Of a stretch of DNA of 64,000 nucleotides, positions 1-64,000 are shown one piece after another; within the stretch, counting starts at the first letter, position 1, and the number at the start of each line of letters is the position of its first letter. The notes beneath the pieces were generated by a model. The model was given only the letters and a program-made list of their open reading frames with translations, had not been told where the DNA came from and did not search any database. The DNA is from an uncultured Actinomycetes bacterium. Its GTDB lineage: Bacteria; Actinomycetota; Thermoleophilia; UBA2241. The stretch spans positions 544,001 to 608,000 of the forward strand of contig CAVRZA010000004.1 in assembly GCA_963725665.1 (NCBI GenBank), in the 5' to 3' direction. A program made the translations under genes and the position numbers.

Positions 1-2
1 GC

Positions 3-743
3 GTGGTGAACCGGCCCGGCCTCCAGCTCGTCCTTCTCGACCTGCCGGGCTTCCAGCGGCCCTTCGACTCGCTCACACGGCGCATGCAGGCGACCGTGGA
101 CGCGGCCCTCGAGGAGGTCGACGCGGCCCTCGTTGTGCTCAACGCCGCCGAGCGCTTCGGCGGCGGCGACCGCTTCATCGCCAAGGCGGTGCGCACATCC
201 AACGCACCTGCGGTGACCGCGCTCAACAAGGTCGACCTGGTGGCAGCCGACCTTCTCGGCGAGCGCGTCGCGGCGGCCGAGGAGCTGACCGGCGGTGAGG
301 TCCTGCCGGTCAGCGCGCTGACCGGGGAGGGGCTGCAGCGGCTCGTCGCGGACCTCGCCGCCGCCATGCCCGAGGGCCCCGCCTACTTCCCCGAAGGCAC
401 ATCGACCGATCAGCCGGTCGAGCTGCTGGTCGCCGAGCTGATCCGCGAACAGGCCCTCGCTCTCACGCGCGAGGAGGTTCCGCATGCCGTCGCGGTCGAG
501 ATCGAATCCCTCGAGGAGCGCCGTGACCGTCCGCTGGTCGAGATCGAGGCGCGCTTGATCGTCGAGCACGAGTCGCAGAAGGGCATCCTGATCGGCAAAG
601 GTGGCGCCCTCGTGAAGCGCGTGGGCAGCCAGGCTCGCAAGGAGATCGAGGCGGTCCTGGGAACGCCGGTGTTTCTCAGCCTGCGCGTGAAGGTGCGGCG
701 CCGCTGGCGGCGCGACGAGTCCTACGTCGAGCGGCTCCTCTAG
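3..743 (+). CDS. era: GTPase Era (5'-truncated at window edge)
   Basis: DLPG (G3), NKVD (G4), VSA (G5); KH domain with EEVPHAVAV and SQKGILIGKGG. Confidence 0.95.
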   Translation: MVNRPGLQLVLLDLPGFQRPFDSLTRRMQATVDAALEEVDAALVVLNAAERFGGGDRFIAKAVRTSNAPAVTALNKVDLVAADLLGERVAAAEELTGGEVLPVSALTGEGLQRLVADLAAAMPEGPAYFPEGTSTDQPVELLVAELIREQALALTREEVPHAVAVEIESLEERRDRPLVEIEARLIVEHESQKGILIGKGGALVKRVGSQARKEIEAVLGTPVFLSLRVKVRRRWRRDESYVERLL

Positions 744-923
744 AAGGCAATCGGCGGGTCGCCGAGCCAGGCTACCCTTTCGTTCTTCGCTCACGACCGC
801 GCTGTGATACCCTTAGGACAGTCGGCAACGCGGCGCGCGCGGTCGGGGCGAACATGGCAGGGGGGTGCCGGATCGCGGCTGGAGCGCCGGTGCGAGCACT
901 CCGTGCTACGAAGGGGGCTGGGG

Positions 924-1625
924 GTGCATCCCGAAGAGCTTGCCAAGACGATAGACCACACGCTGCTGCGTCCCGACTCGACCGCGAAGGATGTCATGAA
1001 GCTGTGCCGCGAGGCGCGCCGCTTCCACTTCGCGACCGTGTGCGTCTTCCCGTACTTCGTGCCCCTCGCCGCCGATCTGCTGCGCGACTGCGACGTCAAG
1101 GTCTGCTCTGTGGTCTCCTTTCCCTACGGCTGCGACCGTACGCGAGCCAAGATCGCCGCCGCCGAGCAGGCCGTGAGCGAGGGCGCCGACGAGCTCGACG
1201 TCGTCATGAACCTGCCCGCCATGCTCTCGGGCGAGTTCGGGTACGTGCGCGACGAGCTGGCCAGCGTGATCCGGGCCGTGCGCATGAAGACCGTCAACTC
1301 GGGCAAGGGGCTTACGATCGTCAAAGTCATCATCGAGTGCTGCTACCTCAGCAACAAGATGAAGAAGCTGGCCTGTAAGATCGTCGACGACGCCGGCGCC
1401 GATTTCGCCAAGACCTCGACCGGCGTCGGGCCTGCGGGGGCCACCATCCCCGACGTGGAGCTCCTGCGCGACTGCCTCAGCGAGCACGTGGGCGTCAAGG
1501 CGTCGGGCGGCATCAGGAGCTATGAGATGGTCGAGCGCCTCATCAACGCCGGCGCGGCCCGCATCGGCACGAGCAGCGGCGTCGACATCATGCAGCAGCT
1601 CCTCGGCCGCGCCGGAGTGACCTAG
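924..1625 (+). CDS. deoC: Deoxyribose-phosphate aldolase
   Basis: IDHTLL, GADELDVV, VKVIIE, KTSTG, VKASGGIR, RIGTSS; GTG 924 after a G-rich RBS preferred over 804. Confidence 0.93.
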   Translation: MHPEELAKTIDHTLLRPDSTAKDVMKLCREARRFHFATVCVFPYFVPLAADLLRDCDVKVCSVVSFPYGCDRTRAKIAAAEQAVSEGADELDVVMNLPAMLSGEFGYVRDELASVIRAVRMKTVNSGKGLTIVKVIIECCYLSNKMKKLACKIVDDAGADFAKTSTGVGPAGATIPDVELLRDCLSEHVGVKASGGIRSYEMVERLINAGAARIGTSSGVDIMQQLLGRAGVT

Positions 1626-1722
1626 GGATCACGAGACCTTCCGCCGCAATGCGCCGTGACGGCGCTGACGGGAACCGCCGACGCCGTCGTGCCGACGCTC
1701 GCGTAGGTCTGCTACGAAGCGT

Positions 1723-3654
1723 GTGGTATCCTGCCACGTCGGGCACGGTCACGGCGCGGATGTGCGCGTGGTGCTTCGTCTCGTTTCGCCTGCAGGGCAG
1801 GCGAGACATAACTTGGGTGACCCTTCGTGCTTGCGCGGCCCGGGCTGCGCCCGTCGCACGAGTGCATGCGACAGGCGGTCAGGCCGAGATCTATGCGCGA
1901 GACTAAGGAGGCGTGACATCGAAGCAGTTCCCAGCGCGACGGCTCAACAGGGCCGGGCAAGGCGGCTTCTGTCGTCGGCCGCTCGCCTTGTGGGACATCT
2001 GCGACCGGCGCTCACCTGGTACGGTCTCGCGCTCGGTGGCATCCTCGCGTACGCGCTCTATCTGCGCCTGCACGGCATCACCTGGGGCCTGCCGTTCGCC
2101 TACCTCGATCCCGACGAGGCAGTGATCACTCGCGAGGCGTTCCGCATCGCCAGCGGTCACCCCAACCCCGAGTTCTTCCTCTACCCGTCGGGACTCTTCA
2201 ACCTGGTGGCCTTCGTGTACCTGGCGATGGCCCTCGTTTGGCATCCTGCTGCGGCATCGTCGTTCCTCTCGGAGGGGTCGTTCGTCGTCCATCCGGCTCC
2301 TTACCTGTTGGCCGCGCGGCTGTTGGTCGTCGCCTTCGGCGTGGCCTCGGTCTACCTCATGTACGTGCTCGGCACGAAGGCTTTCTCGCGGCCGGTCGGC
2401 CTGCTCGCGGCGCTGTTCCTGGCCGTGGTGCCGCTGCACGTGACGTACTCTCACTACGCCGTCACCGACGTCCCGGCGACGGCCATCTCGCTCCTCGCTC
2501 TGCTGCTCTTCGTGCGCGCGGCCAGGGAGAGGGCGCTGCGCTTGCTGAGCGCCGGGGCCTTCGTCGCCGGTGTCGCCACGTCGACCAAGTACAACTTCGG
2601 CATGCTGCTCGTCCCGGCTGCTGTCGCGGGCTGGTACGTGCTTGGCCCGCTCTGGAGTCGCGAAATGGGGCTGTGGGCGCTCGTGCGCCTCGCCGCCCGG
2701 CGCATCATCGCGCCGATGGCGGTCGCGTTCTTTCTCTTCACCCCGTTCGCGCTGCTCGACCCGATCCACTTCGCGCGCGACTTCTACAAGCAGAACGAGA
2801 TCGTGCGTCGCGGCTGGCTCGGCTTCGAGCATACGGGCAACGGCTACTGGTACAACGTGCACGTCAACCTGCCCTCGTCGCTTGGCGTGGTGCTCTTCGT
2901 GCTCTGCATCGGGGGGCTGGCCTGGTCGCTGTACCGGCGCCGGCGCGTCGATTTGGTGCTGGCCTCGTACGTCGTCGTCTACTATCTGTACGTGAGCGGC
3001 TGGGCGGCCCTGAACGACCGCTACCTGCTGCCCATCGTGCCGGTGCTCGTACTGCTGGCGGCGCGCCTCGCCGTCGGCCTTGCCCGCCTGCGCTTCGTGC
3101 GCCGGCGGCTCCTCGCGCCTGCGGTCGTCGGCCTGCTCATCGTGGCTTTCATGTTGCCGCTCTCGGCGTCGATCGCTTACGACCGCGCCCTCACCGGACC
3201 CGACGTGCGCTCTATCGCCAAGGCGTGGATCGAGACCCATGTCAGGGCGGGGAGCACGGTGGCGGTGGAACCCTACAGCCCACCCCTCGTGCCCCGCTCG
3301 AGCTTCCCCTTCTTCACTGCCGCGGGTCACAGTACGGCCTACTACCGGCTGGTGCGCCTGCCGCTGCCGCTCCCCGGCCGCAAGGACTGGCGGCACAACC
3401 TCTCCTTCCTGCGCCACCGCGACGTGCAGTACGTGATCGTGAGCTCCGAGGTGTACCGGCGCGTGCTGGCGGCGCCGCTCGTCTACCCGCGGCAGGTCGC
3501 CTTCTACGAGCGCCTCGCTCAGCAGGCCCGGCTGATCAAGCGCTTCGCGCCGGGGCCGGGCGAGCGCGGGCCGACGATCCTCGTCTACCGCCTCACAGCG
3601 GCGCGTGTCCTATCGCAGCGCGACGTAGCTCACCAGCCCGGGTGGGATGGGTAG
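1723..3654 (+). CDS. GT-C fold glycosyltransferase (ArnT/PMT-like), integral membrane; true start probably downstream
   Basis: DPDE motif after first TM helix, many TM helices, TKYN and RYLLP motifs. Confidence 0.8.
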   Translation: MVSCHVGHGHGADVRVVLRLVSPAGQARHNLGDPSCLRGPGCARRTSACDRRSGRDLCARLRRRDIEAVPSATAQQGRARRLLSSAARLVGHLRPALTWYGLALGGILAYALYLRLHGITWGLPFAYLDPDEAVITREAFRIASGHPNPEFFLYPSGLFNLVAFVYLAMALVWHPAAASSFLSEGSFVVHPAPYLLAARLLVVAFGVASVYLMYVLGTKAFSRPVGLLAALFLAVVPLHVTYSHYAVTDVPATAISLLALLLFVRAARERALRLLSAGAFVAGVATSTKYNFGMLLVPAAVAGWYVLGPLWSREMGLWALVRLAARRIIAPMAVAFFLFTPFALLDPIHFARDFYKQNEIVRRGWLGFEHTGNGYWYNVHVNLPSSLGVVLFVLCIGGLAWSLYRRRRVDLVLASYVVVYYLYVSGWAALNDRYLLPIVPVLVLLAARLAVGLARLRFVRRRLLAPAVVGLLIVAFMLPLSASIAYDRALTGPDVRSIAKAWIETHVRAGSTVAVEPYSPPLVPRSSFPFFTAAGHSTAYYRLVRLPLPLPGRKDWRHNLSFLRHRDVQYVIVSSEVYRRVLAAPLVYPRQVAFYERLAQQARLIKRFAPGPGERGPTILVYRLTAARVLSQRDVAHQPGWDG

Positions 3655-4614
3655 CCAGAAGTTGATCAGGCGGTAGGTCAGCACGACGGCCACCGCTTCC
3701 GATGAGTCGACCCCGAAGCTCACGAACATGGCGATCAGCAGACCCTCCACGGCGCCTAGGCCGCCCGGTGTCGGCGCCAGGGTGCCCACCGCGTAGCCGA
3801 CCACATAGGCGACGATCATCGCCGGGACGCTGGGCGGCGTCGTGAAGGCCCAGAAGACCAGGTAGAGGCAGAGGAGGTCGAAGAACCAGAAGCTGAGCGA
3901 GTAGATCACCGACATGCGTACCGAGCCGCGGTGCGTCGTCATGCGCCGCATACCCGCGAACAGGCTGTCGAGCCAGCCGTCGATGTGCTCGGGCTTGATG
4001 CGCTCGCTGCGCGTCATGCGGTTGATGAGGCGGGCGACTTGCGTGACTCGGCGGCGCATCTTGGCGCGGTGGTTGTAGAGGTAGAGTCCGTAGCCTGTCA
4101 GCCAGAGGAAGAAGCCGATCAGGATGAGGGCGGCGGTGTAGGCGAACGGGTTGAGCTTGCCGCTGCCCACGAGGTAGACCATGGAGAGCAAGAAGAGGAC
4201 CCACAGGACGATGTAGTTGAAGAAGTTCTGCGCGGCGATGGCGACGAACACCAGTCCGTGAGGGACGCCGTGCTTGCGCAGGGCGTTGTAGCTGACCACC
4301 CAGCCGGCCGCGCCGCCGGCAGAGAAGAGGTGGCTGGCGGCGAGGCCGGCGAGGACGATCTTGACCATCGTCCCCAGCGACAGACGGATGTCGAGGACGT
4401 GCAGGATGAAGCGGAACAGGTTGGCGTACCCCGTCAGGGCCACGCCCTCGATCACGACGGCGAACACGAGCAGTGCCCAGTTCGCCTGGCTGATCAGTTC
4501 GCCGGCCTTCTCCGCGCCGACAAGGCGCGGCAGAAGGAGGTAGAGGGCGACGACGATGAGGACGAAGATGAGCAGTCTACGCAGGACTTTTATCGGACAC
4601 CCTCCCGCTGTCAC
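3610..4614 (-). CDS. Lysylphosphatidylglycerol synthase TM / UPF0104 flippase-like protein
   Basis: TPGGLGAVE and YRLINFWLP motifs, multiple TM helices. Confidence 0.85.
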   Translation of the reverse strand: MTAGGCPIKVLRRLLIFVLIVVALYLLLPRLVGAEKAGELISQANWALLVFAVVIEGVALTGYANLFRFILHVLDIRLSLGTMVKIVLAGLAASHLFSAGGAAGWVVSYNALRKHGVPHGLVFVAIAAQNFFNYIVLWVLFLLSMVYLVGSGKLNPFAYTAALILIGFFLWLTGYGLYLYNHRAKMRRRVTQVARLINRMTRSERIKPEHIDGWLDSLFAGMRRMTTHRGSVRMSVIYSLSFWFFDLLCLYLVFWAFTTPPSVPAMIVAYVVGYAVGTLAPTPGGLGAVEGLLIAMFVSFGVDSSEAVAVVLTYRLINFWLPIPPGLVSYVALR

Positions 4615-4676
4615 CCCTGGTGCGACCGGCTGCCGAGAATATCATAGGGGGGCGGTAAGGCCGGCGAGGGGATGAG

Positions 4677-5348
4677 ATGGCGACGCGCGTGAAGGTCAGC
4701 GGTCTGACGCGGTCCGGCGACGTCGAGATCGCGATCGCGCTGGGCGCCTGGGCGCTGGGCTTCGCCGTGGCCGGCGAAGCCCAGCGCCCAGGCGCCCCCG
4801 TCCCGGCGCGGCCGCTGTCGGACCCGGAGCCCTTGAGCTCAGAGCAGGCGGCCGAGCTCGTAGCCGCTGCGCGTGCCCGCGACGCCGGTTTGCTCACCGT
4901 GGCTCGTGTACTGAGCGGCGACCCTTACGAGATCGTGCGTGCCGCGGCGGCGACCGGCGCGAGCGCCGTCGAAGTGGGCGTCGAGGTCGACGCGGCGGCG
5001 GTGCGCGCCGCGATGAGGGCCGGCAGCCTCTCGGCCGCGGCCCTCATCGCGGCGCGCGACGCGCCCGGGGCGGACGAGGCCGACTTCGTCGTCTTTTCCA
5101 GGAGACGGCCGGACGCGCCGGACGCGTCAGCGGCCGCCTGGGACCCCGTCACGAGACCGGCGTTCAAGCGCGTCATAGTGGCGGGCGACATCGACCCGCG
5201 AAACGCGGGTGAGGTGGTACGGCAGGTGCATCCCTTCGCGATCGACGTGGGCGACGCTGTGCGTGCTCGCCCGGGCACGCTCGACGCGGCCAGGCTGGGC
5301 GAGCTGATCAGCGCCGTGGCCGCTGCCGACGCTCAGGAGCCGTGGTGA
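4677..5348 (+). CDS. Phosphoribosylanthranilate isomerase-like (TrpF) protein, catalytic residues degenerate
   Basis: N-term TRVKVSGLT..GAWALGF and C-term IVAGDIDPRN..HPFAIDV..PGTLD match the TrpF layout; KICG Cys is Ser. Confidence 0.65.
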   Translation: MATRVKVSGLTRSGDVEIAIALGAWALGFAVAGEAQRPGAPVPARPLSDPEPLSSEQAAELVAAARARDAGLLTVARVLSGDPYEIVRAAAATGASAVEVGVEVDAAAVRAAMRAGSLSAAALIAARDAPGADEADFVVFSRRRPDAPDASAAAWDPVTRPAFKRVIVAGDIDPRNAGEVVRQVHPFAIDVGDAVRARPGTLDAARLGELISAVAAADAQEPW

Positions 5349-5403
5349 GCGGGGTCGTAGTGTCGCGGGGCTCCGTCTCTCGATCCGTCCTGCAACGTTT
5401 GCT

Positions 5404-6573
5404 TCAGTAGAGGAACATGGGCTTGCCCATCACCTCGCGCACCTTGGGCCTGTAGTTCTCGCTGTCATAGAGCGCGTCGATGTCGAGGTGGCGCTGCCGT
5501 CCGCTCACGGCGTCGAGCGGTATCGTCGTGTAGCTGCCGCCCTGCAGCGCCACCATCTCGCCGGAACGCCCCCGGGCGATCTCGTCGCAGGCTAGTATGC
5601 CGAACGCGCGGCCTACCATCTTGTCGAGCACGTCGGGCGGCCCGGAGCGGATGACGTAGCCGAGCTGCTGGAACATCATGTCGACGCCGGTCAGGCGCTT
5701 GATCTCCTTTGTCGTGGCGTCGCCGATGCCACCGAGCTTGCGATGGCCGAAGGCGTCGGCCTCACCTGATTCGGTGACGCCGCCGCCCTCGGGGACCGCC
5801 CCCTCCGAGATCGTCACGATGGCGTAGCGGGACGGGTTGCGCTCCCGGTCCTCGAGGAGCAGGCGGCTCAGCTTGCCGACATCGAAGGGCACCTCGGGGA
5901 TGATCGCCCGGTCGGCGTCGGCCAAGTAGGCGGCATAGAAGGAGGTCTCGCCCGAGTTGCGCCCGAAGAGCTCGACCACGCCGATGCGCTCGTGGGATCC
6001 GAGCGCCGTGCGGAAGTTGGTGATCAGGTCGACGGAGCGCGTCAAAGCGGTCGAGAAGCCGATGCAGTAGTCCGTGCCGTAGACGTCGTTGTCCATCGTC
6101 TTGGGCATGGCGACGACAGGCACGTTCTCGAGGTGAAGACGGCCGGCGAAGCTGAGCGTGTCGTCGCCGCCGATGGGGAGTAGGCCGTCGAGTCCGAGAG
6201 CATCGATGACGCGCACCGCGTGGCGGGTGCAGTCTACGGCACCGTCGTCCCGCTCCTGGCGATCCTCGTCGCGCACCACACCGGGGACCTTGTCGCGCTT
6301 CACTTTGCTCGGGTTCGTCCGCGAGGTGTGCAGAGCGGTACCGCCCGAGCGGTCGTAGGCGCGCACGCGGTCTGCGTCGAGGCGCACGGTCCACTTCTCG
6401 ACCGAGGCCCGGTCGTCGGGGTCCATCTCGAGCAGGCTCGCCCAGCCGCGACGCAAGCCGACTACCTCGACGCCATACTCGCGAGCGCGCATCGTTGCCG
6501 CCTTGATGGCCACGTTGAGTCCCGGCACGTCGCCGCCACCAGTCAGGATGCCGATCCGCCGCAAGTCCCCCAT
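5404..6573 (-). CDS. pfkA: 6-phosphofructokinase (PfkA family), probably PPi-dependent
   Basis: ILTGGGDVPGLN, GGDDT, PKTMDND, ELFGRNSG; RBS AGGAGAGG before ATG 6573. Confidence 0.9.
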   Translation of the reverse strand: MGDLRRIGILTGGGDVPGLNVAIKAATMRAREYGVEVVGLRRGWASLLEMDPDDRASVEKWTVRLDADRVRAYDRSGGTALHTSRTNPSKVKRDKVPGVVRDEDRQERDDGAVDCTRHAVRVIDALGLDGLLPIGGDDTLSFAGRLHLENVPVVAMPKTMDNDVYGTDYCIGFSTALTRSVDLITNFRTALGSHERIGVVELFGRNSGETSFYAAYLADADRAIIPEVPFDVGKLSRLLLEDRERNPSRYAIVTISEGAVPEGGGVTESGEADAFGHRKLGGIGDATTKEIKRLTGVDMMFQQLGYVIRSGPPDVLDKMVGRAFGILACDEIARGRSGEMVALQGGSYTTIPLDAVSGRQRHLDIDALYDSENYRPKVREVMGKPMFLY

Positions 6574-6725
6574 GCTGTCCTCTCCTTGAAGGTTGCGTGC
6601 TGACAGCCGTGAAGTCTGCCTGGTTTGACCCCGTATGTCACGCGTCGAGGCCTCGTACGCCGAAGGGTCCCGACCCCACTGTGCCGGCGCGTCGTCGGCC
6701 AGGGCGGGAGGCGCTCTTGCGGGCC

Positions 6726-7196
6726 CTAGTCCTCGGCGAAAGCGAGCGGCTCGAGCTCCTGGCGGCGCAGCCAGGCGAAGATGATCGCGCCCGGCAGGGC
6801 GGTGGGCGGGAACGCGATTACGGCGAGCCAGACGTAGGAGTGCAGCAGCGCGCTCAAGATCATGCCGTAGACCCAGGTGGCGAGAAAGCCGCCGGCGATG
6901 GCCGCGAGCCAAAGGACGGACACCAGCGCGGGCGGCACAATGCCGAGGGCGAAAACGACGACGAGCACGAGGGCGAGGACGAACGTGATCACGCCGGCGA
7001 GGAAGAGGGCGGAGAGGCGCTGCCAGTCGCGGAGGGCGCGAGCCTTGAGCGCGGCGCGGTGGCGACGCTCCTGCTCAGAGTCGTAGGAGCTCGCGCCGAG
7101 TGATGGGAAGAGGTCGGTCACGGTGGCAACCTCGGTCTGCGGGGACGACGGCGGGTACCCTCGTGAGATTCTCGGCGAACGAGATGGCGAAGACAA
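6726..7196 (-). CDS. Hypothetical membrane protein
   Basis: 3-4 hydrophobic segments; co-directional with neighbours; start uncertain. Confidence 0.6.
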   Translation of the reverse strand: MSSPSRSPRISRGYPPSSPQTEVATVTDLFPSLGASSYDSEQERRHRAALKARALRDWQRLSALFLAGVITFVLALVLVVVFALGIVPPALVSVLWLAAIAGGFLATWVYGMILSALLHSYVWLAVIAFPPTALPGAIIFAWLRRQELEPLAFAED

Positions 7197-7230
7197 CCGG
7201 CCGCCTCGTCACGGCGCGCTGTATCCCTGG

Positions 7231-8175
7231 TCAGGCCGCCTCGAGGCCTCCCGACATCAGGAAGCGCTCCACTGATGCGGCGACGGTCGAGCCCTCGGCA
7301 ACCGCCGTCGCGATCATCTTCACCTTGCCTTCGTAGCTCGCGAAATCGCCGGCAGCGAAGACGCCCGGCGACCTCGTCGTCATCGCCGAATCCACGACCA
7401 CGTGACTGTCGTCGAGCGGGATCTCCCACCCCTGGGCGCCGCGCAGGTCGGGCACCTGGCCGATGCTGACCAGCACCAGGTCTGCGGGCACCTCGACGCT
7501 CTGCTTGTCGTGGATCGACACGAGGACGTGCTCGAGGCGGTCGTCTCCGCCGAGGCCCACGACCTCGGCGCCCAGCAGCAGTCGCACGCCGGACGTGGCA
7601 AGCCGCTCCCGCGAGTGGCCGTATGCGCTCAGGGTGTCACTACGGTGGACCAGCGTTGTGCGCGCGATCTCCTGGAGCGACAGCGCCGTGTCCACGGCGC
7701 TGTCGCCGCCGCCCACGACGACGATGCGCGTCGCCTTGACTTGGTCGCGCGGCGGCAGGCGGTAGGTCAGGCCGCGGCCGAGGTAGCGCTGCTCGCACTC
7801 GAGGCCGAGCGTGCGCGGTGTGAAGCGGCCGAGACCCAGCGCCAGCACGACGGCGTCCGTCTCGATCTCCTCGTCGCCGGTGCGCACGGCGAACCGATGG
7901 TCACGGCGTCCGACGAAGTCGACGGGCTGCAGCTCGCGCAACTCGGCGCCGAAATGGACTGCTTGGTCGGCGAGGCGCCGGGCGAGGTCACGCGAGGCGA
8001 CCTCGGGCTGCGCGGGGAAGTTGTCGACCGGCTTGGTGGGGTAGAGGTTGACGAGCTGCCCACCGAACGTCTCGGCCTCGAGGAGAAGCGGCGCTAGGCC
8101 GCGCTGGCGGGCGTAGGTCGCGGTCGCAAGACCGGCGGGCCCTCCGCCGACGATGACGACGTCGAAGTGCGACAC
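7231..8175 (-). CDS. Thioredoxin-reductase-like ferredoxin/flavodoxin-NADP+ reductase (YumC-like)
   Basis: GGGPAG, GGQLVNLYPTK, GGGDSAVD, GVFAAGD..YEGKVKMIA; no CxxC. Confidence 0.85.
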   Translation of the reverse strand: MSHFDVVIVGGGPAGLATATYARQRGLAPLLLEAETFGGQLVNLYPTKPVDNFPAQPEVASRDLARRLADQAVHFGAELRELQPVDFVGRRDHRFAVRTGDEEIETDAVVLALGLGRFTPRTLGLECEQRYLGRGLTYRLPPRDQVKATRIVVVGGGDSAVDTALSLQEIARTTLVHRSDTLSAYGHSRERLATSGVRLLLGAEVVGLGGDDRLEHVLVSIHDKQSVEVPADLVLVSIGQVPDLRGAQGWEIPLDDSHVVVDSAMTTRSPGVFAAGDFASYEGKVKMIATAVAEGSTVAASVERFLMSGGLEAA

Positions 8176-8532
8176 GAGAGTCTCCCATATAGCGGAGTAA
8201 TTTTATCTTGTATTGTACCACGGATTACCCTTCTCGAGCCCTCTCGCGGACCCCACGCGGGCGAGTGCAGAGTACGCGCTGTGCAGGGAAACACGGGGGT
8301 GTACTCGATTCGGCCGGTTGTCTTTGAGAGGACCCCTGTGGTCTAGTACCCGGCGAGCCGAACACCAGAGCACTGCCCTTCCGTCTCGCCATACTCGTTT
8401 CCTTTTGTGGCACATGCGTCCGGCCGGCATGTCCGGATGCGGGTCGAGTGCGGGCACGAGGGGTCGTGCGGCCAGCGCCGCGAGGCACAGGTGCGACCGC
8501 TGCCTCGAGGCACACGCCGTCGAAAGGAAGCC

Positions 8533-9339
8533 GTGAGTAGATGGAGAGTGCTCCTCGTCACGACGATACTCTGCGCGGCGCTCGCTCTTCTAGCGAGTAG
8601 CCCCGCGCAGGCGAGCTCGACGCTCGCCAAGTTGCGCCACGCGCGGCATGACCTGCGTGCGGCGACGCTGCACTTGCGCCAGTACCGGGCCATGCTGCGG
8701 GCGATGCTCGCGGCACAGACCGCGGCGGACAGCGGATCGGGCAGCCAGACCACGACCGAGGCGACACCGTCGGCGGCGCCTGATGCGTCTCCCTCACCCG
8801 TCAGCGACCCCTCTGTGAGTGCGACCCCTGATCCCTCCGCGAGCGCGGCGCCGAGCCCCGACCCGTCGCCCACCATGAGCCCCTCGCCTGACCTCGGTGT
8901 CCCGGGCACGGTCGCGGCGCCGGGCGCGCCGCTCACGATCGACCAGCTGCGGGCGAAGATCGTGCGCGTGAAGGTGCGCGTGCATCGCCTGCGCCACACG
9001 GTGTTGCGCCTCGCGCATCGTCTCGCGGTCGAACGCGCCACGGCCAGGGGCTACTACGTGCCGCTGATCCGCGACGTCGCCCGCCGCAACGGGATCAGTG
9101 CCGCCGGGCTGTACGGGATGATGATCCTCGAGTCGGGTGGGCGGGAGACGGCCGTCGGCGGCGGCGGCGCCTACTTGGGGCTCTTCCAGTACAGCTGGAG
9201 AACCTGGCACGGCGCCTGGAACGGGTGGCGGACGAGCAGCGTCTTCAATCCCGCGGCGCAGATCAGGGCGACCGCGCGTGCCCTGCGTCTGGGCTACGGC
9301 CCGAGCATGTGGCCGAACACCTATTGGAGGGCCTTCTAG
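8533..9339 (+). CDS. Secreted protein with Pro/Ser linker and C-terminal lysozyme-like (SLT/Rpf-like) domain
   Basis: RBS AAAGGAAG before GTG 8533; signal peptide; PSxSP repeats; LESGG..YLGLFQY..TW. Confidence 0.75.
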   Translation: MSRWRVLLVTTILCAALALLASSPAQASSTLAKLRHARHDLRAATLHLRQYRAMLRAMLAAQTAADSGSGSQTTTEATPSAAPDASPSPVSDPSVSATPDPSASAAPSPDPSPTMSPSPDLGVPGTVAAPGAPLTIDQLRAKIVRVKVRVHRLRHTVLRLAHRLAVERATARGYYVPLIRDVARRNGISAAGLYGMMILESGGRETAVGGGGAYLGLFQYSWRTWHGAWNGWRTSSVFNPAAQIRATARALRLGYGPSMWPNTYWRAF

Positions 9340-9372
9340 GATTCTCACGGCCTGTCACCAGCAGCAGGAGTC

Positions 9373-9409
9373 GGGGCGGGCGGCGCTCTTGCAGAGGGCC
9401 GCCCGCCCC
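9373..9409. terminator. GC-rich hairpin between convergent gene and tRNA
   Basis: ggggcgggcggc / gccgcccgcccc 12-bp stem plus inner ctct/agag. Confidence 0.6.
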
Positions 9410-9511
9410 CATCGTTTCGGCGCTCGGAAAGGTCTGGTTGGCAATCAGCCGGCACAGCGCTGGGAGCGTGGCCGGTCTCTGGCGCGGGGAGAACGGCGAG
9501 CGGAGAAGGGG

Positions 9512-9598
9512 TGGTCGCCGGCCCGGGAATCGAACCCGGAAGCCCTCTCGGGCACGCGATTTTGAGTCGCGCGCGTCTACCAGTTCCGCCAGCCGGCG
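9512..9598 (-). tRNA. tRNA-Leu(CAA)
   Basis: Acceptor CGCCGGC/GCCGGCG-A-CCA; D-arm GCGGAACTGGTAGACGC; anticodon arm CGCGA-CTCAAAA-TCGCG; long variable arm; T-loop TTCGATT. Confidence 0.96.
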
Positions 9599-9608
9599 AT
9601 GGCGCATC

Positions 9609-9617
9609 ATTGTACCA
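9609..9617 (-). promoter_or_regulatory. Extended -10 promoter of tRNA-Leu
   Basis: Minus strand TGgTACAAT about 10 nt upstream of the tRNA. Confidence 0.6.
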
Positions 9618-9739
9618 GCCTCTCAGGCGTGGCGGCTGCCTTGCGCCGCGCCTCCCGGTCGAGCGGCGAACGTGCTCCTTCTCGTCGCTGTGTCGATGGT
9701 GGGGCAGGGAGAGCTCGTTCGCGGCGGGCGGCGGCTCGG

Positions 9740-10729
9740 CTACGGTGTGAAGCGACGACCTCCGGCGAATTCGCTGCTGTAGGGCTGCGTCTGGAGCGAC
9801 GTCACCTGGACCGCGGTGCCAGTCCGCGGCGCGTGGATCATCTTGCCATCGCCCACGTACATGCCGACGTGGTGGATGACGCCTGAGGAGTTGCGGAAGA
9901 AGACCAGATCGCCGCGCCGCAGCGACGAGCGCGCGGCGATCTTGACGCCCTTGAGGAACTGCGCGTCGGCATCGCGCGGCAGTGTCTTGCCGAGGGCTTG
10001 ATACACCGAGTAGGTGAGGCCCGAGCAGTCGACGGCGAATCCCGACGTGCCTGCCCAGAGGTAGCCCAGGCCGAGGAACCGCTTCGCCTCCGTCACGAGC
10101 TTGTCGCCCGTCAGCCCCGGCCAAGGCGCGCCCACCTCGTGCAAGACGACCACCGAACGCCGCAAGAAGGTGTGACGGCCGCCCAGAAGAACGACCTCTA
10201 CGGCGGCGTCGGTCGACGACACGACGCGCAGCCGGGTGCCGTACGAGAGCAGCATCACCTTGCTCGTCCACGCCGGCGTGGTCCACAGCCACGTCGTGCG
10301 ACGCTTCACGATCGCAACAGACGAGGTGCTCTGCGGCGCGGCGTCGGTGAGCTGCGCGGTGGGGACCCATCCGGGGTAGCCCAGGGAGTTGCGCGGCGTC
10401 GGCTGGCTGGGCACGGCGATCTTCGACCAGCGCCCGGATGTGCCGAGCAGGTACACCCTCGTGCCGTAGAGCGCCTGCGTCTCGAGCTTGCCGACCAGCC
10501 AGCGCTTCTGTTGGATGCTCATGCCCGCGACCCACGCGCGCGGATGCGCCGGGTCGCCGAGTGACGGCGCATCGACGCCCCGGGCGATGCCGGGCTCCGT
10601 CCACAGGGTAGCGGCCGAGACGGAGATCCACCTGGAGGGCGGCGGTGAAGCCGCCGTCGGGCCGGCGAGCGCGGCGCACGCGACGAGCACGAGGGGGCTC
10701 AGCATCGCCAGTAACCGGGGCGTCATCAT
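9740..10729 (-). CDS. NlpC/P60 (C40) peptidase, YkfC-like
   Basis: Signal peptide; LETQALYG and YPGWVP N-terminal motifs; YLWAG..DCSGL..LPRDA..HHVGMY..MIHAP. Confidence 0.92.
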   Translation of the reverse strand: MMTPRLLAMLSPLVLVACAALAGPTAASPPPSRWISVSAATLWTEPGIARGVDAPSLGDPAHPRAWVAGMSIQQKRWLVGKLETQALYGTRVYLLGTSGRWSKIAVPSQPTPRNSLGYPGWVPTAQLTDAAPQSTSSVAIVKRRTTWLWTTPAWTSKVMLLSYGTRLRVVSSTDAAVEVVLLGGRHTFLRRSVVVLHEVGAPWPGLTGDKLVTEAKRFLGLGYLWAGTSGFAVDCSGLTYSVYQALGKTLPRDADAQFLKGVKIAARSSLRRGDLVFFRNSSGVIHHVGMYVGDGKMIHAPRTGTAVQVTSLQTQPYSSEFAGGRRFTP

Positions 10730-10733
10730 GGCG

Positions 10734-11957
10734 CTAGCCCGCCGCGCTCGCGAGTCGCCACTCGTCCGCGACGATGACCGGCACCTCGTCTCCGCCGGCC
10801 GTCACCCCCAGGACGCTCACCTCGGGTCCCCCGATCATGGCGTCCTGATGGATGCGCGAGCGGTTCACGCCGCGCGCCACGTCGTCCTCGGGCTTTGCGG
10901 CGGGACGCTCGTCCACCGAATCTCCCCAGGCGATGTGGCAGGCTGCGTTCTCGTCGAGTAGGGTGTCTTTGTAGGTGAGCCCGACGCGGCCGATGCGCGA
11001 CGAGCCGTCGACGAGGGCCACCTCCCCCAAGCGCGCCGCACCCTCGTCTTCGCCGAGCTGCACGCGTACCATCTCGGCGTTCGCCGCGGCGCGCACCTCG
11101 ACGATTCGTCCCTCCTCGAAACGCAGCTCGAGACCTTCCACGAGGGCGCCGTTGACCTCGATGGGGCGTGTGGCGGCGGCCGTGCCCGTCACACCCCTGA
11201 AGTCGGGCGCGGCGAAGACCTCTTCGGTGGGCAGGTTGCAGACGTAGGGTCGGCCCCACGTGGTGGTCTGCCACGCCGACTGCCAGGCACACTCTGGGTT
11301 GAGCGTGACGGTGAGGTCGGTCTTGCCGCCGACGAAGCGCAGGGCGCTGAAGGCGGCTTCGTTCAGCTCCGCCACACGCTGAGCCAGCCTCGTGTGTTGC
11401 TGCCCCCAGGCCGCGACAGGATCTGGCTCGTCGAGTCTCGCGATGTAGCTCAGGTCGCTCCAGAACCGTCCGACGTCGGGCTCCCCGTAGACGCGCTCGG
11501 CCCAGCCGGGGGTGGGGCAGGCGCACACGCACCAGTTGATGCCGGCGTTGACGAAGCGCAGGATCTGCTCCGATTGGGCCGCCCGTAACGAGCTGACGCG
11601 TCTCACGGGCGCCCCCGTGAAGGGATCGTCGCTCGAGTCGCCGTAGGTCCTCACACGCGCCCAGCGCTCCTCGATGGCCACGTCGATCATCTGCGAGAAC
11701 CAAGGCGCGAGCTGGCCGGCCAGCTCGTCGTCGGGGGCGTTGATGAGCTGAGCCCGGTCGACGCGGCCGTCGAAGTAGTGGACGTAAGCGATGGAGGCTC
11801 CGTGGACGTAGGCGCGCTCCGCCAAAGCGCCCAGCAGGTCCTGATGCTCGACGGCGCCCATGAGCAGGACCTTCTGTCCTTGCTCCACGTTGACCCCGCA
11901 GCGCAAAACGACGTCGGCGTACGCCTGAAGCAGCTCCGGATCGGTGACCGTTGTCAT
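10734..11957 (-). CDS. Aminopeptidase, M29 family (AmpS/AmpT-like)
   Basis: NLPTEEVF, LGEVALV, LDENAACHIA, SRIHQDAMIG. Confidence 0.9.
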   Translation of the reverse strand: MTTVTDPELLQAYADVVLRCGVNVEQGQKVLLMGAVEHQDLLGALAERAYVHGASIAYVHYFDGRVDRAQLINAPDDELAGQLAPWFSQMIDVAIEERWARVRTYGDSSDDPFTGAPVRRVSSLRAAQSEQILRFVNAGINWCVCACPTPGWAERVYGEPDVGRFWSDLSYIARLDEPDPVAAWGQQHTRLAQRVAELNEAAFSALRFVGGKTDLTVTLNPECAWQSAWQTTTWGRPYVCNLPTEEVFAAPDFRGVTGTAAATRPIEVNGALVEGLELRFEEGRIVEVRAAANAEMVRVQLGEDEGAARLGEVALVDGSSRIGRVGLTYKDTLLDENAACHIAWGDSVDERPAAKPEDDVARGVNRSRIHQDAMIGGPEVSVLGVTAGGDEVPVIVADEWRLASAAG

Positions 11958-12278
11958 CCGCTCCCACTCGCGCGATGGTGAGCTCCTATCTTATCGCCCC
12001 GCACGTCCCGTACCGGCCGGACGGGTCGGTGGACTACCGCACGGGCGGCGGCCCTGTGGCTCGGTCCGGCTTGCATCCGCCTCGCGTCGGCCTATCGTGG
12101 AGGTGCGAGGAGCGGAGCGTCGCGGCTCGGCTCGTTCCGTCGCGGCTCGGCCTGGGCGAAGCTTTCGACGCCCAAGGGTCGTCGAAAGACACGAAAGGCC
12201 GATAGCGGGAACACTCACGCGGGCGCCACCGGGTGCCTCGATGGGGCCTGCCGCTGCGAACTGTGAGGTCGAAAGCCG

Positions 12279-13886
12279 ATGAACGAGGACGACGAAGGAA
12301 CGGGCAGCGCCCGAGGCGCAGGCGCCGGGAGCGGGGGCGCGCTCGGGAGCCGGTCGCGACGAGCCCGTGGGCCGCGGCCGTGGCGCTTGATCGCGCTGGC
12401 GCTCGCCTGCGCTGCCGTCGCATCTGTGGTCACGCTCGTCGCGACCGGCTCGCAGCGCGCCCCCGCGGCGGCTCCCGAGACGGCGACGATGCTGACCGTC
12501 AGCGGGCGGGGGTGGGGCCACGGCATCGGTCTGAGCCAGTGGGGCGCCTTCGGGTACGCGACGAAGACGAAGCTGACCTACCGTCAGATCCTCAGCCACT
12601 ACTACAAGGGCATAGGCTTCGGCAGCAGCACGAACCGCATCGTGCGGGTTCTCCTCAACGACGCCCGGCCGAGGGTCTACATCTCCTCGAGCGCGACCTT
12701 CACGATCAGCGACGGCGTCAAGAAGAAGAGTATCCCTGGCGGCCGCAGGGCACGCATCGTGTGGGACGCCGCGCGCAGCGCGAGTCACGTCACCTGGGGC
12801 GTCAGCGGCGCCTACTTCACGGGTCGCCTGGTCGCGCACCCGGGGACCCGACCCCTGCTGCTCGTGGGCGCGAACCAGAACGGCAGCAGCGGCGTCCACT
12901 ACCGGGGCGCGCTCTGGGTCCACCACCTCGCCGCGGGCTACGCGATCGTCAACCATCTTTCGCTGGAGAGCTACCTCTACGGCGTCATGCCGCACGAGTC
13001 CCCGGCGTGGTGGCCGGCGCGGGCGCTCAAGGTGCAGGCCGTGGCGGCGCGCTCCTACGCCGTCGTCTCGCTCAAGACCGGGGGCCAGTTCGACGTCTAC
13101 TGCACGACGCGCAGCCAGGTTTACGACGGCATCGACGGCAGGGGCGGCGAGCAGGCGGCGACCACGTCGGCCGTCGACGCGACGCGAGGTGTCGTGGCCA
13201 CCTATGGCGGAAAGGTCATCACGGCGTTCTTCTTCTCCACCTCGGGTGGCCGCACGGAGAACATCGAGAACGTGTGGCCGGGCGCCAGCCCGGCGCCTTA
13301 CCTCAAGAGCGTCTCCGACCCGTATGAGACCCAGGATGCCGCTGGTCGCACCGGCTCCCCCTACCACGTCTGGCAGCAGCCGGTGCGTTTCAGCGAGGCG
13401 CAGCTAGACGCCGCGCTCGGGCTGAGCGGTCCGCTCACCGCCATCGCGGTGACCGAGCGCGGCGTCTCGCACCGTGTCGTGACGGCTCTCATCGTGCAGG
13501 GCGACAGCGGCCAGGCTATCAGCGGCGACACACTGCGCTCGAAGCTAGGCCTGCGTTCCACCTGGTTCGACCTGCGCACCGTCTCCATCACCCCGGCGGG
13601 GAACACGCCGCCGACGATCGCCCCTAGCGGCAGCGTGACGCTCTCGGGTTCCGTCTACCCCGCTCTCGCTGCCGGGGAGACAGCGATCCTTCACCACCGT
13701 GCCGAGGGGAAGACGGACTGGCTGACGACGAGCGTCGCGACGACGCCGGGCTCGACGACGGTCGATGGGGCGGCCATCGACTTCTCGACGTGGTCATTCG
13801 AGGCCTCGCCGTCTTCGACCACGACCTACTACCTCTCCGTGGGCTCGGCCGAGTCGCCACGGACGACCGTCACCGTCAGCCCGTAG
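12279..13886 (+). CDS. SpoIID/LytB domain protein
   Basis: GWGHGIGLSQWGA, LESYLYGVMPHE, ALKVQAVAARSYA, FFSTSGGRTE. Confidence 0.9.
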   Translation: MNEDDEGTGSARGAGAGSGGALGSRSRRARGPRPWRLIALALACAAVASVVTLVATGSQRAPAAAPETATMLTVSGRGWGHGIGLSQWGAFGYATKTKLTYRQILSHYYKGIGFGSSTNRIVRVLLNDARPRVYISSSATFTISDGVKKKSIPGGRRARIVWDAARSASHVTWGVSGAYFTGRLVAHPGTRPLLLVGANQNGSSGVHYRGALWVHHLAAGYAIVNHLSLESYLYGVMPHESPAWWPARALKVQAVAARSYAVVSLKTGGQFDVYCTTRSQVYDGIDGRGGEQAATTSAVDATRGVVATYGGKVITAFFFSTSGGRTENIENVWPGASPAPYLKSVSDPYETQDAAGRTGSPYHVWQQPVRFSEAQLDAALGLSGPLTAIAVTERGVSHRVVTALIVQGDSGQAISGDTLRSKLGLRSTWFDLRTVSITPAGNTPPTIAPSGSVTLSGSVYPALAAGETAILHHRAEGKTDWLTTSVATTPGSTTVDGAAIDFSTWSFEASPSSTTTYYLSVGSAESPRTTVTVSP

Positions 13887-13939
13887 GTCGCGTCGGGCTT
13901 CCTGCAGGCGCCCTGCCCGCGACGCGAGTGCTCAGGTGC

Positions 13940-15409
13940 TCAGAGTAGCGTCGAAACGGCGCGCTCGATGAGCCGGATCAGTGGCGTCGGATAGACACCG
14001 AAGACGACGATGAAGACCGTGAGCGCCCCGAGCACGATGCTCGCGCTCAAGGGGGCGGCGACCTCGGCCGGGGCGCTCGCCGCCCCGGCCGCCACGCCGC
14101 CCTCGGCTGGCTCGCGCCGCGCCACGTACATGGCGACCACGATCCTCGTGTAGTAGTAGAGGCCGACCGTGCTCGTCAGCACGAGGACGATGATGAGACC
14201 CCACAGGGCGGAGCCGCTACCCGCCGTGACCACGTAGAACTTGCCCAGGAAGCCGGCGGTGAGCGGTATCCCGGCGAGCGAGAAGAGCGCCACTGCCATG
14301 ATGCCGGCGAGCCAGGGATGACGGCCCGCGAGCCCGCGGTAGTCGTCCATGTCCTCGGCGTCACGCTCCCCGGTCGAGAGCGCTCCGACGACCCCGAACG
14401 CCGCCAGGTTGGTCGCGGTGTACGCGACGAGGTAGAAGGTGACCGCCGTCGCCGCGCGCTCGCCGGTGGCGAGGAAAGCCACCAGCAGGTAGCCGAGGTG
14501 GGCGATCGAGGAATAGGCGAGGATGCGCTTGACGTTGTCCTGCAGTAGCGCGAGCAGGTTGCCGGCGACCATGGAGGCGACGGCGATGCCGGCGAAGACG
14601 AGGAAGAGCGTCGAGCCCTGGTCGAGGCTGACGCCGCGGAAGTAGCGCAGGAGCAGCGCGAACACCGCCCCCTTCGAGACGGTGGCGATGTAGGCCGTCA
14701 CCGGCGCCGGCGCCCCCTGGTAGATGTCCGGCGTCCACATGTGGAAGGGCACGACGGCGAGCTTGAAGCCGACCCCCACGAGGATCAGCACGACACCGAG
14801 GGCCACAACGGCGTCGAGGCCGCCGAGGCCTCTGGTCACCAGTGCACCCACGCCTGCGGCCGTCATCGTCCCGCCGACCGCGTACACGAGGGCCATGCCG
14901 AACAGGAGGAACGCGGAGGTGACCCCGGCGAGAACGAGGTACTTGACGGCCGCCTCGACGAACTGTGTGCGCACGAGAGGGTAGACGATCAGCGCGTACA
15001 GCGACACGCTGAGGAGCTCCAGGCCGAGGAAGAACGAGGCGAAGTGCGTGCTCGCCACCATGGCGGCGCCGCCCAGCGTGGCCGTGAGCGAGAGGACGTA
15101 GTACTCCTCCGGCCGGATGTCGTGGCGGCGCAGATAGCTGTACGAGAGCAGCGCGACGGCGCCGGTGGCCACGCTCAGGAGGCCGATATAGAAGAGGGCG
15201 TAGGTGTCCATCGTGACGAGCGGCGTGACGGTGCGCGGCTCGCGGGCGGCGGCGACGAAGAGCAGGGCCACGGCGGCCGCCAGGCCGAGCAGCGTGAGCA
15301 CGAGCGCCAGGAGGTGGGAGCGCACGAAGGCCGCCGCCAGCATGACCACCACCGGCGCCACGATGAGCGCGATCAGGGGCGCGAGGGTGATGAGGTCGGA
15401 GGCGCTCAC
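13940..15409 (-). CDS. nuoN: NADH-quinone oxidoreductase subunit N
   Basis: EAAVKYL, FKLAVVPFHMWTPDIYQGAP, KRILAYSSIAH; GTG overlaps nuoM TGA. Confidence 0.95.
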   Translation of the reverse strand: MSASDLITLAPLIALIVAPVVVMLAAAFVRSHLLALVLTLLGLAAAVALLFVAAAREPRTVTPLVTMDTYALFYIGLLSVATGAVALLSYSYLRRHDIRPEEYYVLSLTATLGGAAMVASTHFASFFLGLELLSVSLYALIVYPLVRTQFVEAAVKYLVLAGVTSAFLLFGMALVYAVGGTMTAAGVGALVTRGLGGLDAVVALGVVLILVGVGFKLAVVPFHMWTPDIYQGAPAPVTAYIATVSKGAVFALLLRYFRGVSLDQGSTLFLVFAGIAVASMVAGNLLALLQDNVKRILAYSSIAHLGYLLVAFLATGERAATAVTFYLVAYTATNLAAFGVVGALSTGERDAEDMDDYRGLAGRHPWLAGIMAVALFSLAGIPLTAGFLGKFYVVTAGSGSALWGLIIVLVLTSTVGLYYYTRIVVAMYVARREPAEGGVAAGAASAPAEVAAPLSASIVLGALTVFIVVFGVYPTPLIRLIERAVSTLL

Positions 15410-17082
15410 GGCTGTTCCGTACCGGTCTGCGTGTCGGTCGGTCCTGTAGCCGAGGTCCGCGCTGAAGCCTGTGACCAGGTCGCCGCCGCCTGCGCGTCCG
15501 GCGGCAGCAGCCCGGTCTCCCATTCCCTCATGGTCGGCAGCACCTTGTCGTTGACCATCGAGGTGATGTCGGCCTGCGACTGCGCGGCGTAGATGGGCAC
15601 GTTGGCAGCGTTGATGACCGGCTGTGGGTAGAAGCCGAGGAACACGAGGGCTGCGATGAGCGAGGCGAACATGCCGATCTCGCGCGGCCGCAGGTCCGCG
15701 AAGCGCCAACCGTGCGTTTCCTTCCCCTGGAAGGCGCGCTGCACCATCCAGAGCGCGTACACGGTGGCGAACACGAGCCCGATCGCACCCAGTACGGCCG
15801 CCCACTTCGAGACCTGCCAGGTGCCGGTGAGGATCAGGAACTCGGCGATGAAGTTGCCCAGGCCTGGGAGGCCCAGGGAGGCGAGGGCGAAGAAGAGGCC
15901 GGTGCCGCCCATTCTGGGGACGACGCTCCAGAGCCCGCCCATGCGCTCCATATCGCGTGTATGCATGCGCTCCATCATCGAGCCGACGAGGAGGAAGAGG
16001 GCGCCTGTGGAGAAGGCGTGGCAGACGATCTCCAGCACTACGCCTGCCAGGGCCAGCGGCGTCCAGGCGAAGATGCCCAGCAATACGAAGCCCATGTGGC
16101 TGACGCTCGTGTAGGCCACCAGGCGCTTGAGGTCGGTCTGCGCGTAGGCCAGCACGGCGCCGTAGATGATGCCGATCACCGCCAGGATCATGCCCCAGGT
16201 GCGAAAGTCGTGCAGCGCCGCCCAGGGGAAGAGGGGCACCATGAAGCGCAGCATGCCGTAGGCGCCGACTTTGATGAGCACGCCGGCCAAGATGACCGAG
16301 CCGGCCGTGGGCGCCTCCGTGTGCGCGTCGGGCAGCCAGCTGTGCACGGGGAACGCCGGCAGCTTCACGGCGAAGGCGGCGAAGAAGCCGAGCATGAGCC
16401 AGAACGCGGTGCCGGTCGCCATCTTCGTCCCCACGAGCTGGGTGAAGTCGAACGTGTAGATGCCCGTCGAGCGACCGTGGATGAAGTACAGGGCCAGGAT
16501 GGCGACGAGCATCAGGAGACCGCTCACCTGGGTGAAGATGAAGAACTTGATCGCCGAGTAGATGCGCCGCTCGTAGCCCCAGACGGCGATGATGAAGTAC
16601 ATGGGGACGAGCATCATCTCGAAGAAGAAGTAGAAGAGGAAGAGGTCGAGGGCCATGAAGACGCCGGCCAACGCAGCCGTCGTCCAGAGCAGCATGAAGT
16701 GGAAGAAGCCGGCGCGCTCGGTGATCCCCCGCCATGAGGAGAGAACGGCCAGCAGACCGAGGCCGAACGTGAGAACGAGCAGGATGAGCGTGAGCCCGTC
16801 GGCGGCGAGCAGGAAGCTGATGCCGAGCTGGGGTATCCAGTCCAGGCGCACGTGAGTGATCCATGACGCCTGCGAGGTCTCCACCGCGGTCTGCGCCGTC
16901 GCTAACGCGGACCAGTCCGAGATCGAGGCGCGCTGGACGATCCACTGGGCGACGACGAGCGCCAGCGGCGCCGCCGTCGCGACCACGGCCGTCCAGCGCG
17001 CCAGCGACGGTCGCGCCCGCCCTAGCAGCCAAGCGACCGGCGCGGCCGCGGCGGGGATGAGGATGTAGGCGAGCAGGATCAC
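15406..17082 (-). CDS. nuoM: NADH-quinone oxidoreductase subunit M
   Basis: FFEMMLVPMY, WLPDAHTEAPTAGS, KRLVAYTSVSHMG. Confidence 0.95.
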   Translation of the reverse strand: MILLAYILIPAAAAPVAWLLGRARPSLARWTAVVATAAPLALVVAQWIVQRASISDWSALATAQTAVETSQASWITHVRLDWIPQLGISFLLAADGLTLILLVLTFGLGLLAVLSSWRGITERAGFFHFMLLWTTAALAGVFMALDLFLFYFFFEMMLVPMYFIIAVWGYERRIYSAIKFFIFTQVSGLLMLVAILALYFIHGRSTGIYTFDFTQLVGTKMATGTAFWLMLGFFAAFAVKLPAFPVHSWLPDAHTEAPTAGSVILAGVLIKVGAYGMLRFMVPLFPWAALHDFRTWGMILAVIGIIYGAVLAYAQTDLKRLVAYTSVSHMGFVLLGIFAWTPLALAGVVLEIVCHAFSTGALFLLVGSMMERMHTRDMERMGGLWSVVPRMGGTGLFFALASLGLPGLGNFIAEFLILTGTWQVSKWAAVLGAIGLVFATVYALWMVQRAFQGKETHGWRFADLRPREIGMFASLIAALVFLGFYPQPVINAANVPIYAAQSQADITSMVNDKVLPTMREWETGLLPPDAQAAATWSQASARTSATGPTDTQTGTEQP

Positions 17083-17086
17083 GCCG

Positions 17087-18979
<1,893 letters not shown>

Positions 18980-18981
18980 CG

Positions 18982-19290
18982 CTAGCCCTTCATCTCGTCG
19001 GCGGCGTCGACGTCGAGACGCCCGAAGAGCTGTCTGAAGCGGATCGCCAGCGCGAGGCCGACGGCCACCTCGGCGGCGGCCATGGCGAGGATGAACAGGA
19101 ACATGACCTGGCCGTCCGCCTTGCCCCAGCGAGCGCCGGCCACGACGAAGGCCAACCCCGCCGCGTTGAGCATGATCTCGATCGAGGCGAGCACGATGAT
19201 CAGGTTACGGCGCACGAGCACGCCGATGAGCCCGAGAAGAAAGAGGATGGCGGCTAGGACGAGCCCGACGTCGAGCGGCACGTGCGCCAT
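18982..19290 (-). CDS. nuoK: NADH-quinone oxidoreductase subunit K
   Basis: RRNLI..SIEIMLNA, AAAEVAVGLAL. Confidence 0.95.
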   Translation of the reverse strand: MAHVPLDVGLVLAAILFLLGLIGVLVRRNLIIVLASIEIMLNAAGLAFVVAGARWGKADGQVMFLFILAMAAAEVAVGLALAIRFRQLFGRLDVDAADEMKG

Positions 19291-19901
19291 CAGGCACCAC
19301 CTCCGGCGACCAGCGCTTCGCGCTCGTCCGGCGAGGGCGTCCCGCCGTCTGCCGGCTCCGCCCCGTCGTCGCCCGGTCCGACCCGTTCGTCTGCGTCCAC
19401 GCCCGACTCCCAGCCGGGCAGCTTCTCGCCGCGCCGTCCACCGATGTGGCGCGCGCCGATGAGCGCCGCGAGGAGGAGCATCGAGGCGAGCTCGACACCG
19501 AGTACGTAGGGACCGAAGAGCGACTGGCTCACGGCCTGTGGCCCGACGACGCCGGTGTGCAGCGTGTGGTCGGCCGCCCCCACGCCGTAGATGACTTCGA
19601 CGAGGAGCACTGCGGCCAGGATGCCCGGCCCGGCCCAATAGCGCGCCGGCACGCGCAGCGCGTCGTCGGCGCGCAGGTTGAGGAGCATGACGGCGAAGAG
19701 GAAGAGCATCATGATGGCGCCGGCGTAGACGATCACCTCGAGTGCGGCCACGAAAGGCGCTCCGAGCGTGTAGAAGATGACCGCCACGGCGAACAGCGAC
19801 ACGACGAGGTACAGCAGGGCGTGCACGAGGTTGTGGCGCGTGATCACGAGGATCGTCGCGATCACGGCGACCACGGCCGCGATGTAGAAGAGCCATGTCA
19901 T
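19290..19901 (-). CDS. nuoJ: NADH-quinone oxidoreductase subunit J
   Basis: VHALLYL, LEVIVYAGAIMMLFLF, ELASMLLL. Confidence 0.93.
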   Translation of the reverse strand: MTWLFYIAAVVAVIATILVITRHNLVHALLYLVVSLFAVAVIFYTLGAPFVAALEVIVYAGAIMMLFLFAVMLLNLRADDALRVPARYWAGPGILAAVLLVEVIYGVGAADHTLHTGVVGPQAVSQSLFGPYVLGVELASMLLLAALIGARHIGGRRGEKLPGWESGVDADERVGPGDDGAEPADGGTPSPDEREALVAGGGA

Positions 19902-19953
19902 CGCCGGCGCACCGTGCCTGCCCGGGTGTCTGTCTGGGTGGTCATCCTCGTCC

Positions 19954-20616
19954 TTACGGCAGGAGGTCGTGGACGTCGGTAGGCGGGGCCTCGCGCTCGG
20001 CCTCACCCTTGCCCTTGCCGCCGATGGCCACCCCCGCCACGCGGTAGAAGTCGTGCTCGTGGTACTTGCCTGTGCCCGAGATCAACAGGTCCTCCTTCTC
20101 GTAGACCATGTTGGCGCGCTCGTACTCGCACATCTCCACATCGGGCGTGAGCTGGATGGCGTAGGTGGGGCAGGCCTCCTCGCAGAGGCCGCAGTAGATG
20201 CAGCGCGAGAAGTTGATGCGGAACCACTCGGGGTAGCGGCGGCCTGTCTCGTCCTGCGTCGCCTGCAGGGCGATGCAGTCGACCGGACAGGCCGCCGAGC
20301 AGAGGTAGCAGGCGACGCAGCGCTCGCCGCCCTCGGGGTCGCGCGCGAGGATGATGCGCCCCCGGTAGCGGGGTGCGAAGTAGGCGATCTCGTCGGGGTA
20401 CTGGATGGTGTCGCGGTGCCTCCAAAGGTGGGAGAAGACGACGCCGATGGCGACCATGGGGCTCCAAACGGCGTGCCAGACACGGGTGAAGAAGCCTACC
20501 CGACGGAGGCCGTACCGGCGTTCGACGGGGAGCAGGAAGCCGGCGTCTCCGACGTTCATCTCCTTGGCTCTCTCCTCGGAGATGGGCTCGCTCCTCTCAT
20601 CGATGCCGTCGGCCAC
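19954..20616 (-). CDS. nuoI: NADH-quinone oxidoreductase subunit I
   Basis: [12 protein letters not shown] and [12 protein letters not shown] (two 4Fe-4S); start uncertain. Confidence 0.95.
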
Positions 20617-20625
20617 GAATCCCTC

Positions 20626-21579
20626 CTAGCTCCTGGCCACCACGATGGCGCCCGTCACGAGCAGGTTCACCAGCGTCAGCGGCAGCATGAACTTCCAGCC
20701 CATCTCCATGAGCTGGTCGTAGCGCGGCCGCGGGAAGGTCGCCCGCATGAGGATGAAGAAGGCGATGAAGAGGAAGAGCTTGATGGAGAACCAGACGATG
20801 CCCGGGAGCCAGGGGCCGAGCCAGCCGCCCAGGAAGAGCGTCGCGATGAGCCCCGACACGAGTGTGATGCCGAGGTACTCGCCGACGAAGAACATGCCGA
20901 ACTTCATGCCCGAGTACTCCGTATGGAAGCCGGCCACGAGCTCGCTCTCGGCCTCGACGAGGTCGAAGGGCAGCCGTCGGGTCTCGGCGAGGCCGGCGAC
21001 GACGAAGACGACGAAGCCGGCGAACTGGGGCACGATGTACCAGAGGTGGCGCTGGGCCTCCACGATGTCGACGAGGCTGAGCGAGCCGGCCATGACGAGG
21101 ACCCCCCCCAGCGAGAGCGCCATGAAGACCTCATAGCTCACCATCTGCGCCGCCGCGCGCAGGCCGCCCACCAGGGAGTACTTGCTGCGCGACGACCAGC
21201 CGGCCAGGACCACGCTGTAGACGGCCAGCGACGACATGCCGAGGAAGAAGAGAAGGCCGATATCGAGGTCGGCGACGACGATGCTGTGCGTGACCGGGAG
21301 GACGATGAACGAGAGCAGGACGGTGACGAGCACGATGGCCGGCGCGAGGACGAAGACGGGCTTGTCGGCGAAGGGGGGTATCCAGTCCTCCTTGGTGAGG
21401 ATCTTGACTGTGTCGGCGAGGACCTGCAGCAGTCCCGCCGGCCCGACGCGGTTGGGGCCGTAGCGGTCCTGCCAGACACCCAGCAGGCGCCGCTCCACCC
21501 AGATCAGCCCGGCGGCGATAGAGAGCGCGACGATCAGCACCCCGAAGACGATCAGGAGCTGCCAGAACCACTCAGGCAC
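20626..21579 (-). CDS. nuoH: NADH-quinone oxidoreductase subunit H
   Basis: QDRYGPNRVG, RAAAQMVSYE, PFDLVEAESELVAGFHTEYSG. Confidence 0.96.
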   Translation of the reverse strand: MPEWFWQLLIVFGVLIVALSIAAGLIWVERRLLGVWQDRYGPNRVGPAGLLQVLADTVKILTKEDWIPPFADKPVFVLAPAIVLVTVLLSFIVLPVTHSIVVADLDIGLLFFLGMSSLAVYSVVLAGWSSRSKYSLVGGLRAAAQMVSYEVFMALSLGGVLVMAGSLSLVDIVEAQRHLWYIVPQFAGFVVFVVAGLAETRRLPFDLVEAESELVAGFHTEYSGMKFGMFFVGEYLGITLVSGLIATLFLGGWLGPWLPGIVWFSIKLFLFIAFFILMRATFPRPRYDQLMEMGWKFMLPLTLVNLLVTGAIVVARS

Positions 21580-24397
21580 GGGCGCTCCTCTCGGGCGTCT
21601 CAGGGGCGAGCGACGCGAAGGCCGGAAGAGCGACGTAGGGGAGGCCGGCGAGGCCCGCCGGTAGGCCGGCCACGCCCTGAGCGAGGCCGTCGACCAGGCG
21701 CAGCGGCAGGCGCAGTTCACCGGAGGGCAGGGTCACGGTGAGGAGCTGGCCGGCGAAGAAGCCCGCCGTCTCGGCCTCGGCCGGGCTGAGGGCGACGTAG
21801 GGGCCGGGTGCGCGTTCGGCGACGCCGGGCGTGTGCCGGCTGAGTGGCTCGGAGCCGTAGATGTGATACAGGGGGACGATGAGCCACTCGTCCTCGCGCG
21901 GCACGAAGGCCGGCGGGATGCGGTCGGCGGCGAAGAACGCCGGCGGTTCCGCGGGTGTGCCCTCGGCGGCGAACAGACGCACGCCACTCGGCCCGCCGTG
22001 CAGCGGCCCGTTCGCCTCCTGCTGGAACTTGGCGACGCTGTTCACCGAGTTCCAGCCGGGACTCCAGATGTCCGTCAGCAGCGGCGCCGGGACCAGCGGT
22101 CCGTGCACGCCTTCAAGCGAGAAGGCGAGCGGCGAATCGAGGTCTTCGACCGGCGGCGGCTCCTGGACGGTCCGCTGCGCATCCTGCGCCGTGCGACCGC
22201 TGAAGCCGACGGGCTGGCGCGCGACGCGGCCCCCGGCGAGGCGGAAGCCGGCGCCGGGGGCCGCGTCGCGCGCCCCCGCGAGCTGGGGCAGTTCCTCGGC
22301 AATGGCCGCGAGCACCTCGTCGACCGAGGTCCAGGCGCGACCCTCGGGGCGGTCGAGCCAGACGAGCAGCTCGCGCAGCCAACGCCAGGGGTCGCGAATC
22401 TCGTCGCCGGGGGCAAAGACCGCGAAGAAACGCTGCGCGCGTCCCTCGGCGCTGACGTACGTGCCTGTGGACTCGGCCCACGTGCCTGCGGGGAGCACGC
22501 TGGTCGCCTTGCTTGTGGTGTCGTCGGCGATTGAGGCGAGCGCCACGGTGTGCTCGCAGCGGCTGAAGAACTCGTCGACCTGTGCCGCCTCGGCGCGGCG
22601 GTAGAGGTCGTTGTCGAGCACGAGCGCCGTGTCGGCCATACCGTCGACGACGGCTGCGAACGCCTCGGAGAGGCGACGGCCGCCGAGCAGGGCGAGGCCG
22701 AGGCTGTTGGGCTCGGGCAGCACGAGCAGGAGACGCGCTCGCTCTCCCAGCGCCCAGACGAGCTGGGCCGCGCCGCGCAACAGAGCCTCGCTGCCGGCAC
22801 TCGCGCCGGCGACCACGACGGTGCGCTCGGCACCGACCAGGTCGCGGGCGACGTCGGCAGCGGTCTGGGTCACGGCTGCGTCGGCGTCGGGGGCGTCGCC
22901 GCCACTGTCGACGGTAGCGTCGCCGCCACCGTCGACGGCAGCGGCAGCGCGGCCGTCGACGGCCGCCGCCGCCGCGAAAAGGACGCGCGCGAGCTCGTCG
23001 GGCGCCGCGTGCAGCGTCTGGGCGGCCAGTTCGTCGAGCTTGGTCGCGTGCAGCCCCAGGAGGCAAAGCCTCTTGGATTCGCGGCGCTTGAGACGGCCGA
23101 TGGCGGCGTCGTTCCAGCGCGTGATGTGGAGCCGCCGCTCTTCGTCTGTCCAGCGCAGGCGGTCCCAGATGCGCACCGCGAGGTCGGCCATCGGAGCCGT
23201 GTTGGTGAGATCCTCACCGGCGACCAGCACGGCCTCGGCTTGGCGCAGGTCTTGCAGCGAGGCCACACGCGTGCGTGGGTCACGCAGGAGTTCGAGCGCG
23301 AGGTCCGTCAGGTCGCGCTCGCGCTCGGAGAAGCCGAGGAAGAAGTTGTCGCCACCCACGAGGGCGCGCAGCGCATAGTTGGCCTCGAGTGAGGCGCGCG
23401 GCGAGGCGATGCCGATGGCGCGGGCGCCGCGCAAGCGGGACGCAAGGCGGCCCAGCGCCTCGCCCGCACCGGCCGGCCTCGCCTCACCACCCTCGCCATC
23501 GCGCAGCAGCGGGACGCGCACCCTTTCGGCGGAGTTGACGAACTCGTAGCCGTAGCGCCCACGGTCGCAGAGGAAGTACTGGTTCACGTCGGCGTTGTAG
23601 CGTGCCCGGACCCGGCGCAGCTCGCCGTAGCGCTCGCCGGGCAGCACGTTGCAGCCCAGCCCGCAGAGCGGGCACAGGGAGGGTGCCGTCTGCAGGTCCC
23701 ATTTGCGCGTGTAGTGCTGCGCCAGCGTCTTGTCGTCGAAGACGCCCGTGGGGCAGACCTCCACCAGGTTGCCGCTGAACTCGCTCTCGAGGGTGCCGTC
23801 GCTGACGCGTCCGAAGTAGGTCTGGTTGCGCAGGCCGAAGACGCCGAAATCGCGCCCTCCGGCGTAGTCGTTGTAGAAGCGCACGCAGCGGTAGCAGGTG
23901 ATACAGCGGTTCATCTCGTGGGTGACGAAGGGGCCGAGATCCTGGTTCTCGGCCGTCCGCTTGAGCGAGCGGTAGCGACGATAGGCATGGCCGGTCATCA
24001 CCGTCATGTCCTGCAGGTGACACTCGCCGCCTTCGTCGCAGACCGGGCAGTCGTGCGGGTGGCTCACCATCATGAGCTCGATCATGCGCGCACGGAACCG
24101 GACCGCCTCGGGGTCGTCGACGACGATGCGGGTGCCCTCGGCGGCCTCGGTCATGCACGCCATGACGATCTCGCTGTGCTCCTTGCCGTCGCGTCCCACC
24201 CAGTGCTGACGCACGGCGCACTGCCGGCAGGCGCCGATGGAGCCCATCGCCGGGTGCCAGCAGAAGTAGGGTAGGTCGAACCCCAGCGAGAGGGAGACGT
24301 CGAGCATGTTGCGGCCGCCCTCGACCTGGAACCGGCGGCCGTCGATCTCGACGGTCACGAGCTTCTCAGAGCCGTTTCCGTTGGCAGTGGCGTTCAC
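21572..24397 (-). CDS. nuoG: NADH-quinone oxidoreductase subunit G (long E. coli type, with N7 cluster)
   Basis: FCWHPAMGSIGACRQC, HPHDCPVCDEGGECHLQD, CITCYRC, CPLCGLGC..LCDRG. Confidence 0.95.
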   Translation of the reverse strand: MNATANGNGSEKLVTVEIDGRRFQVEGGRNMLDVSLSLGFDLPYFCWHPAMGSIGACRQCAVRQHWVGRDGKEHSEIVMACMTEAAEGTRIVVDDPEAVRFRARMIELMMVSHPHDCPVCDEGGECHLQDMTVMTGHAYRRYRSLKRTAENQDLGPFVTHEMNRCITCYRCVRFYNDYAGGRDFGVFGLRNQTYFGRVSDGTLESEFSGNLVEVCPTGVFDDKTLAQHYTRKWDLQTAPSLCPLCGLGCNVLPGERYGELRRVRARYNADVNQYFLCDRGRYGYEFVNSAERVRVPLLRDGEGGEARPAGAGEALGRLASRLRGARAIGIASPRASLEANYALRALVGGDNFFLGFSERERDLTDLALELLRDPRTRVASLQDLRQAEAVLVAGEDLTNTAPMADLAVRIWDRLRWTDEERRLHITRWNDAAIGRLKRRESKRLCLLGLHATKLDELAAQTLHAAPDELARVLFAAAAAVDGRAAAAVDGGGDATVDSGGDAPDADAAVTQTAADVARDLVGAERTVVVAGASAGSEALLRGAAQLVWALGERARLLLVLPEPNSLGLALLGGRRLSEAFAAVVDGMADTALVLDNDLYRRAEAAQVDEFFSRCEHTVALASIADDTTSKATSVLPAGTWAESTGTYVSAEGRAQRFFAVFAPGDEIRDPWRWLRELLVWLDRPEGRAWTSVDEVLAAIAEELPQLAGARDAAPGAGFRLAGGRVARQPVGFSGRTAQDAQRTVQEPPPVEDLDSPLAFSLEGVHGPLVPAPLLTDIWSPGWNSVNSVAKFQQEANGPLHGGPSGVRLFAAEGTPAEPPAFFAADRIPPAFVPREDEWLIVPLYHIYGSEPLSRHTPGVAERAPGPYVALSPAEAETAGFFAGQLLTVTLPSGELRLPLRLVDGLAQGVAGLPAGLAGLPYVALPAFASLAPETPERSARA

Positions 24398-24422
24398 TTG
24401 GCCGCCTCGGCCATCGTCGCGC

Positions 24423-25766
24423 TCACCACGTCTCCCCTCGCATGACAGGGACGTAGGAGCCACCCTGTCCGTACGTGCAGCCACCCTCCGCCACGTGCGC
24501 CTCGAACTCGTCGCGGAAGAGCCTGATCGCAGCCTCGAGCGGCTGTGTGGCCCCCGGGGCGAGGTCGCAGAAGCACTTGTCGGAGCCGTTCGCCCAGATC
24601 AGCTCGCCGAGCAGGTCGAGATCGCTGAGCTCGGCGCCTCCCGTCTCGAAGCCCTCCATCAGGCTGACGATCCACTGCAGCCCCTCCCGGCAGGGCGTGC
24701 ACCAGCCGCACGACTCCTGGGCGAAGAACTGCATCATGTTGAGCGTGAGACCTACGGGGCAGGTCCTGTCGTCGAGCAGCAACGGGGTGCCGGTACCCAG
24801 GCGGCTGCCCACCGTCAGCATGGACTCGAAGTCCATGGGAACGTCGGTGTCCTTCGCCAGGACAAAGGCCGTCGAAGCGCCGCCGGGGATCAGCGCCCGG
24901 AGCTCGTACCCCGGCAGCATCCCGCCGGCGTGGACCTCGATCAGCTCGCGCAGCGTCGTGCCCACGGGGAGCTCGTAGCAGCCCGGCCTGTGCACCCGTC
25001 CCGACACGCCGTAGACCTTTGTGCCGCCCTCATCGTCGCGACCGATGCCCTTCCACCACTCCACACCGTTGCGCACGATCGAGGGCACGCAACACAACGT
25101 CTCGACGTTGTTGACGACGGTGGGTCGCGCCCACAGTCCCGCGCCGGTCATGTGTGGCGGCCGCGCGCGCGGGTTCGCCCGGTCGCTCTCCATCGCGTTA
25201 AGCGCCGCCGACGCCTCCCCGCACATGTAGCGCCCGACACTCACGTGCAGGTAGAGGTCGAAGGAGAAGTCGCTGCCCATGATCCCCCGGCCGATGAAGC
25301 CGCGCTCGTATGCTTCGACGAGCGCCTGCTCGAGCGCGGCCTGAGGCTCGTCGTACTGCGCGCGCAAGAAGATATAGCCGGCGGTGGCCTCGGTGGCGTA
25401 GCCGGCCAGCAGCATGCCCTCGAGCAGGAGGTGGGGGCTACGCGCCATCAGGAAACGGTCCTTGATGCTCCCCGGCTCCATCTCGTCGGCGTTGCATACC
25501 ACGTACTTCGGCGTGGGCGCGTCGGGGCCGAGCGGCATAGTGCTCCACTTGCGTCCCGTTGCGAACCCGGCCCCGCCGCGCCCACGCAGGCCGGAATCGG
25601 TCACCAGCGTCGTGACGTCGGGAGGCTGCAGCTCGCGCAGCGCGCGCCCGAGGCCTTCGTAGCCCCCGGCGGTGAGGTAGTCGTCGAGCGAGGAGGGGCG
25701 ACCATCGGGGCGCATCGCCCGCGTGAGCGGTCGCTCCCAGCCGCGGGCGTCGAGCGCCGGGCTCAC
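24423..25766 (-). CDS. nuoF: Complex I subunit F (flavin/nucleotide site) with Ala at the E. coli E183-equivalent position
   Basis: GRGGAGF, NADEMEPG, GRYMCGEAS, ESCGWCTPCREG. Confidence 0.95.
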   Translation of the reverse strand: MSPALDARGWERPLTRAMRPDGRPSSLDDYLTAGGYEGLGRALRELQPPDVTTLVTDSGLRGRGGAGFATGRKWSTMPLGPDAPTPKYVVCNADEMEPGSIKDRFLMARSPHLLLEGMLLAGYATEATAGYIFLRAQYDEPQAALEQALVEAYERGFIGRGIMGSDFSFDLYLHVSVGRYMCGEASAALNAMESDRANPRARPPHMTGAGLWARPTVVNNVETLCCVPSIVRNGVEWWKGIGRDDEGGTKVYGVSGRVHRPGCYELPVGTTLRELIEVHAGGMLPGYELRALIPGGASTAFVLAKDTDVPMDFESMLTVGSRLGTGTPLLLDDRTCPVGLTLNMMQFFAQESCGWCTPCREGLQWIVSLMEGFETGGAELSDLDLLGELIWANGSDKCFCDLAPGATQPLEAAIRLFRDEFEAHVAEGGCTYGQGGSYVPVMRGETW

Positions 25767-26242
25767 GGGTAGCGCTCCAGGATGCGCTCGATGTCGTCGA
25801 CCGCCACCGGGCCATGCAGGTCTGAATCGACCACCATGGCGGGACCGCGGTCGCAAGCTCCCAGGCAGACTATGGGCAACAGGGTGAAGCGGTCGTCGTC
25901 GGTGGTGCCTCCCATCTCCACGCCGAGCTGGTCGCGCAGGGCCCGCCACAGCTCCTCGTAGCCCAGAGACCAGCAGGCGAAGCTGTTGCAGACGAGGATC
26001 ACGTGGCGACCCACGGGACGCCTGAAGAGCATGTTGGCGAACGTCGCCACCCTGTCGAGCTCCTCGGCGGTGACGCCGAGGAGCTCGCCGATATCGGTCA
26101 GTGCTTCGTCGGAGAGCCAGCGCCGGTGCTTCTGGACGATGCGCATCGCGGTGGCCGCTGCCGAGCGGCGGTCGGGGTAGTGATCCAGGATCGCCTCGAT
26201 ATCGTGCCTCTCGGCGTCGCTCAATGGCATCGGGGCTCCCAT
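25763..26242 (-). CDS. nuoE: NADH-quinone oxidoreductase subunit E
   Basis: CNSFAC...CLGACDRGP 2Fe-2S motif. Confidence 0.93.
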   Translation of the reverse strand: MGAPMPLSDAERHDIEAILDHYPDRRSAAATAMRIVQKHRRWLSDEALTDIGELLGVTAEELDRVATFANMLFRRPVGRHVILVCNSFACWSLGYEELWRALRDQLGVEMGGTTDDDRFTLLPIVCLGACDRGPAMVVDSDLHGPVAVDDIERILERYP

Positions 26243-26267
26243 CGCGTCGCTGCTGGGGACTCTGGGC

Positions 26268-28163
26268 TCATCTGTCGACGTCTCCCATGACGTAGTCGAG
26301 GCTGCCGAGTATCGTCACCAGGTCGGCCACCTCGTAGCCGAGGCACAGAAGTGGCACGATCTGCAGGTGAGGGAACGACGGGGTGCGGATCTTCGTGCGA
26401 TACGACGAGACGCCGCCGTCGGAGATGCAGTAGAAGGCGTAGTTGCCCTTGCTGCCCTCGGTCTGCACCGACGCCTCCCCCGGGGGGATCACCGGTCCCC
26501 AGCCCACTCCCAGAAAGTGGTCGATGAGCGTCTCGATGTCGTGCATCGTGCCGGGTTCCTTGACCGGCGGCGTCGCTAGGGGGTGGTCCGCTTTGTAGGG
26601 CCCCGGTGGCATGCTGTCTAGGCACTGACGGATGATGCGCAGGCTCTGGCGCATCTCCTCGACGTGCACGGCGACACGGTCGTAGCAGTCGCCCGTCGAC
26701 CCGACGGGCACCTCGAACTCGAACTGGTCGTAGCCCGAGTAGGGTCGTGCCTTGCGCACGTCCCAGCCAAACCCCGTGGCGCGCAGGTTCGGCCCGGTCA
26801 CGCCCCACTCGATGGCGTCGTCGACGGAGATGGGCCCGACGCCGCGCGCCCGGGCGCGCATGATGCTCGAGCGCATGACGATTCTGTCGTACTCATCGAG
26901 CCGGCGCGGCAGGTAGTCGATGAACTCGCGCACGAGCCCGTCCCATCCAGCGGGTAGATCCTCTGCCACGCCCCCGATGCGAAACCAGTTGGGGTGCATG
27001 CGCCCGCCGCAGATGGCCTCGGTGATGTCGAAGATGAACTCGCGGTCGCTGAACATGTAGAAGACGGGGGAGAGCGCGCCGATGTCCTGCGCGAAGGTGC
27101 CGTAGAACACGAGGTGGCTCGCCAGTCGGTAGAGCTCGCAGAGCATCACACGGATGACCTGGGCACGTTCGGGCACCTCGATCCCCGCCAGGGCCTCGAC
27201 GGCCGAGACGTAGGCCATGTTGTTGAGGACCCCGCCCAGGTAGTCGATGCGGTCGGTGTAGGGGATGTAGGTGTGCCACGTCTGGCGCTCGCTCATCTTC
27301 TCCTGGGCGCGGTGGTGGTAGCCGACGTCGACCACGCAGGAGACGATCTCCTCGTCCCTCAGCCCCACGATGACGCGCAGCGGGCCGTGGGTCGCGCCGT
27401 GCTGCGGTCCCACGTTGAGGTACATGAGACCGGCCTCCTCGCTTGCCGGCGGCAGGTGCCATTCCTCGGGCTTGAAGCGCAACATCTCCTGCCAGGCGTC
27501 GGCCTGCTGGGGGGGCATGACCAGCGGTCCGAGCTCCGTCCCGCGCGAAGGCGACTCCTTGCGCAGCGGGTGGCCCTCCCACCAGGGGGGGTTGAGGATG
27601 CGGTAAGGGTGTGGGCAGCCCTCGACGGTGATGCCGAACATGTCCCACAGCTCGCGCTCGTACCACTCGGCGGCCGGCCAGAGATCGACGATGGTGGCGA
27701 CGGAGGGATACTCGCCGAACAGCGGCACTTTGACGCGCACGTCGGCGTTGCGCTCGTAGGAGAGGAGCTGGTAGAAGACGGTGAAATCGGCTGCGGGCTG
27801 GCCGTCACGGCCGGCCCGCAGCCGCTCGTCGATGCCGCCCAGATCGAAGAGCGTGCGGTAGGGGCGCTCGGTGCCGCTCTTCAGGAAGCGCAGCACCTCG
27901 CGCACGCGGTCGCGGTGCACCCACACCGTGGGCACGCCGTCGCGCGTGTCCTGAGGGATGAGCTCCACGCCGGGCAGCGCTCGCCTGAGCTCGGCGAAGA
28001 CCTCGGTCTCGACCGTTGGGACTACGGCGGGGGCGCCCCACCACCTGGCCCTGACCGCCCGCGGCGGTACCTGTCCTTCGGGCTGAGCACCCCTCGCCCC
28101 CGGCGCCGCCTTCGTCTCGTGGGCCGGGACCTGGTGTCCGCCGGGTCTCTCTTCGCCGGCCAC
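26268..28163 (-). CDS. nuoC: Fused NADH-quinone oxidoreductase subunit C/D
   Basis: [18 protein letters not shown] (C) continues into [28 protein letters not shown] (D). Confidence 0.95.
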
Positions 28164-28164
28164 C

Positions 28165-28816
28165 CTAGACCTCTTCCTGGGGTCGCAGCTCGGTCTCGCC
28201 CTGACGGTAGGGCCGTTTGCTGTCTCGCAACGACAGGACGGCCGGCTCCCGGACCCCCTGCGGGCCCACCACCCAGCTCAGCGGACGGCGCTGGCCGCCC
28301 ACCTTCGCCTGCAGCAGCAGGAGGCCCTCCATGAAGGTCGTCGGCGTCGGAGGGCAACCCTGCACGTACACGTCGACCGGCAGGAAGCTGTCGACTCCCT
28401 GCACCACGCTGTACACGTCGAACATGCCGCCCGAGTTGGCGCAGGAGCCCATCGAGATCACCCAGCGCGGCTCCATCATCTGCTCGTAGAGGCGCTGTAT
28501 CACGGGGGCCATCTTGAGGAACGGTGTGCCGGCGATGATCATCACGTCGGCCTCGCGCGGTGAGGTGCGCAGCACCTCGGCCCCGAAGCGGGCGATGTCG
28601 TAACGCGGGGTCAAGCTGGTGGCCATCTCGACGAAGCAGCAGGAGAGGCCGAACCCGAAGGGCCACATGGAGTTCTTGCGCCCCCAGGCCAGCAGGTCCT
28701 GCAGGCCGGCAAACACGGTGATCGGCGTTTCGGGGCCTTCGGGCAGAGGCGCGTTGGCCAGGTCGGCAAGCGCTCGTCCGGTGCCCGAGCCGTCGTTCGT
28801 CGCGGCGGATTCTCAT
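28165..28816 (-). CDS. nuoB: NADH-quinone oxidoreductase subunit B (5' end uncertain: ATG at 28816 is out of frame)
   Basis: [27 protein letters not shown]. Confidence 0.92.
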
Positions 28817-29235
28817 CGCCGCCGCTCCCTCTCGGCCTCGCGCTGGGCGCGCCGCGCACGCGAGCCGGGACCCCAGTCGAGGGCGCCTTCCTTCCAGAGA
28901 TAGATCAGGCCTGCCAAGAGGAGAACGACGAAGAACAGCACCTCGAGATAGCCGGCCCAGCCGAGCCGTCGGGCGGCGATCGCCCAGGCGATGATGAACA
29001 CGGTCTCGATGTCGAACACGACGAAGAAGATGGCGAGCTGGTAGAACTCGATCGAGAGACGCTGCGGGAGAGGGCTGGCCGGCTCGATGCCCGACTCGTA
29101 GCGGTCGCCTGTGCCGAGGTCGCCGTGACGCTCGCCGAGCACGTGCGCCAGAAGCAGGATGATCCCCGTCAGGGCGAAGACCGCGATCGCGTACACGGCG
29201 ACCGGCCACACGGTCGTTGTCGCTGCTGCAATCAC
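28813..29235 (-). CDS. nuoA: NADH-quinone oxidoreductase subunit A
   Basis: YESGI, FFVVFDIE, YLWKEGALDW. Confidence 0.95.
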   Translation of the reverse strand: MIAAATTTVWPVAVYAIAVFALTGIILLLAHVLGERHGDLGTGDRYESGIEPASPLPQRLSIEFYQLAIFFVVFDIETVFIIAWAIAARRLGWAGYLEVLFFVVLLLAGLIYLWKEGALDWGPGSRARRAQREAERERRR

Positions 29236-29460
29236 GCTGCCGTACCCCCTCTTGTGGCTCCTACCTGAGTAGGAATACCCGGGCGATAGTCTTGTAGTAA
29301 CTGCTCCATACCGTGCCGGAGCCTCTCAGGTCAAGCGCGCCGCGGGGAGAGTCAGCTTGTCGCGGCGGCGACGCGCGGCCGGTCAGCGTGGGCTTTCTCC
29401 CTGCTCTTGTGCGACAATAACGGACTCCCAGGCTGGACTGGCATACGGCCGGGAGTACAG

Positions 29461-29478
29461 TTGTGATGTGGTACACGA
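29461..29478. promoter_or_regulatory. Candidate Rex (or Crp/Fnr-type) operator between divergent nuo and nfnAB
   Basis: TTGTGATGTGGTACACGA vs Rex consensus TTGTGAAnnnnTTCACAA. Confidence 0.45.
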
Positions 29479-29538
29479 GAGCCGCTTGCACCCGGCGAGT
29501 ACGCGCGGGTTGCGGGCGGAAGGCAGGAGGTCCGGTCC

Positions 29539-31859
29539 ATGTTCGAGGTCCTGGTAAACGAGGAGATCGCGCCGCAGCTGCACCGCATGGTGGTCAGCGC
29601 GGCGCGCATCGCACGTGCGAGACGTCCGGGCCAGTTCGTCATCGTGCGCGTCGGCGAGGGGGGCGAGCGCATCCCGCTCACCATCGCCGACGACGACGCC
29701 GAGGCGGGGACGATCACGCTCATCATCCAGGCGGTCGGGCACTCGACGCGGGACATCGTCGCGGTGCCCGTCGGCGGCGCGATCCGCGACATCGCCGGCC
29801 CGCTCGGCCAGCCCACCGAGATCGAGCGCTGGGGCAAGGTGGTCTGTGTGGGCGGCGGCGCCGGCACCGCCGTGCTCTTCCCGCTGGCCAAGGCGCTGGC
29901 GCGCGCGGGCAACGAGCTCACGACCATCATCGGTGGCCGCAGCGCGCCCTACGTCGTGCTGCGCGACGAGCTGGCCGAGTTCTCGCACGAGGTCCTCGTG
30001 CACCACGGAGGACGGCTCGCTGGGCGAGAAGGGCTTCGTGACGCAGCCGCTCAAGCGCATCCTCGAGGGCGAGTACGGGGATCGGCCCGACGCCGTGTAC
30101 GCCGTCGGGCCGGTCCCCATGATGAAGGCAGTTGCCGAGCTGACGCGCAAGTACGGCGTGCACACCGTCGTCTCGCTCAACCCCCTCATGGTCGACGGCA
30201 CCGGCATGTGCGGCGGCTGCCGCGTGACCGTGGGCGGCGAGACCAAGTTCGCCTGCGTCGACGGTCCCGAGTTCGACGGTCACCTGGTCGACTACGACGA
30301 GCTCGCGGGGCGCCAGAGCGCCTACCTGGAGCTTGACACGCACGGCTGTCGCATCGTCCCCAAGATCAAGGAGGCCGAGCTCGGCCACAAGGTGCTCTCA
30401 GCCAAGGAGCGTCTGGCGATCGCGCGCGTGAAGATGCCCGAGCAGGACCCGGAGCGGCGCAGCGCCACCTTCGACGAGGTCAACCTCGGGCTGACGCCGG
30501 AGCTCGCCATCCTCGAGGCGCAGCGCTGCCTGCAGTGCAAGAACCGACCCTGCGTCGCCGGCTGCCCGGTGAGCGTGCGCATCCCCGAGTTCCTCGACTG
30601 CGTGGCCGCAGGATGACTTCGCCGGGGCGGCGCGCATCCTGCTCGCCGACAACGCCCTGCCGGCGACCACCGGGCGCGTCTGTCCGCAGGAGACGCAGTG
30701 CGAGGGCGTGTGCATCCGTGGCAAGAAGGGCGAGCCCGGTGCCGTGGGCTGGCTCGAGCGCTTCGTCGCCGACTGGGCGGCCGAGAACATGGAGCTCGAG
30801 CTACCCGACGTCGAGCCTTCGGGCAAGAAAGTGGCCATCGTCGGCGCCGGCCCCGGTGGACTGACGGTCGCCGGCGAGCTGGCGCGCATGGGCCACGGCG
30901 TGCACGTCTTCGAGGCGCTGCACGACACGGGCGGCGTGCTGCGCTACGGCATCCCCGAGTTCCGCCTGCCCAAGCACATCGTCGACCACGAGGTCGCCAA
31001 CCTGCGCAAGCTGGGCGTCGAGATCGAGTGCAACGTGATCATCGGGCGCACGCTCACGATCGACGAACTGCAGCGCGACTTCGACGCCATCTTCGTGGCC
31101 AACGGCGCCGGCCTGCCGATGTTCTTGAACATCCCGGGCGAGAACCTGAAGGGCGTCTACTCGGCCAACGAGTACCTGACACGCGTCAACCTGATGGGCG
31201 CCTGGATGACCTACGAAGGCGCGACGCCGATCGCCCGCGGAGAGACGGTTGTGGTGTTCGGCGGCGGCAACGTGGCCATGGACGCCGTACGTACTTCGAA
31301 GCGACTCGGTGCGGGCCGGGCCGTCTGCGCCTACCGGCGTACCAAGGCCGAGATGCCGGCGCGCGTGGAGGAGATCGCCCACGCCGAGGAGGAGGGCATC
31401 GAGTTCGAGTACCTCGTGGCGCCGCTGGAGATCCTCGGCGACGAGCAGGGCTGGGTGCGCGCCGTGACGCTGCAGCGCATGGAGCTGGGCGAGCCCGACG
31501 ACTCCGGGCGTCGCCGGCCGGTGCCGGTGCCGGGCAGCGAGTACGAGCTGCCCTGCCAGATCGCCATCGTCGCCTTGGGCACGGTCGCCAACCCGCTGCT
31601 GACCAACGCCACGCCCGGCCTCGAGCTCAACCGCTGGGGCAACATCGTCACCGACGAGAACCACATGACGTCGATGCCGTGCGTGTTCGCCGGCGGCGAC
31701 ATCGTGCGTGGCGGAGCGACGGTGATCCTGGCCATGGGCGACGGCAAAGAGGCGGCGCGCTCCATCGACGAGTCACTGCGCAGCGGCGTCTGCCGGCGGC
31801 CCGGGGTGAAAGAGGTCGCAGCGGCCGGAGCGGCCGCGTCCCCGGGTACTACTTCGTAG
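29539..31859 (+). CDS. nfnAB: Fused NfnA-NfnB (SudB-SudA) electron-bifurcating ferredoxin:NADP+ oxidoreductase; two +1 frameshifts near 30001 and 30613
   Basis: NfnA: PGQFVI, ERIPLTI, MVDGTGMCGGCRV..ACVDGPEFDG. Continues in frame into NfnB: RCLQC..CVAGCPV, GRVCPQETQCE, GGVLRYGIPEFRLPK, GGGNVAMD..YRRT, AGGDIVRGGATVILAMG. RBS AGGAGG. Confidence 0.88.
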
Positions 31860-31873
31860 CGCAGGCTTGAAGG

Positions 31874-31917
31874 GCGCGGCGGGCGGCGGCGCCTTCGGGC
31901 GCCGCCGCCCGCCGCGC
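31874..31917 (+). terminator. Perfect 20-bp hairpin with C(UUCG)G loop after nfnAB
   Basis: gcgcggcgggcggcggcgcc-ttcg-ggcgccgccgcccgccgcgc. Confidence 0.75.
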
Positions 31918-32203
31918 GGTCTCGTTTCCTGGCACGTCACGGTTCACGCGACGCTACGACCGTGCCCAGGTCTCGGACACCCTCCTGGGCAACGCACCGT
32001 ACGACATTCACCACGATGATACGCCCCATACGTTGGCCACGTCGCCTCGACGGACCGGGATGAGCTGAACCGGTCAGCAGCTCTTTCCCTCCGCGGCGGG
32101 AGTTGGTTGACTAGCGCTACCGACCACCGGCATGGAGCGTGCCCTGCGGCACGGACCGGAGGAACGCTCCACAGCATGTACGACCCGTGAGAAGGAGGCG
32201 CGC

Positions 32204-33670
32204 GTGAAACGGAACCGCCACGCCGGGCGCAGGCGCAGCGGCGGCCTGGGCCTCGACGTCTTCACGCCCGAGGAGCTCGAGGACATCCACCTGAGCACAC
32301 TGCAGGTCCTCGAGCACACGGGGGTGCTCGTCGACGACGACGAGGCGATGGACTACTTCGCGGCGGCCGGCTGCCACGTCGACCGCGACGAAAGGATCGT
32401 CAAGATCTCGCCGCACGTGGTCGAGGAGGCGATCGCCTCGGCTCCGGCCAGCATCCTCCTCGCGGGGCGCGACCCGAAGAACGATGTCGTCCTCGAATCG
32501 AACCGCGTCGGCTTCTGCACCTTCGGCGAGGGCATCATGATCGTCGATCCGTACAGCGGCGAGCTGCGGGAACCGCTCAAGAAGGACGTCGGCGACGCCG
32601 CCAAGCTGGCCGACGCGCTGGACGATATCGACACGTTCGAGATCGCCATCGGCGCCAAGGACGCGCCTGGCGAGACGGCCTCTATCCACAACTTCGAGGC
32701 TGCCCTCGCGAACACGACGAAGTGCATCGGCGCCGGCACGCTCTCGACGGAGGAGACGGAGGCCGTCATCGACATGGCCGCCGTGGTAGCCGGCGGGCGC
32801 GAGAGCTTACGCGAGCGGCCGATCGTCTACTTGGGCGTCTGCCCGGTGAGCCCCCTCAAGCTCACCAAGGAGGTCTGCGAGGTCATCATCTCGGCCGCCA
32901 AAGCCGGCCTGCCCGACAACATCCTCTCGATGGCGATGAGCGGCGGCTCGGCCCCGGCCAACCTCGCCGGCACGCTCGTCACGCACAACGCCGAGGTCTT
33001 GAGCGGCATCACTCTGGCGCAGCTTGTCCGCCGCGGCACGCCGGTGATCTACGGCAGCTCCACGACGGCCCTCGACCTGCGCTTCGCAACGGCCTCGGTC
33101 GGCTCACCGGAGTGCGCCATGGTCAACGCCGGCGTGGCCTGTCTCGCGCGTCAGTACCGGCTGCCGAGCTACGTTGCCGGTGCGTAGGGGGATGCGAAGC
33201 TCAGTGACGCCCAGACCGGTCACGAGAAGACACTGACCGGACTGCTACCGGCGTTGGCAGGCGCCAACCTCCTGTACGGTTCGGGGATGATCGAGTCGGG
33301 AGTCACCTTCGATTTCGGGCAGCTCGTTATGGACAACGAGTTCGCGCGCATGATCAAGTTCGTGGTCGGAGGCATCAGGGTCGACGACGAGACGCTGTCG
33401 GTCGACGTCATCGCGCAGGTAGGCGCCTTCGGGGACTTCCTGAGTCACGAGGACACCTACAAGAACATGCGCATCCAGTCGCAGAGCAAGCTGATCGACC
33501 GGCGCGTGCGCGAGGACTGGGAGCAGGCCGGCTCGACCGACCTCTACACGAGGGCCTGCGCCGAAGCGCGCCGGATCCTCGAGTCGCACGAGGTCGAGCG
33601 GCTCGCCGACGACGTCACCGCGGAGGTCCGCGAGATCGTCGCACGGGCCGACCGCGCGCTCACGGCGTAG
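32204..33670 (+). CDS. mttB: Trimethylamine:corrinoid methyltransferase, pyrrolysine type (in-frame TAG 33185-33187, codon 328)
   Basis: The two ORF-track pieces share a frame and join as [26 protein letters not shown]; also LSMAMSGGSAP, GTLVTHNAEVLSGI, YGSSTT, ASVGSPE; RBS AAGGAGG before GTG 32204. Confidence 0.93.
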
Positions 33671-33808
33671 GAGGGAGAGCGTCAGCGGAGGGCAGAACGC
33701 CAGAAGGCCAAGGCGCTGACTGGGGCCCCATGGGCGTGAGCGGGGCGCAGCCCCAGGAGCTTGTGAGGCGGCGGGGCGGGTAAGCGCCGCGCTAGTCGAG
33801 GCTGAGGG

Positions 33809-34738
33809 CTAGTCGCCCGCCTCGACCAGCTTCACGAGGGCGCGCCGCGCGGCCGCGCGCACGTCGGAGACTTCGTCGTGCAAGACTCCGCGCAGCGCGC
33901 TCATGGCACTCCGGTCGCCGATCTCGCCCAAGGCAGCGGCAGCCTCACGGCGCACCAGTGCCTCGGCGCTGTCGAGGGCTTCGAGCAAGCCGGGCACGGC
34001 CGGTCGCCCCACCTGGATGAGTGCATAGGCCGCCCCCCGGCGCACCGTCTCGCGGCGCGAGGCGTCGAAGAGAAGGTCGAGCAGCGGGTCGACGGCTGCA
34101 TCGCCGATACGACCCAGGGCCCAGGCGGCGACCGAGACAGTCTGCTGGCCGCTGGCGAAGTCGCCTTGCAGAGCCTGATCGAGGGCGGCCACAAGGGGCG
34201 CGACCGACGCCTGGCCGATGTCGGCCAGCACCGCTGCCGCCACGAAGCCGACACCCGGGTCCCAGAGCGCGCCGGCGACGTGCCACGTCGCCGGCGCGCC
34301 GATCAGCTGGAGGAGCTGTGCCGCCCGGTCGCGCTGCCTGCCGTCGCTGAGGGCGCGCACCAGCGAGCGGCTGATCTGCTGCAGGGCGTCGAGGGCCAAT
34401 GGTGTCACGCTGGGGTTGGGGCCATGAAGCGCCTCGACAAGCGGCGACACCGCGGCGTCGCGGATGCGCACCAGAGCCGCGCAGGCGGCGACGCCGCCGC
34501 GGGGGAGACTGTCGACGAGCGGCTGCACGGCCTCTGGGCCGAGCGTGACGAGGGCGTCGACGGCGCGCCTGATCTCGGGCGTGGCGTCGATCATGGCCGT
34601 CAGCGGCCGCCGTTCGAGGAGCGCCACGAGCGCCCGCGCGTCGCCGAGACCGGCGGCGCCGTCTACCGCCGTGCCTACGCCGGCCGCGCCTTCGCGGGCC
34701 GCGCCCTCTCCGTCCGCTGCTGCCCGCCAGAGCTTCAC
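33809..34738 (-). CDS. HEAT/PBS-lyase repeat protein
   Basis: Repeats AAWALGRIGDAAVDPL, AAYALIQVGRPAVPGL, AAAALGEIGDRSA; GTG 6 nt after TATCAT. Confidence 0.8.
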   Translation of the reverse strand: MKLWRAAADGEGAAREGAAGVGTAVDGAAGLGDARALVALLERRPLTAMIDATPEIRRAVDALVTLGPEAVQPLVDSLPRGGVAACAALVRIRDAAVSPLVEALHGPNPSVTPLALDALQQISRSLVRALSDGRQRDRAAQLLQLIGAPATWHVAGALWDPGVGFVAAAVLADIGQASVAPLVAALDQALQGDFASGQQTVSVAAWALGRIGDAAVDPLLDLLFDASRRETVRRGAAYALIQVGRPAVPGLLEALDSAEALVRREAAAALGEIGDRSAMSALRGVLHDEVSDVRAAARRALVKLVEAGD

Positions 34739-35004
34739 GGTTCCATGATAGCCGCACAGCCGCGGTCGCATGCTTGCCTCGAGGTGCCGGCGACGGTAGC
34801 GACGCAGGCGGGCCGTCCCGACGCCGGCGGCGCGGCCGTCCCGCCGACCCCGCGCCCGCACTCTATCGGCGTCGCCGCCCCGGGGCCGCCGGTGCGGCCG
34901 CCCAGCACCGCCGCCACCGCGGTGCGCGACAGGATTCGTCGCCGCCGTGGTGAACTTGAGGCGCAAGGGTAAGGGATGCGCAAGAGGAGCCGGAAGCACC
35001 GGGA

Positions 35005-35499
35005 TTGGCTGGCGGAGAGACCCATCACGAGCGCGTCAACCGGGAGCTGATCGAGCTCCTCAACGAGCTGCGCGTCGTCCTTCCCGGAGTACAGGTCCTG
35101 TTCGCCTTCCTGCTCAGCCTGCCGTTCCTGACCCGCTTCGACCAGCTCACGACTACGCAGCGCGACGTCTACTTCGTCTCGTTCATCTGCGCCGCGGCGG
35201 CGATCGCGCTGCTCATCACGCCCTCGGCGTACCATCGCCTGCGCTTCCGCCAGCACGACAAGGAGCGCATGCTCTTCACCTCCAACCGCCTGGTGATCGC
35301 GGGGACGGTGTTCCTGGCGATCTCCCTGGTGGGGGCTATCTTCGTCGTCACCGACGTGCTCTACCGCTCGACGTTCGCCGCCGTGGTGACGGCTCTCATG
35401 AGCGGCTGGTTCGCTTGGTTCTGGTATGGGCTGCCGCTCTCTCGCCGTCTCATCGACGAGGATGCCGGGCGAGAGAAGCGAGACGACACGTCGTCCTGA
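35005..35499 (+). CDS. DUF6328-like membrane protein
   Basis: ELLNELRVVLPGVQVLFAFLL, PSAYHRLRFRQ. Confidence 0.75.
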   Translation: MAGGETHHERVNRELIELLNELRVVLPGVQVLFAFLLSLPFLTRFDQLTTTQRDVYFVSFICAAAAIALLITPSAYHRLRFRQHDKERMLFTSNRLVIAGTVFLAISLVGAIFVVTDVLYRSTFAAVVTALMSGWFAWFWYGLPLSRRLIDEDAGREKRDDTSS

Positions 35500-35681
35500 G
35501 GCCGTCGCGCTGGTCGACGCATCGTCCCACGAGTGCTGCGCGTGACGGCGCATCCTTCAAGGTAGCCGCTTTGGACCCGTAGCCCTCTGTTGCGGCGGCG
35601 CTATAGTCTTGGCGCGAGGGACGCACGCCGAGTACTCTTGCCATCGCAGGGCCGCGAGTCTTGAAGCCGGGATAGGGGCGC

Positions 35682-36518
35682 ATGAGAGTGGAGCGTAGGG
35701 ACCACCGGAGGGGACGCCGTCGTCTCGCACCTGCTCTGCTGTTGTTCGCGCTTCTCTGCTTGCCCGCATCCGCATTCGCGGCCAGCCCCAGCGCCTCGCC
35801 AACGGCGGCTGGGGCCACATCGGTGACACCGACACCTTTCTCGACGCCCGTGGTTTCTGCCACGGTCATCCCGCCAGGGTCGGGAGCGGCAGTCTTCGCG
35901 CAGAACTGCTCCGGCTGCCACGGCACCCGCGGCGAAGGCAACTCGCGCGGCCCCTTCTACGGCCCGTCGCTGCAGGCCGCCGCCTTCCCCAGCCTCGTTG
36001 CTGAGATGGTCGAGCGTGGCAGGCAGGCGCCGACGCCCGCCCGCGTGCAGATGCCGGCCTTCGCCGGCGTGTTGAGCGGCGAGCAGATCGCTGCCGTGTC
36101 CGCATACGTGTCGGGGGTGCTCTCTGACCCCGCCGCGCGCAGCGCGCAGGCGGGCGAGGGGGGCGTGATCTTCCGCCTGTACTGTTCGGGCTGTCACAGC
36201 GCGGCGGGTCGGGGCGGCGCCATCGTGAACGGCGTCAACGCGCCAAACCTGCGGTTGCATCCTGCCGCGACGGCTCTTGCCGCCGTGATCATCGGGCCGG
36301 GCAACATGCCGGTCTTCGCGGGCAACACCCTCGATACCCGCCAGCAGGCCGCCGCCGCCCGCTACGTCGAGGCCCTCCTGACGACCCCTTCGCCGGGCGG
36401 GCGCGATCTAGGGTTCATCGGTCCCGTCGCGGAGGGCTTCGCGGCGGCGATCGCCCTTGCGGCGCTGGTCGCTTTCACAGTGTGGCTCGAGTGGGGCAAG
36501 GGCAGGGCCCGTGACTGA
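35682..36518 (+). CDS. qcrC: Cytochrome bcc di-heme cytochrome c subunit
   Basis: Two CSGCH motifs, axial MPAF/MPVF, C-terminal GPVAEG plus TM helix. Confidence 0.88.
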   Translation: MRVERRDHRRGRRRLAPALLLFALLCLPASAFAASPSASPTAAGATSVTPTPFSTPVVSATVIPPGSGAAVFAQNCSGCHGTRGEGNSRGPFYGPSLQAAAFPSLVAEMVERGRQAPTPARVQMPAFAGVLSGEQIAAVSAYVSGVLSDPAARSAQAGEGGVIFRLYCSGCHSAAGRGGAIVNGVNAPNLRLHPAATALAAVIIGPGNMPVFAGNTLDTRQQAAAARYVEALLTTPSPGGRDLGFIGPVAEGFAAAIALAALVAFTVWLEWGKGRARD

Positions 36519-37425
36519 GCTGGAGGAGCGCGTGACCGAGGCCGCGGAGTCGGCGTTCGCCGGGGCGGGACCGCCGGCCGGCGAGCCGCAGCGCCCGCGG
36601 CCCGCGTGGCCGTCGGCGCTGGCGCTTCTCGCCGCCATGGCCGGCGGCGTCGGTTTCGCCTGGTCGTACGTCGTCGACGCCGGCAACGCCTGGCTCGGGG
36701 GCTTCCTTGCCCTGGGCCTCCTCGGCCTCGGCTTCGCGCTCGCCTACTGGGGGCGCGACCTCGCCGGCGACGATGAAGCCTTGGGGCGCTACCCGATCCC
36801 CTACGAGGATGCCGAGGCTCAAGTCGCCTTAGCGGCGGACGTGCAACGCGATGCGGAGGTGGTGACGCGCCGCGGCTTCCTCACCAAGCTTCTCATCGGC
36901 GGCGCGGCCGTCTTCGGTCTGAGCCAGCTCGCGCTCGTCGCCTCGCTGGGTCCGCGTCCGAGGAGCAGCTTCTACGAGGGCGCGTGGCGAGCCGGCTCCC
37001 GCCTGGTCACCTTCGACGGCCGCCCCGTGACCCGTGGCGCGCTGGCCGGCGGCGGTTTCCTCGTGGCGTTCCCGGAGGGCCACACCGACTCGGCGAACTC
37101 GCAAGTGGTGCTGCTGCGCCTGCCGACGGATCGCTTCACGCCACAGCCCGGGCGCGAGAGCTGGAGCCCCGAGGGGTTCGTCGCCTACTCGCGCGTCTGC
37201 ACGCACGCGGGCTGCGCCGTCGCGCAGTACGAGGACGAGGCTCAGGTCCTTCTCTGCCCGTGCCATCAATCGACCTTCGATGTGCTGAACGGGGCCAGGC
37301 CGATCGGCGGACCGGCGGCGCGGGCGCTGCCCCAGCTGCCCCTGGCGATCGATCCCGCCGGCGACCTCGTCGCCCAGGGTGACTTCACCGAGCCCGTCGG
37401 CCCCAAGTCCTGGACGATCCTGTGA
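36511..37425 (+). CDS. qcrA: Cytochrome bcc Rieske subunit
   Basis: CTHAGC and CPCHQSTF; two TM helices then internal Tat motif TRRGFL. Confidence 0.93.
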   Translation: MTELEERVTEAAESAFAGAGPPAGEPQRPRPAWPSALALLAAMAGGVGFAWSYVVDAGNAWLGGFLALGLLGLGFALAYWGRDLAGDDEALGRYPIPYEDAEAQVALAADVQRDAEVVTRRGFLTKLLIGGAAVFGLSQLALVASLGPRPRSSFYEGAWRAGSRLVTFDGRPVTRGALAGGGFLVAFPEGHTDSANSQVVLLRLPTDRFTPQPGRESWSPEGFVAYSRVCTHAGCAVAQYEDEAQVLLCPCHQSTFDVLNGARPIGGPAARALPQLPLAIDPAGDLVAQGDFTEPVGPKSWTIL

Positions 37426-38792
37426 GTGAGCGGACGATCATCAAAGGGCTGGCCAAGGCCTTCAACGTGTCGCAGGCAAGGACGCGCGGCGCGGCGCGCT
37501 GGGTCGGCAGGAACGTCGGCGGTAGTAGCGTGCTGCGCGAGGAGCTGCGTCACATCTTCCCCGACCACTGGTCGTTCTTCTTCGGCGAGATCGCGCTCTA
37601 CTGCTTCATCATCCTGATCGTCACGGGCGTCTTCATGGCGCTGTTCTTCAGCGCCTCGGCGGCTGAGGTCGTCTACAACGGGAGCTACGAGCCGCTCAAG
37701 GGCGTCGTCATGTCCGACGCCTACCGATCGACGGTCAACCTGAGCCTCGACGTGAGGGCCGGTCTCCTTGTGCGGCAGGTCCACCACTGGGCCGCCCTGG
37801 TGTTCGCCGCGGCACTCGGTCTGCACCTCTTCCGCATGTTCTTCACCGGCGCCTATCGCAGACCGCGCATGATCAACTGGATGGTCGGCCTCATCCTGTT
37901 CTTGCTCGTCGTCCTGAACGGCATCTTCGGCTACTCGCTGCCCGACGACCTGCTCAGCGGCACCGGCCTGCGAATCGCCTACTCGATCACGGAGTCGATA
38001 CCGCTGGTCGGTCCCTGGCTGGCCTCTCTCATGTTCGGCGGCGCGTTCCCCAGCCAGGCTCTGATACCGCGCATCTACCCGGTGCACATCTTCCTGGTGC
38101 CGGGGGCGATCGGCGCGCTGCTGGGGGTCCACCTGGGAGTGCTCTGGCTGCAGCGTCACACGCAGTTCTCCGGCCCCGGCCGCGACGAGCGAACGGTGGT
38201 GGGGACTCCGCTCATACCCGCCTACGCGTTGCGCACCGTCGGCTTCTCGCTGATCGTCGCCGGCGCGCTGGCCGTGCTCGGCGGCTTCTTCCAGATCAAC
38301 CCGGTGTGGGTGTACGGCCCCTACAAGCCTTGGGACGCAACCACGCTGGCTCAGCCCGACTGGTACACGGGCTGGCTCGAGGGGTCCGTGCGTCTCTTCC
38401 CGTCGTGGGACATCGTCATCGGCGGCTTCAGGCTGCCGGGCCTGTTCTGGCCGGCCGTCGTCCTGCCCGGCCTCGTTCTCACTCCGCTTCTCGTCTGGCC
38501 GCTGGTTGAGCGCGTCGCCACGGGCGACAGCCGCTACCACAACCTCATCGACACGCCCTGTGTCCACCCGGGACGCAGCGCCATCGCCGCCGGCACCATG
38601 ACCTTCCTCTTCACGCTGTTGTTCGCCGGCGGCGACGACGTCTGGTCGGTGCTCTTCGGCTGGCCGATCGAGTCCCTGGTGCTGGGGTTCCGCATCGCCG
38701 TGATCGTCCTGCCGCCGATCGTCGCCTTGCTCACCTACTTCACCTGCCAGGCGGCTTCGGCCGCGCGTCGGACTTCGCTCGCCGGGCGCTGA
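37422..38792 (+). CDS. qcrB: Cytochrome bcc cytochrome b subunit
   Basis: FPDHWSFFFGEIALY, RQVHHWAA, GYSLPDDLLSGTG, QPDWY. Confidence 0.95.
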   Translation: MSERTIIKGLAKAFNVSQARTRGAARWVGRNVGGSSVLREELRHIFPDHWSFFFGEIALYCFIILIVTGVFMALFFSASAAEVVYNGSYEPLKGVVMSDAYRSTVNLSLDVRAGLLVRQVHHWAALVFAAALGLHLFRMFFTGAYRRPRMINWMVGLILFLLVVLNGIFGYSLPDDLLSGTGLRIAYSITESIPLVGPWLASLMFGGAFPSQALIPRIYPVHIFLVPGAIGALLGVHLGVLWLQRHTQFSGPGRDERTVVGTPLIPAYALRTVGFSLIVAGALAVLGGFFQINPVWVYGPYKPWDATTLAQPDWYTGWLEGSVRLFPSWDIVIGGFRLPGLFWPAVVLPGLVLTPLLVWPLVERVATGDSRYHNLIDTPCVHPGRSAIAAGTMTFLFTLLFAGGDDVWSVLFGWPIESLVLGFRIAVIVLPPIVALLTYFTCQAASAARRTSLAGR

Positions 38793-38845
38793 AGGCGCGC
38801 CGGCAGGCGGGCGGCGGCCGCCCGCCGCCGGCGCGCCTTCAGCGC
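38786..38845. terminator. Bidirectional hairpin spanning the stop codons of convergent qcrB and cyoE
   Basis: gcgctgaaggcgcgccggc-a-ggcgggcgg / ccgcccgcc-gccggcgcgccttcagcgc, about 28 bp with one bulge. Confidence 0.7.
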
Positions 38846-39678
38846 AGCCTGTCGACGACCAGCGCGACGATGATCGCCGCCAGGTAGGGTCCCGAGAACT
38901 TGAAGAAGACCCAGGCGCTGCGCGCCGTCCGGCGCCGGTAGAGCCGGATCGTCAGCACCCAGAGGAGCGCGCCCGCGGCCAGGGCGACGAGCGGGTAGAC
39001 GAGACCCGAGAGGCCCCACGCCAGTGGTGCCGCGGTCAGCGCGGTGAGCACGGCGACGAGCAGGAGGATCTGCCGGCAGGTCGTCCCCTCGCCGTAGGCG
39101 ACCGACGGCGTCGGGATACCCGACGAGGCGTAGTCGTCCTTGAGGGCCAACGAGAGTGCCCAGAAGTGCGGCGGCGACCACACGACGATCAGGGCACAGA
39201 CGAAGACGATGTCGTGCGACCAGCCTCCGCCTGCCGCCGTCCAGCCGATCAGAGCGGGAAAGATGCCGGCGATGCCGCCCGGCAGGGCGCTGAGCGGCGT
39301 GCGCGGCTTGAGAAGGAGCGTGTAGACGACCACGTAGTAGACGGCGCCGCAGAGCGCGCAGACGGCCGCGGGCGTCCCGGCGATGAGAAGCAGCCCGAGG
39401 ACGCCCGCGGCCATCGCGCTCAGGCTCACGGCGAGCGCCCGGCGAGGCGACACGGCGCCGGCCGCTATCGGCCGGCGCCGTGTCCGCTCCATGCGCCGGT
39501 CGAGGTCGCGCTCGAGGTAGTTGTTGAGCATCGCCGCGCCGGCGACCGTGAGCCCGGCGGCGGCGACCACGGCCACCAGGAGCGGCGCGCTCGGCGGCCC
39601 CGCGAGCAGCATCGCCGCAACGACGGTGAGCAGGAAGAGGGCGACGACGCGCGGCTGCGCGGCTTTGATGTAGTCCAT
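38839..39678 (-). CDS. cyoE: Protoheme IX farnesyltransferase (heme O synthase)
   Basis: NNYLERDLDRRMERTRRRP, VYTLLLKPRT, WSPPHFWALS..DDY. Confidence 0.93.
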   Translation of the reverse strand: MDYIKAAQPRVVALFLLTVVAAMLLAGPPSAPLLVAVVAAAGLTVAGAAMLNNYLERDLDRRMERTRRRPIAAGAVSPRRALAVSLSAMAAGVLGLLLIAGTPAAVCALCGAVYYVVVYTLLLKPRTPLSALPGGIAGIFPALIGWTAAGGGWSHDIVFVCALIVVWSPPHFWALSLALKDDYASSGIPTPSVAYGEGTTCRQILLLVAVLTALTAAPLAWGLSGLVYPLVALAAGALLWVLTIRLYRRRTARSAWVFFKFSGPYLAAIIVALVVDRLR

Positions 39679-39918
39679 GACGCTATTGTGCCGCATGGCG
39701 CGGCGCGGCGCGCGGGTGGCGCGCGGCGGGCGCGTGTGGTCGCGCGAAACGCCGCCCACGTTGCGATTGCGCCGAGTTCGTGGATACACTCGCCTTGGGA
39801 GCGGCGCCGCCGCCGCCCCGCCACGGGCCGGCGGGGGAGGCGACGACGCCGCGGTCACGAAGGGAGCCGGAGTGGTCAGTGAGGTCCCCGCGGCCGGGCC
39901 AGGCGCCGAGACGGGGGT

Positions 39919-40923
39919 GTGCAGGGCGTGAGCAGACGCGCGCCTTTGCTCGCCGCCCTCATCCTGTTCCTCGTCCTGCTCTTGGCGGGATGCGCCAAGG
40001 ACTCCCCGACGATCCTTCGCCCTGGCTCTCCCGGCGGCACCGACATCAAGACGCTCACCATCCAGATACTGGCCATCTTGAGCGGCGTCGCCATCACCGT
40101 CTGGGTCATCCTGACGATCGTCATCATCCGCTACCGCAGGCGGCCAGAGTCGCAGGTCCGCCAGACGCGCGGCAACCTGACGATCGAGATCGTCTGGACG
40201 GCGATCCCTGCCGTCATCGTCGCCGTGCTCTTCTTCCTCACCATCCGCACGACCGGGGAGCTCGCCATCCCCGCCAGCACCCAGGTCCACTTCGCCGCGA
40301 CCGGCCACCAGTGGTGGTGGGAGTTCGAGTTCGCCGGCGGGACCTTCAAGACGGCCAACGAGATACACCTTCCGGTGGAGCAGACTGTGTCGGCCGACCT
40401 GCTCTCGACCGACGTCATCCACAGCTACTGGGTGCCGCAGCTGGGTGGCAAGGTCGACATGATACCTGGCCACATTAACCGCATCGCCTTCATCCCTGCC
40501 CAGACCGGCAGGTTCTTGGGGGAGTGCTCCGAGTACTGCGGCCATCAGCACGCCCACATGCGCTTCCTCGTGTTCGTCGTTTCATCGGCCGAGTTCGCGA
40601 CGTGGTTCGCGAACCAGCAGCTCCCGGCCCGCGCGCCGACGGGCGCACAGGCGATAGCCGGCAGTCAGTTCATCGCCACCATCGCCTGTGGCGGCTGCCA
40701 CGCCATCAGGGGGACCAGCCTGGCCGGCGTGAAGGGCCCGGATCTGACGCACTTCGGCAGCCGCACGAGCATCGCCGCCGTGACCCTGCCCAACACGCCC
40801 CAGAACCTCTCCCGCTGGATCGCCGATCCGCAGGCGGTGAAGCCCGAGACGCTCATGCCGCTCATCGCCATGCCGCCTGATCGCCTTGCGCAGGTCGTCG
40901 CCTACCTCGAGGAGCTGAAGTGA
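39919..40923 (+). CDS. ctaC: Cytochrome c oxidase subunit II with C-terminal cytochrome c (caa3 type), lipoprotein
   Basis: LLAGC lipobox, GHQWWWEF, DVIHSYWVP, CSEYCGHQHAHM (CuA), CGGCH..KPETLMP. Confidence 0.93.
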   Translation: MQGVSRRAPLLAALILFLVLLLAGCAKDSPTILRPGSPGGTDIKTLTIQILAILSGVAITVWVILTIVIIRYRRRPESQVRQTRGNLTIEIVWTAIPAVIVAVLFFLTIRTTGELAIPASTQVHFAATGHQWWWEFEFAGGTFKTANEIHLPVEQTVSADLLSTDVIHSYWVPQLGGKVDMIPGHINRIAFIPAQTGRFLGECSEYCGHQHAHMRFLVFVVSSAEFATWFANQQLPARAPTGAQAIAGSQFIATIACGGCHAIRGTSLAGVKGPDLTHFGSRTSIAAVTLPNTPQNLSRWIADPQAVKPETLMPLIAMPPDRLAQVVAYLEELK

Positions 40924-43358
40924 GCGCCCAGGCGGCCGTGCCGCTCAGCGCCTACGAGCCGGCCCAGCGGGCGAGCCTTCGCGATTGGCTCACCACGACC
41001 AACCACAAGCGGATCGGCATCCTCTACATCGCCACGGCGCTGATCTATTTCCTGGTCGCGGTGACCTTTGCGATGCTGATGCGCACGCAGCTCATCAGAC
41101 CCAACAACGACTTCCTCACGCCCGAGCAGTACAACCAGATCTTCTCCATGCACGGCACCACCATGATCTTCCTCTTCGGCATGCCGATCCTCATCGGCTT
41201 CGCCAACTACCTCGTGCCGCTGATGATCGGCGCCCGTGACATGGCTTTCCCGCGTCTCAACATGCTCAGCTACTGGCTGTTCCTGTTCGGCGGGATCCTG
41301 ATGTACAGCAGCTTTCTCTTCGGCGGCGCGCTCGACACCGGCTGGTTCAGCTACGCGCCGCTCACCGAGAAGGCGTACTCGCCCCACGACGGGGTGACGT
41401 TCTGGATCGTGTCTCTGGCCGTCCTCGGCGTCTCCTCCCTCGTGGGGGCCGTCAACTTCATCGTGACCATGCTGAGACTGCGCGCGCCGGGCATGACCTG
41501 GCTGCGCATGCCGCTCTTCGCTCAGGCGACCTACATCAACTCGTTCCTGATCTTGTTCGCCATCCCCAGCCTGTCGGCCGCCACGGCGCTCCTGTACCTC
41601 GACCGCCTGCACGGCACGACGTGGTTCAACGCCGCCACCGGCGGCGACCCCATCATCTGGCAGCACCTCTTCTGGTTCTTCGGTCACCCCGAGGTCTACA
41701 TCCTTATACTGCCGGCCTTCGGCATGATGAGTGAGGTGGTGCCGATCTTCTCGCGCAAGGTGCTGTTCGGCCGCACGACGATGATCATCATGCTGGCGGC
41801 CATCGGGTTCCTCGGCTTCATCGTGTGGGCGCACCACATGTTCGCCACGGGTCTGCCCACTTACTTCAACACCATCATGGCGGGAACCAGCATGCTGATC
41901 GCCATCCCGACCGGGGTGAAGATCTTCAACTGGTTGGCGACCATGTGGGGCGGTTCTTTGCGCTTCAAGACGCCACTGCTGTTCGCCTGCGGCCTGATCG
42001 CCCTCTTCACCATCGGCGGCATCACCGGCGTGATGCAGGCCGTAGTGCCGTTCGACTGGCAGGTGACCGACACGTTCTTCATCGTCGGCCACCTGCACAA
42101 CGTGCTCTTCGCGGGTACGATCTTCGGCGTCTTCGCCGGCTTCTACTACTGGTTCCCCAAGATCACCGGCCGGCTGCTCGACGACCGTCTCGGCAAATGG
42201 CACTTCTGGATCATGGTCGTGGGGTTCAGCCTGACGTTCCTGCCGATGTACGCGCTTGGTCTCATGGGCATGCCTCGGCGGGTCTACACCTACGCATCCA
42301 ACCTGGGCTGGAACGACCTCAACCTGGTCTCGTCGATCGGTGGCTACATCCTCGCCGTGTCGATTACCGTCTTCGTGGTCAACGTTGTGCGCAGCCTGCG
42401 ATCAGGCGAGGTGGCCGGCGACAACCCGTGGGACGCGTGGACGCTGGAGTGGGCCACCACGTCTCCGCCGCCGCCCGACAACTTCACCTCGCTACCGCCG
42501 ATCCACAGCGCGAGACCGCTCTGGGATCTCAAGCACCCCGAGGATCCTGATGAGCCCAGCTCCCACGATGCGGCGGTGGCGGTGGCACCTGAGGCGGGGG
42601 GAGACAGCGGAGGAGCCGACGGCTTTTTGGCCGAGTCCGGGCACTCGACACTCGTGCCTCTCTTCACCGGCGTGGCCATCCTCGTGATGGCGATCGGGCT
42701 GCTCACCTCGCTCCTTGTGTCTCTTGCCGGCATCCTGATGCTCTTCGTTGTGGCTGCCCAGTGGCTCTCATCGCCCTTCCCGCCTCCCGATGCGCCGGAC
42801 GAGCCCGGCGCTCGCTTCACGATCGCCGGCTTGGGCATGCTGGTCTTCCTCGGATCGGAGGTAGTCTTTTTCGGCTCGCTCATCGCCGCCGCCGTTCACC
42901 TGCGTATCCACACCAGCACGCTCGGCCCGTTCGGCCTGGGCCTCACTCTGCCCATCGTCAACACGGTCGTTCTCATCAGCAGCGGCATCGCCGCCCATTA
43001 CGCCCTCGTCAGCCTGCGGAAGGGCCGTAGCGGGTGGTTCGCCTTCCTGGTCGTTCTGACGATCGCGCTTGGAGCCACCTTCCTGGCCGGCCAGGCCTGG
43101 GAGTACACGCATGTCGGCTTCGGTCTCTCGAGCGGCGTGGAGGGATCGACCTTCTTCACCCTGACCGGGTTCCACGGCGCCCACGTCACCGCCGGCATCC
43201 TGGTGCTGCTGTACGTGTTCGTGCGCATCAGAAGGCAGAGGAGACTCGCTGCCGCGACGGGCGACGGCGGCACGGGCATCATGGAGGCCGGCACCTACTA
43301 CTGGCATTTCGTCGACGCCGTGTGGGTGGCCGTCTTCGTCGTCGTCTACCTGCTCTGA
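40920..43358 (+). CDS. ctaD: Cytochrome c oxidase subunit I fused to subunit III (A1 type)
   Basis: MHGTTM, WFFGHPEVY, WAHHMF, GHLHNV, GMPRR; C-terminal FLGSEV..TGFHGAHV..YYWHFVDAVW. Confidence 0.94.
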   Translation: MSAQAAVPLSAYEPAQRASLRDWLTTTNHKRIGILYIATALIYFLVAVTFAMLMRTQLIRPNNDFLTPEQYNQIFSMHGTTMIFLFGMPILIGFANYLVPLMIGARDMAFPRLNMLSYWLFLFGGILMYSSFLFGGALDTGWFSYAPLTEKAYSPHDGVTFWIVSLAVLGVSSLVGAVNFIVTMLRLRAPGMTWLRMPLFAQATYINSFLILFAIPSLSAATALLYLDRLHGTTWFNAATGGDPIIWQHLFWFFGHPEVYILILPAFGMMSEVVPIFSRKVLFGRTTMIIMLAAIGFLGFIVWAHHMFATGLPTYFNTIMAGTSMLIAIPTGVKIFNWLATMWGGSLRFKTPLLFACGLIALFTIGGITGVMQAVVPFDWQVTDTFFIVGHLHNVLFAGTIFGVFAGFYYWFPKITGRLLDDRLGKWHFWIMVVGFSLTFLPMYALGLMGMPRRVYTYASNLGWNDLNLVSSIGGYILAVSITVFVVNVVRSLRSGEVAGDNPWDAWTLEWATTSPPPPDNFTSLPPIHSARPLWDLKHPEDPDEPSSHDAAVAVAPEAGGDSGGADGFLAESGHSTLVPLFTGVAILVMAIGLLTSLLVSLAGILMLFVVAAQWLSSPFPPPDAPDEPGARFTIAGLGMLVFLGSEVVFFGSLIAAAVHLRIHTSTLGPFGLGLTLPIVNTVVLISSGIAAHYALVSLRKGRSGWFAFLVVLTIALGATFLAGQAWEYTHVGFGLSSGVEGSTFFTLTGFHGAHVTAGILVLLYVFVRIRRQRRLAAATGDGGTGIMEAGTYYWHFVDAVWVAVFVVVYLL

Positions 43359-43427
43359 TCTGCAGTCGGACCCGTCGTGCCTCAATGGGGGTCTTCGGGG
43401 CCAGGCGTGGGCCCAGCCGTCGGCCGG

Positions 43428-45103
43428 TTATCCCGGTGCAGGCGACGGCGGCGGCAGCGCGCGGAAGGTCAGCGGCACGACGACCGCGTTGGCCGTTTCC
43501 TGGATGACGACCTCGATGTTCCAGTCCCCCGCGATCGACGGCTCGACGGCCGTACCTCGCCAGGCGCCGTTCGGACTTTGGCTGAGTGTCAGTGTCGATT
43601 GTCCTATGGACGGTCGCGCGGGGAGGGAGAGATTCAGCTGCACGGAGCTGACGTTGGCGAGCTGCTTGCCGGTGTCGTACTCACTGACCGTCAAGAGGAA
43701 CTCGTTCCGGCCGACAGTCCCCGGCGTGACTGTGAGACGCACCCGCACCGTTGTCGCGTAGTCGCTGCCCGACACCGTCACGCCAGGTCCGGAGGGACTC
43801 TGCCTCGGACTGTTGGCGAACGCTGGCGCGAGTCCGACGAGTACTGCGGTCACGGCGAGTATGCCGGTGGCAACTGCGACCTCGCTACCTGCCGCGCGCC
43901 TGAAGGGTTGGATTGCCTCGCTTCGGCTTGCCAGAGCCGGCACGAGCCGAAAGCGGTTGAGCGCGCCCAGCGAAGCGAGGACCACGACCAGTCCCACCTT
44001 GATCAGGAGCGCGTTGCCGTAGCTCGTGGTGAGGAGGTTGCCGATCGAGCTCACCTCGGTCATGGCTCGCAGAAGACCTGTGAGGAGCACCGCCGCTAGC
44101 GCGATGCCCGCGACGGTCGAATACCGAGCGACAGCCCGTCCGCGCTCGTGCTCGCCCTTCTCGTGAATGCCGAGCAAGAGCCACGCGAGGCCCCCGATCC
44201 ACGCGCCAACGGCGATCATATGCACCCACTGTTCGGTGAGGTTGAGCGGCCGCAAGGGCGCCGCTGCGTCGGCGTGACCGGCCAGCACGTGCACCAGCAT
44301 CGCGAGAGCCGCGGCCGCGCCGACGGCGGCGAGCGTCGATCGCCGGGGCATGAGGTCAGCGACGGCCACCGCGACCCCGCACACAAGAACGGCTACACCC
44401 TGGGCGAGGAGCAGATACCCCGCGCGCGTTTCAAAGAGCGGCAAGAGCGACGGAACCCCGACGCTGGCGCGTTCGGCCAGCGTCATTGCTGACAGGCCCA
44501 CCGCCGCCGACAGCACGGCGCCGCGGAGCAACGTCGTGCCCCCCGCGGGGAGTCTGCCGCTTCAGGGCGATGAGGCACGTCGTGGCGGCGCCGACGAGTA
44601 GCGCGAGCCCCCAGTAGAGCAGCCAGCGGCCGGCGGCCGAGGCCGCAGAGAGCGTCCACGACGTCGCCGGCCGCACGTCGGCCGCGGTCGGCGGCGGGAC
44701 TACTCCGACGCCGAACGCGAACGCTCCGACGACCACATGACCGTCGGTCGCTGACACCGAGCGCCAGTCGACGGTGTACGCACCGCGAGGAAGGGCTTGT
44801 GAGAGCGTGACGCGGAGGTCGGCCGGGTAGCCGGAGATCGACTCTACCGCTGGAGACTCCTGGAACAGGGTGTCCGGACGCATCCACCAGCTCGATGCGG
44901 GAAAGCGAGGGGTCGGGCCGCTCAGAGAACGTGAGAACGATCTGCTGCGGCGACCTGGAGAGTGACGCGTTGGCCGCCGGGTTCGAGCTGACCAGGGAGG
45001 CGTGGGCTCCGGCCGCTGGGGCCAGGACGGCGAGGCAGGCGACGGTGGTCAGTAGAGCGACGGCGCCCGTCGCCAACGCCCGGAGGGTCCGCGCGAGGCT
45101 CAT
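43428..45103 (-). CDS. CopC-CopD-(FixH-like) copper import protein; frameshifts near 44850 and 44540
   Basis: AHASLVSSNP..LTFSE, YTVDWRSVSATDGH (CopC); GHADA..WVHMIAVGAWIGGL, TSYGNALLIKV (CopD); split over three frames. Confidence 0.82.
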
Positions 45104-45109
45104 TGCTGT

Positions 45110-45766
45110 CTAGGTCTTGCGACGCGCGACGGCGACACCGGCCACCACGAGGCCCAGCGCGCCGAGGGCGATGCCGATGAGGCCGAAGGTGCGCGCCGTC
45201 GACACTTGGTCCGCCGTGGCGAGGCGAGGCAGCTGAGCGTCGAGCCGCTGCGCGAGCTGCGTGCTGCTGGGAGCTTTCACGGGGAACTGGATGCTCGCGG
45301 GGTCCTCCACTGTGGCGAAAGTCGTCGGGGAGCTCGTGAAGCTCTCATCGACGCTCTGCGGGCCTATCTTGCCGGTGAAGTGAAAGGTGTAGTTGCCCGG
45401 CGCCGTGGGGATCAGCCACGCCCTGTAGTCGCCGGGAGTGCCGACCCCCGAATCGGGGTCGAAGGTGGGTTCGAGTGCGAGCGACATCTTCTGGGTGCCG
45501 AATTCCACCGTCACGCGGAACGCACTGCTGAGGTCGAGCACTGGCTTCGCCGTACCCCGAGAGGTGAGCACGAGCTGGACGCTGTTCAGTTGCCCGGCTA
45601 TGGCCGGCTCTGCGCCCCACCCGACCAGGAAATGATAGTTGCCGACCTCTCGCGCCACATGCGCCGAGGCCGGCGCGGCGCTGCACAGCAACAGAAGTCC
45701 ACCCAGCAGGGCCGCGCTTCCGATGCGTCTAACGAGGGCTCCTCGGTTCACGAACCACCTCCTCAA
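45110..45766 (-). CDS. Exported protein with His at mature N-terminus and C-terminal anchor, likely copper-related
   Basis: Signal peptide ending ASA-H; C-terminal TM plus RRK; directly upstream of copCD. Confidence 0.6.
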   Translation of the reverse strand: MRRWFVNRGALVRRIGSAALLGGLLLLCSAAPASAHVAREVGNYHFLVGWGAEPAIAGQLNSVQLVLTSRGTAKPVLDLSSAFRVTVEFGTQKMSLALEPTFDPDSGVGTPGDYRAWLIPTAPGNYTFHFTGKIGPQSVDESFTSSPTTFATVEDPASIQFPVKAPSSTQLAQRLDAQLPRLATADQVSTARTFGLIGIALGALGLVVAGVAVARRKT

Positions 45767-45782
45767 TTGACTCCGCTACGCA

Positions 45783-45797
45783 TATGCCCTGAGGGTA
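45783..45797. promoter_or_regulatory. Possible CsoR/RicR-type operator
   Basis: tatgccctgagggta, an imperfect TACCC..GGGTA pseudo-palindrome just upstream of the copper genes. Confidence 0.3.
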
Positions 45798-45889
45798 AGT
45801 CTCGCAGTCCCAAGGAGGGTACACGAGATTGACCAACCCTCGATCTACGGGAGTGTCGGGCCGCACGGCCGAGCGCCCACCGTGCGAGA

Positions 45890-46630
45890 CTACTCCCAGC
45901 GGAAGACGCGCAGCGACACCACCCCCGCGGCGGCGCCGTACAGGGCCGTGATCAAGAGCTGCTGCCAGTCCATGGCACCCGTGTTCCAGGGCTCCTGCAA
46001 CGCCTGGACGAGGTGGTACAGAGGTAGAACCTGGCCGACGCGCAGGAGCCAGGTGGGGAGGAGCTCGAGGGGACTGGCAGTGCCGGAGAGGAACATCATG
46101 GTGAACCAGAGGAGGAGCCCGGCGCCCTGCACGGCGCGCGCGCTCGGCAGCAGGCCGGCGAGCAGGATGCCGATGGCGGCGAACGTGGCCACGCCGACGA
46201 CGGCGGTGAGGAGTACGCGCACGACGGAGTCGGGCTGGTTGGCGTCGTAGACCAAGGCTCCCAGCAGGTAGACGAGGAGGCCGCCGACGACGGCGATGAG
46301 GACCGCCACGACCGTCTGCGAGCCGAAGTACGTGAGCTCCTTGAGCCCCGAAGCTCGCAAACGGCGGAGCACTCCGCGTTCGCGGTAGGTAGCCAGGTGT
46401 ACAGGTAGCGAGATCATGCCGATGGACGCGATCACCAGACCGATGTAACCCGGCACGTAGTAGTCCATCGCGAGGACGTCCCCGAAGTTCCCTCCAGTCA
46501 CCCGGTCATTGCGGAAGATCCCGCCCAGGACGAGCAGCACGAGCAGGGGGAAGGCGAACGTGAAGATCATCGTCACCGGCTCGCGAACGAGCAGCTTGAT
46601 CTCGGTCCAGGTGAGCTTCCAGAGGGCCAT
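45890..46630 (-). CDS. ABC-2 exporter permease
   Basis: YRERGVLRRLRAS, FLSG..P, six TM helices. Confidence 0.88.
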   Translation of the reverse strand: MALWKLTWTEIKLLVREPVTMIFTFAFPLLVLLVLGGIFRNDRVTGGNFGDVLAMDYYVPGYIGLVIASIGMISLPVHLATYRERGVLRRLRASGLKELTYFGSQTVVAVLIAVVGGLLVYLLGALVYDANQPDSVVRVLLTAVVGVATFAAIGILLAGLLPSARAVQGAGLLLWFTMMFLSGTASPLELLPTWLLRVGQVLPLYHLVQALQEPWNTGAMDWQQLLITALYGAAAGVVSLRVFRWE

Positions 46631-46636
46631 CGTCCG

Positions 46637-47608
46637 CTACTCCCGCAACGCGTGGCCGGTGAGCGCGAGGAAGACGTCCTCGAGCGAGGGTTGCTCGAGG
46701 CGCAGGTCGGCCGGCGCGATGCCGTGGTCGACGAGCTCGGCCGCGACGAGGGCCAGCACCGGTCCCGTGCCCCGCACGAGCACGCAGGTGCCCTCGTGGA
46801 CGAGCTCGTCGACGCAGGGGACGTCGCAGAGCCAGGAGAGGTCGGGCTCGTCGGTGGTGAAGGTCACGCGCACGCCGCCGGCGTAGCTCTCGACGAGGCC
46901 CCGCGGCGTGTCGCTGGCGACGATACGCCCGCCGTCCATGACGGCGATACGGTCGCAGAGGCGCTCGGCCTCCTCCATGAAGTGGGTGACGAGGACCACC
47001 GTGCTGCCGCGCTCGCGGATCTCACGGACGAGGTCCCAGGCGACGCGGCGCGCGGCGGGGTCGAGCCCGGTCGTCATCTCGTCGAGGAAGACGACCTCAG
47101 GGTGGTTGACGAGCGCCAGCGCGACGAAGAGACGCTGGCGCTGGCCGCCCGAGAGGCTGTGGAACGAGGCCTTGGCCTTGTCGGCGAGACCCCACCGCTC
47201 GAGGAGAAGACGCCAGTCGGAGTGGCCGGGGACGAACGACGAGAAGAGGTCGAGCGCCTCCCAGACGCGCATGTGGTCGGGGAGCGAGGACTGTTGAAGT
47301 TGGCAGCCGATGCGCGGACGGAGCTGCGCCGTCTGGTGCTGCGGGTCGAGACCGAGAACCCGCAGGCTGCCGCCGTCGCAGTGCCGCAGCCCCTGCAGGC
47401 ACTCGACGGTCGTCGTCTTGCCGGCGCCGTTGGGCCCGAGGAGGCCGAAGATCTCGCCGCGCAGGACCTCGAAGGTGGCCTCCTGCACCGCGACGACGTC
47501 GTGGTAGCGCTTCGTCAGGCCGTGCACGTCGATGACGATCTCGCGCCGATCGGCGTCACGCTGGTCCGCCTCGGGGCGTGCGGGTTCAGGGATGTCGGTG
47601 GCCATCAC
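46637..47608 (-). CDS. ABC exporter ATP-binding protein
   Basis: GPNGAGKTT, LSGGQRQR, FLDEMTTGLD, VTH. Confidence 0.93.
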   Translation of the reverse strand: MMATDIPEPARPEADQRDADRREIVIDVHGLTKRYHDVVAVQEATFEVLRGEIFGLLGPNGAGKTTTVECLQGLRHCDGGSLRVLGLDPQHQTAQLRPRIGCQLQQSSLPDHMRVWEALDLFSSFVPGHSDWRLLLERWGLADKAKASFHSLSGGQRQRLFVALALVNHPEVVFLDEMTTGLDPAARRVAWDLVREIRERGSTVVLVTHFMEEAERLCDRIAVMDGGRIVASDTPRGLVESYAGGVRVTFTTDEPDLSWLCDVPCVDELVHEGTCVLVRGTGPVLALVAAELVDHGIAPADLRLEQPSLEDVFLALTGHALRE

Positions 47609-47712
47609 GAGACGTGGAGGAGTGTGGTCGAAGCTCGTACCATGCTACACCTTGGACGGTCGCAACACGGCGTCCCATCGCCGCGTGCCCGGGCTTGAGT
47701 CGCAGGCTCCTT

Positions 47713-48690
47713 CTAGCCGTCTCGCGGCGCGGCGACCTGCTCGTCGGCTGTCCCGACGGTGCGAGCGCCAGGTCCCGCCTCCGCGGCGCGCAGCGAGCCC
47801 ACCTCGATGAAGACCCGTGTGATCTCCGGGAAGCGCTCTCGGAGCCGTTCCTCGATGCGATCCACTGCGGCGCGGATCTCGTTCGCGGCCAGCCCGGGCT
47901 CGAACGCGACCTCCAGGTTGAGGAGCACATCCTCCGGCCCCAGGTGCATCGTCAGCACAGGTCCCAGCTCCGCCACCGCAGGGTCGGCCTGCACGATCTC
48001 CTTGATCTCGCGCACAACGTCGGGGCTCATGGCCTCGCCCAGCAAGAGGCCCCTGCTCTCGGCAGCGAGCAGGAAGGCCGCCGAGGCGAGCAGCAGGCCG
48101 ATGAGGATGGAGCCCACGCCGTCGATGTAGGGGTTGTCGAGCCGGTGGCCGAGGAAGACGACGAGGAAGGCGATCGCGAGGCCGACCAGCGCCAGGCTGT
48201 CCTCGACGACGACGGTGAAGATGCTCGGGTCCTTGCCCTCGCGGATGACTCGCAGCACCGGCGTCTCGGGATGCACCTTGCGGAGCTGCCGGTAGGCGAT
48301 CCACCACGAGGCGCCCTCGAAGATGGCCGCCGCGGCCAGGACGACGTAGTTCCAGGTCGGGTCCTCGAGTGGGGAGGGGTTGCGCAGGTGGATGATGCCC
48401 TCGTAGATCGACATGCCGCCGCCGATGCCGAAGATGGCGAGCGCCACGATGAGGCTCCAGAAGTAGAGCTCCTGCCCGTGACCGAAGGGGTGGGCCTCGT
48501 CGGCGGGCCTCTTGCTGCGCTGTAGCCCGAGGAGCAGCAGGCCGCCGTTGCCGGTGTCGACGAGGGAGTGGATGCCTTCGGCGAGCATGGCCGAGCTGCC
48601 GGTGACGCTCGCCGCCGCGAACTTGATGGTCGCGATCGCCGCGTTGCCGGCTATCGCCGCCAGTACCGCCTTCTTCGACTCGGCAGCCAT
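47713..48690 (-). CDS. Cation diffusion facilitator transporter
   Basis: AEGIHSLVDTGN, HPFGHGQELYFW, EDSLAL; RBS AGGAG. Confidence 0.9.
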   Translation of the reverse strand: MAAESKKAVLAAIAGNAAIATIKFAAASVTGSSAMLAEGIHSLVDTGNGGLLLLGLQRSKRPADEAHPFGHGQELYFWSLIVALAIFGIGGGMSIYEGIIHLRNPSPLEDPTWNYVVLAAAAIFEGASWWIAYRQLRKVHPETPVLRVIREGKDPSIFTVVVEDSLALVGLAIAFLVVFLGHRLDNPYIDGVGSILIGLLLASAAFLLAAESRGLLLGEAMSPDVVREIKEIVQADPAVAELGPVLTMHLGPEDVLLNLEVAFEPGLAANEIRAAVDRIEERLRERFPEITRVFIEVGSLRAAEAGPGARTVGTADEQVAAPRDG

Positions 48691-48707
48691 CGTGTCTCCT
48701 GGTGCCG

Positions 48708-48757
48708 GGGCGAGGCCGGCGCCGCGAGAGGGTCCTCTCGCGGCGCCGGCCTCGCCC
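48708..48757. repeat. Perfect 23-bp inverted repeat between AKR and CDF genes
   Basis: gggcgaggccggcgccgcgagag-ggtc-ctctcgcggcgccggcctcgccc. Confidence 0.8.
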
Positions 48758-49576
48758 TCACTCGACGTCGCTCGGGTCCCAGGCGATGCGCAGACCCTCG
48801 TGGAGGCCGTCGAGCCGCGCCATCTCGTCTGCCGAGAGTTCGAAGTCGAAGACGTCGCGGTTCTCCGCGATGCGCCCGCGGTGCACCGATTTGGGGATGA
48901 CGACGAGCTCGTGCTGCAGGCTCCAGCGGATGAGCACCTGGGCCGGGGTCTTGTCGTGCTGCCGGGCGATGACCGTGAGGCGTGCGTCCGAGAGGCGGCG
49001 GCCACGCGTCAGCGGACTGTACGCCTCGACCTGTATCCCGTGCCGGCGGCAGACGTCGAGCAGCTCGCGCTGGTAGAGGAAGGGGGAGAGCTCGACCTGG
49101 TTGACGGCCGGGACGACATCGGCCGCGCCCAGCAGGTGTTCGAGGTGTGCGCCGGTGAAGTTGCTCACCCCGATCGCCCTGCATCTGCCCTCGGCGAGCA
49201 GCGTCTCCATGGCCCGCCAGCTCTCGAGCCGCTTGCCCGTCACCGGCCAGTGCATCAGGTAGAGGTCGACGTAGTCGATGCCGAGGTCGCGCAGACTCGT
49301 GTCCAAGGCGCGCCGCGTCTTGTCGAAGCCCTGGTCGGCGTTCCAGAGCTTCGTCACGATGAACAGCTCTTCGCGCGCCAGTCCCGAGGCCCTCACCGCG
49401 GCGCCGACGTCGGCCTCGTTGCGATAGATGCGCGCCGTGTCGATGTGGCGGTAGCCGTCCTCGAGCGCCCAGCGCACGGCGTCCCGCGTCTCACGCCCCG
49501 GCCTCGCCTTGAACACTCCGAGGCCGAGGACCGGCATGGCGACGCCGTTGTTGAGTCTCGTCGAGGGGATGCCCAC
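48758..49576 (-). CDS. Aldo/keto reductase
   Basis: GYRHIDTARIY, TKLWN, YLMHWP, IGVSNF, IPKS. Confidence 0.93.
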   Translation of the reverse strand: MGIPSTRLNNGVAMPVLGLGVFKARPGRETRDAVRWALEDGYRHIDTARIYRNEADVGAAVRASGLAREELFIVTKLWNADQGFDKTRRALDTSLRDLGIDYVDLYLMHWPVTGKRLESWRAMETLLAEGRCRAIGVSNFTGAHLEHLLGAADVVPAVNQVELSPFLYQRELLDVCRRHGIQVEAYSPLTRGRRLSDARLTVIARQHDKTPAQVLIRWSLQHELVVIPKSVHRGRIAENRDVFDFELSADEMARLDGLHEGLRIAWDPSDVE

Positions 49577-49735
49577 CCATTCTCCTTCCCGGGGTCCCTA
49601 GGATGTCAGTCTGCCCGGCGTTGCGTCGGTCCGAACCCTGTGGTAGGTTGCCAGCTTGTCTTCTCCGCGCCGTTCCCAGGGCGCGGCCTCGGGACCGCCA
49701 CGGGCGAGTCGGCGGTCGCCGGAAGGGGCGATGCG

Positions 49736-50761
49736 ATGCGACGACGAGTCAGGGTTGCCGAGCGCCGAACGAGTCCCAGCGTCTGTCGCGCCGCGTTCGT
49801 CGTCCCCGCGACCCCGATCGTCACCATCACCTTCGCCTGCCTCGCCGCCCTCGTCGCGGTGTTCCTCTTCGCCGTCGTCATCGTCCCTCAGGCGGCCGCA
49901 GCGTCGCAGAGCGGTCGTGCGGCCACCGTCAGCGCCCAGATAGGCGATCTCGACGCACAGCTCGATGCGGTCGTCGCTCGCTACGGGGTCACCTCCCAAC
50001 GCCTGGTCGATCTGCGCGCGAGCATGCGCGCCAACAGGACCAAGCTGCGTCAGGCCGAGTTCGACCTGCTCCTGGCCAAGGCCGAGCTGCTGCGCCGCGT
50101 CGTGGCCATGTACAAGGAGCGACCCGTCGACCTGCTCGACGTCGTCATGGGCTCGGCGAGCTTCGAGGAGCTCCTCGGCAAGCTGACCATGATGCGGCGG
50201 CTCAGCGACGGCGACGCCCGGCTCGTGTCCTCGACCGTGCGCATGGAGCGCGAGCTGCTCAACGAGCGCCGCACTCTGGCGGAGTCGGTCGGCCGACTGC
50301 GGACGAGCCTCGCCGACATGACTCGCGAGCGCTCCAGCCTCGAGGCCATGCTGGCGCAGCGGCGCCACCTGGTCATCGAGCTGCGCAAGGCCGCTGTCGC
50401 CAAGGCCAAGGCGGCGGCGCGGCCCAGACCGACGCCGGCTCCCAGCTCCTCCGGCACGGTCTCAGGTGGGGGTCCCTGGTGGCCGGCAGTCCAGGCTGCT
50501 GCCGCTGCCAACGGCATCGCGGCGCGCGGTCTCTACAAGCTGATGCTCGTCGAGTCGGGAGGAGTCGCCACGGTGCGCAACGGCTCCTACTGCGGGCTCT
50601 TCCAGTACAGCAACGCGACCTGGCGGGGCGCCTGGAACCCCTGGCGCGGGGCGAGCATCTTCGACGGCGCGGCGCAGATCAAGGCCAGCGCCAGGGCCGT
50701 CAAGCTCGGCCTCGGGCCTGGCTTCTGGCCCAACACGTACGGGTACGCGTTCTCCGACTGA
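49736..50761 (+). CDS. Secreted coiled-coil (PcsB/CwlO-like) protein with C-terminal lysozyme-like domain; paralogue of 8533-9339
   Basis: Hydrophobic N-terminus; RRVVAMYK..LDVVMGSASFEELL coiled coil; VESGG..YCGLFQY..TW. Confidence 0.78.
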   Translation: MRRRVRVAERRTSPSVCRAAFVVPATPIVTITFACLAALVAVFLFAVVIVPQAAAASQSGRAATVSAQIGDLDAQLDAVVARYGVTSQRLVDLRASMRANRTKLRQAEFDLLLAKAELLRRVVAMYKERPVDLLDVVMGSASFEELLGKLTMMRRLSDGDARLVSSTVRMERELLNERRTLAESVGRLRTSLADMTRERSSLEAMLAQRRHLVIELRKAAVAKAKAAARPRPTPAPSSSGTVSGGGPWWPAVQAAAAANGIAARGLYKLMLVESGGVATVRNGSYCGLFQYSNATWRGAWNPWRGASIFDGAAQIKASARAVKLGLGPGFWPNTYGYAFSD

Positions 50762-50795
50762 CGTCGCGCCGGTCGTAGGCCGCGCCGAGGCGCGG

Positions 50796-51983
50796 TCACC
50801 CTTTCCAGCGCAGGATCGCAGCCACCCCATCGAGATCGGCCAGCGGGGCCGCGGCGTCTTGCTCGACCGGCGTGACGGTCGCTCCCCTCGCCAGCGCCTG
50901 CTCGATCATGCGCTCGGCCAGGAAAGGTTCGGGCACCAGCTCACCCGAGGGGACGTCGCCGGGGTGTGTGCCCTCGGGCCACAGCCGGCCGTCGGGCTCT
51001 ATGAGGCCGCTCCACTCGCGCGAGCCGTCGAGGAGCAGCGTGTGCACACGCCCCTCGAAGAGCGCCGCGAGAACGTCGGTCAGGCCGAGCGCGCCCGCGC
51101 CGCCTGCCAGGGCGGCGTCGCGGGCGCGCTCGACGAGCCGCCCCTCGCGGCGCCGCGTCGCGGCGCGCATCTCGTCCACCACCGCCTGGCTCAGCGCGTG
51201 CCTGTCGAGGTCCTCGAGCAGGCGTTCGCTCGACACGAGCTCGCGGCGCCCGTCCTTGGGGAGCGCCTGGGCGAAGGCTTCGGTCATGCGGGGGTCGCCG
51301 GCCAGGAGCAGCCTCTCCCAGGAGCGGCCCGTGGCGATGCCGTCGAGCGCATGCGCGACCGGTACGAAGAAGCGCCGCCTCGCCTCGTCGAGGCGGCGTT
51401 CGAACCGGTCGCGCTCGAGCGCGATCTGCTGTCCCGGACTGGGCGACCGCGACGGCTTGGCCTTCGCCTCGCGCCACTCCTCGGTCTCGGGCTCGAACCT
51501 CCAGCGCGCCAGCTCGTCGGCCACGCCGATCTTCCACTCGCAGAGGCGGACGCCGGAGCGCGAGACCATGATGATGCCGGCGGGGCGTGCCTCATCGAGC
51601 ACGGCAAGCAGCGGCCGCACGTAAGCGGTGCGCTCGAACACGACGCGGTTCGGCAGCGGCAGTTGCACGGCGAGGCGCTCTACGACGCCGTCGCTGACGG
51701 CGGCGTAGAGCGCCCTACCGCGACCGCTCTCCTTGGGATCGAGCAGCCGCTCGAAGTCGGGCGCGAGCGCCTCGAGACGGGCGAAGAGCGCGCGCCACGT
51801 CTCGTGCGGCTCTTCGCTCTTGACGCGCTCGCGCAGCGCCTCGAGCTCGTTCTTGATCACGACTTCCCACGCCGGCCGCTCGCTGGTCCGCTCACTCGGG
51901 TCGGCGTCGACGTAGACGCTCAAGACGCCGTAGGGATCGCGGATGCGCATGACTGACACCAGCGTCTGTTGGTTCACGTCCAC
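50796..51983 (-). CDS. Bacterial aeRF1-like release-factor family protein (baeRF/VLRF1-like)
   Basis: GVLSVYVDADP, AYVRPLL, LLLAGD, GRVHTLLLD, ERMIEQAL..GVAAILRW (eRF1 domain 3-like). Confidence 0.75.
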   Translation of the reverse strand: MDVNQQTLVSVMRIRDPYGVLSVYVDADPSERTSERPAWEVVIKNELEALRERVKSEEPHETWRALFARLEALAPDFERLLDPKESGRGRALYAAVSDGVVERLAVQLPLPNRVVFERTAYVRPLLAVLDEARPAGIIMVSRSGVRLCEWKIGVADELARWRFEPETEEWREAKAKPSRSPSPGQQIALERDRFERRLDEARRRFFVPVAHALDGIATGRSWERLLLAGDPRMTEAFAQALPKDGRRELVSSERLLEDLDRHALSQAVVDEMRAATRRREGRLVERARDAALAGGAGALGLTDVLAALFEGRVHTLLLDGSREWSGLIEPDGRLWPEGTHPGDVPSGELVPEPFLAERMIEQALARGATVTPVEQDAAAPLADLDGVAAILRWKG

Positions 51984-52153
51984 CGGAGGCGCCTCCTTTG
52001 CGGGTCATCCCGGGGCATACGGCCGCACAGTGATGCTACCCCGTGGCGGCCGTTACCGAGCATCGCCGTCAGGGTATGAGCAGACGGAGAAAGGCGCCTC
52101 TCTCGCCGCATGAGAGTCTCCGCATATCCCCCGACCACCCGGAGGCAACGATA

Positions 52154-53725
52154 GTGTTCGCCCACGACCGCCGCACGAAACTGCTCACCCTGTTCACGAT
52201 GTGCTTCGCCTTGTTCATGGCGATGCTCGACAACACCGTCGTCAATGTCGCCCTGCCGAAGATCCAGGACCAGTTCGGTTCCGGGGTGTCGGGTCTCGCG
52301 TGGATCATCGACGGCTACACGCTGATGTTCGCGGCCTTCATGCTGACGGGGGGCACCCTCGGCGATCTCTACGGGCGCAAGCGGATCTTTCTCGGCGGAC
52401 TGGTGATCTTCACGGTCGGCTCGCTGGCTGCCGGTCTCGCTCCCAGCATGTCGTTCCTGATCGCCGCTCGCGGTCTGCAGGGTCTCGGTGCTGCGGCGCT
52501 GCTGCCGGGCACGTTGTCGATCCTCGCGCAGACGTTTCCCGATCCGCGCGAACGCGCCCAGGCCATCGGCATCTGGGCCGGCGTCTCGGGCATGGCCCTC
52601 GCCGCCGGCCCCGTGGTCGGTGGCGCGCTGGTCGACAGCCTCGGGTGGCAGAGCGTGTTCTTCCTCAACGTGCCCATCGGTGTGGTCGCCTTCATCGTGG
52701 CGCTGCGGGTGGTGCGCGAGTCGAAGAATCCTGAGGGGCGCCATCTTGACCTGGCCGGTCAGCTACTGGCGATCACGGCGCTGGGATCAGTGACGTACGC
52801 CCTCATCGAGGCGAACAACTACGGCTGGACCTCACCGCTCATCCTCTCCCTGTTCGCCGTGGCCGTCGTCGCCCAGGCGCTCTTCGTCTGGGTCGAACTG
52901 CACAGCACGAGCCCCATGCTGCCGCTGCGCTTCTTCAGGAACCGGACCTTCACCGCGGGGGTCACAGTAGCCGGCCTCGTGAGCTTCGGCATGTTCGGCA
53001 TCTTCTTCTTCCTCACCCTGTTCTTCCAGAATGTGCAGGCGTACTCCGCCTTCGGCATGGGTCTGCGCGTGCTGCCGCTGACGGCCGCCATCATCGTCGT
53101 GGCGCCGCTCGCCGGCCAGATCGCCGGCCGAATCGGCTCACGCGTGCCCATGACCATAGGCATGACCATCATCAGCGCCGGCATGCTGCTGATGGTGCGC
53201 ATCGAGCCCGGCATGCCCTACTCCGCACTGTGGTGGAACCTCGCCTTGCTCGGCGTCGGGATGGGCTTGGTGATGACCCCCATGACGGCCGCGGTCATGT
53301 CCAGCGTGCCTCGCGCTCGTGCCGGCATGGCGTCGGCCACCTCGAACGCGAGCCGCGAGATCGGCGGCGTCTTCGGCATCGCGCTCCTCGGGGCCATCGT
53401 GACCCACTGGTTCGCCAGCGACCTGGCCTCCAGGCTGACGACGTTTCCGCTTCCGCCCGCCGTCAAAGGGCACGTCGTGGGTCTGGCGAGCCACGGTGGA
53501 GCGCAGGCCGCGGCGGGTCTGCCTGCGGGAACGGCGGCCCGCCTGCACGTCCTGGTGGACTCCGCCTTCGTCTCCGGTCTCCACGTCGGGTTCCTCGTCA
53601 GCGCCGCCTCGCTGGCCGTGGGGGCTATCGTCTCGGTGGTGTTCGTGAAGGGCGGCAGGCCGACTACCGAGACCATCGTGCCGGCCGGCGAGCTGGTCGT
53701 GGTCGAGGAGGGCGACGCGGCGTAG
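52154..53725 (+). CDS. DHA2-family MFS efflux transporter
   Basis: MLDNTVVNVALP, GDLYGRKR, WQSVFFLNVPIG; RBS GGAGG before GTG 52154. Confidence 0.92.
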   Translation: MFAHDRRTKLLTLFTMCFALFMAMLDNTVVNVALPKIQDQFGSGVSGLAWIIDGYTLMFAAFMLTGGTLGDLYGRKRIFLGGLVIFTVGSLAAGLAPSMSFLIAARGLQGLGAAALLPGTLSILAQTFPDPRERAQAIGIWAGVSGMALAAGPVVGGALVDSLGWQSVFFLNVPIGVVAFIVALRVVRESKNPEGRHLDLAGQLLAITALGSVTYALIEANNYGWTSPLILSLFAVAVVAQALFVWVELHSTSPMLPLRFFRNRTFTAGVTVAGLVSFGMFGIFFFLTLFFQNVQAYSAFGMGLRVLPLTAAIIVVAPLAGQIAGRIGSRVPMTIGMTIISAGMLLMVRIEPGMPYSALWWNLALLGVGMGLVMTPMTAAVMSSVPRARAGMASATSNASREIGGVFGIALLGAIVTHWFASDLASRLTTFPLPPAVKGHVVGLASHGGAQAAAGLPAGTAARLHVLVDSAFVSGLHVGFLVSAASLAVGAIVSVVFVKGGRPTTETIVPAGELVVVEEGDAA

Positions 53726-53789
53726 TGGTGGTGGCGGGCGGCGAGGGCTCGAAGGAACCGGCGAGATTTGCACCGTCGTCACCCCATGA

Positions 53790-54762
53790 AAGAACAAGCC
53801 GCCGATCGTCGGCACCGGCCCCTTCCAGGTCGTCGACTTCAACAAGCAGAACCACTTCGTGCGCATGGTCGCCAACAAGGACTACTGGCGCGGCGCCCCG
53901 CTCATCGACGAGGTCGTCTTCACCGCGTACCTGAACCCTGACGCCATGGTGCAGGACCTGCGGAGCGGCGCCATCGACGCCTGCTGGGGCGTGCCCGAGG
54001 GCCAGTTCGCGCCGCTCGGCCAAACGGCCGGATTCAAGGCGGTCTCCTACGTTGTGAAGGGCTTCGACGAGCTCGGTTTCAACTGCTACACCGGCCCCTC
54101 GCTGGGCAACCCCCTCGTCAAAGACTGGCGCTTCCGTCAGGCCCTCAACTGGGCCATCGACAAGCAGCAGCTCGTGAAGATCGCCTACGCAGGTTACGCA
54201 GTGCCGGGCGACACCCTCATCGTGTCCGACTTCTACACGAACCCCGACTGGCACTGGCAGCCGCCACCCGACCAGCTCTATGGCTACGACCCGGCCAAGG
54301 CGACGCAGCTACTGGCCGATGCCGGCTACAAGACGGTGGGCGGGAAGCTCCTCGACAAGCAGGGCAAGCCCATCACGCTGCGTCTCCTGGCCTGCGACGG
54401 GCCGCCGCAGGGCCAGAAGATCGGCAAGCTGCTGACCGCCTGGCTGCAGGCCATCGGCATCAAGGTCAAGTTCGCCTACATGACCGCGAGCAGAACCCGT
54501 ACATCGTGCTTGCCTATCCCAAGGGGCTTGAGGCTCTCGACGCGGCGCACTGGGAGGGTTGGGTGCAGTCGCCTACCGGCACGGGCTCGGCGATCTACTC
54601 GGTCGACAACATCGACAGCTACCTCTATGTGCACCCCATGGAGGCGGCTGCGAAGGGGAACTCGCCGTCGCTCCTCATCGCCGCTTTCGTGGGCGCGGTG
54701 GTGGTCGCCGGTGTGGTCGTCTGGCTTCTGGCCAGGCGGCGGCCGAGGGCGCTTGAGGAGTA
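53790..54762 (+). pseudogene. Fragment of family-5 ABC substrate-binding protein with C-terminal TM; N-terminal half missing, internal deletion/frameshift near 54485
   Basis: Starts at PIVGTGPF; FRQALNWAID, YDPAKATQLLADAGY; resumes in another frame at NPYIVLAYP. Confidence 0.7.
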
Positions 54763-55017
54763 GCCGCAGGCGGCCCACGGGAGGCCTTGCGGACCGCAGG
54801 GCGCTAGTGCACTAGCGCGAGCCGCTCGCGCGAGGTTCGCCCGACGAGCTCGCGAGCCGACGGGCACGGGCCATCGGGTGGCTCAGGTGCTGGGGGGTGA
54901 GGACGAGCACCCGTCCTGGTGCCGCGCGCCGCCCACGGCAGCGTCATCTACCAGGCGCTCCATGAGGCGGAGTAGGCCGCGGTACCCTCCCGCGTTGGCG
55001 GCAGTCCGGGCCTGGGG

Positions 55018-56176
55018 TCAGGCGCAGAAGATCTCGGCGAGGCGCACGTAGACGCGGGCGCTCGTCTCGACCGAGGCGAGGTCGACCCACTCGTCTGCCG
55101 TGTGTTCACGCCCACCCGTGGGGCCGAAGATGACACAGGGCACGCCGCCCTCCACGAGGATGCCCGAGTCCATCCAGCCCAGGTCGCCGCGCACCGTCAC
55201 GGGTCGGTCGAGCTCGGCGCGCGAGGCCGCGATGAGGGCGGTGACCACAGGCTCGTCGGGGTCGAGGCGCACCGGGTCGCGGCCGACGACGGTGCGCGCC
55301 GAACCCTTGAACCGCGGGTCCGTCCGCGCGGCGGCTTCGAGGATCGACCCCAGCTCGGCCTCGGCGTCGCTCACCGTCTCTCCGGGAATCAGACAGCGCT
55401 CAACGCCCAGGGTACAGGTCGCGGGGTAGGCCGGGTAGGTGATGCCGCCGGCGATGGTCGAGGCGTGCACGTTGGGGCGTCCGTAGGCGGCCGGCGTCTT
55501 CTGCGCGAGGACCTTGTCGAGGCGGCGCACGCCGTCGAGCACGGGGCCGAGAAGGGCGATGGCGTCGACCCCGTGGGCGGCGTCGAGGCCGGCGGCCTCG
55601 ACGCCGCGACTCTCGATCTCGAACCACGCGAAGCCGCCGTGCTCGGTGATGACGTCGAGGTCGCTCTGTTCGGCGAGCACGGCCGCGTGTGGCCGGTAGC
55701 GGTCGAGCAGCGCCGTGGCGCCGAGGCTCTCCCACTCCTCGTCGATGATGCCGGCGATGAGAAGATCGCCGCGGAGCGGCTGGCCGCCCGCCGTTCCGCG
55801 GGCGGCCAGCCGCTCCGCGGCCGCGACCATCGCCGCGAGGCCGCTCTTCATGTCGATCGTGCCGCGTCCGTACATGCGCCCTTCTCGCACGACGGGCTCG
55901 GAAGAGCTCGGGGTCGGCGCCGACCACGTCGAGGTGGCCGACCAGCATCAGCGAGCGCCCGCCGCCCGATCCGGCGAGGCGGGCGACGATGTTCGGTCGT
56001 CCCGGAGCGGCGTCCCAGGTGTCGACGGTGAGACCCGCCGTCGCGAGGCGCCCGGCGAGGAAGCGCGTGAGCACTCCCTCGCCGGGCGCTCCCGGCACCA
56101 GGCTCGGGTTCGTCGTGTCGATCGCGACGAGCTCCGCGAGCAGCGCGGTCAGCTCGGTGGCGGCGACATCGCTCAC
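55018..56176 (-). CDS. M20 ArgE/DapE-family deacylase; +1 frameshift near 55900
   Basis: GHLDVV then YGRGTIDMKSG, DEEWES, WMDSG, HTADEWV; GTG overlaps LacI TGA. Confidence 0.85.
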
Positions 56177-57273
56177 GAGGGCTCCTGTCCTTCTGCTGGC
56201 GTGTCGCCGCCGGGGTCTGAGCCTTCGCTCGCGGTGGCGGCGGCGGTGGCGGCGAGCGTAGACGCATCGCCGCGCTCGCCGCACGAGGCGCGCACGATGA
56301 GTTGGGTCGCAAGACGGATGCGGCGCGCTGCGCCGGCGTCGCCGGCGCAGCGCGCCAGCAGCCGCTCACCCGCCGTGCGCCCGAGCTCGTAGACGGGCTG
56401 CGCGACGACGGTCAGGGGCGGCGCGACGATCGTCGTCCAGTCAGTGTCGTCGAAGCCGATCAGGGCGACGTCGTCGGGCACGCGCAGGCACAGGTCGCGC
56501 AGGGCGCGGACGGTGCCGAGCGTCATGAAGTTGTTGGCCGTGAAGAGCGCCGTCGGCCGGTCAGGGCGCTCGAGCAGCAACCGGGCCGTCCGGTAGCCGT
56601 CGTGGGCTGAGGGGCCGCCCACGGAGACGAGGTGCGGGTCCACCGCGAGGCCGGCCTCGCGCAGGGCCTTGCGGTAGCCGCGCAGGCGCTCGGCCGTCGA
56701 GCCGATCTCGGGCGAGTCGCTGATCACGCCGATGCGCCGGTGGCCGAGGGCGATCAGGTGACGCACGGCCGCCGCCGCGCCGCCGGCGTTGTCGGCCGTC
56801 ACCGTGTCGACGCGCAGGCCGCGCAGCGGACGGTCGAGCACGACGAGCGGTGTGCCGTCGGCGGCGATGGGGGAGAGGTGAGCGAGGCTCTCCGGCGACG
56901 TCGGCGCCACCGCGAGACCGTCGACGCGCCGCGCCAGCAGTGCTTCGACCGCGCGTCGCTCCTCGTCGAGGTCTTCGTCGGAGTTGGCCAGAAGGAGTGT
57001 GTAGTCCTGCTCGCCGGCGGCGTCCGCCATGCCCCGCGCGACGAGGGAAAAGAAGGGATTCTCGATGTCGCCGACAACGAGGCCGAGCGTGCGCGTGGAG
57101 CCCGAGACGAGAGCACGCGCCACGGCATGGGGGCGGTAGCCGAGGCGCTGCGCGGCGGCGAGGACCCGGTTGCGCGCGCGCTCGCTGGCGTAGCCGTAGC
57201 CGGCGAGCGCGCGCGCTGCCGTCGCCTGCGAGACGCCCGCTTCGCGAGCTACATCCTTGATCGTCGCACTCAT
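56173..57273 (-). CDS. LacI-family transcriptional regulator
   Basis: TIKDVAREAGVSQAT HTH, LGYRP, NPFF, VPDDVALIGFDD. Confidence 0.95.
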   Translation of the reverse strand: MSATIKDVAREAGVSQATAARALAGYGYASERARNRVLAAAQRLGYRPHAVARALVSGSTRTLGLVVGDIENPFFSLVARGMADAAGEQDYTLLLANSDEDLDEERRAVEALLARRVDGLAVAPTSPESLAHLSPIAADGTPLVVLDRPLRGLRVDTVTADNAGGAAAAVRHLIALGHRRIGVISDSPEIGSTAERLRGYRKALREAGLAVDPHLVSVGGPSAHDGYRTARLLLERPDRPTALFTANNFMTLGTVRALRDLCLRVPDDVALIGFDDTDWTTIVAPPLTVVAQPVYELGRTAGERLLARCAGDAGAARRIRLATQLIVRASCGERGDASTLAATAAATASEGSDPGGDTPAEGQEPS

Positions 57274-57307
57274 GGCGCCCGGATGATACCATCTGGCGTT
57301 GAGGATG

Positions 57308-57321
57308 TGATAACGTTCTCA
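57308..57321. promoter_or_regulatory. LacI-family operator candidate
   Basis: TGATAACGTTCTCA, 12/14 palindromic with central CG, between divergent lacI and SBP. Confidence 0.65.
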
Positions 57322-57357
57322 GTCGTCCCTCGCGGGGGCGGGGGAGAAAGGAGCACC

Positions 57358-59085
57358 ATGGACCGTTCGCCCAGCGCGAAGCCCACTGTCCAGCGCCTCT
57401 TCATTTCGGCCATCGCGCTGCTCGCCGTCGTTCTCGCAACGGCTCTTGTCGGCGCTTGCGGCAGCTCAGGCGGCGGAGCCGGTGGCGCGAGCCCCGGGGC
57501 GTCGGCCGCGCCCGTCAAGGGCGGCACGATGGTCGTCGCCTACCAGTCCGACCCGCAGGCCCTCGACCCGGCCGTCGACTGGGAAGGCAACGGCTGGTCG
57601 ATCGAGCACTGCCTGTACAACACCTTCCTTACGTATGCGAGCGCCACCGGAACGGCCGGCACGAAGCTCGTGCCCGACATCGCCACGGAGGTGCCGACGG
57701 TCGAGAACGGCGGCATCAGCAACGGCGGCAAGACCTACACCTTCCACATCCGGCCCGGCATCAAGTTCGCGCCGCCCGTGAACCGCGAGGTCACGGCTCA
57801 GGATTTCAAGTACTCCTTCGAGCGCATGATGGACCCTACGACGAGGCCGAATCCGCCCGGCACGGGCTTCTACTTGAGCATCATCGGCGCCGAGGCATTC
57901 AACACAGGCAAGGCGAAGACGATCGCCGGCTTCAAGGCCGTCGACAAGTACACCGTCCAGATCGACCTCAAGAACCCCGATGCGACACTGCTGGCCGCAC
58001 TCTCGATGCCCTTCACCGCGGTCGTCCCCAAGGAGTGGGTGCAGAAGTGGGGCAGGCAGTTCGTTCGCCATCCGCTCGGCACAGGCCCCTACATGATGGA
58101 CCACTGGACCTCGGGGCAGGAGCTCGTGCTCGTGCGCAACCCGAACTGGCACTACTGGCGCGACGACGGCGGCGACAAGGCCTGGGTCGACGGTTTCACG
58201 TTCCGATTCTCCGTTACCCAGACGAGGGCGCTCCTGTTGCTCAAGAGAGGGCAAAACGACGTGCTGGGCAGCTACATCGCGTCGTCCGACTACGTCTCGG
58301 TGACCACCGACCCGGTATGGAAGAAGCAGGTCGCCGAGCAGCCGGCCATCGCTATCGACTACCTCTTCATGAACGTGCTGATGAAGCCGTTCGACAACCT
58401 GAAGGTGCGTCAGGCGGTGGCCTGGGCCGTCAACCGCGAGAAGCTCCTCAAGCTGATCAGCGGCGCCGGCAGTCCCTTGAACCAGATCTTCCCTGCCGGC
58501 CTTCCCGGGCACGTCGACGGGTCGGCGGGCGACTTCTACGGCTACGACCCCGCCAAAGCCAAGCAGCTCCTGGCTGAAGCGGGGTATCCCAACGGCTTCT
58601 CGACGATGCTCTACTCGCACAACGTCGACCCCTGGCCCAAGGTCATCCAGTCGATCCAGAACGACCTCGCGCAGGTCGGCATCAAGGCCGGCGTCAAGCT
58701 CCTTGCGATGGACACGTACTGGACGCTCATCGGCATCCCGAAGAAGGCGCCCATGGGGTTGCAGGATTGGTGGCAGGACTTCCCCGACCCGTCTGACTTC
58801 GTCCTGCCCCTCTTCAGCAAGAGCAACGCCATCGAAAACGGCGCCAACCCGAGCTACTGGTGGGATCCGACGGTCGAGGCGCAGTTGACGCAGAGCTTCG
58901 CCATGACCGACACGGCGCAGCGCCTGACTCTCTTCCAGACGATGCAGAAGGAGGTCATGGACCAGGCCCCGGCCGTTCCCCTCTTCCAGCCCAACGTGAA
59001 CTCCGTGTTCTCCAAGCGCATGCGCGGCTGGTACCTGCCGCCGATCTGGATCTTCGACTTCCTCGACTACTGGATCCAGCCGTGA
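57358..59085 (+). CDS. ABC substrate-binding lipoprotein, family 5 (DppA/OppA-like)
   Basis: VGAC lipobox, LDPA, GTGPY, VRQAVAWAVNR; RBS AAAGGAG. Confidence 0.92.
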   Translation: MDRSPSAKPTVQRLFISAIALLAVVLATALVGACGSSGGGAGGASPGASAAPVKGGTMVVAYQSDPQALDPAVDWEGNGWSIEHCLYNTFLTYASATGTAGTKLVPDIATEVPTVENGGISNGGKTYTFHIRPGIKFAPPVNREVTAQDFKYSFERMMDPTTRPNPPGTGFYLSIIGAEAFNTGKAKTIAGFKAVDKYTVQIDLKNPDATLLAALSMPFTAVVPKEWVQKWGRQFVRHPLGTGPYMMDHWTSGQELVLVRNPNWHYWRDDGGDKAWVDGFTFRFSVTQTRALLLLKRGQNDVLGSYIASSDYVSVTTDPVWKKQVAEQPAIAIDYLFMNVLMKPFDNLKVRQAVAWAVNREKLLKLISGAGSPLNQIFPAGLPGHVDGSAGDFYGYDPAKAKQLLAEAGYPNGFSTMLYSHNVDPWPKVIQSIQNDLAQVGIKAGVKLLAMDTYWTLIGIPKKAPMGLQDWWQDFPDPSDFVLPLFSKSNAIENGANPSYWWDPTVEAQLTQSFAMTDTAQRLTLFQTMQKEVMDQAPAVPLFQPNVNSVFSKRMRGWYLPPIWIFDFLDYWIQP

Positions 59086-59087
59086 GT

Positions 59088-59141
59088 CCGAGTCCGGCTA
59101 CGAGCCCGAGTCCGACCAGGGGCCCGAGTCTGGCAACGAGC
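59088..59141 (+). repeat. Three imperfect tandem 18-bp repeats
   Basis: ccgagtccggctacgagc ccgagtccgaccaggggc ccgagtctggcaacgagc. Confidence 0.6.
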
Positions 59142-59167
59142 CTGGACGCAGCCGCGAGGAGGGACAC

Positions 59168-60247
59168 GTGACTCGACCTTCCCTCGACGAGCTCGTCGCC
59201 AAAGCCGAGCACTCGGAGCTCTTCACCGCGCCACGTCTCGAAGCCGACGTGGCGCGCTTCCTGGGCGAGCACGGCGAAAGGGTGAGCGCGCTGGCGCGCG
59301 AGGCGCGCCAGCGCGCCTACGAGAGCGTGTACTTCGTCGGTAGCGGCGGCTCCTGGTCGGCGATGTACTCGGGCAAGTACCTGGCCGACCGCTTCATCAC
59401 GCTGCCGTCTGAGCTCGTCTATTCCTACGAGCTCTGCTGGCGCGCGCCGCGACGCTTGGGGCCGAAAGCTCTGGTCTTCCTCGCCTCCTACTCCGGCAAG
59501 ACCGAGGACACGCTCGCAGCTCTCGACTGCGCCAGGCGCGTCGGCGCGCACACGGTGGCGCTGGTCAAGAGCGCCGACACGCCGCTCGCCCAAGGGGCCG
59601 ACGAGGTCGTCGCTTACGGCTCGTCGGCCCTCTACACGTTGCCGGCGCTCGCGGCTTCGCTCTTCGTCATCGAGTTCGCGCACGCCGGCGACCTCGACGC
59701 GCCGACCGCGCGCGCGATCGACGAGCTGCGTGCCGGTGTCGAGGCGCTGCCGGCGATCATCGGACGCGCCTACCGCGATGAGAAGGCGCGCTGCGAAGAG
59801 CTTGCGCGCGCCTTCCTGCCCTCGGACCTGCTCTACTGCGTCGGCGCCGGGCCGAACTACGGCCTCGCCTACAAGTTCGCCCTCACCGTCTTCATGGAGA
59901 ACATCCGCACGCACGGCTCGGTGGTCGAGAGCGCCGAGTTCCGCCACGGTCCCGCCGAGATGCTCGAGCGGCAACGTGCCGACATGGTCTTTCTGCTGGG
60001 CAGCGACGAGTCGCGGGCGATGACCGAGCGCTCGCTCGCCTTCGCTGGCGAACGCGGCGCGCGCACGATCGTGTTCGACGCCGCCGGCTACGAAGGCCTG
60101 CACCCGCTGCTCGCGCCCTACGTGCTCAAGGTCCCGCTGCAGTGGTTCGTCGTCTACTCGGCACTGCTGCGCGGTATCCTCGACCTCGACGAACGGGTGT
60201 ACATGGGCCATCGTGTGCTCTCCGACGGGCAGGCTGGGTGGCCGTGA
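59168..60247 (+). CDS. SIS-domain fructosamine-6-phosphate deglycase (FrlB-like)
   Basis: FVGSGGS, SYSGKTEDT, GAGPNYGLAY..FMEN, EFRHGPAE, RVYMG. Confidence 0.85.
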   Translation: MTRPSLDELVAKAEHSELFTAPRLEADVARFLGEHGERVSALAREARQRAYESVYFVGSGGSWSAMYSGKYLADRFITLPSELVYSYELCWRAPRRLGPKALVFLASYSGKTEDTLAALDCARRVGAHTVALVKSADTPLAQGADEVVAYGSSALYTLPALAASLFVIEFAHAGDLDAPTARAIDELRAGVEALPAIIGRAYRDEKARCEELARAFLPSDLLYCVGAGPNYGLAYKFALTVFMENIRTHGSVVESAEFRHGPAEMLERQRADMVFLLGSDESRAMTERSLAFAGERGARTIVFDAAGYEGLHPLLAPYVLKVPLQWFVVYSALLRGILDLDERVYMGHRVLSDGQAGWP

Positions 60248-61122
60248 ACCTCGCTCGGGCTGCAGGAACAGCGGCGGATGCCGTCCGCACCCGCGGCGAG
60301 AGCGGTCTCAAGGTTGCCAGCGTGGGCGACAACTGCGTCGACCGCTACGTTGGCGCCGTCACCGGCAGGTACGCCGGCGGCAACGCCCTCAACGTGGCCG
60401 TGCGCCTGGCGCTGGCCGGCTACTCGAGCGCCTATCTCGGGGCCGTCGGCGACGATGAGGACGGGCGCTTCATCCTGGCGGCGCTGGGTGAGGCCGGCGT
60501 CGACGGGAGCCACGTGGAGGTGCGCAGTGGACCGAGCGGCGTGACGGTGGTCCGGGTCGAGCTCGGCGAGCGCACGTTCGTCTCCGAGGAGTACGGGGTG
60601 GCCGGCAGCTACTGCTTCGTGCCCGCCAGCCTGGGGTTCCTCGAGGACCGGGCGTGGGTGCACGCCGCCCGCCTCTCGGGCGCGTCGCGAGCCCTGGCGC
60701 TGCTGGCCGACCGCGGCGTGCCGCTCTCCTACGATTTCACCGACCACTGGGACCAGGCCGCGGCGATAGAGCTCTGCCCTCGGCTCCAGGCGGCGTTCTT
60801 CTCCGGCTCGGCTCTCGGCGAGGACGGCGCGCGCCGGCTCGCGGAGCAAGCCGTCGCACGCGGGGCGCGCGCTGGCGTCGTGACGCGGGGCGCGCACGGT
60901 GTGGTGGCCTGCGTCGGCGAACGTCTCGTGATGCGCCCCGCTGAAGCGGTCACCGTGGTTGACACCCTGGGCGCCGGCGACGCCTTCATCGCCGGCTACG
61001 TGCGCGCCACGCTCCAGGGAGCGGACGTCGATGAGGCTCTCGGCAGCGGAGCGCGGGAGGCGGCTGAGAGCTGTTCTCACGTGGGCGCCTGGCGGCTGCC
61101 CGAGGAGGTCGCGGATCCATGA
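60244..61122 (+). CDS. PfkB-family kinase (fructoselysine kinase FrlD-like)
   Basis: VGDNCVDRY..GGNALNVAV, SYDF, VDTLGAGDAFIAG. Confidence 0.85.
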   Translation: MNLARAAGTAADAVRTRGESGLKVASVGDNCVDRYVGAVTGRYAGGNALNVAVRLALAGYSSAYLGAVGDDEDGRFILAALGEAGVDGSHVEVRSGPSGVTVVRVELGERTFVSEEYGVAGSYCFVPASLGFLEDRAWVHAARLSGASRALALLADRGVPLSYDFTDHWDQAAAIELCPRLQAAFFSGSALGEDGARRLAEQAVARGARAGVVTRGAHGVVACVGERLVMRPAEAVTVVDTLGAGDAFIAGYVRATLQGADVDEALGSGAREAAESCSHVGAWRLPEEVADP

Positions 61123-62546
61123 ACGAGACGGGGAAGGACGGCCCAACCGGGGAGGCCCGGCGTCAGGACGCAAGCGGCTCGCCGACGCCGGGGCTGACGC
61201 GTGGGCAGGAGCTCTTCGCTGACGCCGCGCGGCACCTTGTGGGGGGCGTCGGCTCGGGCACACGCTCGCCGCGCTCCGGCTGGCAGCCGTACCCGATCTT
61301 CGTCGAGTCGGCGCGCGGCGCCCACGTGATCGACGTAGACGGCAACGAGTACATCGACTACGCCATGGGGCTTGGGCCGCTGATCCTCGGTCACCGGCCG
61401 CGGGCCGTCATCGAGGCGGTCACGCGCGTGATCAACGAACGCGGCTCCATGTTTGCTCTCGCCCACGACCTCGAGGGCCGCGCGGCGGCCGTCGTCGCTG
61501 AGCGCGTGCCTTCGATGGAGCTCGTGCGCTTCGGCAACTCCGGCACCGAGTGCTGCCACTACGCCATCCGCTTCGCGCGCGCCTTCACCGGACGCCAGCT
61601 CGTGGTGCGCTTCGAGGGTCACTACCACGGCTGGTCCGACGTCATCCATTGGTCGGCCCACCCCGCCCTCGCGAAGGCCGGGCCGGAGGCGGCGCCGGCC
61701 GTCGTGCCGGAGACGACGGGCATGACGGCCGGCGCCGCCTCCGGCCTGCTCGTCCTCGGCTGGAACGACCCCGAAGCACTTGAGCAAGTCTTCGCGGAGC
61801 GCGGCGACGAGATCGCCGCCGTGATCACCGAACCCATCGACGGCAACAGCGGCGCCATCATGCCCGAACCCAGCTACCTCGAGACGATGCGTCGGCTCAC
61901 CGAGCGACATGGCGCCCTGCTCATCTTCGATGAGGTGCTGACCGGCCTTCGTGTGCACCCCGCCGGCGCGCAGGGCCTCTTCGGGATGAGCCCCGACCTC
62001 ACCGTGCTGGCGAAGGCGCTCGGCGGCGGCTTCCCCGTGGCCGCCTTCGGCGGTCGCCGCGACGTGATGGAGATGGCGGCCGACGGGCGCACGATGCACG
62101 GCGGTACCTACAACTCGAGCCCGCTGGTCTGTGCCGCCGTGCTTGCCACGATGGCCGAGACGGGCAAGGCGGGCTTCTACGAGCGCCTCGGTGAGCTCGG
62201 CTCGCGTCTGCGCAACGGTCTGCTTGCCGCCGCCCACGATGCTGGCCTCGGGGCCTGCTGGAGCGGCCCGCCGCAGATGGGGCAGCTGTGGTTCGCGACG
62301 CGTCCGCCGCGTACCTACCGCGAGGCGATGAAGGTCGCCGCGGTGAGCCCCTACTTCACGCTCTACCGTGAGCTGCGCGAGCGCGGCGTCATCATCCAGC
62401 CGCCGCAGGAGGGCCTGCTCTTCGTGTCGGGTGGTCACACCGACGCCGACATCGAGCGCACGGTCGAGATCGCCTGGGAGGTGATGCCGCTCGTGGCGCG
62501 GGCCGCGGCCGAAGGTCGGGTCGGCCCGCGCGGCGGCGTGCGCTGA
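61119..62546 (+). CDS. Class III PLP aminotransferase (GSA-aminomutase-like)
   Basis: DVDGNEYIDY, NSGTE, FEGHYHG, IFDEVLTG, AKALGGGFP, HGGTYN. Confidence 0.88.
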   Translation: MNETGKDGPTGEARRQDASGSPTPGLTRGQELFADAARHLVGGVGSGTRSPRSGWQPYPIFVESARGAHVIDVDGNEYIDYAMGLGPLILGHRPRAVIEAVTRVINERGSMFALAHDLEGRAAAVVAERVPSMELVRFGNSGTECCHYAIRFARAFTGRQLVVRFEGHYHGWSDVIHWSAHPALAKAGPEAAPAVVPETTGMTAGAASGLLVLGWNDPEALEQVFAERGDEIAAVITEPIDGNSGAIMPEPSYLETMRRLTERHGALLIFDEVLTGLRVHPAGAQGLFGMSPDLTVLAKALGGGFPVAAFGGRRDVMEMAADGRTMHGGTYNSSPLVCAAVLATMAETGKAGFYERLGELGSRLRNGLLAAAHDAGLGACWSGPPQMGQLWFATRPPRTYREAMKVAAVSPYFTLYRELRERGVIIQPPQEGLLFVSGGHTDADIERTVEIAWEVMPLVARAAAEGRVGPRGGVR

Positions 62547-62627
62547 TCCCGGTCGACCCTGGCGCCGTGCACAGTCTTGACAGCGCCGATTTGCTGCGGA
62601 AGAGCGGCAATGCGCTACTCTGGTGAC

Positions 62628-63257
62628 GTGAGCACGATCAGCACAGAGGTGAGAGCGCCCGTCGCGGTCGGCACGCTTGAGGGGGCGTCGGCTCGGATCG
62701 TGGCCCTCCCGTTCGGTCGCTTCAAGTTGCGCGTGCGCGATGGCCTGCTCGCGGCCAGCGTGGGAGAGGCGTGGGTCAGGGTCGAGGGCGCCGTCGTCCG
62801 GCTGAGCGCGAGACGTCCGCCCCGCTGGTCGACCGTGGTCGGCTTGTTCGTTCCGCTCGGCTTCGCCGCCGCCGCCGTGTTGCTCTTGCTCGGCACGCCC
62901 CGGCTGGCACTCCTCGCGAGCGGCGTCACGCTGGCCTCCATGGCCGTCGTTGAGACTCTGCAAAGGTCTCTGGCCATGCGCGAAGAGGCGGCGGTGTACG
63001 CCGCCGACACCTACGTGGTCGACGTCAGGCGTCCACTGGGGCTCGACAGGATCGCGTGGCTGCTCGGTACGGTGGAGTGGCTGCTTCCTCGCCCGCTGGC
63101 CGACCTCATCGGTCGCCGTGTGGTCGTGGTCGAGGCGTCCTTCGGCCCCGACCGCCTTTCGATCCAGCGGCGCGCCTTCGTGGCACGAAGGGTAGTCACC
63201 GCAGAGGAGCTGGTGCGGTCCCTGAGGGCGGCGCGCCTCCCTCGCCTCAGGACCTAG
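62628..63257 (+). CDS. Hypothetical membrane protein (probably leaderless)
   Basis: Two TM helices; TACTCT 6 nt before GTG. Confidence 0.5.
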   Translation: MSTISTEVRAPVAVGTLEGASARIVALPFGRFKLRVRDGLLAASVGEAWVRVEGAVVRLSARRPPRWSTVVGLFVPLGFAAAAVLLLLGTPRLALLASGVTLASMAVVETLQRSLAMREEAAVYAADTYVVDVRRPLGLDRIAWLLGTVEWLLPRPLADLIGRRVVVVEASFGPDRLSIQRRAFVARRVVTAEELVRSLRAARLPRLRT

Positions 63258-63258
63258 G

Positions 63259-64000
63259 TCACGCGCGGGCCGGCGCCGGGACGCGCGGCGCCACGAAGAG
63301 GACCGCCACGTCGTCGGCGAGCGGCGCGCCGTTGGCCACTCTCACCTCGTCGACAAGCCGCACGAGGCCGGCGTGGTCGATGTCGTCGGCGGAGCCGTTC
63401 TTCTCCAGGAGTCCGACAAGGCGCCGCAAGCCCAGCCTCTCGCTCGAGCCGGCCTGGGCGCGACCCTCCACGAGGCCGTCCGTGTAGAAGAGCAGCGCCC
63501 AGTCGTCGGGAAGCTTGACCTCGGCCGGGCGCCAGCGTTCTCCCGGGAACATGCCGAGAGCCGGGCCATAGGGGATGTCGATCTCACGGACGCCGTCGTC
63601 GAGGAGCAGCGGCCTATGGTGGCCGCCCAGCACGACTCTCAAGCGTGAGCCACGGGAGTCAAGCCAGGCGCAGCAGACGGTGGCGAACTCGGCGTCGTCG
63701 GGGCGGTCGCGCTCTAACACCTGTTCGAGGCCCGCCATCACCTCGGCCGGCTCGAGGCCGGCCATCGCCATGGCGCGCCACGACGCGCGCAGCGTCGCGC
63801 CTAGTGCCGCCGAGTCGGGCCCGTGACCCGAGACGTCTCCGATGACGAGGGCCAGCTCGCCGCTCGGCGTCTCGACGGCGCCCAGGAAGTCACCGCCGAT
63901 GCGCATCTTCTCCTCGCCGGCGACGTAGTGGTAGTCGACACGCAGCTGCGGCGTGCCGAGGTGGGGGCGCGGGAGGAGGCTCTGCTCGAGGCGTTTGAGG
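63259..64000 (-). CDS. PP2C/SpoIIE (RsbU-like) phosphatase, 5' end outside window
   Basis: LEQSLLP, IGGDF, IGDVSGHG, FYTDGLVE, DDVAVL. Confidence 0.9.
   Translation of the reverse strand, partial: LKRLEQSLLPRPHLGTPQLRVDYHYVAGEEKMRIGGDFLGAVETPSGELALVIGDVSGHGPDSAALGATLRASWRAMAMAGLEPAEVMAGLEQVLERDRPDDAEFATVCCAWLDSRGSRLRVVLGGHHRPLLLDDGVREIDIPYGPALGMFPGERWRPAEVKLPDDWALLFYTDGLVEGRAQAGSSERLGLRRLVGLLEKNGSADDIDHAGLVRLVDEVRVANGAPLADDVAVLFVAPRVPAPARA

Follow-up and report, generated by a model that had tools for sequence, protein, structure and literature searches.

The window, by which we mean the whole 64-kb stretch of DNA that was analysed, has a GC content of 69% throughout and carries on its plus strand two open reading frames (ORFs; 32132-33187 and 33254-33670) that share a frame and are divided by a single TAG at 33185-33187. 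This TAG is flanked by ...TACGTTGCCGGTGCG on its 5′ side and GGGGATGCGAAG on its 3′ side, and translation across the ORF pair reads ...LPSYVAGA up to the TAG, followed by 34 residues. Frame, TAG and sequence are as described in the initial annotation, which had proposed that a pyrrolysine (Pyl)-type gene for trimethylamine:corrinoid methyltransferase, mttB, lies hidden in the two ORFs. We place the start of the gene at GTG 32204, since a ribosome-binding site read from the sequence (GAAGGAGG, 32191-32198, plus strand) lies 5 nt upstream of this codon and since homologues start at equivalent M/VKRN residues. With this start, mttB (32204-33670, plus strand) has 488 codons, and the in-frame TAG is codon 328, in agreement with the position given earlier. 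Besides the TAG at 33185-33187, there is no further internal stop or frameshift between 32204 and 33670. The terminal stop of the gene (33668-33670) is a TAG too; the first in-frame stop beyond it is a TGA at 33737-33739 (plus strand, by frame reading), and if the terminal TAG were read through as well, the protein would be longer by the residue inserted there and 22 more. Upstream, a terminator-like hairpin of 20 G-C pairs with a T-rich tail (31874-31917, plus strand) closes the preceding gene, and on the downstream side the next gene runs convergently. Thus, mttB looks monocistronic, a transcription unit of its own.

The gene stands alone between respiratory-chain operons, which is an unusual genomic setting. 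On one side is the NADH:quinone oxidoreductase (complex I) operon nuoA-N (13940-29235, minus strand; NCBIfam scan), in which nuoC and nuoD are fused. On the other, 2.0 kb downstream of mttB, qcrC, qcrA and qcrB (35682-38792, plus strand) encode an actinobacterial-type cytochrome bc1 complex; QcrB exceeds the cut-off of its actinobacterial model (bc1_QcrB_actin, 546 bits; cut-off 500), and the matches to the actinobacterial QcrA and QcrC models fall below theirs. A cytochrome c oxidase is encoded at 39919-43358 (plus strand; NCBIfam) by ctaC and a ctaD-ctaE fusion (CoxB model, 168.5 bits, cut-off 147.7; CtaD_CoxA, 711.7 bits, cut-off 670.75), with subunit III models matching residues 634-812 of the ctaD ORF. 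A c-type cytochrome domain is fused to subunit II, so the oxidase is of the caa3 type. The earlier statement that respiratory genes, including this oxidase, lie about 2 kb from mttB is therefore borne out, with the bc1 genes beginning at 35682. A gene for heme O synthase is also in the window. Downstream of mttB, copD and its neighbour are common to the window and two relatives' loci (L018 and L026). A HEAT-repeat protein is encoded beside mttB; its protein-atlas matches were to generic HEAT-repeat clusters only (0.81) and gave no lead to taxonomy or function. At least two other window genes are frameshifted by single-base indels (near 30613 and 55950), and these frame breaks are either assembly errors or decayed genes. 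The GC content, the actinobacterial QcrB match and the placement of mttB in the tree described below all agree with the actinobacterial host suspected earlier. We take the host to be, probably, a high-GC actinobacterium with an aerobic respiratory chain, belonging to Thermoleophilia or a close ally.

Identity and conservation of the read-through protein

When the TAG at codon 328 is read through, the protein matches the NCBIfam equivalog for Pyl-type trimethylamine methyltransferase end to end (TIGR02369, trimeth_pyl; protein residues 16-483, profile positions 2-469 of 469), with a score of 708.5 bits, where the curated cut-off is 525. It also matches Pfam MTTB (PF06253; 1.1e-91, 307.8 bits), and its best solved-structure matches are those of Methanosarcina barkeri MttB (7xcm/7xcl, 7e-120, residues 2-486). 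In the alignment to 7xcl_A, residue 328, encoded by the in-frame UAG at 33185-33187 (plus strand) and predicted to be pyrrolysine, falls opposite X334, which is Pyl334 of the M. barkeri enzyme; the initial annotation had named this correspondence, and it stands.

The active site is also kept. The study of the M. barkeri structures (7XCL, 7XCM and 7XCN; PMC9842639) describes Gly110 and Tyr364 as 100% conserved and as activating Pyl, Met249 as gating the substrate pocket, and Gly372 as contacting the corrinoid. By alignment, the counterparts in the window protein are G108, Y358, M243 and G366, respectively. M. barkeri Thr111 is replaced by Glu109, at a position where, according to the same study, the contacts are made by the main chain. 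The two proteins thus belong to the same family from end to end, with Pyl at 334 in one and predicted at 328 in the other. They differ in that the window gene has Glu109 for Thr111, no adjoining mttC and a terminal TAG, and in that its host is bacterial, with 69% GC and aerobic respiratory genes nearby.

Enzymes of the non-Pyl MttB superfamily, such as the MtgB-type protein of Desulfitobacterium (2QNE) and glycine betaine methyltransferase (9YCE), share PF06253 and, by sequence, the fold class with the window protein (3.6e-69), but at the Pyl column their genes have a sense codon and the window gene has TAG. Enzymes of these types act on quaternary amines. Membership of the window gene in this non-Pyl group is ruled out by the TAG at the Pyl column together with the score above the TIGR02369 cut-off.

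The TAG is shared widely among relatives. Our scan of species-representative genomes gave 236 pattern matches, of which 98 were confirmed and 80 loci were fetched. At the Pyl column the stop was TAG in 97 of 97 copies, a count drawn from the 80 loci, second copies included, and the window. A complementary pattern was seen among the best 120 database relatives: 75 are 323-329 aa long (72 of them exactly 327), and those of 327-329 aa that were inspected finish at ...AG(A/L), the residue that precedes the TAG. The nine closest of the 323-329 aa relatives are 83-94% identical to the window protein. The 43 full-length relatives are 44-57% identical; their residue at the Pyl column is L, W, A, S, Q, G, V, T or H, except for one gap.

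Downstream of the TAG, the frame runs for 160 codons without a stop. GC3 is 0.93 in this part versus 0.91 upstream, and mean identity to 83 relatives is 63.1% versus 58.0%. These measures indicate that the coding part 3′ of the UAG is constrained like the part 5′ of it, and the distribution of the codon among copies indicates that the TAG in this mttB is ancestral and maintained. Since 96 other copies have TAG at exactly the Pyl column, neither a random error nor a fresh nonsense mutation is credible. Taken together, the equivalog score, the alignment to the solved enzyme, the kept catalytic residues, the conserved C-terminal part and the 97 of 97 TAG codons uphold the earlier identification, and we regard it as virtually certain that 32204-33670 is a genuine, intact Pyl-type mttB.

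The sequence that begins at the UAG (33185-33284, plus strand) matches the full length (positions 1-100 of 100) of the Rfam model RF02510 (PYLIS_3, ‘pyrrolysine insertion sequence mttB’) with 67 bits, well over the gathering score of 38. However, cmscan flagged six positions of this alignment as non-standard pairs, and the free fold of 33185-33300 is unremarkable (z = −0.68), with 53 of 200 shuffles folding equally well. We thus think that the RF02510 match chiefly reflects conserved coding sequence. The match appears to confirm the conserved context of the UAG, and in view of the same two observations we make no claim for a PYLIS hairpin as a recoding signal; a functional RNA element here is unsupported.

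Relatives of the gene and the decoding machinery

We placed the window gene in a quick maximum-likelihood tree of 112 rows (LG+G4, SH-aLRT support only), limited to copies whose upstream part has at least 300 residues and whose downstream part has 150-200. The window mttB falls in a 10-row clade of metagenome fragments (support 99), whose nine other members are 75-94% identical to it and 327-329 aa long. The sister of this clade (support 96) has 10 rows, which consist of seven copies from Thermoleophilia metagenome-assembled genomes (MAGs), one from an Actinomycetes MAG, one from an Actinomycetota MAG and one fragment. The two clades are nested in a larger, mostly actinobacterial clade of 61 rows (support 95). 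In the scan of species-representative genomes, the best identity was 67% and the top loci were mostly from Thermoleophilia, Actinomycetes or Actinomycetota MAGs. Within the actinobacterial clade, some lineages have Leu, Val or Trp in place of Pyl, and so the Pyl trait has been lost at times.

The nearest named relatives in the tree are mttB copies from MAGs of Thermoleophilia (among them the genus Bog-752 of order UBA2241), whose Pyl-type mttB and mtbB are reported in PMC10805028 to be expressed; they come from the same phylum and probably the same class as the window. They have the TAG in the same column, and as in the window, TAG is a common stop at their loci and pyl genes do not adjoin mttB. 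They differ from the window copy in sequence (57-66% identity) and in that the latter sits in a separate clade of metagenome fragments only. Neighbourhoods also differ: the window mttB is alone, whereas high-GC relatives’ loci mostly have mttC (26 of 41, mostly directly after mttB) and mtbB (30 of 41). In these 30 loci we found 33 MtbB N-terminal fragments, all 33 ending in TAG, and in 28 cases a C-terminal fragment follows in frame. The own stop of mttB in the high-GC relatives’ copies is TGA in all but three.

The initial annotation had reported that pylTSBCD and mttC are missing from the window, and every search of the 64 kb agrees. ARAGORN, which found pylT in 8 of 40 other loci as a control, returned no tRNA-Pyl from the window, where it detected only a tRNA-Leu. 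Eight tRNA-Pyl genes from other loci also served us to build a covariance model. This model recovered a ninth pylT (84.5 bits, in L069) that ARAGORN had missed; in the window, searched with the filters off, it gave nothing above 18.4 bits, and that match is the tRNA-Leu. The pylT screen rests on ARAGORN and our own model because a whole-window Rfam scan missed this genuine tRNA-Leu (9515-9598), which scored 50.6 bits in a small-region scan. For the proteins, we took PylSc, PylB, PylC, PylD, PylSn and MttC from a canonical Desulfobacterota cluster (L074) as tblastn queries, verified against NCBIfam; none had a match in the 64 kb at E ≤ 1e-3. An NCBIfam scan of 60 window ORFs likewise found no pyl genes and no mttC.

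Canonical bacterial Pyl clusters, such as L074 and that of the Olavius delta-1 symbiont (L036), have the mttB TAG in the same column as the window. In L074, mttB, mttC, pylT, pylSc, pylB, pylC, pylD and pylSn are together, in this order, and the window has none of this arrangement; the hosts of such clusters are sulfate-reducer-type lineages with lower GC. Among low-GC loci of the Desulfobacterota type, nine had pylT and eight had PylSc. In contrast, none of the 41 high-GC relatives’ loci had pyl genes or pylT within 10 kb of mttB. Unlinked pyl genes thus appear normal for the high-GC lineage, and their absence from 64 kb says little, since the pyl genes of relatives are not near mttB either.

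Evidence that such machinery exists in this lineage came from searches with PylSc. A search of 1.84 billion representatives returned 186 matches, some with high-GC composition. When one high-GC-type PylSc (P0245) was used as the query, 120 clusters were listed, with 63-100% identity. The mean content of the amino acids G+A+R+P was 35% in this set versus 26% in the Desulfobacterota-type set, and all six members tested passed the TIGR02367 (PylS_Cterm) cut-off. The only organism names among the 120 clusters listed were ‘Thermoleophilia bacterium’ and ‘Actinobacteria bacterium’. The high-GC lineage thus seems to have Pyl decoding machinery, at the level of class or phylum only. The 64 kb contain none of the decoding genes, and decoding of UAG as Pyl by the host itself, which the initial annotation had proposed, is something we infer; judged from its lineage, the host probably inserts pyrrolysine into its MttB.

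Similar genes are on record from related actinobacteria of soil that are uncultured. PMC10805028 reports that Actinobacteriota MAGs express Pyl-encoding mttB and mtbB, and according to its supplementary tables Bog-752 belongs to the order UBA2241 of Thermoleophilia; pylS, pylB and pyrrolysine are not mentioned in the supplementary files searched. PMC9630628 counts 81 bacterial genomes with PylRS, two of them from Actinobacteria, and its supplement names ‘Actinobacteria bacterium ADurb.BinA094’ and ‘Thermoleophilia bacterium’. Beyond these two papers, we found no study of a pyl system in Thermoleophilia in the open-access literature, nor any there on an aerobe that uses Pyl. Thermoleophilia-like MAGs with Pyl-type mttB and PylRS are already published, and the window gene is a further example from a distinct sub-clade. 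The one fresh element is that the contig with mttB also carries the genes of complex I, bc1 and the caa3 oxidase.

UAG as stop and as predicted pyrrolysine codon

UAG is an ordinary stop codon here. TAG terminates 22 of 52 window genes (~42%) and, in the high-GC loci, 43% of 453 ORFs of at least 150 aa, with fragments of Pyl genes counted in. Among the window genes, homology runs across a TAG in mttB only. Three other genes have coding-like in-frame sequence after their TAG, and each time this is simply the next gene. Genome-wide reassignment of UAG was rejected on the 22 TAG-ended genes and the lack of homology across TAG in any window gene besides mttB. Recoding is thus not genome-wide and must be local or conditional, that is, gene-specific or confined to certain conditions. 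The usual model for conditional UAG recoding in bacteria is the regulated expression of pyl genes in Acetohalobium.

We consider it probable that the window encodes a functional Pyl-dependent MttB of a high-GC actinobacterium, probably of Thermoleophilia or an ally, that has an aerobic respiratory chain. In the mechanism we propose, a split PylSn/PylSc synthetase would charge the Pyl-tRNA(CUA) that reads UAG 328, and PylBCD, from genes in another part of the genome, would make Pyl. Trimethylamine would be bound by the Pyl imine, and a methyl group would pass to the Co(I) corrinoid held by MttC, whose gene would likewise lie outside the window, and then to tetrahydrofolate, for oxidation or assimilation. 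Recoding of UAG may be partial, may be conditional (e.g. through methylamine-induced pyl genes) or may be tolerated as C-terminal extensions of other proteins.

The strongest competitor, although unlikely, is that the gene is stranded: in a lineage that formerly decoded UAG as Pyl, the host would have lost its pyl genes, translation would halt at codon 328, and the gene would be a young pseudogene or would yield a useless fragment of 327 residues. This reading draws on the lack of pyl genes, pylT and mttC in 64 kb, on the orphan state of the window copy, which is without the mttC and mtbB neighbours that are common in relatives, and on its own TAG stop, which sets it apart from all but three copies of high-GC relatives. 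The frameshifts in other window genes and the replacement of Pyl by ordinary residues in some actinobacterial relatives point the same way. However, a stranded gene does not readily account for 160 codons after the TAG with GC3 of 0.93 and neither stop nor frameshift, nor for a post-TAG part that is more conserved than the N-terminal part (63% vs. 58%). The nine clade-mates, 75-94% identical and of the same 327-329 aa length, suggest a gene that is maintained rather than decaying, and the absence of pyl genes carries little weight where relatives also keep them away from mttB.

Far less probable is that UAG 328 is used without Pyl, either through insertion of an ordinary residue by a near-cognate or suppressor tRNA, or because the two ORFs make separate proteins, the second from TTG 33254. 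The first version gains some plausibility from full-length relatives in which Leu, Trp, Ala or Ser takes this position and which presumably act on other substrates, and the TTG-started ORF that follows the TAG does so for the second. But the window holds no suppressor tRNA, and TAG in 97 of 97 copies over distant lineages fits a specific coded residue better than leaky termination. For separate halves, the residues between the TAG and TTG 33254 (GDAK..HEKT..), which are among the best conserved of the family, would be lost. A sequencing or assembly error in place of a true sense codon is scarcely conceivable: the frame breaks in at least two other window genes hint at an error-prone assembly, but they are indels rather than substitutions, and one cannot credit chance with a TAG at the very column where 96 homologous copies from other genomes have it too.

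The preferred reading, a Pyl-dependent MttB in use, has a bolder form that we put forward only tentatively, as rather less than an even chance. In this form, an oxygen-respiring, soil-type actinobacterium would consume trimethylamine through genetically encoded Pyl and an O2-sensitive corrinoid pathway, in a genome where about four in ten genes end in UAG. In the literature, demethylation of methylamines by Pyl enzymes counts as a trait of anaerobic life, one that either feeds methanogenesis or competes with it. The sole element that might surprise a specialist is the aerobic context, and it will take a whole genome or a culture to give it meaning.

For the family, gene callers split every such Pyl gene in two, so methylamine use is systematically under-annotated in the uncultured high-GC actinobacteria concerned, which are abundant. 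The position of mttB between complex I and the bc1/caa3 operons raises the question of whether some Pyl users respire oxygen, and the 42% of genes with TAG stops raises a second, namely how such a genome tolerates a UAG-decoding tRNA. If the bolder form were true, no aerobe, obligate or facultative, would have been known before this host to decode Pyl; its mttB would lie among respiratory-chain operons, apart from the pyl genes and mttC, and it would exemplify in nature a recoding of UAG that is conditional and gene-specific while TAG stops have not been purged from the genome.

Detection of tRNA genes

The tRNA-Leu (CAA) gene at 9512-9598 (-) reached 50.6 bits in an Rfam scan of a 321-base segment, above the gathering score of 29. 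The same gene was absent from the output of the whole-window Rfam scan at the gathering threshold, and fast Rfam filters can miss real tRNAs when 64 kb is scanned at once. In L069, the locus of a Syntrophomonadaceae MAG, a tRNA-Pyl at 1775-1846 (-) was recovered at 84.5 bits by R1, a covariance model built from eight tRNA-Pyl genes of other loci; ARAGORN did not detect this tRNA.

Fused genes and apparently broken or truncated genes in the window

The 5' neighbour of mttB (29615-31859, +) codes for a fusion of an NfnB/GltD-type NADPH oxidoreductase with a dihydroorotate-dehydrogenase-B-like FAD/NAD subunit. This fusion gene is divided by a one-base frame shift near 30610-30616 (+), where a conserved motif that includes CVAAG meets an in-frame TGA and then resumes in the +1 frame. 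The shift is either an assembly indel or the mark of a pseudogene. What looks like a second frame break lies in an ArgE/DapE-family deacylase gene (55018-56172, -), whose product matches its models only from about profile position 90 on. Upstream, the same frame holds Arg/Ser-rich nonsense with two stops, and thus the N-terminal part is apparently encoded in another frame. A peptide/nickel-type substrate-binding protein (53859-54815, +) covers only the middle of its models, from about position 180 to 430 of profiles some 500-556 positions long, and looks truncated.

Two gene fusions occur in the respiratory chain of the window: an ORF of 812 residues (40920-43358, +) joins cytochrome oxidase subunits I and III, and one of 631 residues (26268-28163, -) joins NuoC and NuoD.

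Gene neighbourhoods of mttB

Close to mttB, Thermoleophilia-type loci repeatedly carry genes for a saccharopine dehydrogenase-like protein, a lysine-2,3-aminomutase-like radical SAM protein and a member of the ornithine cyclodeaminase family. Examples of recurrent neighbours in relatives' high-GC loci are found at 2021-3319 (-) in L068, 19527-20552 (+) in L001 and 6469-7938 (-) in L061. On the 3' side of mttB, copD and an adjoining unnamed gene lie 10 kb away in the window (43428-45766, -) and 3-4 kb away in two relatives' loci, L018 (9573-11833) and L026 (14498-16710). Identity of these genes is 49-59%, and the copD pair may be a remnant of a common gene order.

TAG stops and the pyrrolysine column

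The 52 genes called in the window (1-64000) end in TGA (28), TAG (22) or TAA (2). This frequency of TAG stops is unusually high for a 69% GC genome, and a similar bias was seen in the high-GC relatives' loci.

At the Pyl column, six full-length MttB relatives from the databases (P0012, P0020, P0033, P0018, P0026 and P0039) have Leu, Val or Trp, and two of the six bear Actinomycetes or Thermoleophilia MAG protein names. All six were nested within the actinobacterial Pyl clade in a quick tree, in which several of them have long branches and their placement is unsure. Subject to that placement, these sequences suggest that ordinary residues took the place of Pyl repeatedly in this actinobacterial lineage.
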